NCBI GenBank assembly: GCA_965153455.1
Contig: OZ234493.1
Coordinates: forward strand, 4,526,001 to 4,590,000
Direction of reading: 5' to 3'
Source of the DNA: Sphagnum compactum
Taxonomy: Eukaryota
DNA length: 64,000 bases
Shown: piece after piece, positions 1 through 64,000 of the stretch
How positions within the stretch are numbered: position 1 is the stretch's first letter
How the letters are laid out: the number at the start of each line of letters is the position of its first letter
Notes under the pieces: model-generated
Database searches by the model: none
Told to the model about the DNA's origin: nothing
The model's input: the letters and a program-made list of their open reading frames with translations, nothing else
Translations under genes and position numbers: made by a program

Positions 1-2692
1 AATTTCAATGTTAATGACTTCATTATATCATCAAGATTCAAGAATTAGGTGTCATGGTAGCAATGTTTTTCATACTGAAAAGTGAAATTCAAAATTAACA
101 AAAAAGCAATTTTGAAGGTTTTTAGTCCTCAGAAGGGAAAAAACTTGTGATTTGTATATAAACTTGGTTTTCATTGTGTAGCCAAAAATATAGAAGGATA
201 ATTATACAATCAGATAAATCACATAATTAAACTTTGTTGGGAACATGACATCAAGCGATTATTTTTTAATTAAAAGAAATCCTAGCAATAAAACTTTTTA
301 TACTAGCAAATCATCATATATTGTCACTTCAACAAATTCACACATATCCAACTTTCAATTACAGTGCTAAACTACATCAAATAGTGTGAAAAATCTGATC
401 AAGACATTTGACACTTTTCAATATACCATCACCTCTAATGTGGCAACTCTTTGATTATTTGTCAGCAAAGAATGCACTGCAATTGGAGTAGTTCATATAG
501 ATTTCAACGGAACGCTTGCAAAGAAATATGCTATTGCCTTTGAACTTTCATCTTTGCACTATATGCTTTTAACAAGCAGCTCATCACATAATGGCTTTTC
601 CCATTAGGAAAGCTCAAACCCATGGCTTTTCCCCATTAGGCAAGCTCAAACCAGCAACAACTAACATAGGAACTGTTCCATGAAGTTCCCAAAAAATGAA
701 CTCGTAGTTCACAGTAACACCTGGTGAACATCCCTCAAAATGTGGGACCAAATGAACACTTCATTACATTAAGGTCTGGGGTGGCAGATAATGTCATTTT
801 CTTGACCAAAACATATGACATAATTTTCCTGTGATGGTCATACACTCATCATAACAGTGAACAAAATCTCTGTTGAATATGACCTTTGGAAACAAATTGT
901 TGAATCTGCCACCCGGTCTAAATGTCATGGAATGGTCTCAAACTTGCCCATTATGTTGGGTGCATCACCCAGCTCACCCTAATGGGCTCAACTAACACCT
1001 TACCCAACATAATGGGCAGGGGCTTGAACATGCATCAGAATTTTCAACTCATTATATTAAACCTAAAAAAGCACTGAAATACAAACCTACCACTTATGAT
1101 AGATATTCAGACATTGATATTGTCAGATACATATGTATAAGATCTCACAAGAAGTTTAATAAAATTTGGAAAACTGATTAATAATTCTATGATTGCACCT
1201 AAAATTGAATATATGAGTTCTTTTTCCTTCAATTCAAAAGTCATTTGACTTGGGATACACTATAATCGAGTAGGACATAAAGAAAACTGCACTGTGAAAT
1301 CCATTTATGTACACTCTGGCTTGCAAATGCCATTATGAAGGAGATAGTACCTTGGCAGGACGAAGAGGCTATCATTCTCCTTGATTTCAGTTCATGTTCA
1401 TCAATTGGATCTTCAGCTAAAACCCAAAAAACAGCAACATATCCAAATTCGACATATAAACTCACTGACCCCCCTCTTTCAGCAGCAGGAAATCAATATC
1501 ACATGTTGTGAAATAGTGACAAACCCACATGTGGCCCAAAGATGTAACAGGTCACACTATATCCAATTGTCCAAGAATGAAAAACAGAACATATTGCACA
1601 TAACTATCTGCCGGATTCCTTGTGACCAGTCAGGGTCCTGGTAGAGTACAGAAGTTGGGTACCACATCATCAAAAGATAGGCCGAAACAGGGGTCTGTGG
1701 AACTTAAGTTCTTGGCTCCTTGCTGGGACAGTTTGCCAAATGCATGAGACAGACTCCAACAGACATTACTCTGACATGACAGACTAACATCAATAGTTGC
1801 CACTGCTGAGTTGACAAGCTGCAGAGCAGAAACACAGTTCTAGCTACCAAAACAAATCAGAATTTACTTAGTGGAGCCAAGCACAAAATCTAAAATAAAC
1901 AGAATCAATAAAACATGACCTTTATTGTTCAGCACTCAACAGGAGGTAAACCTGAGGGGTTCTGAACTCCAGGAGGATGTGAGGTGTGCACTGTGCACCT
2001 GTTGAAGGTGGTTATTTTGTCCAACTCTAGGTAATCTTTCATTAGCTTGGGAAGTGCCCTTCTTTCTCAAGATCATCATTAACAATAATGACACTACAAT
2101 CAGAAGAAAGTGCAACAAGTCCGATTCATTGCTTTCAGGGTTTCCAACCAACCTTGTAATAAGAATGACGAGTAAGCTTCCACACACCTCACTATAGATC
2201 AGACTGCTCAGCAGCAGAAGCTCTTAGTGGTATTTCACCTCTCCATAGGAAAGATGGGGAAATGGACTCCAAAATATAGACATGTATACAAAATACAGCA
2301 TGGTGGTATGCTACACAGGAATTCAGAACTTCTATCCTTAAACCCAAGAATTCAGACCAGTTTGTTTACCTAAAGTCTGAAGATTGGGTGAAGCACTCTT
2401 TTCAGACTCCATTTGCTCCTGCAACTGCTCCATCCCCACCTTGAGAAATTCAACCTGTTGTGCAACGCCTAGGGGATGCTTGCATCGAGCTACACTTCAG
2501 TCATTTGCCAAACTAGGTTGTCATCACTGCAAGCTGTCTGTTGACCTGAAGCATGACTCCTAATTTCCAATTAAGGGAACTGCAAGTTGAAGAAGATCTA
2601 GCTGACTTGCTGATGCTGACAGACTGTGACCTAGGCCTTGAGCTTAGAGACTGAAGCATGCTCCAAATCTATTATTGCAGCAGAGACAAACT

Positions 2693-3981
2693 CTACTTGA
2701 CACATTGGAAGCCCTTGCAGATGCCAAGCCAGATTGCAAACAAGATTGCACAGACAACAGCATCAAGAATCAGAACCAGCTTCACATTGTTCCACCACAT
2801 GCGGTGAGCATGAAGCCTTGCACTCCTACTCTTTTGCAGATGGTGGGTTGCTTCTGGTGTGGAAACACCTTCCACCATGACCTCAAGTTTCTGACCCTTC
2901 TCCAATACCTTGCCACTGTTCTCCATCATAATCTCCTTCACCTCAATTACCTGCACAAGGTTGTCAACTGACTGTCAACTGGGTCTTACTTGTAAGAAAA
3001 CCATCTGACACATGACCATGTAATTCAGAAAATCCAGCTATGTCAAGCATACTATGATTTGTTTCAAACCTCAGCCCGCATTAGAGTGTTTGGTTCTGCA
3101 ACACACATCACTCTCCTCAAATTTTAAGAAATATTTCCATAGGCCAAAACACAACAAAGGAATCCATAAGCAGATGGACTAAGTCATCAGTCCCTCATGA
3201 CCAAGATAACTCCAGAAAACACAGTGAGAAGAACAGAATCTTCTTTTTGATGTATGGAGGCAACAACTCTCTCCTTCAAAATAACAAGCTGAATAGTCTT
3301 AGATATGGAGCCTTCAACTGTACACAGTTTACTCACCTGATCCTTGACCTTTTTCTTGTCTGCCTTCCCTCCTTTCCCTCTTAAGGGTGAGAATCGAAAT
3401 CTCCTCTCTGACTTCTTCTCAGAAGCTCGTTCATGCTCTACCCGCTTGTGATTGTGATTGACATTGTGGTCAGATATGGAGACTTCAGGTTGCCCAGAAT
3501 GTATGTATGTATCATCCTCATACTCTCCATTCTGTTGTGCTAGAAGTTCCTCTTCAATTCGGTCAACCTCCTTCTGCGGCACACCTACAAATGGTGCAAT
3601 AAGACGCCTAAAAACAGTAGAAAATATATCTGTCAAGCAATAAGGTTCCAGCCCCTGTCCATCCTGCCGCATCCCCTGGTCATGCATCATCATTTTGAAC
3701 TCATCCCTCACATCCTCCAGTAATGCAAAAGCTTTGTATTTGGTCAGAGCTTCATCAACAATGGCACAATAGGTGAATGGTTCTTCAATAATACAGCTGA
3801 ATATTTTCCTCTTGATCGTGTATGTGAAGCGGCTATGAAAAGCCGGCACTTTCTCCAGGCATTGTGCAGCAACCAGTGCCAGGTCCATACTATCAGCTCT
3901 GTGCTCTGCCACTATCATTGTGCCCTTAGACACCGAGGCATAGTAAACCAGATTGGTAATGGAGCCCACTGCCAGTCCCAT
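2693..3981 (-). CDS. Phytolongin / VAMP7-like longin-domain membrane protein, 2 coding exons (3981-3337, 2950-2693), ~300 aa
   Basis: ATG at 3981 (MGLAVGSITNLVYYASVSKG...CLEKVPAFHSRFTYTIKRKIFSCIIEEPFTYCAIVDE, a longin domain of the phytolongin type). GT donor at 3336 (CAG|GTGAG) and AG acceptor at 2951 (TGCAG|GTA) join KVKDQ to VIEVKEIMMENSGKVLEKG in phase 0. C-terminal TM segment VLILDAVVCAILFAIWLGICKGFQC, then TAG at 2693-2695. Probable 5'UTR intron ~4307-4520. Confidence 0.9.
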
Positions 3982-6900
3982 TCCCAAACCTCCTCAGCTT
4001 GCCTGAATCTTTGGATACCCCTTTCTGTCTTATTAATGACAATCCAGATCCTTCCCCTGTTTCCTTGCATATGAATCAGGTCGATGCAGATCCCCCTATC
4101 TCAAACCGTGACACTCAACAGTGAGCCTAATGAGATACACTCCTAAGGTAACGCCAGTTTTCTACACCAAGGATCTGGTTTTTTTCTGCTTCTTACTCAG
4201 CACTTTTTTGCAGCACATCCAATACTTGCGATCATCTGTGATGATGAGAGCCTACACAACAAGCCTCTAACGTTAGTCGATCTTCACCTTTCTGAACATC
4301 ACCTGACTGCAAATAAAACAAAATTTAGGTTGATGTCCTTGCTGTCTCACAACCAAATTGGAAATCGAAAAAAAGCTCCTGCTAATCCTTGAAGAAATCT
4401 GAAACAATAGCCGGAACATTGCGTGCGTTGTTCCCGGGGATAAATAAGTAGAATGGAAGAAAGGCGAACTGACAACCTGATACCAAACGCACTTCACAAT
4501 AAGAAACAAACGCGTTTTACCCTAAGAAAAGAAAGAAGAAACAAGACTTCAAGAGCAGTCCCGCAAGCCATCGTGCTTCTTAAGAAACCATCTTTCTCCG
4601 CACATCCTCCTAACCCCAGGCTACTCCTTCTCCTAGCAATCCGCTTGTGAAAAGAAAGCGAAGAAATCCAGACCAGAACCTCCACGAAAGAAAGCTCAGA
4701 AAAGAGAAAAGAAAGAAAGAAAGACCGACCTCAAAAAAGACGCCGAGCACAACTTTGCGGAAACAGGATGATCACGCTACCGAAAACGGCGGCACGCGAA
4801 GAAGAAGAAGAAGAGCAGCGCTGCAAAGAGAAGGAGGACATCATTGTCGTCGCACAGGACAACACCGGGGGCCCAAGAGTTTATAAGCTAGAAAGAAAAT
4901 GGCATAGAGAAAACAAGGGGCAAAAAAGGATCGGTGCGAAGAGGAATTCCGAAGCAACCCGGATTGCATCACAAGTCGCTGCAAATGCAAATGGAAGCGA
5001 GCGAGCGAGAGAGCGACTAAAACACACTTTGTTCCGGTATTGCAAGCGACTGACTGCACTCGTCAGGAGAGACGGAAATCGAACGGACGGACGCACTGGG
5101 AAGACGAACTAAACAAAACTCAGTCAGAAATGAACGGGTCTCTAATTGCCATCCGACGGCTCAAAACCGGAGTGCATATCTTATCGAACGATAGAAGCTA
5201 TGGGGGGAGAATTGAACTAACTGGCTAACAAGTCGGTAGCCATACCATATATGAAAGTTTTTTTATTAAAAAAATGCAAAGGATCCTTCTATATTCTTAG
5301 CTATGTAATGGAACTTATAATTAAAATCTGGTCACTTGGAATTTTATTTTATTTTATTTTATTTTGTTTTATTCAAAATCTGGCGAATTTGAGCCATTTT
5401 TTCCGATGAAAAAAGTCCTTTGTGTATAGGTCAAAATCATAGTTTTCAAATCAAAATTTGATGAAAATTTGCCAGTTTAAAAAAAAAATTCGCTGGACTG
5501 TAGGAGTATGAATTCGCAAGCACCAGGAAATATGGAAAGGTTGAAATTTCAGTCCCACATAAATTGTACATGCGACCAAAAGAGAAACTAAGCTCACTCA
5601 AGGAAGGGATCCAATATCATCCAAAATCTAGAAACTCAAGTTGAACAATGGAAGCTATGTTGGGAGGGGGTGGGGAAGGTCGAAGTCAATGAATAACAAG
5701 TCAATAAACTCATTAGCAATCCAAAATTAGGTCTAGGAGAAGGATTGGTCTTGAGGTTGGTCATTCCAAGTTTCAAGGTGCTCAGGATGACTTAGTTAGC
5801 GAGTGAGTTCGTAAGCACCTAGAAACGTGGGAAGATTGAAATTTCGGTCCCATGTAAGAGCATCTCTACCGATGCTCAGGATGAGTGAGGTTCATCAATC
5901 CCATCCGGCGAAAATTCACTGGAAGCCTGCTGGGACCCTGGTGGAAAAATGCACAGCTTTCCGAGCCCTCGGAGGCGCTCAGGAGCAGTCTAATCAACAC
6001 AGTCAAATCTTGACTGCTCCCTGTTTCTGATTGGGTAAATAGTTTGATTGGTCCAAGTGGGGTTGTTGCTACTAGTAGTGTACCACCTACTTGTTTCAAT
6101 CTCAGTTTCAGTTTTATGGGTGAGGTTGGAAAAAAGTTAGTAAGTAAAACTTGGATGTGAGAAATATATGTTTGCAGAGTCACATATTGAGCTTTTGGTG
6201 GTGGAAATGCTCCAAATTGTGCGTGCAACCAAAAGACCAGCCGTTCTCTTATGAGAAGACCATGACTTTACATCATTTTTTTATTGTTTTTTTTTTTCTC
6301 TCTCTCTCTCTCTCTCTCTTTCTTGTCATTTCAAATTGAAGAGGGTATGGTGTCTTCCTAAATGTAGGTAAGATTCGTCTTCCATGACTAAAGATTTCTT
6401 TGAAAATATTCTATCTGACTATGGACGACAAATAACAAAGGAAAAAAAATCTTAAGGTATTTTACACTCTCTCTTAGTTATGGATTTATTTATTACATAG
6501 GTAGAATCCTTAAAAGGAAACCAATAGACTACAGTGTAATTAACTAGGGACAGCTTTCTTTTTTTATTTTCCTTTTCTCCGTCTTTTTTATTTATTTTCT
6601 GCTCTTTCCTTTACCTGCGCTTCCTATCCAACACTAAAAAGAAAGGTCAAGGTACAAGAGCAACAAAAATGGTCTGTATACCGTACTTTGGATGAAGTAC
6701 ATCCTTCAAATGGGTATAACCAGACCTTCTCTAAGGCCAAAATTTTACCTTCCATTAACTAGGGTAGGGTATCAATATTTTTGATCTCCCAATTCCAATA
6801 CATATTTCAAGTCCCTGGGTGTGTGCACATTAGGGCTAGTAGGTTCAACCTTAGACATTGCTAGAGCCCAAAACTCGGCCTTCAAGTCATGCTAGGGCCC

Positions 6901-7125
6901 TGGATTCACCATGGACGATGAGGTATCTTACATTAATGGGCTTGCCTAGGAGCTTGCCGGGGCCTGAAATTCACCTTGGATGATGAGTCATCTTATATTA
7001 AGGGGCTCACTTTAAAACGCGTTCAGGCCGAAAATTTGTTCTGGATGACCAAAAATGTATATACGTTAAGAGGGTCACCAAGGGGCATGCTAGGGCCCAG
7101 TATGGATTCACCCTGGATGACTAAT

Positions 7126-7432
7126 TATGGAAAATTTTTAATTCACACCTTTTTTGATTAAATTCACACCCTTCGCGCGTCCGATTTTATGCAGATTCAA
7201 CTTTAAGAGTATGTTCCTTTATCAGTTCCATTACTTCTGCGGGCAAGTTCTTGAGTTGTGCCCTGATTGACCACAGACCCCACACTTGCGTCCTTCCACA
7301 TATTCAAAGTGAGACTTGGGGTGAGGCAGACACACTCAAATTTAATCTGCATATAATCGGACGCGCGAAGAAAGGGTGTGAATTTAACCAAAAAAGGTGT
7401 GAATTTAAAATTTTCTCTAATTATTTTCCATA
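7126..7432. mobile_element. MITE-like element with ~75-80 bp terminal inverted repeats
   Basis: AATTCACACCTTTTTTGATTAAATTCACACCCTTCGCGCGTCCGATTTTATGCAGATT (~7140-7198) is the near-perfect reverse complement of AATCTGCATATAATCGGACGCGCGAAG..GGGTGTGAATTTAACCAAAAAAGGTGTGAATT (~7344-7405). Outer ends TGGAAAAT / ATTTTCCA are each flanked by TA. No coding capacity. Confidence 0.7.
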
Positions 7433-8533
7433 AAGCACCAGACCCTGCTACCATCCAATGCACCAGACCAGTTGGACCAGACCAGTTTCGGTTGTCAAAA
7501 GGGACTAGGGTGTTCTTAGGAAGGGCTATTAGTCGAGGCCAAAAATAGTGGCAGCCATTTGACTGCTGCAAATGAGGAGTCGTCATCACCTGTCAGCAGA
7601 TGGTACTTGTTAGAAGAAAAGGAAGACGTCCAGAACTCTACTTACTGCCCTGAAAAAAGTCTCTCTTGAGGTGCCAACCAAGGCTGACCCAAAATGGGTT
7701 CATGAAAGTGCATGTGGGTGTACCCTCCTCAGTACACAGCTTCTTTTTTTGCTTTTAGGTCCACTACCAATCAATAGGTATGATTCTGATTTTCTTTTTG
7801 GGTGAGCAAAGTGCAGAGGTGACAAAATAAACAAAGTAGCTCAACCACGAAAGGCTCTGTCCTGAAATAATATATTACATTTATAAATGTATTATGAACT
7901 CATGGGATAAGAGTTTGTTGACTTTACTACCAAGGATTTTGAATTTTTTTAAAAATAATTTTGTAGTAAGAATTTTTTTTAACCCTTTTAACATTCAATT
8001 TGCATACTTGAAAATTCCAACCATAGTTTCCATTTCTTTTTTCTTTAACCATACAAATGACTATAAAGTTGTAAATAATAATATTGTGTCAAAATTCAAT
8101 TCAAGTTTTTCCAAAAAACAGTTCAAACATTCTATCGTAATGTGCACAAGCTAAAATTAAATATTTAGATGTTTGAGACAAACATTAATAATGAATGGAT
8201 ATCATTTAGATGAAAAGAGTTTGGAAAGTTATTCATTTAATTTTTAGTCTCATTTCATTTTCAAATTTAAAATTTTGACATCTCTTGTAATTTTTGTTGT
8301 CACATTTTGGCTTTAGGATTTTCCACGAAAGGTGTTCTGTTTTTGTGCTTGATGGGTGAACATGTGGATAAAAAAACATCCAATTTTTTTTTCATATTGT
8401 GATTGATAATAGTGATTTTTTGTTTGCACATGGTCCATGAAAACTAATATAAATAAATAAATTTAGGCCACAAGGTGCCACCATTTTGGATGTCACTAAT
8501 TAAATGAAAAATGCAACATTCATACATTGCACT

Positions 8534-10880
8534 TTAAAGAAATGGAAACGATAATGGTTTTTTGTTATATATTGGAAGTGCATTTGGTAATTTGAATGCA
8601 ATATAAATCGGTTTGTGAAATCTAGCCAATATGTTTTTGTTACACCATATCATTCATTTATGGGGACATTTGCTCATGGTCTAGTTGAGATCCAACTTTT
8701 GTGGTGTTTTCACTAAATTGTGATTTTAATTTGAACTTATCCATTAAATTCAATAGTTCTTGTTTTTTTTCCATGGTTGTTGTCTTTTAGAATGTCAACA
8801 TTAAAATCTCCCATTATGATGATTGGACAATGTTCAAGAAAATGTTGAATTATAATTTGAAGCTTGTTTAGGAATGTAAAAATTGAACATGAATGAGCCC
8901 TATACATACATACAATATGTATTAATTTTTGTGTATTAATATTAAAAAATATTAGTATATATTCTGAACCATCATTAGTTTTTGTTTTAAAAGAATCTAA
9001 GTGCATGCGTATGTCATACAACATCATTAACCCATGACCATGATGGATTGAAATATATGTAAACTTCGATTAATTTATAAATTTGTGCACATCTATGGTG
9101 TATTTTTGTTTCTATAAGACATAAAATATGAGACACTTGAAGGTTATGATCATGGTTGATGTCTTCATAATGTTGGCGTAAAGAATTTGTTTTCAAAGCT
9201 TGTATAATTACATGAAAATTATGTAATTTTTTAATTGAAGAATTAATGGTGTCCAAGTCATAATTGTTTTCAATCTATTCAATTTTATATGTATTCTTGG
9301 ATCCACATTAAAAAATTCATGTTGGAAAGGAATTAACAAAAGTAAATTTTCTTTTGTTCAGATGTGGGATAATGTTGTATATGTTAACCCATGTTTTTAA
9401 AACATCAGTAGAATCAAAAGCCAATTTATCTAATGATAATCCTTGAGAATGAATGGGTGTAAGTTGAATTGGAATTTGAATCCTTATTATGATAATACCA
9501 ACTCTTATATCTTTGATGATAGGTTCAATTGGTGTCCATTTTGATTTGATGTTGTTGTTGTAATAATGATTGTATTTTTCTCTTGTCAATGTTCCAATTT
9601 TAAAATTTTGAAACATTATCCATATGATGGTTTTGTCACAATATGTTGTTGATGATTTTAAAAATGTTATGAACTCCATTCACAAGACCATCATACATTG
9701 CATAATTACCAACATATATATTCTTATTTGAATTTTCAAATGCAAACCTATAGTTTTTTTTGGATCATTTTAAAATTTGTAAGATGGTGAACATGGTTGA
9801 TGATCAATACCCATTGCTTTGAAATTAAATGTGGGGCCTAATGTATTATTGAACACACGTTCATTGCTTTTTGTACAAGTTTATTTATATAAAATAAATA
9901 TGGAATATTAAGATTGTTGGGTGGTTGTCAATTACAAAATGAATTTATAAATTGAATATCTTTGTATTTTTTGGTTACAGTGCAAAATTTGTTCAAAGTT
10001 TTTATGAAAACCATGTTAGATTACCACATAACTATATTTAATTCATAACATTAGACATACATTTACCAAAAAGTTAGTGCTAATGCATTAACATTATCTT
10101 TGATATTTTGAAAGATCCAACTATCATAATTCACACGAGGTGTTTAATAAAAATCACATGTCATGATAACATCCACACCACTGAAGAATTTGTTTTGAAT
10201 ACATTTTATGGACCTTAACTTATTATCTATAACATTCAACATTCTAGCACCAACAAATGATATTTTATTTATCACAACAAGTTGTAATTGTTCATATCGG
10301 CATGTAAACCTATTTGATGAATTTGTTGATAAGTTTGATAAACTGGATAAGGATTGTTGGACAAGTATGTTCAATGTTGAATGTATTGTTAAACCATCAG
10401 TATTGAAGGTAGCTTCACCTATTGATGCCATAAGTAAAACCTTGGTTTTTGTTAAGTCAAAAGATATGTTTTTATTATATAATCGTAATAATCTTTGAAT
10501 TATATATTTCAATGTAAAAGTTCTACTAGTTCCAACACCCCCTGTAAAAAATAAACAAATTGGTATATCAAGGTATAATTATTTTTTATACATCATGTTA
10601 TCAAATATTAATCTTTTTTTTTCATTTAATTGTCTAAGCAAACTACGATATTCAAACTTTTTCCATCATCGTAGAATATGAAGATTATGTGAAAATTTCA
10701 TCTAATAAAGTTTGTGATTTCTAATTTGATACATCACGTGATTGAATCACAAAGTCAAATCATAAATCATAATGTTCAATATTGATTATGTTTATAATAG
10801 GATTACATGACATGAATCATTTACTTCATTATTTATGTCATCATTCCAAATGTAATTAGATGCAATGGTTTTGATTTTGA
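8534..10880 (-). mobile_element. Degenerate Helitron/Helentron RepHel 3' part: PIF1-family helicase followed by AP (EEP-family) endonuclease
   Basis: Helicase motifs: ICLFFTGGVGTSRTF (Walker A, ~10515-10560), GLTIHSTL, LVVINKISFV (degenerate DEISMV), FFSGVDVIMTCDFY, RIQIPIQL..IHSQGLSL (~9440-9490). Endonuclease motifs: SHILCLIETK, IVCMYR, PIIIMGDFNVDIL, GSQLDH, YWLDFHKPIY (~8600). Many stops and frameshifts. Confidence 0.85.
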
Positions 10881-10904
10881 ATATATTGAATCATTCATTT
10901 CTTT

Positions 10905-13900
10905 TGGTAGTTCAAAATAGATTTAAGCTTAGAAATTTCATCATGTTAGGCGGAAAAAACTATTAAAGTTAAAGAATGTCAAAGTTAGAGAAGTTGTAGG
11001 AAAACAAATTACAATCTGAGGTTAAATTATGAACTCAATAGTGGAATAGAGCTTTGTGGAGTCAACAGAAAAATATGGAAAAATAATTTAAGTTTGGGGA
11101 TTTTGTTCTATGTTTCCAAAAGGGAATAAATCACATTTGGGGAAGTTCACCATAAAATGGTTTGGACCATATAAGGTACAATATGTATTACTTAATAATA
11201 CAATTTTAGTGGTCACACTAACTAATTTTGAACCTAACCCTATGTTGGTTAATATTAACAAGCTAAAACCATACCAATTTATTGCATCGAAGGTGCAAAA
11301 TTATGAGGTACAAAAATTGATTTACTAGGAGGAACCATAGACTACAAATCAACCATAGAATGGAGTTCAAGAACAAAGTGGTGTGGACAAAGATGAAGAT
11401 GACAAAATAACACCATGGCAACTATTGATTCATGAGAACAAATCGTTGTGTAGGACCACAGATAAATCTAATGAGTCATTAGAAAAATCAGCTGACTTAG
11501 CTAATAAATCAAATGATGATATTGTTAAGTTGGAGAAGATTACAACACACCTAATAGAAATGATGAAAGATGAAAAAGGAGATGGTGATGATGACATTTG
11601 GATGAATAAAAAAGGTCAGAATGCATCTGAACCATTGATAAAAATTAATTATTTCCACAAGGATGTACAGGAGCAAGGCCATCATGAAAGGAATGGGGCA
11701 CGTGAATAAGACAAGCAAATTAATGAGAAAACGGCGGGCTGCCTTAAATGAAAAATTAAGAAAAGGGAATGGCTGTCAAGTTTTCTTGCATTCAAAGTTG
11801 TTCCAAAATGACTTTGTGTTTTTAAAGGGTTGTTACAATTTGAATGAGGATAGTGCAATAGATTAATTAAAAAGAATTGCAAAAGACACATAAGCACAAA
11901 AGGTTATCGAACATGAGAAATTGCATAGAATTGAAGAAGAACATTATGCGACATAAGTTCTTGCAAGACAGAAGGGAAGTTGGAAAGGCAGGCTAGCAGA
12001 CCAATTTATAACATTGTGTCGTTGAAAGCAATTTCACCTTTAGCATCACCATCGTCATCCAAGTGTGAGGAGGGGAAATGATTCACAAAATAAATTAATG
12101 AAGCAGTTAAATGTGCAAAGGATATTGAGGAGACAATAAAACAAATGTTGGAAAGGCTACGAAACAAAATTTTCAAAAAACAAACAAGAATGGCAATGGG
12201 ACTTAGTGCAACAACACATGAATTTGTGGAGATCCAAGATTCCAACGAAGAAAACAAAAAATGGTGTTGGTGCGGTTCGGAGAATTTTTGAAATTGTGAC
12301 AAAAGTTGGTCAAACCACAAAAAATCCATAAACGATGGTGCAACCACAAATGACAAAGCACCAACTCATGATTCCATCATCATCTCAATCAGGTTTTGCA
12401 AACTTACCATATTTGTACCAAATGAAGATGGATCAACAAACTTTGGCAAAAAGGGGCATTAAGATCCCAAATGAAAACAAATATTTCTTTACACTAATTA
12501 AATAAAGTTATTAAAAGGAGATGGAGAAATTAAAGATGTGGAAACAAATGGGGAACATAGAATAGGCCTAGCCCCTAGGCTAGTAAAGTGGGGTTAGTCA
12601 CATTGCTGGCCATTGACTAGAAGCAATCAGACCGTGATGCATTAGTAAAATTCTTGATCAAAATATTTGTGATCAAAGGATGTGAAATTTATTTTGGCAA
12701 AAGGAATATAATGTATGTCATTAGTAAGTAGTTAATAGCTAATGCTTTCAGTGTCTATCAGAGTGGTTATGTTGAGGATCCTAAAGGACAGGTGACCAAA
12801 GCCTTAGCAAAATAGTTGTTGTACAAACATAATATCAAAACCCTTTACACCAATGGAATGTTACGAATTGTAAACTGTCAATTTGTGTTAGATATTTAAC
12901 TATTATATATGTGATTTATCAAAGGGAAAAGGTAAATTACATGAGTAATAAAAGTGCACTAACATTCATGAAATTTGAGGATGGGATTGAGCACAAATCA
13001 TATTCAGTAATTTGTGCAATGAGTTGGATAGATGGACCAAGATGTGGGAGAAAATGCAGACAAGAAGAAAGCAAGAGGACAAAAAAAAAATTGTCATTCG
13101 GCATTGGTTCTAGAAAGATTATTCAAGTATTTTTTCAAGAGGATTTTGAGGTTACATTGAAAAAGGCAATAGACACTCAAAAGAAATCTAAGAGGTCTAA
13201 GGAGAAGTTATAACATGTTTTGGATAATAGAAAGGGAGTAATAAAAGGTCAATCTCCAAAATCTTTAAAGCAAAGGAAAAACACATCTAAAGTAGGGGAA
13301 GGATTAGAACAATGAAGAAAGTCGAGGATGTTACGCGTCAAAAAGTAATGCGTGGAAATACCAGACCGCTAGGGGTTGCAATTCTAGGAATAATTATTCG
13401 ACATGTTCCTAGCAAACCACAAAGACATCAAGGCTCAAAACATGAGCAAGAAAAGAAACAGTAGTCATAGTATATTAAATCATAAAGGAGCATATCACTT
13501 CAAGTAACAACAACATTACAAAAGCAAAATGAAAAATTGCATTATGATGTCATGGATGACTTGGATGATTTTCATGCTCAGATGGCAATCCATGAGGAGA
13601 CTTCAATGGAGGAATGACTCCCACAACCACATATGGACCAACAATAATCACGTTCATTTCAGGAACAACAAATGGAAATACTAGGATCAACAATGCATGG
13701 TTTTTGACCACCTGCCATAATGCTACCACAAAGTAGACCAAGATTAACAGAAGGACATGTGTTGGATATGGATTTGGGTTTACATATGCGGGACAAGGGA
13801 ATGTCATCAAAAGATACATTTCAAAAGATCAAAGGGGAGACACCACATAATTTGACACCAAAATATGTAAAGGAGTTAGCAAAAGAGGTATTGGGTAGTA

Positions 13901-15256
13901 ACAAAATTGCTGAAATGTTTCAAGCAATGGCAATTGTGAATATGAAGATGGGTAATCTAAGTTTGGAAGTCAAATCACTTAAAACTAAATTAACTATAGT
14001 GGAAGAAGATAAATAAGGATTGTTAAAACAAATAAAAAAGGAGTAGCAAGGATATGAGAAGTACAGATGATGTATGCAAATTTGGAACAAAAAAAAGGAG
14101 ATGGAAGAGAAAGCCAATGTGAAGATGTTGCAACTAGCCACATATAATAAGGAGATGAAAGGAAGTTGATGGAATTTCCAGAATTAAACAATGAATGCAT
14201 GGAGCTAAGGCAAAAGGAAGAAGCATGGACTTGGGTGTAAACAAAATAAAGTGAACAACTTGATTACCTTGTCAAAACTAGAACAAGTAAATTTAAAATA
14301 ATAATAAAACCCATTATAGAATTGTGGAACATTGAATGTTTTCATTTCAATGACTAAATATGATATTTGTTTACCATAATGTGCATTGATTTTCATATTT
14401 CAAACTGTAAAAGTAGGTTTTTCAAAATACAAGTAATTTTTTACATCTATTTTTCATTGTGGGCTTTTCGTTTCAAGTAGGTGTCAAGTATGTTTTTACA
14501 AAAAAGAAATAAATGTTTTTTTGATGACACACTGAAAACATATGTTGATCTTCATTTCCTAACTTATTACATATCAATTTCATTAATTTTAAAACCAAAA
14601 AGTAGGTTTGAACACACATTTTTCAATCAATTTCAAATGTACTTTTTATCTACATTTTAAATTCATTTGTTTTTAACTTTCTTAGAATTAGATTCTTATA
14701 AACTTAATAGAGCCAACTAATGTTACTTGACACATACTTTCACCTAATTTGATGTTACTTTATGGTAATATATGATAGGCGCAGGGTTAAAGTGGAGGTC
14801 CATCTATTTTTTTGGTATATTTTATCTTGCTTTGACCCGCTTAAGCAAACCATGCATATCATAAATCATTAATAGAATACAAGCATAAGGTTGAAGGCTT
14901 GGAAAGAGAGAAACAATTATGGATGTAGTAGGAATAGGAAACCAAAAAACAAACAATTGACAAGATGATGGTATAAATTCTACAAATGAAAGGAGTTCAA
15001 TAAGTAGAATGTAGAGAAAGCCAAGGAGCAAGTAGTTATGGAGGTAAATGAATTAAAATAGGAGATGCACAAAACCAAATCAAAATTGGATGATTTGGTG
15101 GAGAGGGGTAAGGATTTGGACCCAACATATGTTATAAATAAATTGGAGGAATATGATGACTTGGTATAGTATTATTATTCAATGCTGCATACCAAAAAAC
15201 AAATGGATGCTGCCAATGATGAGTTTGATGAATGGTGGGAGTTGGTAGAAGTTTAG
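10905..15256 (+). mobile_element. Ty3/gypsy LTR-retrotransposon fragment: integrase C-terminus plus a long degenerate downstream accessory ORF
   Basis: FKFGDFVL..FPKGNKSHLGKFTIKWFGPYKVQYVL...VNINKLKPY (GPY/F integrase tail, 11090-11330). It is followed by ~4 kb of purine-rich, stop-riddled ORF-like sequence with homology to the second gypsy copy at ~52.5 kb. Confidence 0.8.
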
Positions 15257-16244
15257 TTCCAAAAATATATGTAAAACAAATTGGCTACACACAAAAGGGA
15301 TGAGGCATAGAAGACATTTATTTGCCTTCAAGAAAGCCTTTCTAGATTTCATCTATTACAGTCTAGATAATACATGACCATCCAGTCCAGTACAGGAGGT
15401 GGAGGAAGCTAAGTATAGTGGAGCAATTAAGAACATACAATAAGAATAACCGCATAAGTTAAAGGGAGGAGGATAATATATTCTAATTGAGATATCTAAA
15501 AAACAAACATAAATAGCTTCACATCTAGAGACAATGGTCATAACTTATGATATGGGCACATAGAGGGAACCGATTGAAGCTAGGGAGCAGGGAGTGAAAC
15601 ATACACAATAACAAATTCAAAAAGGTATAATAATAACACCACTACTTGATAATTCAATTTTTCAAATGTGTAGAAGCTAAAGGCCATACAAAATCACAAA
15701 TTGAAGTGCAAGTAAGAATACTAGCAATTTGGGAGGAACAGACCAAGCCACAGACGATTGACATAGTGACCTAAAAGACAACTCACTATATATGTGATGC
15801 AATTCATTGTAATTCAATTGCAACTCTATCAAAACAATTCATTTTCAACTACTATGCAACTCCATTATAACTGCACTCATGATGTCATGCTAACATCATT
15901 AATTGTCATCCATATATTAAAATTCAAAGAAGTTCTTATGAACAAAGGAATGTGATTCCAGAAATAATATATAGGAGTAACTTTAAGGACTGGGCCATCA
16001 GCCAGAGGTACAATGCAGGCATAATTCCCCCTGCCTGCCCACAGGGGTCAGACACTAGGAGCCTGAAACAATCTTTGAGAAAAAAAAGCCTTGGGATCAG
16101 ATGAAGTGCAAGGATGGTGAACCTTTCTTTAAGCAAGGTAGGATCAGAGTGAAGGCCATGAAATCATTGAGGGATCCAAGATGGACACTGGCAGCACCTG
16201 CTTGATTTTATAACTAGAACATGCTGTACATGAAGTCATTGTAC

Positions 16245-17116
16245 CTTTCACTTTTTGCTCATAATGCACACGATCACGCATCATCAGAGCAGCAGCCTCA
16301 CCATTCAAAGGATCTGTTGGATTTGGATACGGTAAGAGTTGTGGAAGGAAAACCTCAAACACATTTATTAGGTCTGCCCCAAATCCACCACACAGCAGTC
16401 AAGCCCCATAAGCCTCTCCCTGTATTTAGGGTACAAGGGCTTCCACCAAATTGCAAATTCAAATGCAGCATTGCTCCCAAATGAGCCCCTTTGAGCAACT
16501 GCTGCTCCAGGCCAAGAGGGATGCACAGGTCCCAATGAGCATTTCAGAATAGGCCTTATAGATGCTCCCTAACCTAAGATGACCACTGCATTAGATGTCC
16601 ACATGACAGGATCCATGTCAATTTGTGGATGTGCGTAATAATAGATGCATTGCTAATAAACTTCCTTTACACATCACATAATGGTATGTCAATATTGAAA
16701 CCAGTTACGAAAACAGAGCATCAAAAAGAGAATCTGGCTCCAGAACCTCTTGCTTGCATAGCGTCAACACTGGTCAGTTATAACTTACACAAGAAACAAA
16801 CTGTTCAATTTCCACTCCCACCTCTTCAGATAGCTTGGAGTGCTTGAAAACTCAGTACAGGTCTTATAAGAAAGAAAAAAAACACAAACCTGTTCATGAT
16901 GAGCTCAGACTTGATAAATTTCTTAAATAACATTAGTCAGGTGGATTCAGTTTAAATATCTATACTGTACCTGCAATGGCTATGCAGGTTGAACCTAATG
17001 CCTCCAAATGCCCTAAGGGTAATTGTTTTTGAAATGCCTTCAAAAAGAACGTCAAGAACTCACCAAACATGGGACTCCAAGTCTGATTGATGACATACAA
17101 GCACACAGAACCTGGC
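16245..17116 (-). pseudogene. Two-exon fragment of a ubiquitin-conjugating enzyme E2 (Arabidopsis UBC4/5/6, UBE2H-like)
   Basis: Exon 17116-17064 (AG..GT) encodes PGSVCLYVINQTWSPMF. Exon 16373-16245 (AG..GT) encodes (D)[42 protein letters not shown]. Family consensus is [37 protein letters not shown] found no N-terminal or final exon in the window. Confidence 0.8.
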
Positions 17117-20100
17117 CTGCAACCCATCAACCATATGCAGCATTTAGGACTTGCAACTCAGCTGTCAACTGTGCACATGTCCACAGAGGCACGCATACAC
17201 CTCAAGTAATCCTGTCCAACTGACTCACATCTTTAAGTTCACCAACATACAAAACATTAACATAAACACGCAACCATATTCAGAAAAAATGCACGGGGTA
17301 CTAAAACTGATGCAACTCCAAGGTGACAACACACATCAGATCAGCCCCCAGTGCACACCAAATACTCTGAACCAACAAGATGGAATCACCAACTGAAAGA
17401 AATTGGACAAACCAAAAACCTTGTAGCAAACAGAACCTCTAGAATTTGCAGAACAGCTGGCATCATCAACATCTCCCAAGACCAAAAAAAAGATTAGGAA
17501 GACTCCTCAGGACTTAAGGTTGTGGATCAGAAACATGCCCAGTCCAGTAACAGCAGGATGTCCTATGGGAAACTAGTAAAAACCCTACTAGAACACATGC
17601 AATAGCACATGGCACTATGAAGATATTTGGACATACATTTATAATTTTTTCAAAATATTGATCTCCATTGCCCATTATGATTGTTAATGATGGTTCAAGA
17701 TTGTGACATGTGGCACAATAACAAATTGTCACATGGCATATTAATTGTATATTGAATTTTAAAAATATATATATATATCTATTTTTGTAGCCCGTACATA
17801 ACCATAGGTAGGTAGGTTGATAGGTTTTAAAACCTACATACCTATGTATTTACTTAAGACCTACCTACCTACCTAAGTAGGTAAAAATTTACAACCTACT
17901 TATTTACCTAAGACCTGCCTACCTACGTAGGTAAGTAAATAGGTAACAAAACACAAAACTAAGTGAACTAAAAATTATTAATAAAATTTCACTTTTTAAT
18001 TTTATGTTTTGCCTTTAAGTTAAGTTTTTTTGAGCTTATCCCAAAATGGCACATTTATTTTAATGTGAGAACACAAAAGAACATGTCTTCTTTATTTAGT
18101 TTGTAACATGGAATTTGAAAACAAAATATATGGGTTAAATGTTTTAGTTGTTCTTTAGTTGCAAATTGAATTGCAAATTGAGTTGTAACTATAGGATAAA
18201 TCGATCAATGATTGAACATTGAAACAATCAAGGCAAGCCAAATCCAAGGGGAAGGCTCCATAGTTTTTTTGTGTTTAAACAAAACTTGAACCTCTCCTAT
18301 CAACATCTGACGCACTAAATATCGTAAAAAATGGAATAAAATTGAAATAATTATAGCCCCCAAAACTAGAGGGGGTAAAAAATTCAAAAAAAACAAACAA
18401 CTGAACGTTATAAAGGTCGAATTCCTTCTATGTTATTTTGTTGCTATCAAATTTGAAAGATGATTTGTAAAATTTCAAATGGTGCTCCTGTAGCACTTTA
18501 AATTGTTTTAAATTAATGAGAAATAAGAAAGTTATGAGGTTTGAAAGTTCTGCGTCCAAAGAGAAAAATAAATTAAAAAAACACGTTTTGTAAATTGGAA
18601 ATTTGTTTTTTCTTGTTATTTTTTATTACTCCTTTTCCTTTGCATTTCAAAGATGATTTTTAGAGCTTGAGGTAATGATTCCATAACATTTTAAATAATT
18701 CAAAATGAAGCACATATGGTGAAGATATAAATAATTATTCGGTCATAAGCATGTGATTGATGATGGGTCGATTTACTTTACAAATATTTTTTCACATGCT
18801 TTGTGCTTGTTTTCCAATATGTAAGTTATACAATTAAATTAATGTTTCTATGATAATTAAATATGTGACTTAATTATTTAATATTTTTAGTTGTTTGAAA
18901 TAGTTATTTGTATTTTTTTTAAATAATTGATTATCAAATGATTAATCATCTAAATTCATATAATTAATCATTAATCATTTGAAATTTTGAAAAAAAATGG
19001 AGTTATTATAATTAATTAATGAACTAATTATATGAATCAAAATTATTTATAATTCATAATAATTAATATGTACTAAATTGTTGAATGATAACTCAACATT
19101 AATATTAAATATTAAAAATGAATTTGGTAGAATACATGAAGGTATAAATAGGCATATCTATATGTACATAAAGTTGAATTTTCAATATAATATACATGGG
19201 TGCAATCAAAGTATTTTGTACACACTTGTTACCTTTTTTTCTACTTGAAAACACCCAAAAAATAGTTTTAAAAACTATTAGCCTTCCTTTAATATTTCAA
19301 CACAAATGAAATTTTTACTTTTTTCGTGGGCATCTCTAGCTTAGCTTTTCAAAGAAATTTGTGTCATATCATTTGAATTTGAAAAAATACCCCACAAGTA
19401 TTCCCAATATTTTGTCATTTTTCAAGGGTTAGGGATGATTTTAGTTATAAAAACAAACTTTATTAACCAAAAACATTATATTGGAATGTTCACCACATCA
19501 ATATTGAAGTGCATTAAAAAAGTAAAATATTTGCAAAACCAAATCACCTATTTTCAAGTACTTCAATTTTAATTTTCAAGTTGCCCAAAAAGTTTAAGTC
19601 CAATTCAAATACTTGCAAGTAGTGTAAAAAAACATGATTATAACAATTTAGCTTTTGAAGTTCATGCAAACAAGAGTCAAAAAATAATGTGCCCTAAAAT
19701 AATATTATTATCCTCATAAAATCATCTACTTGTTAGTCCTTTCATATAGATATCTCAATATTTTGTTGCTTACACTACTTTTTGTGTATATTTTACCATG
19801 CTTTCATCCACACATTACTTTTAATTTCACATCTAAATTAAGTATATGTATCGAAATAATTAATTAGTTAATGAATTTAGATAATTAATGAATTGGTAAT
19901 TATTGATGAATTAATAATTATTTTAAATCATCGATCTAATTCATTATGAAATATCCCCAACTTCGATAAATATTTATCCGATTAATATTTAATAAGTAAT
20001 TAATATTTTCCTTAATTATATGAATTACACGTATTTATTCATATTAATAGTCAAATTATTGAAATAATATTTTTTATAAAATATCACATATGATTATATC

Positions 20101-21464
20101 CTTATTAAGTTATAAGTAGATATATTATAGTCATAACATGGTTGAACAATAATATTTGAATAGTGGTGCATTAATGGTCGTATTAATTGTATCAACAAGA
20201 ATCATAGTCAAAATTTAGTTGCAAATGTATCCCATATGGATGGTGGAAATGTGAACACATGGCATGATTGCATATATATACATTGTACACTAGTTGCAAC
20301 ATAGTTGTTGCTTTAATGTCACATTTGCAATAAATCTAAAGTAGTTGCCAAATGTAACTTTTTAAGAAATCAAACATGGTTAACTACATATGTATGTACG
20401 ATGTGTATAAATTACCAAATAGAAAACTCATTTTCAACTCATTTGCAAATGTAATAGAACTAACTAATTTTTTGACGTGACAATTTATTCATTAATACAC
20501 CATATTTATAAGGGGATAGTTGCATAATAGTTGTAATACCCAAGGGATAATTGCACAATAATTACCTATGAGTATTTTTTGAGTTTTAGTTGCAAGGTAA
20601 TGTGGTTTCAACGAATGTGATTTCTCATAGTGTATTCACATTTGTGGGGACATTAATAACATTACATGCATCCTATATTGCGTGTAGCCATATAGTTTAT
20701 AAATTTGAGACATGGTGAAATAAAATGTTTTTTTTAATTGTATCAATTTTTGAATTGATGGAATGATTTTGTTTATGGAAATTATATTCAGTACTTGATA
20801 TAAAGGAGGTTTATTTTCATTGATATTAAGTGAACAACTTGCACATATATATAATGTGGACCTAGGTTCTATTTTAATTTGAAAATATGTAGAAAGATGT
20901 TTTAATAATTTGTTTGAAAAACATTTAAGTTGTTTTTAAAAACATAACCTTTCATAACAAAAACGTGGAATTATGGGAACATCTTGAACTTGTTTATTAA
21001 ATTTCAATGTATATTGATTTTTTTTCATTTTCCTTTATATTAACAGTATGTTTTATTTTATCTGATTGAACCTCATGTTCCACAAAAGTTTGTTGTCTAA
21101 GAATTGGTTATTTACTTTCTTTTAGAGTGCATACACTACATGATGATTGAATTTTATCATTTATGGAAGATTCATCTTATTTAATATATATGTTTCATAT
21201 GATTCACAATTTATGATCTTGTTCTTTTAATATTGAAAACATGTTAATGAATTTTTGATGTTTTTTCAAAATAAGTAAGATTTGCATAAACATTTTATAG
21301 TTCAAAAATATTACTATTATAAAGTTCCTGATCAAATATTCTCTTTTTCTTTTGTGTTATATTAGGATCAACAATTAAATATTGGAAATGTTCCATTTGA
21401 ACTTTAGGTATGTTTTGAATTTTGGTTTTAAACATTAAAATGGACGGATTAGGCAAAATAACCT

Positions 21465-21842
21465 TCGTAAATATTTAGCTATCCAAACTATTTCAGTGAA
21501 ATCTCCCCCACAAACCTCCCATCATAGCACATAATGTCACTTTTTGTCACATATTAATGTCATACTTTGATGTTTTTTTTTAAAAAATTAAAATTTAATT
21601 CTCAAAAACGACATTGTTGGGCTATTTCTGTATTCACTAATAAACATTCGTTTAAATGTGCCATGTTAATTTGCCTCAATTGAAGAGATGATAAATGATT
21701 ATCCCATAAATAATATATCGAATCAAAAAGACAGTTGCATGTTTCATATTTGTACATTGAAACCAAACGGAAAACATATGAATGTAATACATGTTCAAAT
21801 GGTGAATCAACAAGATTTGATGAAGTTGTTTCCATTATCATG
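21465..21842 (-). pseudogene. Degenerate OTU-like cysteine protease domain, probably transposon-borne
   Basis: ETCNCLFDSIYYL...SSLQLRQ resembles the OTU catalytic motif (DGNCLFRS/A...LR). Downstream, across a frameshift, GGLWG/DFTEIVWIAKYLRR (~21465-21520) resembles the OTU WG..E motif. Confidence 0.6.
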
Positions 21843-22049
21843 AACTTCAATTTAATCCAAATACATAAATAATAAAAATTACCTTCCTCACACATACACA
21901 TTCAAAATGATAAGTAATTAGTTATTCACTAGAAGACTATTTACATTGAATTATTTTTAAAAAATTATTTGGATTGAAAATTTATTTATTATAATAAACA
22001 ATTTCTTGTATATTATATATATATTTTATTTTATTGAAATAATTGTATT

Positions 22050-22650
22050 AAAAAGTTGATTGTACTGAAAACTACTTAAATTTAAAATTTGATTAGATGA
22101 AAAACTATTTGTATTAAAACGATGCTTGGATTCAAAAATTGATTGCATGGAAAAATTGCTTGTACTAAAAGACTAGTGTTTGGTTCAAATTTTGCTTGGA
22201 TGGAAAATTTACTTGCATTAAAAAAATGCTTGGATGGAAAACTACTTATACCAAAAAAAACGTTTAAAATTTATTAGATGGAAAAAACACTTGCACTAAA
22301 CAATTATTTGGTTTCAAAAATTAATTGGATGAAAAAAAAAATTGTATTAAAAAAATGCTTGAATTCAAAACTTGATTGGATGGAAAAACTGCTTGCACTG
22401 GAAAACTGCTTGGATTCAAAATTTGATTAGATTCAAAAATTCCTTATAGAGAATTACTTGGATTAAAAATTTAATTTTATCAAAAAAAATCTTGTGTTGA
22501 AAAATTACTTACATGGAAAAACTTCATATACTAAAAAATTGTTTATATTTTGCTTACAATGAAAAACTATTGGTACTTAAAATTATTTTCATTGAAACTA
22601 CTTGGATTCAAAAACTAGTTGTATTTAAAAGGTGCTTATATTGAAAAGTC
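22050..22650. repeat. Degenerate ~21-23 bp minisatellite (GAAAAACTRCTTGCATT / TGCTTGGATTCAAAA units)
   Basis: Many recurring AAAAACTACTT, TGCTTGGAT and TTGGATGGAAAA units in tandem. Confidence 0.65.
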
Positions 22651-22759
22651 TTTCCAAACATCACAAAATACGATATAAAAAGTTTTCATATATATGTCTA
22701 ATATTTGTATACTAAAAGTAATTATAAAAAGGTTGCACAAAAACTATAATCAACAACTG

Positions 22760-24601
22760 TATTGTTTAAGAGGGCTTTTGTTCAACTCATCAAAGAAAAG
22801 CTTGCATTTCACATTACACTAGACATTGTCACTAAAACTAATTGCCATAGGAGTAATCAACCCTTCAACATTCAATTTTTTTTCTATTTCTTAATGTATG
22901 TTTTTTTAGAAACCAACAAGGGCAGCTCTGGGCGACAAATGAAATTTAGCACAGAAACAAGGAGTTGAACTTGTTTTGAACAACCCAAATTCAAAAATTC
23001 AAACTTTATCATATGCACAATTGTTTCAAACCATTTTCCCTCAATGGTCAATAATATAGGTCCATCATTGGTTGTAATGGAACCATGAAGGACACTTGAT
23101 TTATGAACAACAAACATTACAATGAACATCACTCGTTGAGCAAATGATGACATTTGCTACATGACAATTTCCACACGCTTTTTGGAATGGAAGTGTAATA
23201 GGACTAACTATGGACAACACCTTGGTCCTTGAAAAATAAAAACAAAATATGTTAAAACAAGAAAATAATGAAAAATGTGGGAAAAATAATGTTTTATAAA
23301 AAAAAATTCACAAAAAAATTGAATTTTTTTTCCCCTTAAGAGGGACACAATTAGGTGGTCTATCAATTGTTTTTTAAAAAAAATTCCCTGGGTGGTCACT
23401 TGACTGTAAATAAATAAATAAATAATATAAATGGTTTTTTTCCCCTTGGTAGAGACACAATTCATGGCTACCCAATTTTTTTTTTAAAAAAGGTATTTTG
23501 TTTCTTAGAGACACAACTAGGTGGGCATTCAATTGGGCCCTAAAGATTCAATTAGATGGCCACCTTATTGTTGCCCCCAAAAATAATTCTTGAAGGACAA
23601 AATAAAATGTTTGTTTGATTAATAATATAATATAATAATATTATTGTATCCTATTAATTTTTAACTATTTTAAATATTATTTAATTATCTTAACACTTTT
23701 CGTTATTTTTCTAAGTATAAATGACCTATAGATGAATATTTGGCACCATTGAATTTTTTTCTATGAATTTGAAAAAAAAATTCAAAATGTCTTCGAAAAA
23801 ATGAGATTTAAAAAAAAAAAACCTTTCTTAAGGGAGGTCTTACAATTGATAGTTTATTGTACAACTTGAGTATACAAGTTTGAGTAGCCTCATCAACCTT
23901 TGTGAGAATTGTGTATTGTTGTGTTCTCAAATATCGATCTCCTTTGGATGTTGTTGCCATAATTTTGATCAAGACCATAGCACATTAGCCTCCATTATAT
24001 GCTTCAAGAAGTTGTTCATATTTTGTTCTAAAATTATTGCCAAGAATAAGAACATCTTGGTTGAATTCACCTTTTCCATTATAATCAATAATTATTTTTC
24101 ACCTTTGTTATTCCTTTTTCCCTTTACACCAACAATGATGACGACAATAGTAGCAAAGCTCCAACTTTGAAGATAACTTTTGAAATTTCTAATGGAATCC
24201 ATGTGGAAAAACATGGGAGCCAACTCTAATTCAAAAATAGTGATTGGTTACATAATGGTCTTGACTCAATTGTAATGACAACAGGCATGTCACCTTTCTC
24301 AATCCCCTTTTGGACTTTGACTCAATGCAAAAAAATTCAACCTTCACAAACATGTTTTTTGCAAATACTTCTCATGCATATCTATATGAGGTGATTTGAC
24401 TTTGAAAATGATTGTGGTCATAACTACCCTATCCAACAAATAAAAATGCAAATATGTATAACCCATGCTTCTATTTGCAATTCAATCAAAGGAACCATAC
24501 TTATTAAACACCTTTGCCCCAAACGCAACATCTTTAACTCCAAAATCCAAATTATCCATCGCAACAACTAATCGAACTTCTTTCACTAAAACAATAGCCA
24601 T
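22760..24601 (-). pseudogene. Degenerate RPA70-like ssDNA-binding (multi-OB-fold) gene, typical Helitron cargo
   Basis: ATG at 24601: MAIVLVKEVRL..YLHFYLLD..MFVKVE..EKGDMPVVITIES..FATIVVIIVGVKG..MVLIK..KGDRYLRT. Probable intron ~23228-23822. Then KACGNCHVANVIICSTSDVHCNVC (CxxC..CxxC Zn ribbon) and VLHGSITTNDGPILLTIEGKWFETI, like RPA70 DBD-C. Stops and frameshifts present. Family assignment is by eye. Confidence 0.6.
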
Positions 24602-25127
24602 TACGCAAAAAAAATAAATTTTAAAAATCTTACCAAAATGAATTTAACAACCAACAAACAAAGAGACTTAACAAACACATAGTTGCAAAAACACACACTT
24701 GAAAAAACTCAAGCTTGCAAAAACCATCAATATAAAATGAAAACTAAATCAAGCACAATGTTCGTGCTAGCTAGAAAGAGAAATAACAAACATACAATGT
24801 AATCTTTAGTATGGGACAAAAAAACCCTAATTGAAACCCTAAACCTAACCTAAACTTTTTACTAGTGTTTTTTAGCTTTAACCAATTTTGATTACATGGT
24901 TGATTACAACTTAACAATAAATAAACATATTCATGGTTCAATGACTAAATTATAGTTTAATAATGAACAAGGTATCCTACGAATTGTAATTATGCAATCC
25001 ATAGGTATATCAAAACCTAATTGTTTCAACTTGGATTTGAGATACAACACTTTAACCCTAAACTTTTTTCCATTATTTAAATCATTATTTTCATTTTCAC
25101 TTCAATATATATCTATTTGGTAAGTTC

Positions 25128-25166
<39 letters not shown>

Positions 25167-27391
25167 TAAACATCAATTTTTTGGTCATTTGCATGAAAAT
25201 TTTACACAAAAATTTGAAATTTAATTGTTTTTCACTTTATGGTTAAATGTATTCAATGTTTGATTTCAAACAAGGTTTTGTTCTTTTTTCTTAAAATCTT
25301 GAAATTATTTTTCTTTGTTGAATTTTTGCCATGTTTGGTGTTGCCAAAAAATGACATTAATTTTTAAAAATATTTTCTTGGGAAAACATCCTTGTTAAGT
25401 CACCATATTATGAAAAAGGAAAAGAAGGGAAAAAAAGGGAATATCCCTTTTTTTCCCCACCCAAGAAATAACTCCTTTAACCTCCCAATACCATTTAATA
25501 AAACTCCTTTATTTTTCTAGTTCACTAAAACCCCACATCTAAAACAAACCCTTTGAAATAAATAAATAAATAAATATTTAACCTATATGCTCTCCTCGCC
25601 CAACTTAAAAAAAATACTCATACCTAAATTTATCCATTTAGCCTACCTTTGATTCTTTGGCCTTTATACCCACTCAAAAGGTGTTCCCCACAATGTCTCT
25701 ATAGGATAAAGCCAATAATTAATTAATTAATTATTACTTGAAAAGACTTGACTTTTGTGATCTTCAATTACTTCAGTACATGGGTTGGTTCAGCAGCAAG
25801 CAAGGTGCCTAATAAAATTTTAAAAAATTGTCATTCATGTTTAACAATAAAAATAATAATCTTTTATAATTAGGCATTATATTAAATAATGAAGCGAGTT
25901 AGTGTGGTTGAAAGTGTTTTTCTTGGATTTTCAACATGTAAATATTTTTTACATTTTTTGGCAATTCCAAAAATATTTAATTAATGCCTAACTAGTTTAA
26001 TTACTATGGTACAGATGAAATGGCAACCCCCTTTGAAAATTGGGAGCCAAGGAATTGTGATGACTTAGCCAAATTTGTCATATATAAAAAGATTTAGCCA
26101 AATTTTGCTATATGTTAGAGAGGAAAATAAAATAAAAAAATTGAACCCCACTGTATTTTGGTGACATGCTAGAACTTGTAGTCTAAATGTGATAATTTCA
26201 AAAAAAAATCTTGAAATATGGTGACTTTGGGTCATTTTTCCAAAAAAATTATGTTCCTATGTCAACAACTACAACTATCACTATCACCACATATACAACA
26301 TATAACATATAAATATCCTAAATAGTACACCATATCCAAATTTTTCAAGTCATCAAAAAGTGATTTGAAATCACACAACCTAAAATTGTATCAACAAAAT
26401 ATTCGAATTTTGTTCACACTTGAATTGGTTTGAAATAAAACTTAAATAGCTAAGTTAACCCAGTTTACCCTTAAGTAGCTAGGACCTAACCAAGCAACTA
26501 AGCTAACACACCTCACAAAATACATAATGAAATTTTGCTTCCAAACCTTTTTTTTATAGGTTTTGGTTCATATGCAGTGAAGTGTGTTTTTTCCCTTCCT
26601 GTTGTCACCAAAAAGGAAGGGTCCAACAGCAACACGACCCCTCTGTCTAACTCACTCAGACAGAATGTGAATGGGTATCCGTCTATCAAACCCGCGGCAT
26701 GACAATGGCATTAATCTGAGTCCAAAGCTTCTGTCTCCTGGTTCTACCAAAACCCCAATGATAGGCCCACATTACTAATGCAAAGTCTCACTCCCTGGAT
26801 TTCCATAGACACAGCTCCAACTCTCACAATTCGGCAAAGCAGAACTTCAGAGATCAAAATTCATTACTCATAATTTACTGAATTCCCCGACAGCGCAAGC
26901 TGCCTCACTCCAGTGCACTCATCAAAAATCAAGCAATCCTACTTAGCTAAGTCGCTGGCGCAGCGAAAAGTTTCAACAACTCAGCCAAGCTCTCCACGAA
27001 ATAGACATATAGGGCTACACATCCAGACTCTTCTGAGCTCATCTAACATCTGCAGCTCTAGTCTTCCATCTCTGACACAAAACTAAAGACAAAAACTCAT
27101 CTACAACATCCGTCTTAGCCTCTTGCTACTCTCTGAACTTCTCCTCCCTTAAGCAATGCTCATCAATGATCCCAAAAAAACTACTTAGTTCTAACACTCT
27201 CCTCAAAAATCAGACCTTCTAGTCTGGCTCTCCATGCATCCTTGGGCTGTGCTGACCCCCATTGCGCTACCTTCCACCCCTTTTCAACTTGCTCTCCTCC
27301 ATAAAATCATCCTCTCCTCTTCTTCTGTTGGCTTCCCACACAAGCTTCATCCTTCACCTTTCTGCCGTATTTTTTCCTCAACAGCTCATCA

Positions 27392-30300
27392 ATGCAGCGC
27401 CGCTCCTCTCCATCATTCGTGCCGCCATCCTTCTGCTATCCCATCCCACACAGCCAGACAGCAACCCCTCTATGCATCCCATGCACAACCAGCTCTAACC
27501 TTCTTCCAGAAAGGATAAAATCCGCCGCTCTCATTAATGAAGGAGACAGCTGGATTAACTCTAAAACCCTGATCAGCGATTCTGGCGTTCACACAAAATA
27601 CACAACCACAGAATCCTTGTTCGGTCACTCGTTGTTTGGTTACACCGTAAGCATTCAAATATTATATATTTGGAAAGGTTGCCAAATAGTACATGTGCTT
27701 CTTACTCAAGATGTCACTTTTCATTAGCTTACAATGTTGGTACATGAAAAAAATTCAATCTTTGTTTGTGTGTAAGTAGGCAAAATTGAACTAACTTTTC
27801 TTTTCAAACCAAAGAATTGGGTTTGAATTACATTAGAGGTTTTATAACATAGGAAAAACCTAGACCAATGAGGGTTACATTTTAATTGAATTTTTACTAA
27901 CACATAGATAGGTTACACAAATTAAATTTTCACACAACACCCATACACCATACAAAACAAAACACTCACAATACAAAATATGAAACTTACATTTTTAGGC
28001 TAAGATCATTCACACTTAAAGCTTGGTTTTTATGTGGGCTACACCCAATGGAGACCTCATCACGCATGTTTTAAAACCTTGCTTTATGAATAACATTCCT
28101 TAAAAACATGCACATTTGCTATTATGAACAATTCCATCTTCAAAATGACATATAAGTTTATAGTGACATAGGTTTATTACATAAAATGTTTATCCTTAGG
28201 CTTATGGTCACTTTAGGTGAAGGTCCAAGTTCTATGGTCCAATGAAATAGAGCAATCTTATCGACCAAGAGCCATAAAATGAACCCATGGCCTTTAGATG
28301 AAGTTCCAAGACCAAAAAGTGACAAATCAAGGCTAGACCTTCATGGTGCCATTTTGGGGGGAAAGTCAATGGGTTTAAACCCAAAAAAAGAGTTCAAAAG
28401 AAAGTTCATGATTTGAAGAACTAAGATCCAAAATAGGGTTCAACTCAAGGATTCAATATGCTTCAAATGAATCCAAGTTGGTTCCTAAAAATTTGGACCC
28501 TAAACCCCATCTAAAATGGGCCTTAATAACAAATTAGCAACATGAAATCATGAAAGAGAACATGAACTCAAATCTTCATTCAAAATCTCTTAAATACTTG
28601 AAGGAAGGAATGGATGAATTATGAACATCATTCATCTAAATCTATTAAATATTACAATATATTAAGTTCAAATCAATAATATAATGCCACATACAAACTT
28701 TATAAAAGTACCATCCTTCTATGGATGAATCACTAAATTATTTAAAATATACTAACTAGGATTTAGTCAACTTCACATAAATGACCCAAAATGATGTTTA
28801 ACCCAAATGAATAAATTGAATTATTCATGAATCTGAACCTAGGTCCTTAATCAAAATATTTTCAAAATAGGGCCCATAAATTGAATTATTTATTTACATA
28901 TTTGCCCATCTTTCTACCCATAGGCATTAATATTATTATTTTAAATTTCTAATCCTAATACCCATTTTAGTGTTAAAGTTCCATTCATTTAAAAAAAATT
29001 AATAGGAACAATTGGAAAAAAAACAAACCTATCCTTGGGTGATACCACTAGGAATGTGACACCTTGATTTTACTCAACCCATCCAACTTTAAGAAATATA
29101 AGGAACATTTATATAAAATTTTAATTAAAAAAATGAATTCATTTATCAAGTTCTATAGATTTTGAAATTTCAATAATATGAAAAATATTGTTTATTTTGA
29201 TGATCCTAATCATTGCATTTCAAAAAAAATTCAAAGATGTAACATTGGTTTCTTTCTCTGAACTTTTTGGTGAAGAACACAAATTTTAAACATGATTTGG
29301 GAATTTTCTTGGGAAATTTTTTAAGGTAATTTTCAAGTCATTTTATTTTTGGTTTATTATTAGGCAGTTAATTTAATAATTATAATTTAGTTATGAATTT
29401 TCAAAATTAAATATTATGATTCTTAAAGGGGCCATCATTATTTGGAATAAAACAATTTAACCACTTTTGGTTCCTTAACCATTCCTTGAGGTGGTTCTTG
29501 ATGGCACCACCCAAGGATGAATTTGCTCAACATTGTTGGGTGGTTTTTTATTTTTATGAATAATCTTTGGTCCCAATTCTAAAAAATAAATTAAAATTAT
29601 TTGGTTCTAATTCTAATTCCACACAAATGGAACTAGGAATTTTGTTTGATTGGGTCTAGCTTTTCCCAAAAAAATCTAGTTTTAATTTTGATTCCAATTT
29701 GAAAAAATAGATTTCATTATGGTCTTAGATTTTACTAACTTAAACTAAAATTCATGGTTTTAATCACCTTGTTTAGAAAACAATTACAGCAACATGTTTT
29801 TGTAAAATTCTTAGTTTGGGTTCCACATTTAAATGTAACTAGAAATTTGACTCCAATTTTAATTTAAAAAATCAGTTTTTGATTATGAAAATTATATTTA
29901 ATTGCAATTCAATTCATATTAACAATATTAAATCTAATGATTTTCTCTAACTAAAATCGAAATCAATATTTTTTTGTTTTTATTTGCCAAAACAAGAGAT
30001 TTTTTTCAAACGAAATGTTATCTTCAAAAAGCTAGGACCAAACAATGTTGGTAAAAACTATTGTCAGTATGTTCTTTGGTGTTTCTAATAACCTCCAATT
30101 CCATTTTTTCAAATTTTAGAAATCAAGATTATAATTTGTGGGTCCAGTCTTTTGAAAAAATTTAAAATCAAATAACCTCATATTTCAAAATTTTCAAACT
30201 TTGAAAGAACCAATATTTTTCATGATTTAATGGGAAGTTTTATAGAAATATATTTGATTGGTTCTTAGATTCAAAATTCTGATTAGTGATACAAAATCAT

Positions 30301-33300
30301 TATTATTTTTCAAAATAGTTTTTTGATTTTTTTAAAACCATATTTATATTATCTCAAAGAACCACATGCATGAAAATTGGCGATTTATTGCTATTTTTAA
30401 TAATTAACCAACATTGGTAAAACAAACCCCCAAAAAAATTTGGTTCCTTTTAAAGTTATAATTATATCCCATTTTCAAACTGAATTTGGGTTCAATCCAA
30501 ATTCGTTTTTTGGGTTAAATATACCTTAATTGAAGGTCAATTGATTCAAAAATGTAAAAATATAACATTCATTTTTTTGTAATCCAAGAATTTTAAAAAG
30601 TTCAAAAGTTGATATAACAATAAATGTAAATTATAAAAGTATTGGTGTTTGTCTATTTGAGTCCTTTGATATTACAATGAACCTTTCTATAGGAAAAAAC
30701 AAGTTTATTTAATGTGGAAGATATTAATTAGTGAAGTACTTGAAGTAATAATCATTGACAAGAAAATTTTGACAATAAATTCATATGAAAGGGTGAAAAT
30801 CTTTTAAGGTGTACCACAGAGGACGAAAAGGGTCTAGTCCTTATTATAATCCCTTTTTACTTTATATTTTGATTCCCATGAAAAATAATGAGTCAAAAGT
30901 TGTAAAACATTTCAAAAGGATTTTATTTTAGACCATTACAATTTTAGATTCCATCATAATCATCCATAAATGTGCTTTTACATGGTAAAAAAGGACTAGG
31001 TGAAAAAGATAGAAATATGCGACATTGTGAAAAAAATTTAGTGCACCTTAAAGAATTTGGACCCGAAAATAAAAATACGAAAACGTCCTGCTATATTGTT
31101 AATTAAATATTCAAACCTTCAACCTATTGCAATTTTATTATAATTTCAAAATCTAATGAATTTGGCCCTTGTTCATTATAATTTTTTTTGAATAGGTTAA
31201 TCTCCAAATTTTCAAGTTGCAAATTGCACAATTTTTCTTTAAACCAAATCACTTATTTGGGCAAAGAGAAATTATTTCAAACTCTCAGTGTGTGCCCAAA
31301 GGGTAACATTTACACAAAATGTTAGTTTTTTTTAAAAAAAAGTTTTGAATTTGAATTTTAAAAAATCTAGTTTGTTTGAAGAGCTAATTTTTTAAATATG
31401 AAAACAAATGGAACAATTCATTGCAAATAACCAAACCAATAGACAAGCTGGTGAGGGGTCCACCCCTAAGGACTAAACAACAAAACAAACCACTAATCAT
31501 CCAACCTAATTTAATTAGGTTGTTAATAGGTCCATCTAACTTTCTAAGTTGTCTTTGGCACAAAAAATAAAATGGGGGCATCAAAACACCAAAGGGGTTA
31601 ATAGGGGTAGAAGTTGTAAATGATACTAATATGGTCTATTGGTGAAAAGTGAGAGTACCAAAAGGTTTTTTTGTATTCAACTTGAAAAACAAGGTATAAA
31701 ACAAAGACTAAATATTAATCAATAATAAGATAAATCATCCAGTAGTCCTATCAAATAGTAACACCAAGATAATGACTATAATATTTTAAGGATAATGTTG
31801 TAATTATTTTATCATTTAAAAATGATTAAATAGTTGAAAACAATGTTCCAAATTAATAACTGATCGACATCATGTACTCAAAGTAGACTACCAAAGAGCG
31901 TACATCTAACACCCCCTTTTGCTTTCATTGTTTCTTCAACTAATCTAATAGGATGTAGCGTCCCCTTTAATTTTATGAAGTTGCTACCCCTTCTTAATGA
32001 GGACTGATACACTAGTATTATGCAAAATTAAGTATTTCCTTCAAAGTTTTTTAATTAAGTCGTTATTTTTTTGCCTCGAACTTAATCCTCCCCAATGCCT
32101 TTATCAAAATAATTGCAAGTTGTTTAGCAATGGGGATATACTTAACCATAATTTTTCCACTTTCAACATTTTGTTTCGTAACATGTTAATCAATTTCAAA
32201 ATGTTTAATCTTATTATGAATTACATGATTTCATGCGAGTTTAATTACATTTTAATTATTCACACCAAGTGGAGTTGGCCCAATTACTAAGCAACCCATT
32301 TATGCAAGCAACCTTCAAAGCTAAATAGTTTTACATGTGCAATTAGAAAGTGCATGATATTTTGATTCACAATTAAAAGAGCTGGTGGTGGATTGTTTCT
32401 TGTAACTCCAAGAAATTAGTGTAGATCCAAGCATGAAAATGTATGTGCCAGTGGATATGTGATTATCAAAATTAGCAATATAGTTTGCATCGAAGTATTT
32501 CAAAGTACATTGGCCTCCCCATTTAAGAAATGAATGCCATAATAGGGGTAATGATGAAGATAACATATAATTCCATGCATTGGAACCAGGTAAAGTTTGC
32601 GGGGGTGTTGCATGTAACAATTGAAGAGGTTAACAACAAATAAAATATCCCAATAGTTGTGAGTAAAAAACATCAATTTCCCAATAAAATGTTCATAGGT
32701 AATCTGTAATAGGAATATTTATCCATCAAAAAAATTGTACACTTTGATTCAATTGAATAAAGGTAGGCCTATTATCCATAACATTGAAGTCCCATAGTAT
32801 GAACATGGTGTAGTATGTTTGATAAAGCAAAATGTTGCTTGAAGTATGAACAAATTGAGCACCAAGATACTTTGTGATCAATTAATCCCAAACAATCATT
32901 GGGAATTTTTGTTGAGTTTAGATATAAATGTGGTAATCTAAAAATCATTAAAGCCCATCACATATAAATCATTTGCATACAATATTAGTATGCAGAGATG
33001 TGAGTTGTGTTATTGGTATTTGGATCAACCAAGCTTATAATAAATCCCTTTTGTAGCAAAGTCTTGTTGATTTAAAAGTATTTGGCATGTGGGCTTTGGC
33101 ACATGCCATACAACACCCTTTGTAAATAACAAACATAGGATTTTTACCATGCATGATTAATCCTTTGAGTTGATGCAAATACACCTCTTCATTCAAAAAA
33201 CTAGTCGAATGCAGTTCGAACATCAAGATGTTGAATTGACCAAGTGACATGTGCATCAATCCTAGTGATCACACAAATTGTCTCCCAATTAACAACTAGA

Positions 33301-36300
33301 GCAAAAGTATCATAATAATCAACATTTTGTTTTTATTGGAATCCATAAACAACGTACAAGTTTAGTTTTGTGTCATGGAAGATGAGCATGAAATCCAAGC
33401 TTCAATTTAAACACCCAACAAATAGTTATTGTTCTTTTGCCCAAAGGTAAGGGCATCAACTCCTAGGTTTCATTTTAGATGATGTAATTATAATCATATT
33501 CAAAGTGCATTACTTCAATCCAATTTGGATCATTGCAAACATCATCATGCTACATGTTGTCTTCATCATCAAAAAACAAAATTGATTGTTCATCGATTTT
33601 GCAAGTTGCAACATAATTTTCCAAATGTTGTAGCAATTTGCAATCCCACATAAATAATCAAACGTGTGGTTTAATTGGTATTAAATATTTGGAAGTATTT
33701 GTGCAATTTTTCCGTGATGATTAAAACTGGACATGTTGTTGAATAAAAGTGAAGATTGTGGTGGTAGTGTGGCAATTTGTTCTAAAGGTGGTGCACTAGC
33801 TGATTTTCGTTGTTTAAGAACAAAAAACAAAAAATCATTTATGGAAAAATAAGATTTAAAAACCCTTCGATCATATTGGCAAACTTTGGTAGTGAATTTT
33901 TCTCCAAGTCCGTGTGAACACACTATTACACTACATGTCCCTAATCCACTGAACATTCCACTCAAATTTCATTCAAATTAGGCTAGCTCCACCAAAGTGG
34001 ATTGTTGAAGATTTTCAGTGGAAGTGTTAATGAATTAAAACACTTGAAAAGACCCCACAGAGATTCCACCATGCATTAGCTTCTTCTACTAAAATCCATT
34101 ATTGTCCACTTGGGACACCAAATATTCATTATTTATACCAAAATTAATCTTATAAAAATATGTGTGGTGGAATTTAGTGGAGTTTGGTGGAATGGAACTC
34201 ACCCCATTCCACCATATATTGATTGTAATGAAACTTGGTGGATTAGTCTAGTGGATTGGATTGGTGGAATTATTGATTGAGTGCATTTGCTTGGTGCAAT
34301 TGTTGGCCGTATAGTATAATTGTTGGTTCAATGGAACTTTTGGTTTAATTCATTGATCCATTTTGTGGAAATTCAATTGTTCATGAAGGTTAAGTGATGC
34401 ATTTGTGATGTCCAATGTCCCAAAGGATTATGTGCGTTCCTTGAGTGGTTGCACTTAAACTTGTGGACATACATGGAAGAAGCTTATATAGATGGTGTAA
34501 GCATGATTATGTCACTACTACAAAATGTGGTGTAAATTCATTAGTCCTTGCTCATTAGACAAATGAATTCACTACTTCCCCACTAGGTCCCGTTCACTAT
34601 AACCAATGAATTCATTCATAATCCAATGAAATCACTTGGCGTATGGGGACACCTTTTGTGTAGTATAATGGTATTACAATGTGTTTCAATGTGGGTGGTT
34701 TAAAATGGGTTTCAACTTGGGGATTGGAAAAAGATGTTCATTTTGCCACACATTTTATTGCCACAAATTGCACGTACATGAACCAAATTACTTCCAACAA
34801 ATATAATGAATCTTATTCATTATCAATGTTTTGTTCATGAATGTACTTGCCTTGACTTTCAAATGCATTTGTGTTGGAACACATGTATTCAACATCCGCC
34901 TCCATAACAATAACAATGTGGGTTGCATACATTTGTATTTTGTGAAAATTTATACCTAAAAATTACATTAGAATTGAAATAGGACAAAAATTAGACCTGA
35001 AAGTGGGAACAATGTTATATTTCCACATTGTAATATAATTTTTTGAACCACAAACAAAAGTAATCATTTCATGCCATATTTTTTTGTTGGCATGTTTTGC
35101 ATACATGTCAAACAAACTACATCCAACAAAGACATTGGTAGATCCCATCCATTTTCAAAGGTTTAAAAATTTGTTCACAAGCATACATGTATGTCTTTTG
35201 AGTGACCTTCAACTACAATATGTATGTTAACCATGCATTCAACATTCCCATGGTAGCAAACAAGTTGGATTGCATAAATTTGGATGTGGTCAAAATCATA
35301 CTTGAAAACTACATCGCATCCATGGTAGCAAAAAAATTGGGTTGCATTCATTTGTATGTGTTGTAGATCATATTTCAAAACTGCATCAACACCCCCAGGT
35401 AGTAAAAAAATTGGGTTGCATCCATCTGCAAACCAAACTTAGAAACTACATCAACAACCCATGGCAATAAGAAAATTGGGTTGCATCCATTTGTATGTGG
35501 TGCAAATTAGACCTAAAAACTACATCAGAGTTTAAGGGATTAACAAACTTTGATAAGTCTTGAATAAATTAAAAAATTTGAATAAAAACTAAAACATTTG
35601 AAAATTGATCTTTTCGAAAAGCTAAGGCTATAAAAAATCAAGTGGATTTTTATAAAAAAAACACTTAGAAAATGAAAAAGAAACTTTCAATGGAACACCA
35701 AAACCCAACTCTATGGGTTGTTTCAAAAGGAGGGGCATGAATTTGGGGTTCAAAAGTTTTGAAATGAATTTTTTTCTGAGTTCATCTACTAGACGCATAT
35801 ATAACTTTGGATGTATTAGTGTCTAATATACTAAATATCTAATATACTTAAAATACTCATATACTTGAAATGCCATAATATAATATACATATTACATATT
35901 GGTACTTATGCTTATACCTTTTATATATTAAAAAAATCAAAGGTACAAGTCTTTTGTTAATTTTAGGTATATTATTTTCGGCACACTTGAGGTATATCAA
36001 GTATATTTCATGTATATAGGTGAAATAATATACTAACATACCTAAAATGATATATGTAATACACGAGCTCAAATTCAAGTTTTCCTTCCAACCCATGGGT
36101 TATTTACTTACCTACCTTTGGGCCACTTAATGCCCCCTAACCAAGTTAGGCCTTTAGGTAGTCCTTAGGTATCCACCTAGTCACCTTCCTAAGTAGCCTC
36201 CAAATCAACCCTTTTCTAACCGCATAACTAGCCCCTAGGTATCCTTAAACTTAGGAATTTCCTTTATAATCCCATAGGTAAGCCTTATGTAGCCTCCTAG

Positions 36301-38497
36301 GTAGTCAACTTTAAGACTACCTTGTGTAGTCCCCCATTTAAGCTTTTGATAACCTTATCTTGGGTAAGTAACCCATGGGTGGGTGGGTAGGTAGCCTAGA
36401 GGTAGGTATGTAACTAAGTATGTAGGGACTATTTAAGGTGTTACATAAGGCTTGCTTAGAAAACTACCTAAAAACTTCCTAAGTTAGGGGATGCCTAAGG
36501 GGCTACTTTTGGGACTACCTAGAGGGCTATTTAAAAGACTACCTAGGGACTTCTTAAGTTAATGGATACCTAGGAGCCTACTTATGGAGCTACATATGGG
36601 TTTATTTAAGAACTATTTAAGGGGATATGTAAGGACTAGGTAAAAGTTTTATGTAACCCCCAAAATAGCCTTCAAGTATCCCATAACCTTTGTAGGTCTC
36701 TAAGTGTTTCCCTAAGTAGCCCTCATGTAGGCCTTAGGTAATCCCCTAAATAATCTTTAGGTATCCTATAACCTAGTTAGGTTTTTAAGTGTCTCTATAG
36801 ATAGCCCTCTAGGTAAGCCTTATGTAGTTCCTTAGGTAAGCTTTCAATAACCCCTAGGTAGCCCCCATAGGTAAGTTTTATGTAGCTCTTGAAATAACCT
36901 TTAAGTATCCCATAGCCTATGCAAAACTTTAAATGTCTCCTTGAATTCCCTAATTAGGCACTAAATAATCCTTAAGTACCCCATAACTTAGGTAAATTAT
37001 AAGGTGTTTCTCTAGATAGTCCTTAGGTAGCCTCCTAAATAATTCCTAAATATTTTTAAATTAAAAAAATCCCTAGCTAACTTGTTAGGTAGGATTTATG
37101 TAATTCTTGAATCCACTTTAAATATCTCATAACATAAGCATGCCCCTAGATAGACACATAGACACATGCAAAACACAAGAAGTAAGAAAAAACTTAAATC
37201 ATCATGGATTGAGGAAGAAATTTCAGTTTCCTCCTTTATTATATTCCTTTGACATTATCTCATCATGCATTTTAACTATCGTCCTTAGTTTCAAGGAACC
37301 CAAGGTTCTACTCTTGGGTTTTCCTGACTTTGCAAATGACTTTATGCACATATAACTTTGCCAAAATCTAAACCACATTTTGTTAAAAAAAACTCTATCA
37401 ACTTTAGACAAAAGTGGTGAATCTTTAATGTTTAATTATAAATTTTAAGAGAACATAAGTGGAATTTTTTTTGCATTCAAATTGAAACAAAATAGACATA
37501 TTTGATGGACCAAATAATAAACTTGAAAACATTGTTCAGTTTGCATTAATTCTAACCACTTCTAATGTAATAACCCTAGCTTATTTATTTTAAACTATAT
37601 GTCCACAAGTCCAAAAGTTATTCAAAGAAATGCATTTCATAGTTATGTTATGTTAGTGTGATCCATATTAGTTGGGGGAGCCCTCCAAGTTCCAATTTTT
37701 TTATGTTTGCAATGAGCCTCTTTGATTGGCCAATCACAAAAATAAATTCTTTGACTTTAGAAACTCCTCAATGTAAAAGTATTCACTCTAAACATAGAAA
37801 CATATAAGTCTCAATAATCAGCCCACTTAAATGGGACAAAATGAGCAGGTTGGGAAATACATTGGGAACTGGAGGAACATTGTTGAGAATTCATTGGGAA
37901 TTTGATGGGAACACATTGGGAACAAAAAAAAATCCAACCCTCTCTTTCCTCTTCCCCAAGGAGGGAAAACTGAGTTTATAGGGTGCACGTTGCAATTCCT
38001 CATTGGTTGAACATAAATTCTATTCCCAACCCTTGGCCGTTACATTACACTTACACTTAAGGAGTTGGTGTTACAACTCTCCTCTTTATACACCTTGTAA
38101 TCTATGTATGGATTATGATAACCTTCCTCTGTGCTTTACGGTGGGTAAAGTTCAATGGGTGGCTTGACATACCAAAAATGTGGGGTGGGACTCATCACCT
38201 CAAATTATGCCCTTTAGATTGAAATTACTCCCAGCTTGGGGGCTTTACCGTATGCAAGGAGACCTCCTTATTAGTTCCAATGGGTATGTATTTCCATCCA
38301 TGAGTGGTTCATGGCACAATGTATAGGTAATGCCTTGGCAACATAGTGTTAACCCCACTGTAGGTTTTTCATAAAAGTCAGGAACTGCAAAACTTAACCC
38401 TCATCTGTTATTTCAGACCTGTTCCCTCGGCCTATCGGCCTTGGGCACAGCTCTCAAATCATGGAAAGGCCTGTACTCAGGTCCTGTTCCTATGTAA
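27392..38497 (+). CDS. Candidate small two-exon gene of unknown function (27392-27646 + 38417-38497, 111 aa) or spliced lncRNA
   Basis: A GC-richer island ends in a strong donor ACC|GTAAGC (27647). A second such island starts with branch-like CTTAAC, a pyrimidine-rich tract and TTTCAG| (38416). The phase-0 join gives ...ESLFGHSLFGYT|TCSLGLSALGTALKSWKGLYSGPVPM*. No homolog recognised. Confidence 0.3.
32290..33600 (-). mobile_element. Ty1/copia retrotransposon relic (RT and RNase H)
   Basis: FLNEEVYLHQLKG matches the copia RT motif AFL..EEVYM.QP.G. YFDANY..DNHISTGTYIFMLGSTLISWSYKKQSTT..CESKYHA matches copia RNase H (YSDADW..STSGY.F....ISWSSKKQ..EAEY). Heavily degraded. Confidence 0.85.
35090..35280 (-). 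pseudogene. Pentatricopeptide-repeat (PLS-class PPR) relic
   Basis: MQSNLFATMGMLNAW resembles VQPN.VTFVGVLNAC. CEQI..GWD..NVFVGCSLFDMYAK resembles HEQI..SG..SDVFVGNSLVDMYAKCG. Frameshifted. Confidence 0.5.
35236..35527. repeat. Tandem repeat, 4 copies of a ~65-75 bp unit
   Basis: Unit CCATGGTAGCAAAAAAATTGGGTTGCATCCATTTGTATGTG..AAAACTACATC recurs four times with divergence. Confidence 0.75.
36110..37110. repeat. Degenerate CCTAGGTAGCC-rich repeat array with an internally inverted segment
   Basis: Recurrent CCTAGGTA, TAGGTAAGCCTTATGTAG and TATCCCATAAC units. Segment ~36400-36640 carries them reverse-complemented, e.g. CTAGGTATCCTTAAACTTAGGAA at ~36235 versus TTCTTAAGTTAATGGATACCTAG at ~36551. 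Confidence 0.65.
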
Positions 38498-39537
38498 AGC
38501 AGAGTTGGGATTTTTCCACTTTTTAGAAATAGTGACAGGTTGGCTGGTACGTTCTGCTGGTCATAAGATCCCAGTACAGCCTGGCTGGTACCTTCCACTG
38601 CAGAAGATCCCACTTGCTGAAAACAGGTTTCTTCAGGCAGGTAAGGGAGCAAAGGAAAAATCCAAGCATAGCTTTACGTATATTGAAGGCCCTACCACTA
38701 AATCATTGGGCTGTTTGCACCATTACAACTAAACCCAAAGTTATCGATTTCAAATTGACATGCTAGAGACACTTAGTTCAATGGGTTGCTACATTGTGGA
38801 CCTTGGTGTTTTGAGGCTACTTGTATGTGCCTTGCTGAATGATGCACTCATACATTGACAATTATATGACTACTATGTTCCATTTGAGGATATGATACAA
38901 TTCAGCATCCTCAAAGCACAACAATAAATGAAACCTTATTCCGTGGACCCATTCGTTTCAGCTTTCTTATCAACCCATTTGGACCACCAACCTAGCAAGA
39001 AATTTGAGGGAATAGGTATCAAGAATGAGAGCTCGAAACTTGACAAAAGAAAGATGTCAACTGCATGTGTGCAAGCAAAAAGGGGGGAAAAAAAGGGCAA
39101 GAAACATGAATGTACTAACAGAGAGAATTTCAATTATTGACCATATCATTGCAACACCAATAGAATTTACATGCAATAAGCAATCTGATTTTCTGTGTAG
39201 GCGTTGAGCAAACCCTACCAGTAATTTTTGGAAATTATTAATGCGGTAAACTTACATGTTCTTCAATTGGAAAACCAACTATCAATGTGGCATTGATTCA
39301 AATTTGAGATTGCATCTTGATAGGTGAAGGACACATGTTGCCATTTGCAATGGGTTGTTGGTAGATGTGAGGCAAAGTAAATCCTTTTGTTTTCTACAGA
39401 TGTTTCATGTGGAACAAATTATGCTTCAAATCAAGTTTGTAATTCAAGCTCAGTTCAAGCAAAGCATAAAATTTGGCACCCAAAAATCCCAAATTTGTTT
39501 TTAATAAAAAATCTTACAACAATTACCCTTTTTTGTT

Positions 39538-41431
39538 TTACACTCCAATCAAGTTGCAAAGGCGCAGAACTCCATATGTGATAAGCATTGCTATCCAGCC
39601 TCCTATTAGAACACGAAGAGCTGCTTTCACCATACCAGCACCACCCAGTTTCGCCCCAAGAGCTCCAAAACTTGAAAGTGCAAGAGAGGACGTTGCGACA
39701 ATGGAAATCATTCTGTAATTCTTGTTGGTAATGAAAGAACCTGCTAACAATGGTATGGCAGCACCCAAAGAAAAGGCAACTGCCGATGCCACGGCTGCTT
39801 GCATGGGATTGGAAAGCTCATCCATATCAATCCCCAGCTCATCCCGTGCATGTGCCCTAAGGGCATCACCATTTGTCAGTTCCTCAGCCACCTGAAGCAA
39901 CAAAGGTTTTGTTTTGTATCATTAGCCAAGCTTGAGCAACAAGCAGTCAGACAAAGGTTTTTTTTTTGTTTTGTATCAATAGCAAAGCTTTCAAACTTTC
40001 CAGTTGCTGCTGCAAACAACCCCATAAGGAAGTGCTGCTACAAATCTGTAAAACATTGTCCATAGCCCCCTGTCTGTACATTGTGATTCCATAGCCTGAA
40101 GGTTTGCAATAGTCAATGGTTTATAGCAGAATTGGTGAATCAAGTTCAGGGTTACAGCCCTAGCTCCCTTGTACAGGATACCACCATAGCCTGAAGTATT
40201 GCAAACCCTCAGGCAAGCTATGGCCATAACCCTTTCCAGTTGTTGTTGCAAACCAGCCGGAAGTGGCTGCTACAAACCTGTACAAACCCTTGTCCATAGC
40301 ACCCCCTGTCTGTCTGTACATGATTCCATAGCCTGATCAAGTTTGAAGGATTACATAGCTTGAAGGTTTGGAATGGAATCCTTCAAACTTTTAGGCTATG
40401 GTGGAATCATGTATGTATAGGGGGAGCTATGGCCTTAAGTAATTACCCTGAACTGTGATTCTCCAGTTTGTGCTGCAAACTCTTGACAAGATATCAGAGT
40501 ACAACATGGCACCATTTGAAGCAAATTGGGTTTACCTGCTTTGCAAGGCTGTAGGAGAGTCCTCGTCCAACATAGATTTGTGTCAGTTCTTCAAGTTCTC
40601 TGGCCTGAGCCTCTGGTCCTTTCATATGCTCCTGCATCATGTAATAACCGACTCAAAGAGTGAGAACAGATCAGAAAGGGGAAAAAAACAACTCTAGTTT
40701 GGGTCCTTCTGTGCAGGAACACATTGCGAGCGTTTTGTGACCCAAGTGCTCATGGCATCAAGGAAAGAAGACTCAAAGGAAAAGCTATGTTGGCTTTTCC
40801 CAAACCCATCTCAGTTTTCAAAGGTCTTCTTCGGGCCATGGCAATGATCATGTACAAATCTCAGAACAAAAACCCAAGATTCTATACTAGAGATGGTTTT
40901 GAAATTATTATTATTTTTAGCTACCTGCCGCTCCTTTTCAACATCTGCTAGCTCAGAATCTCGTTGCGAGAAGACAGACACAAACTCTCCAATGGCCATA
41001 CTGCAAGCTCCTGCAACTAGACCTGCTAGTCCACTCACGATCATAGACTTCACATCATTGTTCACTGCTCCAACTCCCAACATCAAAGAAGCAATGGAAA
41101 TCAATCCATCATTGGCACCCAATACCATGGCTCTCAGCCATGGTGATCGATGTGAGTAGTGCTTATGGTCACATGAAGAGGCAGATGGAGTGATCTGATC
41201 ATCAGATTCTTGTTCACTTGATCTTTCAACGCTGCTAATATTTGAAACAACAACACCACCTGCTGCTACTGCTGCTGCTGCTGCTGCTGAGTCCTCCTTA
41301 TTAGACTGATGTGTAGTTGCCGGTGCTTCAAGATCAACAAAAACACCTGAGTGTTGTCGACCATACCCATTTGTCTTCACAACATCTTCTACAACTCTCC
41401 CACGTGAAGCAGCTGCTTCTTCTTCACCCAT
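39538..41431 (-). CDS. VIT1/CCC1-family vacuolar iron transporter (VTL/nodulin-21-like), 3 coding exons (41431-40925, 40631-40536, 39891-39538), 318 aa
   Basis: HYSHRSPWLRAMVLGANDGLISIASLMLGVGAV...AGACSMAIGEFVSVFSQRD. Exon 2 encodes EHMKGPEAQARELEELTQIYVGRGLSYSLAKQ. Exon 3 encodes VAEEL..AHARDELGID..NPMQAAVASAVAFSLGAAIPLL..RVLIGGWIAMLITY. Both introns are GT-AG, phase 0. Probable 5'UTR intron ~41458-41602. Confidence 0.93.
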
Positions 41432-42030
41432 TTAATTTCTTTTGCACCTTTCAAAACCTGAATACCTATTGAAACTTTCCCAAAAGATTTAGATCGATAG
41501 AGTTGTCAAAAAAAGAAATTCAAGAATCCTTTTCTCAAAGAATAATGTATCAACAACAACAACAACAACAAGAAGGATCCTCCACATTAACAAGAAGGAT
41601 ACCTTCACATCCAAAAGAAGAGAATAAAAACTTGACACAACACACACACACTAGAAAGATGAATGGGTTGCAATAAAAGTAATAGAAAAGATATTAAAAC
41701 GGAGGTCAAACAAAACAAGAGCTTCCAAATACCCCAAGACAAAACAAAAGCAAAACACAAAACACAAAACAAAAAGAACACACAAAACACAAAACCAACT
41801 ATGCCAGAGAAGAAGAAAACACAAAGCAATTTCAAGGAGAAGGAGGATGAGGAGGAGGAGGAGGAGGAGCTGACGAAGATCAGTAGTGTAGATCCAAAAA
41901 GAAAAAAAGAAAAAGAAAAAAGAAGAAAGAAAAAGAAAAAATCACAGCGCAGCGAGAGAGACAGCGAGCGCGCGGCGAGGGTTGGGGGAAAAAGGGCAGA
42001 GCGCCTGTGTGCTAAGCACGCGCTGACTCT

Positions 42031-42038
42031 CACGTGGC
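42031..42038. promoter_or_regulatory. G-box/ABRE-like element (CACGTGGC) upstream of the VIT gene
   Basis: CACGTGGC followed by GACGTC lies in the GC-rich region just upstream of the CT-rich putative 5'UTR of the minus-strand VIT gene. Confidence 0.35.
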
Positions 42039-42309
42039 GACGTCTGCAGGCTTTTCCTTTGCCCACAGAGGTTCCGGCAGATTTGAACCGCCCGATTCCC
42101 CATCTCAGCAAACCAACGGCCACAAGTGTGACAAAACTGAATAACTAGGCATGTGCTGAGCTCGCGCCCCACGCAACCCTAATAAAGCTCCAATCTAACC
42201 TTTTCCCCCCCTTTTACTTTTTACTTTTAAAAAAATAGTAATTTATTTTAAATTTATTTTTGAACCCTTTTCACACAATACACTTGGCTTTTGAACCGCT
42301 CATTTTGAG

Positions 42310-42780
42310 TAACTAGCTACCTCAAAGGTGGTACACACCTATCTAGTAAGTACCTATTTACCTACCTACCTACCTACCTACCTAGCTAGTTGGCTTACCC
42401 CAAACTTCAAAGGTGTGACACCTTAGCTAGTAGGTACCAACCTATCTAGTTGGCTACCCCAAAGGTGCAACACCTATCTAGTAAGTACCAACCTCACAAA
42501 TGCCCTATCTAGTTGGCTACTCCAAAGGTGTGACACCTATCTAGTAAGTACCTACTACCTAGTAGGGGATATTCCAAAGGTAGGATACCTAGTAGTCCAT
42601 AGGTACCTAGTAGGATATGTATCTAGCAAGTACCTACCTACCTAGTAGCTATCCCAAAGGTAGTACACCTATCTAGTAAGTACCTAGTAAAGGTGCAGCA
42701 GCACTTGTCTAGTAATTACCTTAGTAGGCAACACCCAAAGGTGGGACACCTATGGGGTTTTAGGGTTTAGGGTTTTGGGA
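42310..42780. repeat. Array of ~8 degenerate units CCAAAGGTG-NNN-CACCTATCTAGTAAGTACC ending in telomere-like TTTAGGG repeats
   Basis: Units start near 42322, 42408, 42459, 42522, 42574, 42654, 42689 and 42735. GGGGTTTTAGGGTTTAGGGTTTT follows at 42754-42776. Confidence 0.7.
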
Positions 42781-43705
42781 TGCGGCCCTAGGGTGCACCA
42801 ATTAGGGTTTTTTTTTAATTGTTAATTTTTTCAATTGGTGATGTAGCCAAACTAGTGATCATCATCCACAACAAGATTTTAGCCAAAATTTAGTTACCGA
42901 CCAAAATATGGAAGTAAATTTTTTGGAAGAACCCTCTTTATGTTTTGGCTACCTGCTGTAGAAATCTGGTGACTTTATTTTTTAAAAAAATTCAAATCTG
43001 GAAAATTAAAAGGGGGGACATTCCCAGACTAAGGACCTTGGCCACTTTGACACAAGTTTGTCAAATAATTAATTAATTAATTATGAGGATTCCCATTTTG
43101 ACAAATGATACATTCCCAAATATTGCATCAGATTCTTTAATTTTCATTTTCAGAAAAAATATCTCTGGGAAAATACTAATAATAATAATAATAATTTGAA
43201 AATTTTAATATTTCTGAAAAAAATATATTTTTTAAATTGGTGTTGGACTAGCCTAGCCCATGTAGCCTACTATGGTAAACAAGTAAAGTGAGTCTTGAGA
43301 ACAAAATTCAAGTTGCTACCTATGCACCTTGCTCAATGCTTTTTCTATCATCATCATCATCATCATAGCTCCATAAATCTGGATGGAACATACTTAGTTA
43401 GTCACATTGGGGTGTGTGTGTTTTTTTTGGTGTGTGTGTGTGTAAACCCTACACACCTTAGGGTCCACATAAGGCGTGTAATACATTACTTGACATGCGC
43501 CTTGTCACACCACATCCAACTTACTACATGCCATGTTTTGTGTCAAGGAGAATCATGGTCACTTGTGCTTGTGATTTTTGTGCACTTGTCTTTATATGAG
43601 GAGGGTGGGAAGGAGGGCATATATTAGTGGAGAATCTCTCATGGCAAAGCAATTCTAGGGTTTAGGGTTTATGGCAAAGCAATTCTAGGTTTCACCCTTT
43701 GGAGG

Positions 43706-43746
<41 letters not shown>

Positions 43747-44094
43747 TCCTAATAATTCACCTAGTTGTTAGGTTCACTATAATAGAAAAAAACAAAAGTA
43801 ATCTAGGCCCTACACAAATGCTCCATCCTAGACTAGCATTGGCCTATTTAAACTATTTATGGCTTTTACAAAGTTGATGAATGATGGATGAATGATGGAT
43901 GATATTAGTTGCAAAAGTTTTGTTGGTCTCCTCCTCACTAAATCCTTTTCTAAAAAGAATCAACACAAACAATAATAATATGTTGGCTTGTTTGTATATG
44001 TTTCTCACACTGAAGGGTCATGACTTGTGACCATGATTTCAAAGAAGATAGAGAGAGAGAGAGTGTGTGTGTGATATATATATATATAGAGGGA

Positions 44095-44700
44095 TTCAAA
44101 AATGTCCTTTGAAAATTGCATTTAAAAAAATCGATCTTCAGTATTTTACTTGGGGAAAATTTTCCTTTTTTTTTGCCTGAAAAATATGGTTTTGACATAT
44201 GCAAAGGATTTTTTTTGTGAAAAAATGTCCCTAAATTGCCAGATTTAAATTTTTTTTTGTGGGTAAAATGCCAGATTTCTACAACAGGTTCCAGCAGGTA
44301 GCCAAAATATAAAAGGATTCTTAATTTTTTCTACTTTCATATCTGGTCTATATATAGCCAAACTTGGCAAAATCTTCTTGAAGCTGAATTGCCAGTTTGG
44401 CTACATCTTTAAAATTGGGAAAAGAAAACCCCTGTTTACATCATCTGATTTTGACCTATAAAAAGGTTTTTTCATGGAAAAAATGACCCAAATTTGCCAG
44501 ATTTTCGAGGATTTTGTTTTCTTTTTCTTTTCCATATTGCCAGATTTTTATGATAAGTTTCAGTAGGTAGTAGCCAAGAATATAAAAATATTTTAATTTT
44601 TTTTCTACTTCTGTATCTAGTATGTAGCCAAATTTGGCTAAATTATTTTGCAAATGATCATCACTTTGGCTACATAAAAAAATCCTTAAAAGAAACCCCA
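44095..44700. repeat. Two tandem copies of a dispersed non-coding repeat family (related copies ~5260-5490, ~26070-26250, ~42830-43000, ~45360-45500)
   Basis: Shared motifs TTGCCAGATTT, GTAGCCAAAATATAAAA, TTTTTCTACTT, GTAGCCAAATTTGGCTA and TTTGGCTACAT occur in each copy, in either orientation. Confidence 0.6.
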
Positions 44701-47700
44701 GTGTACTGGGTGCATAGTCCTTCAAAATGTATGAAAAGCCCCAAGAAAACAGAAGACTCGAAAAAGTTTTGAATTTCTGAAATTTGATAATTAATTAATT
44801 ATTTATCTATGCCATTCACCTCACTTGGTTCCCCTAATCAATGTTTTTTTCCTCACAAATTTTGTCAGTTTTTAACCCCCAAAAATGGGAATTTCTGATT
44901 TTATGGTGTAAAGTGTAAACTTGACTAACTTTGCTCATTTTTGAGGGGAAAAATCAATCAAATTTTGATGTGAAAGACACTACCCTACCCCTAATGTGAC
45001 AAGGGTTTTTAGAATTTAAATATACTACCAAATTCATAGAAAAAACTTAAATCTGAAAAACCTATAGTCAAAGCAAGGGCACAATATTCAAACTTGCAAA
45101 TTTTGGTGTTTATTTTGAACTTTGCATTTGAACAAAATCTATCGGTTTGACATATATATTAGTATAATGGACAAATACAATTAAGGTGGAGATTTTTAAT
45201 TGGATGGACACTTCTCATAACACCAAAAGCCATGTCAAGGCAAAACATTCCACTATCGATTTTCAATATGAACTTTGGCGAATTAATTACAATTGACAAG
45301 ACATGTTGGTCCAACACATCTGCATGACATGGTAATGTGTACACATAACATGAACAATGTTTCCTTTTGGGCGAATTTTGCATTTTTTACTTGAAAAAAG
45401 ATTATTTTGACACATGAACAGGATTTTTATGAAAAAAATGGCCCTCGTTCGTCATATTTCAAAATTTTAAATCACCATAATTTCTACAAGGGTGGAAGCA
45501 TGGTAAATATTACAAAAAGTAAATATTCCCACTTTTATTTCACATCATACATTAAAGTATAATAAAATATTGAAATGAATCGAAGTAAACCTCCTTCGAT
45601 GCCCTCTATTGAACTTATAGGAAAATACACTTTCAAAAAACTAAGAGCAAATGAATTATGAAAATACCAAAAAAAAAATCTCCTAAACTAGATGATAAAT
45701 TCATTTCAAGAGCTTTCAACACAAAATATTCAATAAAATATACATACATATTAAGTTAATATTTTTAAAAGCACCATAACATATATATTCTATTGTACAT
45801 TTGTTTGAACATACATACTTTAACACATATCTTACAAAAGTTCATACGACAAAAAAATTTTCACAATTACCTACATTTCAAACAAGTAAATTATTGAAAT
45901 AAATTGGATTTGGAAAACTAATACACACTAGTGAAAAAATATCTTGTCTTTAATCATTAAAGTAAGCATTTAATGTATAATAATATTATGATGGCATTAA
46001 TTGCTACTACACATATATTTACATCCAACCTTGACAAGGTTACTTTTTATCTATTTTGTTATGTTTGCAGTCACAACTCGAGTTTTGACAAATGATCAAA
46101 ACTATATATGATTTTTTAAAATATATTTTTATATGTAATTTATATTCAAATTTTGTTCAATCTCATTGTTAGTGATTACCAATTTGGCTATATCGCAAAT
46201 TGAAAACTATTTATTTTTTAAAAACCCTAATAATGAACTTCATGCACCTCAAGTTGATTCATTGTGCCTAAAATCTAAATCTATGAATATTCATACAATT
46301 GCATGGCATAAGTGATGCATCCTATTCAATTACATAACTACAAGAACATTGATTTATCATTACATTCATACGATTACATAACATAAACTTGTTTTTATTG
46401 TCATGTAGTCGAATACAACCCATTGTTTGTGCAATGTAGTTGTATGAATGCAATCGTATATCCATTTTTTGGCATAGCGATTCAAAAATTCATGCAAATC
46501 ACATCACATATTTCGTAGTTAAATAAGTGCAAGAAAATTATGAGTGAATTGGAAAATAGATTCTACTTGTAATAAGTTGTATAAGTTGTTTGTAAAAAAA
46601 TTCATGATTGGGACTTACATTGATTTTATCATGATGATAATACATCAAAGCTAGTTTAGGGATAACAGCTTTATGTTCCAATGGACATCTCAAATTTTCT
46701 AGACAATTTTCCAAGAAGATGATTCTCACATGGATTCTTTCAAAAAAAGAATTATGGAAATAAAGTTTTAATTGATGCATTTTCATCACAAAACTCGAAC
46801 AATGCATTGAACATCTCAAATGTACATGATATTTTCCCTCCAAAACCAAGATTTTTGCACATAAAAAGAATTCAGATGGAATAGGAAAGAATTTATTCTT
46901 CCTTCCTCATAGTATGGAAAACACCAACAAGAAGTTTTCATTGCTAACTAGCAAAACAAAGCTTCCACGACTACAACTTGTAGATTCTAGACCTATGGTG
47001 TTTTTGGAAGAATTTGTTGATGGTTGAGGATCCAATTCATAACTTTCATGAAAATTCAAAAATCTCATACAACTTATAAAAGTTGAAACCCAAAGGCATT
47101 TGAGTTCGAAGGAACCCAATAAGTTCATGAAGATTTTGATAGAAACATTGTAATGCAAGAAACAAGAGACAAAATTAATTTTCTTGGATTCTCATAAGGA
47201 AGAATGTAGTGGCTTTGGATATAGCTCTAAAAACATGTGGACCTTATTGGTTGGGATGTGTGGTGGCTATTTGTTCTTCACTCTTGGCCAAATATTTCTT
47301 GCAAATTACTAAGCAATTTTATGTGGTGTGTGTGCAAAATGCACTTAATAGTTTATTGATGACACATGGAAATCAACACCAAGTTCTTGATAGGAATGAT
47401 GTCCTTAAATTGAAATATTGGTCAAGGAAAGTTCATACCTCCACGGCTATGTGCATGACCACACAATTTTGATAAGGACCATGCAATGGTGAACAATAAA
47501 AGAGAGACATTAATGAAAATTTGGGTTAAACATTTGCACCACCACATGGTGAATTTAAAAATATATGCAACTATTTAGGAGGTTTCCCATTTACATTTGA
47601 TGGAGTGCAAGGTTTTCCCATTCACCAATATATTTTCCAACAATGTTGGAAGGAATAAAATTTCAATTAAACATGTAGGGGTTTTTTACATAAACCACAA

Positions 47701-47849
47701 TTCATCAAGGTGCATGACATGAAACAATGCATTGATATTGTGTGTTGAAAACACATTTCACACATGGATTTATAGGAATATGTGAAATTTGAGTGACATT
47801 TGTTCATTCATATGATCATATTTCATTTGTCGACACATTTATCAATGTG

Positions 47850-50800
47850 TCAAATTTGTTTGTGAGATGTAATTACTTTCACAATACTACAAAATATTGT
47901 AGTAAATTCTAACTATTCTATTTTGTTGGGCAAACCTTGTTCAAGGGATGCAAAGGTTTCCCCTAATTGAAGAAACAACCTTGTGACAATCAAGGATATA
48001 ATATTATTAAAACAATTACAATAACCAAACATTTGGGCAATGATATTAAGCGACCAAAAATAATAGTGTGCTATGATTTCCAACAAAGAATTACAAATGA
48101 AAAGAGGACATAATGTTTATGGCAAAGTTGAAACTATTTTTTATTTGCACAATTGTACAACTTGAGGTCTTAGTACTGTTGTTCATTATAGATTCAATAA
48201 TAGGTATTGCAACAAATATGGAAAAGTTGCAAGTAATGAATTAAGGAACAATTACCTTAAAACATGGAAACCACAAAAAAAAATGTACCCATTAGCATTC
48301 ACTGATGAGCTGTTCAACATTGTAGTAGATCATGAGGCTTATTTGCTTTTGGAAGGGTACTATGAGTATCATAAAATATCCATGGCTCCATACTATGAAT
48401 TCCTAATATTACAAAGTTGTAATAGAAACCATGCAGAAATTGTAAAATAATATGTCCGTACAAAATTTAGGGGCTTCAAAGTGTAAAAATATATATGATT
48501 GTTATATAAATGATGTGTCTTTTTTACTTATGATTTTTGTTGTGAATTACATACAATTTATATTTTAACTAAATTTGTGTAATTATAATGATGTAATTTT
48601 GCATAAAACTATGTGATTTTTGTGTATTAAACATGAACATTCATGTATGTCATTCAAAAATAATGTCTCATCCATTTGAATATTTAAGATATTGAATACT
48701 TACAAATATCATTCATACTAACCATAACATGGAATTCATGTGATTTTTGTACAAACCTATGAAAACCAAATTTGTAAGAACTATGAAACATGGTAAGTTT
48801 GTGATGCAAATCCTAAGTATGAAACTTTTTTTGTAATTTGTTGGTGAACATTTGTATGCCAAGTAATGCCCTTTGGCATGAAGAATGGACTTCCAACATA
48901 CCAATTGGTAGGCAACAAAACATTCATGATAACCTTTTTAGATGAACTTATAGTGTACAATGACCTAATGAAATTCCCTTGTTTAAACTGAAAATATGCT
49001 TCCAAAAGTGTAGGGTGTATGCCAATGGTATTAACTTGAATATTGATAAATGTGATTTCATTGTCTTTTTGGGAATAATTTTGGGATTTGTAATTTTCAA
49101 GGAAAGGAAAACCACTTGATCCTAAAAAGACGTATGTAAACATAAACATGCCAATTTTGATAAACCCACAACAAATACAAATGTTTAACAATATGGCATA
49201 GGTCGACAAATGTTTCATCAATAATTTCGGGTTCATAATGGCATTTATAAACCAAATTGATGAAGAAGATATAATCATTCATATGTATTTTAAAATGGTA
49301 ACATGCATGGGATATGATCAAAAAACGGTACATTGAAGGGTTGATATTGATTTCACCCAAGTAACAAATAACACAAATATGCTTATTTACTGGCAATAAT
49401 GCCAATGATGGCATATAATTTAATAGGCAAAAATTACCAATTTGTATTCTATGCATCTCAGTTGTTAAATAAAATAAAATAAAATAATACCACCACATAA
49501 GGAGAAACTATAGCAATGGTTTTTGTTTTACACAAATTTGGACATTGCATGTTAGGTAATAAATATATTTTTTATGTAGACCACATGCCATTAATTTACC
49601 TAATGAACAAGACATAGGTGTTTAGGTGGATAACAAGATGGTTGTTGCCATTTTTGGAGTATGAATTTATTATAATCTACAAACTAAGAAGGACCCATGT
49701 AATGGTTTGATTGATGCATTGTCAAGGCTACTTGATACATAAAAATTAGTAGGTGTTCGAAACCAAACAATAAATGTTTACATTATTTATAATACAACCT
49801 ATATGGATCAAGGAAGTACAAGATTACTTACAATAAGACAATTTTCAAATAACTTCATGATAACACAAAAATATAGGGCCTTTCACCATTCAAAATAGAA
49901 TATTTTTCAAACAAGGATAACCAATAGGTTACAAAGATGTTTTATAGTAGAAGAGATACTTGTAGTACTCAATGAATTACGCGAGGGGATAATAAGTGGT
50001 CATTTGATACAAAAATTACAACAAAGAAGATCTTTTATTTAAGATATCACTAGGCTATATTGCTAAAAAATGTAATGGAATATCGCAAGGGGTGCAACAT
50101 GTGTTAAAAAGTAGGTGAATTGAAGACCATGAGTTTGGGAAAGTTGATGACAACATTACCAAAGAAGTTGTTTATGAAATGGGGGTTGGACTTTATGGGA
50201 TCCATCAAATTAGCTAATAGGTTTTTAGGTAATAAATACATATTAATGGCAATTGACAATACCATTAAGTGGGTGGAAACATGTGTGCATTTCAAACCAA
50301 AATTGCACTAGTACAATGAGGTTCATTTACAAGTGTATTTTAATTAGGTGTGGTTGTTTGTTAACATCAATTATAGATCATGGTGTGTAGTTCATTAATG
50401 ATGTTATCAAACACCTAATTAAACACTTCCCATTGAAGCATGTGAGTTCAACAATTTACTACCCATAGTGGAATGGACTTGCAAAGTAAACTAACAAGAT
50501 TATCAAAATGCTATTAATGAGTCTTGTGAGTGAAAATCATACAAATTGGGATGAACACATGTCAATAGTATTGTTTTTATACAAGATTACATACAAGGTT
50601 ATAATAGGGTATACACCATATCAATTGGCATTGGCATCAACAATATATGTTATGCCATTTTTCAATGGAAGACCATGGGATGCAAACCCAGTATGGGTAG
50701 TGACAAATCAACTACATAAATTCAAGAATATCATTTAAATGCATAAGAAAATGTCATTGGAGCTTAGTGGAACATGTACTTGTGGTTGTAACAATGTCAT

Positions 50801-52650
50801 TTAAAAATAAAATCCAATTTGGCAATTATGTGTTTTGGTTCCAAAAAGAATTTTTTTGGGGTAAGTTCAAGAAAATGTGGTATGGGTTGTGTATAATACA
50901 ATATATCTTGCCAAATAATATTGTATTATTGGTCACTTTTGGTAAGCTTGAATTCAATTATGAGTTGGCTAATGTTAATAAACTCAAACCATGCAAGTAT
51001 GTTGATAAGGTAGTTTCAAAATTGCTAGTCAAACATGTTAGTTAAGAATGTGTGTACATAATAGCAATCCAAACATGAAGCTTGTAATTACATCAATATA
51101 TTGGGATATGACTATATATATAAAATCACCTACAAAAGAATAGGTAGATGACATGTCACAAGCTATAATAACAACTAGTGAAGGAATGACAAAAACATGT
51201 GGAAAAAATGTAGTTGATGTGTTACGAATTGATATGTTGACAAGTAGTGATAAGGTAAATGAAGTTGAGTTGTCAAAGCATGTGGACACTAATGCAACTA
51301 TTAGTTAGTCATCAATAATTCATGTGCATGTAATTAGGGTGATGCCAAAAAAATGCAACAAAAAAAAATGTCATTTTGAATGGCAAACCTTATAAATGTA
51401 CCCAATTTTACAACAAAAGAAAATAGTAGTAATAATTATCTTGAAAAATAGTTAGCATCCATTTTGCCTATCATTTTTTTTAATGGTTTACATATTAGGT
51501 CTAGATGTGATGAATGAAAATTAATTTCTTGATTGTGTAAAATTGCATGAGAAGTGACAAAGTAGAAAAAGAAAGTGACAAAGGAGAAGGAAAAGGAAGA
51601 GGGAGAACATGCTCCAAAATACTTGTACATTGAACCATTTTAGGTACATTCTTTAGGACATTCACCTCCAACACCGTTAAAATTTTATTCACTAAAAGAA
51701 AAGGATGGGATTGATTTAAATGATGTGTTTAGGAGGTAGTGAGATATAACAAACAAGAACAAACAAGACGCAAAAGAAATTTTGCAAGAGTTGTGTCGAT
51801 GACCAAGAAGATGTCGAAGATAACAACTATAGACTATGATTCTTTGAGATTTTGAAAAAGAAGAGCAAGTAACATGGGAGGAATTTGTAATGCAAGGTAG
51901 TTTAAGGAAGGAAAAACATCATGGGGAGCAAAGTTAGGAATATCATGTGAAAGCCACATGAGTTTCATAAAAGTCCAAGACAATACGTATTTTAATAAAA
52001 CCTATAACCTTTTGTGTTAGACCTTTAAAAAAATCATGTAAAAAATGGTGAAGAATGTGCTGCCAAAAGAAAAGATTGCTATTGGTTTACATCATCACCA
52101 CAAAAATTATACTATGGAGTTAGAGTAGATACAAATGTGGATTGGTCTAGGAAATAAAAAAATAAATTATGCAAATTGTGTAGGGTTGATAAGGTTGCTT
52201 GAAGTTGAATGAAAACACCTAGAAATGAATTGTTGGTACAATATTTGTATACTTGGAAAGCCCATACAAATGATTAGATCTTTTGCATGACTAAGCAAGA
52301 AGGTTGTATGCATTTATATAAACATAATTATAACTAAGTTTAGATGAAGGAGACTAAAAGTAGTCTATTTATTTTAAGGAGAAAGCCAAACAAACATTGG
52401 GTCAAATTGCAAGAACAAGAACACATGTATGTAAGGAACAATGGAGTGTTTCGAAAATAATGTATCCATGCAATGTTAGGATTGTTATTCTTTTGCAGAT
52501 TATTTATTAAAAGGAAAGGGTTAGTTATTGTAACAATAGGAATACAATTATTTTCATGATAACAAGTTAGGGAGAGGTAGTAGATTTGGGCCACTATCAT
52601 GTTCAATCACATGAAGAAAGAACTCCAAAGTCAAGGAAAAACTAATGGGA
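47850..52650 (+). mobile_element. Degenerate Ty3/gypsy LTR retrotransposon (PR-RT-RNaseH-INT order) with downstream accessory ORF
   Basis: Protease: YSILLGKPCSRDAKV (~47910). RT: YPLAFTDELFNIVVDHEAY..YHKISMAP (~48285) and VMPFGMKNG. RNase H: YVDHMPLIYL..RWLLPFLEYEF..DALSRL. Integrase: [54 protein letters not shown]. Confidence 0.9.
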
Positions 52651-53873
52651 GCAAAAGTTGAAAATTAAAATGTATCTAATGTTTCTAAAACATGAGGTGC
52701 AACATTCACATATGATGAAAAGAAAGAGTTATCACTTTTGACATGTGAAAATAAACATTTTAAGTTTTTCATCGAGGAGATATGGATGGGACTTATACAA
52801 AAGTCCCAAAGGAAGAAGAATTAATTGTATGATAGCCTACCAACCATTAGACTAAAGCGAAATGATTGGTTTTCATATATGTGATAGGTGTTGGTATACC
52901 ATCATCTCGGGTGTCAATTTCATGAGATATCATTACCACACCCTCTATTAATATTAATATTTGAATTAAAACAAAACAAAATAAAATAAAATAATGAATG
53001 TCATTGTCCATTTTTAATTGATTAATTCTTATTGAATTTGTTTGTCCATATCAATCTATTGCTTATTGTTAGAAAATGCGGTGAATTATTAAATTTATAA
53101 TCTAATGAATTAATGATAATTTTGACTAAATAATTAGTGAAACTCTTAGTGACCTAAACACACATCCTTATTTGTGCTGCCAATTATGACGTGTGTAATT
53201 TTACAAAAACATCAATGTATTTAAAGGGAGAATCACATTAGACTCCCTAGTTTAGAGTGATGATAACCTAATTGGTGCCATTACCAATGTCAAAAGCCTT
53301 TGACTTGAAACTACACAACTTTAATATTTTTGTTGGAAGGAATGAGGAATATATGAACATTTGGATCCTAACAAAGATTTTTAGACTACCTTACCCTAAG
53401 GTCAGTTTTGTCATTGTATAATTCTCAAAAGAGTGAAATGAATTTTTGTGAAAATATGAAGTTGACATGTTAAAAATCATCATAATTATCATAGGCTACA
53501 CTCTGAATAATTTCACTACCCATATCACAATATTATAGTAGATGATGGAAAATTATATAATTTTTAAATTAAAAAAAACAAATTCATTTTTTGAAAATTA
53601 ATAATTATTTGTTTTCTCAATGTGGAAACTGACCCTCCCTCTGGTTATGTTGATATGATCATTTTTCATGTGGATATATGGTAATGGTTCTGGCACCAAA
53701 ATAACGAATAATTTCTCCACAAGTGCATTGCATATATGTAAAAGTGGCCTCCAATCTCCACATCACAACAACTAGATATGCATATGTAATTTACACATCC
53801 TAGTCACAAGTGACCTTTGAACTCCATCCATCCATCCCACAACTAGTTATGGAACTAGTTGCCACACATTTAA

Positions 53874-54087
53874 GGTGCGTTCACACTTGGTGATAGGGAC
53901 TATAGTGTTGAGTCTCCTAACACCATGCTAGCCATTTAGGACTTAAACTTAGTGTTCATGAAATTTTTATGTTAAGCTAACTTTCACAGATACATTAAGC
54001 TATCGCTCAAGTTTAACATGGGGTGCCACCTAGGATGCCACTTAGATTTTCATTTAACACTGACTTAACATCAAGTGTGAATGCCAT
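53874..54087. mobile_element. Short MITE-like element (PIF/Harbinger/Tourist-like)
   Basis: TIRs GCGTTCACACTTGGTG (~53877) and CATCAAGTGTGAATGC (~54069-54084). The left end GG is preceded by TAA. Confidence 0.5.
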
Positions 54088-54597
54088 CATTAGTGCCATC
54101 TTGGCTTAAAAAAGATAACTAAAGAAAAATTTCAAAACCATCAAATCTAGCAACTCCATTGGCCTAAAAAAATAAATCTTCGTGCTTACACACGACCTTA
54201 TTAATGCTTTTGAACATTGAGAAAGTAATCCTTTCCTAGCATTCTCATTGGTTGTCTAAAATTCTCACAAATCTACCAAACCTTATTTACACATTTAATT
54301 GTTAGTTTCATTCAAGATAATTAAAAAGATGAGGGGTGTGTCAAAATTCTAGCCTTGCCATTTACATTTTAAAATATCTTAAGGCAAAAGAAGAATTATG
54401 AAAATTCAAATGTTTCACCATGCAAAAATATAATATTCAAAAAAAATACTCTAAGAGAAACCAAAATCCTTCAAGATATATTATAACTCTATAACAAATC
54501 TCAAATTTCAACACAAGCCAAAATTATCATCTTTCAAAAATGTGTTTTTTTTGAAACTTTTTTTTCCCAATGCCATAGGCACAAATAATGAAAATGA

Positions 54598-54600
<3 letters not shown>

Positions 54601-54640
<40 letters not shown>
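54601..54640. repeat. (AT)20 microsatellite
   Basis: Perfect AT dinucleotide run. Confidence 0.95.
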
Positions 54641-54647
<7 letters not shown>

Positions 54648-56941
54648 GCATCATTTCTTTTCAACTGAATCTGAATTCAATTCAATGGAATTTAAATTAA
54701 ATTAAATGAAATTAGAATTTCAAATGTAACAAATTTGAATTTCGTACAATGTTTTTTTTGTGAATTCAATTAAATTGAATTGAAATTTGAATTCATTTAA
54801 AGTTGCATGAAATGTCATTCAATATTTTTTCATTTGAATAAAATTTAATTTTATTCTCAATTTTGTTTTCATCATTTCATTGTCACTAGTAAATAGTGTG
54901 TAGAGCCCACATGCAGTACAATGAATCCAAGTCCTTGGTGGTCTTCTTGATCTTGATGTTAAAATATTGTCTACTAGAGCTCAAGGTGCATAGGCACATA
55001 CATGCATATGATTGAACTAGGTTACTTAACATTTGTACCTCAAATAAACTGCATGGAAATTTTAAATGTCCAAAATCCAATTTTTTTAAATTAATATATT
55101 AATATATTTATTTATTATTTTCAAGAAAATATTATTTTTCTGGATTTTGGACATATAAAAAAAAAAGAAAAAAGATTTTAATGTGTTGAACCTGACCCTA
55201 GCCTACAGTAATCACATATTATTCTACCTATTTGACCACCATAGGACCTAACCTTTACATGCATCAACTTAACCTAGTAGTCACCTATTATCCAACCCAT
55301 TTAACCACCATAGGACCTAACCTTTACATGCAACTTAACCTTAGTTAGAGTCACCCATTATCCTATCTATCTACCTACTCCTCTCCCTTTACATGCATCT
55401 AATTAATTAACAAGTAGCCACTTATTCTCCCTACCTATCTACTCTCAGGACCTATCCTTCACAAGATAGGTTATCAAGGTGAAACCCTATGTCAACACTC
55501 AATTAGGGTTCATCCAATTAGGGTTTCATCCAGAACTTGAGTCATAACACAATAATAGACCCAATTAATAAGCTACTACATAGTAGTATCTCAAAGTCAG
55601 GCCTAATAGCAAAAAGACATCCATGAAGTTCACTCATTCATCAATAGGTTTGAACTTGAGATTTTCTTAATGTAGGTAAAATTCATGTCTAGTTTAAAAG
55701 TTAGGGTTTAGGGTTCAAGTCTTCTTTGGATCGAAGGAACGTTCCACATTTTGTTAGAACCGCCATTGAAGCCTAATTTAATTGAGCAATCAAAATTCCT
55801 TTCAAAATTGAATTAGAACTTGAATCTAAAGTGCTACCTCATTTTAAATAAGTTTAAATTCTTTAAGTAGAGAAGTTACAAAGAATTAGTTTTAAGAGCG
55901 GACTAAAGGTTTCATCAAAAACCCAAAGGAAACAAAAAAAAAAACCTTAAATAAAAGGTTCCTTTTGAAATCAAGAACATGACAACACTAATTTTATTTA
56001 GTTATTTATTAATTTAAACCCATGATGTTTGTGACATCAAATAGGGACCATGTCACTAAATTCATCACCCTTCTTCAAAAGTTTGTTGGCCACCAACAAC
56101 ACTTTTAATATGGCAAAATTATTAGAGAGTACCTTTAATTATTAGAGAGTACTTTTAATATGGCAAAATTATTAGAGACTTGGTGGTTTAGAAGAAAGAA
56201 GGCCACAACATAAATATGGGGTTTCTCATTTATCTCTTTAAAAGACCCCCCCCAAAAAAACATTAAAAAAATTGAAAATAAAAGCCTTTCATGAATCAAT
56301 GCACATTACAAGGACTTGAGTGTGGGTGGGTAATATTAAATTAGCACCAAAAAAAAGAAAAAAAAGCAGAAACAACAACAACAATGTTTTCATCCTTGTT
56401 GTTTTCATCCATCGACTAAGAAACATCAGCATATAAGAAGGGAATAAGGAAAAAAAAGAAAAGCACATTCATCAATGAAGGACCATGTTCCCCTTTTTTT
56501 TTTTTCCTCTTTTTTTTATTCTATTTTTTGTTACCAAAAAGTTGGGCAAAATTTTCCAAAAAATACCAAAATTAGTCGAACTTACATAGAAATTTGTTTT
56601 TTCCAAAAATATCAAAATTTTTTTTTGCTGAAAATCAAATACTAGAACGGACTTTGAGTGTGTGGGAAAATAAGGAAAAAATAAAAATCTCTCATTAATT
56701 AATAGAGAATCATAATTAAAAAGATACATACATACATACTAAATTAATTAAAAAGATACATACATACATACATACATACATAATAAATAAAAAAGTTTTC
56801 ATGGATGAAGAAGGGACTTGATTGTGCAGGCAAATTTTCAGTTGCTAAAAGCGATGTCACATCCACGAGAGCAGTATTTGATTCAGTTAATGCGCGTGGA
56901 GGGAACAAGACACAGTCTAACACAGACAGACGACGGTTGTT

Positions 56942-56971
56942 GTCGTCGTCGTCGTCGTCGTCGTCGTCGTC
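56942..56971 (+). repeat. (GTC)10 microsatellite in the probable first 5'UTR exon of the DnaJ gene
   Basis: Perfect GTC run in a GC-richer region followed by a donor-like GCAG|GTAATA at 57144. Confidence 0.85.
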
Positions 56972-59333
56972 TTCTTCCGTTTGTTTGTTTGTTTTGCTGT
57001 TTGTGGTTGTCGTGCTGCTGCTGCGCGTTCTCCCTTCAGCTGCCGCTTTTCAATACATTGTTGCTCCAATACATTGTTGCTCCTATTGTGCCTAAGTAGA
57101 TACGGTGTGCGCGATGGATGCCGGACTAGCCAATGTGTTGCAGGTAATAAGATTTTAGAAAAAAAAAGGCGAAAAAAAAATAGAGCCTAGAGAGTGAACG
57201 TGCCAGTAGAACGGGTGCATGCAGCTCGACTTTCGTTTTGTTCTCTCTCTCTCTCTCTCTCCGTTTCGAGTTGATTGACTTTTTTTTCATGTCGTCAGGT
57301 TCTGGTTTTGTTTGCCTTCCAGACAGTTTGATTCGTTATGGCAAGGATTTTGTTGCTGGTTTACTAGGTTTGTTAGACATGGAAAAAGATTTCGACCTGA
57401 CCGATGCAAATCAGTGTCAAAAGGAATGAATCCATTCTTGTAGGGAGTATATACGTCTCTGTAGTTGCCGCTAGTGAAACTGTTGGAAGCCATTCTCCGC
57501 GGCATCTTTGGTCCTGGAAGGCTTTTTCTTATCAAACCCTAATTAGGGTTGCGAAAAATGCGGAGGGGGCTGGATGTTGCGGTTTTTGTGAGGGAACTAG
57601 TGTTCTGTCCTAGTGCTTATTTCGTGACAGAGGATGCATGATGTATTCGGTGATGGATATTGGGAGAGATGTATTACAGAGTCTCTGAGCCTGTTGCTCA
57701 GATTCATGTGTCTAGTTTCCCCACTGCAGCATTTCATATGGGATTTGCATCTAGACTGATGATGCACCTGAACTTGCAAAACATCTAACCCTAAAGCTTG
57801 TTTTTTGCGTTTGCCCCAGGCAATTGTCCTGAATGCTGATGGTATGAACTTTACAGCTATAGTGGCATGCATCTATATGTCCATGGTTTTCAAAATAAGG
57901 ATGATGTAAGGTCTCTATAGATTCTCTCTGTAGCTTCGAGGTAGCAAAGCTACAGATTTAATCTTCTCGCTTAGATTTCTTTCATTAGATAATTTGTTCC
58001 TCATGTTTTGGTCAGCCAGTCTCTTCTAAGAAGTCAATTGGTATCTGAATGGGTGCTGATTGTGCAGTCTTTTTAGCCAACTTCTGTATTTTCTTCACTT
58101 GATTGTCTTATTGCATCTAAGTTCTTGTTGAGTTTCTCTTTCGAATTTATCCTCAATAAGAATTGTTTCAAAGAAAATCTGTGAGTTCATGGTATCCCTC
58201 CTTTGTCCGACTTCATTGATTAGACAAAGACTCTATCAGTGGTGGCACATAGGATAAAATATTTTTTGAGCCTAATTGTACTTCTGATGGCTTGTCTTGC
58301 AACTTCTTGGATTAGCAAAATCTGTGAAATGTTGTTATTATCTACAATTTTGACAAGCATTCTCAGCCAGAGTGTGCAGCTATTAACATGACGTATATGG
58401 TTCACATGGGTTCCAATATTTCAGATTCTGCCATATTTGAACTACTCAATGGCTCATTCTATAGGTTCTTGAGGCTTTGTAGCTCAAATTGCAAGCTTAA
58501 TTAATCTTCTGAGTAGAAAAGGTTACTCTTCAAAGTTACTATTATATCAAACTGGGGGGTTTGCTTAACACAGGCTTCAGTAAGATTATTTCAAAAGCCC
58601 ATGTTATCCTTAAAAGATTGTGCTCTAAATTTTTGTCTTGTGTGTGTGTGTGTGTGTGTGTCTCTCTCTCTCTCTCCTCTTCCTCTTTCAGTGTTGGGTT
58701 TTGTCTTTGTCTTTGTCTTTTTGTGTTCCTCTTTCTTCTTGGTCTCTTTTGTCTTCTCCAACTCTTTCACTTTTGTTGAGCTAGGGGGCATTATGGCTGA
58801 GTCTTCCCATTACTGTCAGTCTTGTCACAGAAACTCAGTATGTTGGTTAATGTATGACCATGACCTCCATTGGCTGCCTGAAGCTAACAAAGTGAATGGA
58901 AAATTGTTATGGTAGCTGCTCCCTACCATAAATGTTGAGTCTCTGAGCATGTGCATGACTGTTTCTGTTGTCAAACTCCTCCTTGGTTCCTTTTTGTTTT
59001 ATTCTCTGTTTCTTAGTTTTGGTTTTTGTCTTTTCCCTGTTTACTGATATGTTCTGCAATTTGAAATCTCTATGACCTTGCTATTCGCTCATGTCTCAAT
59101 TCAGTCATGTGTATGTATGGAGATAGTACTTAAAAAGATTCTGGTATTTAGTACTTACAAAGATATGTTTTATCTTTGCAGGAGCTTGCTGAGTTTCTTA
59201 TGTGACATCTTACAAGATGCAACTTGCAAAATGTGGGTAGTGACCTTGGTTATGGTGGGCGGCAGCATGTGTCGTAGGCCAACAACACTGGGTCTCTGAC
59301 ATTGTATGGGCAAAATTGCATAAATACAACGGA

Positions 59334-60653
59334 ATGGGTGTAGATTATTACAATGTTTTGAAACTTGGTAAGGGTGCATCTGAAGATGATCTTAAGAAGG
59401 CTTACCGGAAGTTGGCGATGAAATGGCACCCTGATAAGAATCCCACCAACAAGAAAGCAGCAGAGGCTAAATTCAAAGAGGTTGCAGAGGCATATGAAGT
59501 AAGCAGTTGTCTATTCTTCTTTTTGTGGTTTTTTCTCTTTGCAGTGGGTGAAGTTTGTTATGCTATTGACCTTCCAATCGTGGAGGAAACTTTGAAACAG
59601 TCAAATGATATGTGTTGCTAGGTGTTGAGTGATCCCCAAAAGCGAAGTGTGTATGACAAGTATGGAGAGGAGGGATTAAAGGGAAATATTCCAGCTCCCA
59701 ATTCCAATGGAGGAACACAAGGCTTCACCAACAGTGGGTCTGCAACAAACTCCACCAGATTCAACCCTCGAAATGCAGAAGATGTCTTTGCTGAATTCTT
59801 TGGTGCCTCCAGCCCTTTTCCAGGGATGGGTGGAATGGGTAGTATTAATGGCAGGAGCCGAAACAGTCCATTTGGCGATGGCATGTATGGGGGTTTTTCA
59901 GATACTCAGAATTCTTTCCATTCATTTGGTGGACAGCAGAAACCTGATGGACATCGGAAAGCTGCCCCTGTTGAGAACAAGCTTCAGTGCACTCTTGAGG
60001 AGCTTTACAAGGGCTCCACAAGAAAAATGAAAATTTCTAGAAATGTCACTGATAACAGCGGGTAACTGAAGCCTTCTTCCAGACTCAATCAAACATTTGG
60101 TTATTTTTACAATTTATTTTCAAGCCCCTTGTAAAAATTAAGAGTTGAAGAAAGTGGATGAAAAAGTAACTTCTGTGTTACTTGATGGATCTTTGGTTTC
60201 TGGGGGGTGCTGTGCAGGAAGACAATGGTGCTGAATGAGATACTCACAATTGATGTGAAACCTGGGTGGAAGAAAGGAACAAAAATTACCTTCCCACAGA
60301 AGGGTAATGAGCAGCCAGGCATGGTGGCAGCAGATCTAGTCTTTGTCATAGATGAGCAACCACACAGTAAATTTAAACGAGATGGGAATGACCTTGTTGT
60401 GGTCCAGAAACTTACTCTTGCTGATGCACTTACAGGCTGTACAATCTCCCTAACCACTCTTGATGGAAGGTCATTAAGTGTTCCTATTGCAGACATCATC
60501 CAGCCTGGGTACGAAAAAGTCCTGCCTAAGGAGGGTATGCCAATTGCCAAAGAGCCTGGGAAAAGAGGCAACCTCCGAATCAAGTTTGACATCAAGTTCC
60601 CAACACGCTTAAGTAATGAGCAAAAATCTGGCATAAGGAAACTTCTAGCTTAA
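59334..60653 (+). CDS. Type II (DNAJB4/Sis1-like) DnaJ/Hsp40 co-chaperone, 3 coding exons (59334-59498, 59622-60061, 60218-60653), 346 aa
   Basis: J-domain [41 protein letters not shown], then a G/F-rich region ([11 protein letters not shown]), then C-terminal domain [37 protein letters not shown]. No CxxCxGxG zinc finger. GT-AG introns keep the frame; TAA at 60651-60653. Confidence 0.96.
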
Positions 60654-61665
60654 ATCCACCAAGGTTGGATTGCAGTTGTGGAAACAGACATTTGAAGTTT
60701 TTCAATTCCTGAATCGTGATACCCTCAGTACTATGGCAGTTGATCTGTCTGAGTAATGCTGACAGGTTGAAAGGGGTCAAGAATTAGATCTCATAGCAGT
60801 GGCTCATGGTAGAAATGCCACAGGTTTGGAGGGATTTGAGATGCACATCAGGATATGAGGTACCCAGTCAACCTCTATGCAGGTAACCATGCCATATTTC
60901 ATTGATCTCAGCAAATCTGGAAATGCCATGTGGTACATCTTATTGATTAGAGTTACCTGACAGGCCTATTTGAAGGGTGAGTGATTATAGTGCTAACAAT
61001 AGTATAGAGCATTAAGATCTACTCTAATGTTGTGTGCTTAGGGCACAGGTTCAATCTACAGCAGGCAGTCAAGAGGATTCTTTGTGTTTTAGGCTCAAAG
61101 CCTCAGGTGTTTGTTCATCTTGAGGCTTCGGAGATATGTTGTTCTGTACCTTTGAACTGGCAATGTCCAGTGTATAAAAGCTGCTTATTTGTTTTGGCGA
61201 GGTTAATGCAGGGCATCTGTTGTACAGGAATTGGCAAAAGCTATGGAATCTCATGCCACTAAAAGCAATTTTATAAAACTGTGTACTATTGTAGTGCAAT
61301 ATCATTCCCGGGCACTGATGCCCATGGGTGGTAGGTCCACAGCCTGTGTGTGGTTGATGTTACTCAAGTCTTGTTCATTTGCTGGATTGCCAATTGTGCA
61401 CTTGCTAACTGAAGGTGTTGATCTGCTGTTGGTCAAAGCAGAATTGATCTACTGTCATTCAGCAGTCTTTCATTCATTCTGATCATATCACCTTCACTGT
61501 GTTGTTCTGGAGTTTCTTCTGTAACCTCATAGATATGTAACTCAATAGTCTCTTTGATGTGTCTAGTGGCTAAAATGAGTTTACTGCATCCAAGTAGTCA
61601 ACAGCAGTGTGCTTCAAGAACTGGTGTGATACAGAATTGTGGCAATTTTAGCAAGGACGTGTGAT

Positions 61666-61903
61666 TAGGTCTGTCTCACATATTCTACCTTGAGTTGTGA
61701 TTCTCTCGAAGCACATATTGCAGTCTAGGTCTGTCTCACATCTTCTACCTTGAGTTGTGATTCTCTTGAAGCACATATTGCAATCTAGGTCTGTCTCACA
61801 TCTTCTACCTTGAGTTGTGCTTCTCTTGAAGCACATATTGCAATCTAGGTCTGTTTCACATCTTCTACCTTGAGTTGTGATTCTCTGCAAGCACATATTG
61901 CAG
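61666..61903. repeat. Tandem repeat, 4 x 60 bp
   Basis: Unit TAGGTCTGTCTCACATCTTCTACCTTGAGTTGTGATTCTCTTGAAGCACATATTGCAATC starts at 61666, 61726, 61786 and 61846, with only a few substitutions between copies. Confidence 0.95.
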
Positions 61904-64000
61904 ATTGCATGTGTGAAACTTTTAAACTTTGATTGCTCATCTGCTGATCCAGCAGTGAGTGCAGCTCATGTGAGAGATTGATTAGAGAGATATATGATTG
62001 AATTGAGGATTTAAATTTTTTTTTGACTGGTGGTGGAAGTCCTGATGTTTGATGTGATACATTCAGAAGAATAATATGAAGAAAGCAAAGATGAGCTCAA
62101 ACTGCATTTGCTTGCAAAGGTTCAATCCATAAACCAATAAATCTAGCTATGAAGGAAGGTAGGTTGTTTATTTTGTTTTGCTTTGTTTATACTTATGAGA
62201 TCCACCAAACTGGGATGCTTCAAATTGTGTTCTTGGTCTCTTTGGAAAGCTCTCAAGGAGGAGGGGTGCATCGGCTTGGTTTCATGGCGTTTGGACTTGT
62301 GGTGTAAAAGTTCTTGAATATTGAATGATTTCTTCACTGAAAATTAAATTAAATTAAATTTTAGCTGAAAATTTTGGAGGAATTGGACCAATGTATTTTG
62401 CAAGTAAGAACAATTCAGAAAGTCATGTGCAAAATAGAATTGGTCAAATGCAAATGATGCGGTACCTGTGTGTGAAGATTTCTCGTTGCTTAGTACATTT
62501 CTGTCCAACATTGATGAAATGAACAGACTAGGTCCATTCATAGGCTCCAATCTCGATACATTCTAAAGCTTTCCTCTCCTGTGCAGAAATGAAATTACCC
62601 AGTTATGTATTGCTGACCTGAAAGGCAATAAGCAAGTCTCGCACAACTCTATTTGTTTAATGATACAACAACCTAGAAGCAAACAACTATAGATAGATAG
62701 ATACATGGAGCCTGTATAAATCCTGGGAGTGAAAAATGGCTGCATTGTCACAATGACTGCTAAAAATGATCCTTTGCTAGGTAGATCGAGCAGATTGTGT
62801 GGCATGCTTTTCTTGGATCTTGATAATCCATGCATGACATGTGTTGAGAGGTTGCATCCTGACTTGATTTGTGAGTAGGTTGCACAAATTTTCCTTCTCG
62901 TTTCACAGCAATTTTTTGTTCAAAATATCCATTGTCTGATTCTGCAGGAATACATGTACGCTCAAAACATTGGAATTGCAAAAACACTGGCACATGGGTG
63001 CGAGGTTAGCTCAAAACAGTCAAAACTTGTTGAGGGTTTCCTATGGGGCTTTTTTGTGTAGAGAGTCTTAGTGACGGTGTTATTGGCTCTCTACTCTGGC
63101 AAAAGATCACTAGCTGCTTATGAAATTGAGTAAATGAATTTTGAAGAATTCGCCCTGTGCACCATATCTATTGCATGATCTAATCTTATGTTTGTAAGTG
63201 TTTTGAGCCTTATTCTAACACACTTGCATCCCCATGAAGGTGAATTTATAGGTTAGTGGGTCACGGAGATCGATTTTAAATAAGTTGTGTTTGACTTTGA
63301 TCATTGTATACGTTTGCCATCAGAACACTATTGGAGGTTTCGATAAGTAAATTCTAGTGTTTCCAGAATCCTATCATCAGTAGTGCTTGATGTAGAGTCT
63401 TTTAACCCTAGGTCTGCTGTAAGTTGCAAAAACATAACATGTTTGTAAGGATGGACCCTAAAGCAATTTAACATCATGTTCTTGACATTCCTTGTTCTAA
63501 TTTCAACAGTCTCCAGCCAACTACATACATACTATGTTAATTTTCATGTAGAAACACCACAAAATTGTAGAATAGATGCAGAAATGTTTCAATTATTTTA
63601 AGTAGAAAGCTATTGAAACTTTACTTGTGAGGAAATTGGAATATTTAAATCAATAGGTGATGTTGAAGCTTGAGTCCTCGGATTTGAATTAATCACAGAT
63701 TGTGTTTTTTGGGAAGCAAACAAAACTTGTCAAAGATTGCCAAAAACTTATCAAGTATCCCCACCACCCTATCAACATTGGTTTCATTAACTGTAAAGGA
63801 GGTATTGTTAACATATTGATGAAAGTGTTTAAGCTATGCTTGTTTTGGATCCAGTTCTTCTTTATCCATGGGCTTTACCTATATAGTAAAGCAATGATAA
63901 AGCAATGAGGCAAAATTTATCATGAACCAAACCTATGTAAATCATGAGGCATACAAATGGGGAGGGTTCTTATGCCTACTCCTCAATAGTGGGAGGGTTC

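Follow-up and report, generated by a model that had tools for sequence, protein, structure and literature searches.

A dead, interrupted copy of a Helentron (HLE2) family in the moss Sphagnum compactum

Introduction

The closest described systems to the locus reported here are the Helentrons of a mite, a mosquito, Drosophila and Nematostella, together with their HINE/DINE-1 derivatives. In the passages of PMC4067079 drawn on here, these animal elements share with the moss family a Rep, PIF1 helicase and AP endonuclease (EN) in one ORF, a separate RPA70-like ORF, an OTU domain, a serine in Rep motif 2 and short deletion derivatives, as well as subterminal inverted repeats, a nested 5' inverted repeat and a T-rich target that is not duplicated. 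Two Helentron signatures are published there for the neighborhood of Rep motif 2, namely S (not L) after the G, and F/Y-x-R, which holds in most cases; the mite Helentron is reported to carry RPA along with EN. Compared with the elements in those passages, the moss family has a plant host, an RPA-like gene that is spliced and too divergent for Pfam RPA models, an OTU domain that forms the N terminus of the transposase, no F/Y-x-R, a narrower target (TTTRTT) and a weak 3' palindrome.

HLE2 elements have also been reported for land plants. The sections of PMC11417382 cited here, on HELIANO, place them in all five Bryopsida mosses sampled and in Sphagnum magellanicum, for which 555 HLE2 are listed, so that the sequence-only reading of our locus, which took Helentrons to be described mainly outside land plants, needs correcting on this point. 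The HLE2 of those sections resemble the moss family in their short inverted ends, TT sites, DUF6570 marker and RPA upstream of RepHel. Their EN is found almost only in subgroup b, which is EN-rich and includes land plants. RPA and EN together fall outside that report, because it limits RPA in HLE2 to subgroup a. HelenSM92 of S. magellanicum, whose autonomous copies measure about 16-18.6 kb by the coordinates listed in PMC11417382, is described with GIY-YIG, in contrast to the ~10 kb moss family with RPA-like gene, OTU and EN. The S. compactum family may be among HELIANO's unnamed HLE2 calls.

Canonical plant Helitrons (HLE1) also combine a rolling-circle RepHel with an RPA70-like helper gene. 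Unlike the moss family, they have 5'-TC and CTRR-3' ends, insert between A and T, usually carry RPA downstream, and are described without EN or DUF6570 in the same sections of PMC11417382. Assignment of the moss family to HLE1 was considered and rejected, as no 5'-TC, CTRR-3' or A-T insertion was seen and both EN and DUF6570 are present. The earlier idea that RPA cargo of plant Helitrons had been joined to a Helentron is also unneeded, RPA being known Helentron cargo in the cited part of PMC4067079. No description of a plant family with RPA, OTU and EN was found in the literature searched, most subscription papers and Repbase lying outside its coverage. The novelty is modest: the combination of RPA, OTU and endonuclease was already described in animal elements and is now shown in a plant family.

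Layout of the window copy

The window, by which we mean the whole stretch of 64,000 nucleotides analyzed, holds a dead, interrupted Helentron copy that runs on the minus strand from 25713 to about 7830, with both termini present (Table 1). Along this strand lie, in order, the RPA-like, OTU, PIF1 and AP endonuclease domains, interrupted by stops and frameshifts. These are the four degenerate domains that the sequence-only reading had described, in the order it gave; the element itself is larger than had been proposed. The native length of the family is about 10 kb, and the window copy is without 2,180 bp that hold Rep, with 9.7 kb of nested repeats in their place. Rep has no match anywhere in the window by blastn or tblastn, in agreement with the earlier remark that an HUH Rep was unseen and perhaps deleted. 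Because the deletion took Rep, the window copy cannot move on its own, and it shows no sign of a host role.

Table 1 Features of the element and its insertions in the window.
Feature	Position	Strand	Basis
5' terminus: 10-bp subterminal inverted repeat (family GGCTCTGTCC) and nested inverted repeat (5' hairpin)	25704..25713	-	homology start
RPA70-like exon 1 (two OB folds, DBD-A/B-like), broken	23823..24601	-	ATG, donor, ESM Atlas, homologue fold, dN/dS
RPA70-like exon 2, CxxC...CxxC, broken	22766..23227	-	colinear among copies, AG acceptor
OTU-like protease domain, start of transposase ORF	21460..21835	-	homology to P0161 and sister copies
Transposase linker, CxxC motif, first part of DUF6570	20634..21459	-	followed by absence of the family's remaining DUF6570, Helitron_like_N and HUH Rep
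Nested high-copy non-autonomous element with CACTA...TAGTG ends and further inserts inside	15784..20632	-	repeat matches, ends
Intron-containing 3' piece of host ubiquitin-conjugating (E2) gene, inside the CACTA-type element	15919..17606	-	identity, Pfam
Foreign decayed repeat, GPY/F-like stretch 11110-11283	10948..14300 (right border approximate)	+	without family homology
PIF1 helicase domain, broken	9300..10660	-	Pfam PIF1; identity to P0161
AP endonuclease (EEP), transposase C terminus, broken; GDFNVD and LDH motifs kept	8582..9220	-	Pfam, relatives
3' terminus: subterminal repeat GGACAGAGCC (7853-7862), weak palindrome, CTAC-TTGTT-type end	7830..7862	-	12 3' ends tabulated

Coding modules

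Profile searches proposed by the sequence-only reading supported PIF1, brought out EEP below the curated cut-off, and gave no Pfam match for the OTU and RPA frames of the window. Positions 10147-10578 match Pfam PIF1 (E 6.7e-14), and the PIF1 region shows 44% and 32% identity to residues 1388-1919 of P0161, an intact relative of 2096 aa. The endonuclease matches Exo_endo_phos_2 at 8740-9069 with an E of 6e-4, under the curated cut-off, and a less decayed copy does so with 1e-5. In another copy (L083), one natural stop-free frame of 280 aa covers the end of the helicase and EEP. Endonuclease and helicase share a single ORF in the intact relatives P0001, P0161 and L086, and in P0161 and L086 that ORF extends from OTU to EN.

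The RPA-like and OTU calls in the window rest on relatives because its frames match neither Pfam family; nothing relevant was found in Pfam for the DUF6570 frame either. Across 55 aa the window OTU piece is 44% identical to the P0161 N-terminal domain. It keeps the Cys motif, and the His motif is gone with a deletion of ~400 bp, seen as a gap against copy C5_4.95M. Pfam OTU was matched below threshold by the P0161 domain (E 9e-4) and by a sister copy (E 0.02), and PDB sequences yielded only a viral OTU (E 0.6). Both motifs, Cys (G-N/D-C-L/F-F) and His (HF/YEP), are retained in several copies and in P0161, so a protease is predicted. In sister copies Pfam recognizes DUF6570 with an E of 2.5e-8 and Helitron_like_N with 7.5e-5. 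The Rep motifs FFITFT, EFQxxGSxHxH and YxxxYxTK appear in a majority read made from 8 copies and the 3' part of the window element, and are also kept in individual copies. Most copies have the serine after G in motif 2; the F/Y-x-R signature is absent before it, the family and its relatives reading FF(V/I)(I/T)EFQ or YF(V/I)TEFQ.

For the RPA-like gene, the exon 1 ATG at 24601 and the GT donor are common to other copies. The nearest ESM Atlas clusters to exon 1 of a sister copy are the DUF223/RPA70 first OB fold (score 0.94, 21/30 matches). Among 40 aligned exon 1 homologues, five matched Pfam DUF223, the best below threshold at E 5e-5; an OB profile found nothing relevant among PDB sequences. 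The window sequence aligns to the homologue P0044 with an E of 3e-25. The best structural matches of the P0044 model, a low-confidence one (mean pLDDT 48.7), are RPA70 of U. maydis (Z 12.4, rmsd 10.3, 175 aligned) and human (Z 11.9, rmsd 5.6, 150 aligned), and Foldseek gave E values of 7e-6 to 3e-4 against RPA70. The model suggests tandem OB folds, the first well supported and the second at low confidence. Exon 2, whose CxxC...CxxC has no Pfam match, can be read as a putative Zn-bearing third OB fold (DBD-C).

The family and its relatives

The moss genome contains at least 150 helicase and at least 150 Rep matches to the family, most with stop codons. Six of 20 other copies display the full order of seven coding modules, counting the two exons of the RPA70-like gene followed by OTU, DUF6570, HUH Rep, PIF1 and AP endonuclease, and 14 of the 20 hold Rep. 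A same-strand helicase match lies within 20 kb downstream of 11 of 38 RPA-like places, against 0.13 expected. The earlier inference that one family joins all four modules and was later broken up by nested insertions is thus sustained: across the genome-wide collection the modules occur together with the HUH Rep in elements with common termini, and the full copies and RPA-helicase pairs contradict the opposite prospect, that RPA and OTU are never linked to the PIF1-endonuclease unit.

Selection was compared between subfamilies, with dN/dS of 0.22 for RPA exon 1, 0.46 for exon 2, 0.25 for OTU, 0.24 for Rep, 0.26 for PIF1 and 0.50 for EN, the 3' half of subfamily B being represented by majority reads from 4 copies only. 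Copy-versus-subfamily decay gave 0.70-0.98. Since RPA-like exon 1 and OTU fall within 0.22-0.26, like Rep and PIF1, these extras would be working parts. Judged by these ratios, the RPA-like gene and OTU were under purifying selection as strong as that on Rep and the helicase while the family was active.

Beyond the moss genome, a first metagenome scan returned no relative and a second gave 59 related loci, with helicases 45-77% identical to the moss family. Two word-index searches for homologues among longer proteins found none, and a search with a 12-row helicase alignment found 6. In a tree of 58 helicases, built without named Helentron references, the moss-type sequences form a clade whose sister group includes a Herpes_teg_N-DUF6570-EN element, a subgroup-b pattern. 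At 9 of the 59 loci RPA-like homologues adjoin a RepHel-EN of the same type, and at this helicase divergence the link is therefore old.

These data bear on whether the family is a recent chimera, its RPA-like gene being either taken from a plant HLE1 or host DNA picked up passively. Such an origin would fit the intron, the ESM Atlas clusters, which are mostly plant DUF223 proteins, and the separation of RPA (subgroup a) from EN (almost only b) in the cited HELIANO sections (PMC11417382). It is nevertheless unlikely, given selection on the gene like that on Rep, the old linkage in the metagenome loci and the mite Helentrons that combine RPA and EN in the cited part of PMC4067079. The profile of the gene, with 305 matches, points the same way: among the best 150, the named one of 6 looked up is a liverwort protein.

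Termini and target site

Homology to 8 other copies begins at the 25713 boundary, which is preceded by the target motif ATTATT at 25714-25719. The 5' hairpin reaches z -2.0 in a less decayed copy and is not significant in the window copy. At the 3' end, the palindromes of 12 decayed copies have stems of 3-6 bp with energies between -0.1 and -5.2 kcal/mol, and in the 3 ends tested the hairpins were no stronger than shuffles. An exact TTRTT closes 23 of 27 5' flanks (background 0.8%; R is G in 17 and A in 9), a set that includes four duplicates of one site and was found with a query holding 10 flank bases. TTGTT stands at 11 of 12 3' ends.

Empty sites were found for other copies. For instance, C2_19.58M has two empty paralogues with a single TTRTT-type motif and no duplication, and four of five empty paralogues in a C3 cluster carry TTTRTT; L046 and L033 were not usefully aligned, and the C2_9.02M and C14 flanks yielded none. 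[quoted passage not shown] A 5-bp target-site duplication was rejected on two grounds: where R is A in the 5' TTRTT, the 3' motif has G, and an empty site contains the motif only once.

A probable single insertion, later interrupted

Both halves of the window copy are closest to one subfamily, with best identities of 84-85% to C5_4.95M, C1_27.35M and C1_28.98M and a placement supported at 1.0 in both trees. The locus is very probably one old insertion of an autonomous, endonuclease-bearing HLE2 Helentron, natively ~10 kb, that was later interrupted and lost Rep. It is quite unlikely that a 5' half and a 3' half of two independent truncated copies were instead brought to a distance of 9.7 kb, whether through chance or through recombination of two CACTA copies. 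Truncated halves are common (five of 10 copies picked by their RPA-like gene had no Rep or helicase in the fetched stretch), and the nested CACTA-type element has non-matching 3-bp flanks. The window locus yielded no empty site either, its 3' flank being single-copy in the genome, and no joint from ~7830 to ~25714 is among the 15 listed of about 1,894 in four DNA runs. Against two copies, the halves lie on the same strand in the correct order, do not overlap, bring both termini and belong to the same subfamily, and 134 helicase places in 382 Mb are too sparse for chance adjacency. A joint at 7964-26077 in one DNA run was set aside as a repeat artefact mismatched to the termini. That chance placed decayed but unrelated host genes, or fragments of several transposons, on one strand would suit the OTU and RPA frames without relevant Pfam match and the foreign DNA between the parts, but is vanishingly improbable, being refuted by colinearity and shared termini in many copies and by the single ORF of intact relatives.

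The 5' end of the nested element was recovered in 40 of 40 scored matches, drawn from 546 candidates; other copies start with CACTA, and loose ends occur at 20632 in three of four DNA runs. We take it to be of CACTA type from its terminal motif. The E2 gene piece inside it is 96.7% identical to G000:C3:23629480-23631156 and matches Pfam UQ_con (E 5e-6). The repeat at 10948..14300 has no Pfam match to back a retrotransposon label, and by eye we presume it to be probably a retrotransposon remnant.

Possible mechanism and implications

The intact element would have had two products, an RPA70-like single-strand-binding protein from a spliced gene and one polyprotein of ~2,000 aa, ordered OTU-DUF6570-Rep (HUH/Y2)-PIF1-AP endonuclease. 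By analogy with HUH and rolling-circle biology, Rep would nick inside TTR^TT, which occurs in the host sequence bordering the 5' end and again as the element's 3' end; PIF1 would unwind the strand, the RPA-like protein would coat it, and its joining to a new TTT(G/A)TT site would leave no duplication. The endonuclease may assist in opening the T-rich target, as proposed in the cited part of PMC4067079. For OTU, candidate roles are processing of the polyprotein and removal of ubiquitin. The CACTA-type element would later have inserted within DUF6570, followed by further repeats, and a deletion would have taken the adjacent 2,180 bp with Rep.

A broader and more tentative reading, for which the odds are somewhat less than even, is that non-seed plants harbor an old undescribed clade of endonuclease-Helentrons, with a divergent RPA70-like helper and an N-terminal OTU both under selection, TTT(G/A)TT mirrored at the 3' end and a nick at TTR^TT (or at most 2 bases on). 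If true, the intact single-ORF members P0161, P0197 and L086 would allow direct tests of the roles of endonuclease, OTU and RPA in rolling-circle transposition. What was a survey remark on HLE2 in mosses becomes a land-plant family with defined limits and the complete toolkit of animal-type Helentrons, in which RPA can accompany the endonuclease of a plant HLE2. Pfam-based surveys would miss the family's RPA because it scores below cut-off. The family adds evidence that its RPA-like gene and OTU were parts retained by selection and not passengers, and the recurrence of the target motif at the 3' end offers a concrete prediction of the Helentron nick site.

Three minor observations concern the reach of the family. 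A short deletion derivative of 2.7 kb lies at G000:C2 9.03 Mb. The liverwort OB protein, the one named homologue among the 6 looked up, is what points to a clade reaching beyond mosses. The ESM Atlas neighbours of one relative are labelled cnidarian, rotifer, chordate and mollusc.

Modules of one Helentron family

When the window is read in six frames, the minus strand shows four interrupted coding regions in the order claimed by the sequence-only reading: RPA70-like gene, OTU protease, PIF1 helicase and AP endonuclease (EN). That reading had taken them for pieces of a single element family, an inference borne out by other copies in the genome (382 Mb, 702 contigs searched). The PIF1 fragment has at least 150 genome matches (150 of 150 scored, from 338 candidates) and a Rep fragment taken from another copy has at least 151, with stops in most of the helicase and Rep matches listed. 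Twenty other copies were compared, 10 picked via the helicase and 10 via the RPA-like gene. RPA exon 1, exon 2, OTU, DUF6570, Rep, PIF1 and EN follow in that order in 6/20, with no module less than 38% covered, and Rep is held by 14/20; the modules co-occur with an HUH Rep and common termini. At 11 of 38 RPA-like places a helicase place follows downstream within 20 kb and in the same orientation, against 0.13 expected, and another arrangement is found at 2 (134 helicase places; the window's locus is excluded, as is the second piece of any place that was split). Taken as a majority read, eight copies and the 3' part of the window yield a DUF6570-Rep-PIF1-EN frame that is nearly continuous and has the Rep motifs FFITFT, EFQxxGSxHxH and YxxxYxTK, which were also tabulated copy by copy. 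One nearly complete copy is 10.1 kb long; a deletion derivative has 2.7 kb.

In Pfam, PIF1 of the window is solid (E 6.7e-14) and the endonuclease sub-threshold (E 6e-4). The window's own OTU and RPA frames match nothing relevant there, so these two assignments needed relatives. For instance, over 55 aa the OTU piece shares 44% identity with the N-terminus of P0161, an intact relative of 2096 aa whose single chain comprises OTU (E 9e-4), DUF6570, Helitron_like_N, PIF1 and Exo_endo_phos, and the OTU of a sister copy matches P0161 at 39% over 143 aa and Pfam OTU at E 0.02. In the case of the RPA-like gene, a profile search found 305 homologues, of which DUF223 is matched below cut-off by 5 of 40 aligned; the nearest ESM Atlas clusters to a sister copy's gene are DUF223/RPA70 first OB fold (0.94). 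Compared with 48,161 chains, the AlphaFold model of the homologue P0044 (mean pLDDT 48.7) scores highest against RPA70, with Z 12.4 and 11.9. Exon 2 bears CxxC...CxxC, and profile searches give it no support.

Selection on the helper parts

Between the majority reads of two subfamilies, dN/dS is 0.22 for RPA exon 1, 0.46 for exon 2, 0.25 for OTU, 0.24 for Rep, 0.26 for PIF1 and 0.50 for EN (the subfamily B read has only four copies for the last three), whereas it is 0.70-0.98 when copies are set against the subfamily they belong to. The helper parts, RPA-like and OTU included, were therefore constrained while the family was mobile and have decayed since.

Build of the window copy

Family positions 861-3039 (2,180 bp with most of DUF6570, Helitron_like_N and Rep) occur nowhere in the window, in agreement with the earlier suspicion that the Rep, not found there, may have been deleted. 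Their place is occupied by 9.7 kb of foreign DNA, as expected of the nested insertions also proposed there. Within it lies a high-copy CACTA-type element, followed by more decayed repeats; among these is probably what we take to be a retrotransposon tail, a label without Pfam support. Part of a ubiquitin-conjugating enzyme gene sits in the CACTA-type element and shares 96.7% identity with G000:C3:23629480-23631156 on another contig. At this point the element's other copies run on uninterrupted, and the piece is apparently a Pack-CACTA-like capture, younger than the Helentron. The OTU His motif was lost in another deletion, of about 400 bp.

Both halves of the copy, 5' and 3', group with the same subfamily, which favours one insertion. 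An empty site for the locus was not found in the genome or among the joints listed from four DNA runs. All four runs (organisms A, B, C and G) cover family sequence. The 3' junction is bridged by one contig from organism B, 418 bp long, with 7 mismatches and 8 gap letters, so the insertion appears, from this one contig, to predate the A/B split.

Features of the window and of two metagenome loci
Feature	Position	Strand	Remark
Host Longin/synaptobrevin gene of plant type, evidence of a land-plant host	2693-3993	-	Pfam
Host-repeat copy	~5886-6211		site near 5990
Helentron family homology	25713 to about 7830	-	
CACTA-type element, CACTA...TAGTG ends	20632 to 15784		inside foreign DNA
Ubiquitin-conjugating enzyme gene, 3' piece	15919-17606	-	1.7 kb, intron-containing
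Decayed tandem array, 17-bp period	22040-22650		between RPA-like gene and OTU start; also in other family copies
Presumed VIT1/CCC1-like gene, host	39538-41431	-	by eye
Presumed DnaJ-like gene, host	59244-60653	+	by eye
Tandem unit, 60 bp	61666-61902		four near-perfect copies (95%)
L086, intact transposase ORF with two OTU domains, spliced RPA-like gene	8063-14605 and 15406-16760		RPA-like gene downstream, not upstream
L087, intact transposase ORF, spliced RPA-like gene	6509-7860		RPA-like gene downstream, not upstream

Ends and target

The 5' end starts GGCTCTGTCC and contains a nested inverted repeat, whose hairpin reaches z -2.0 in a better-preserved copy. The complement of this start, GGACAGAGCC, is located some 30 bp short of the 3' end, where the palindrome is weak. 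The 5' end was recovered at 27 of 30 loci. Exact TTRTT precedes 23 of the 27 (background 0.8%), and the R position reads G in 17 flanks and A in 9; one duplicated flank accounts for four of the 27, and the query included 10 flank bases. The 3' ends read TTGTT (11/12) or TAGTT (1/12). Two empty paralogues of the family copy C2_19.58M hold one motif and exactly five letters fewer than the joined flanks; one of the two is the host-repeat copy in the window. TTTRTT is found in 4/5 empty paralogues of a cluster on contig C3. The target is therefore not duplicated, the 5' motif belongs to the host, and the 3' motif with its G is the end of the element itself.

The C3 cluster (G000:C3 18.05-18.28 Mb; loci L153, L154, L156, L158, L187-L195) consists of a repeated unit; some units have the 5' end of the Helentron, arranged as inverted pairs, and five lack it. 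It is a local duplication following insertion. At locus L068 (~6447 onward, G000:C2 9.03 Mb), a different repeat comes directly after the 2.7-kb derivative. It starts TTRTT-GGCCTTGCCTAC...AGGCAAGG, is also present at L160, L083 and L169, and resembles the 5' end of another Helentron family. With a target motif common to both families, these elements would stack.

Alongside the anatomy, linkage, ends, target and selection observed for the family, HUH rolling-circle biology suggests how it may have moved. Rep would nick at TTR^TT (the exact spot in the last TT is unreadable from filled sites), PIF1 would displace the strand, the RPA-like protein could protect it, and it would be joined at a new TTTRTT. 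Proposed roles in the available text of PMC4067079 are opening of the T-rich target for the endonuclease and processing or deubiquitination for OTU; that of PMC8788227 calls both undetermined.

Relation to known Helentrons

The family shows the Helentron features except the F/Y-x-R signature, which is absent, and the 3' hairpin, for which the decayed 3' ends offer a weak palindrome; it differs from canonical Helitrons in failing their tests. It is well supported as a further Helentron/HLE2 of a kind already known. The sequence-only reading held that Helentrons are mainly described outside land plants, a view at odds with the HELIANO text (PMC11417382): HLE2 is reported there from 13 species of land plants, with 555 counted for Sphagnum magellanicum, and the EN-rich HLE2 subgroup includes land plants. 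The same text confines RPA in HLE2 to another subgroup. Thomas et al. (PMC4067079), in the text available, report a mite Helentron with RPA and EN and list RPA and OTU as cargo. A plant family with RPA, OTU, PIF1 and EN was not found described in the literature searched (HELIANO by its text). The family adds two useful points, evidence of selection and a motif at the target.

Related transposases were found at 59 loci in a metagenome scan. The same OB gene accompanies 9 of them, upstream in 7 (three near-identical) and downstream in 2, and OTU also occurs at L086, L096, L112, L113 and L128. The L086 ORF encodes about 2,180 aa, in a setting of many direct and inverted repeats that include, upstream, incomplete copies of the last exon of the RPA-like gene. 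In a 58-sequence helicase tree, these relatives form a moss-type clade (support 0.96) whose sister contains a Herpes_teg_N-bearing element, the pattern of HLE2 subgroup b in the HELIANO text (PMC11417382); this placement is indicative only. The P0161 cluster has several intact 2096-aa members on contigs of 7.1-7.4 kb, and P0197, a 2277-aa relative, has two OTU-like domains. Of the RPA-like homologues looked up, a single one has a named source, an OB protein from the liverwort Riccia sorocarpa.
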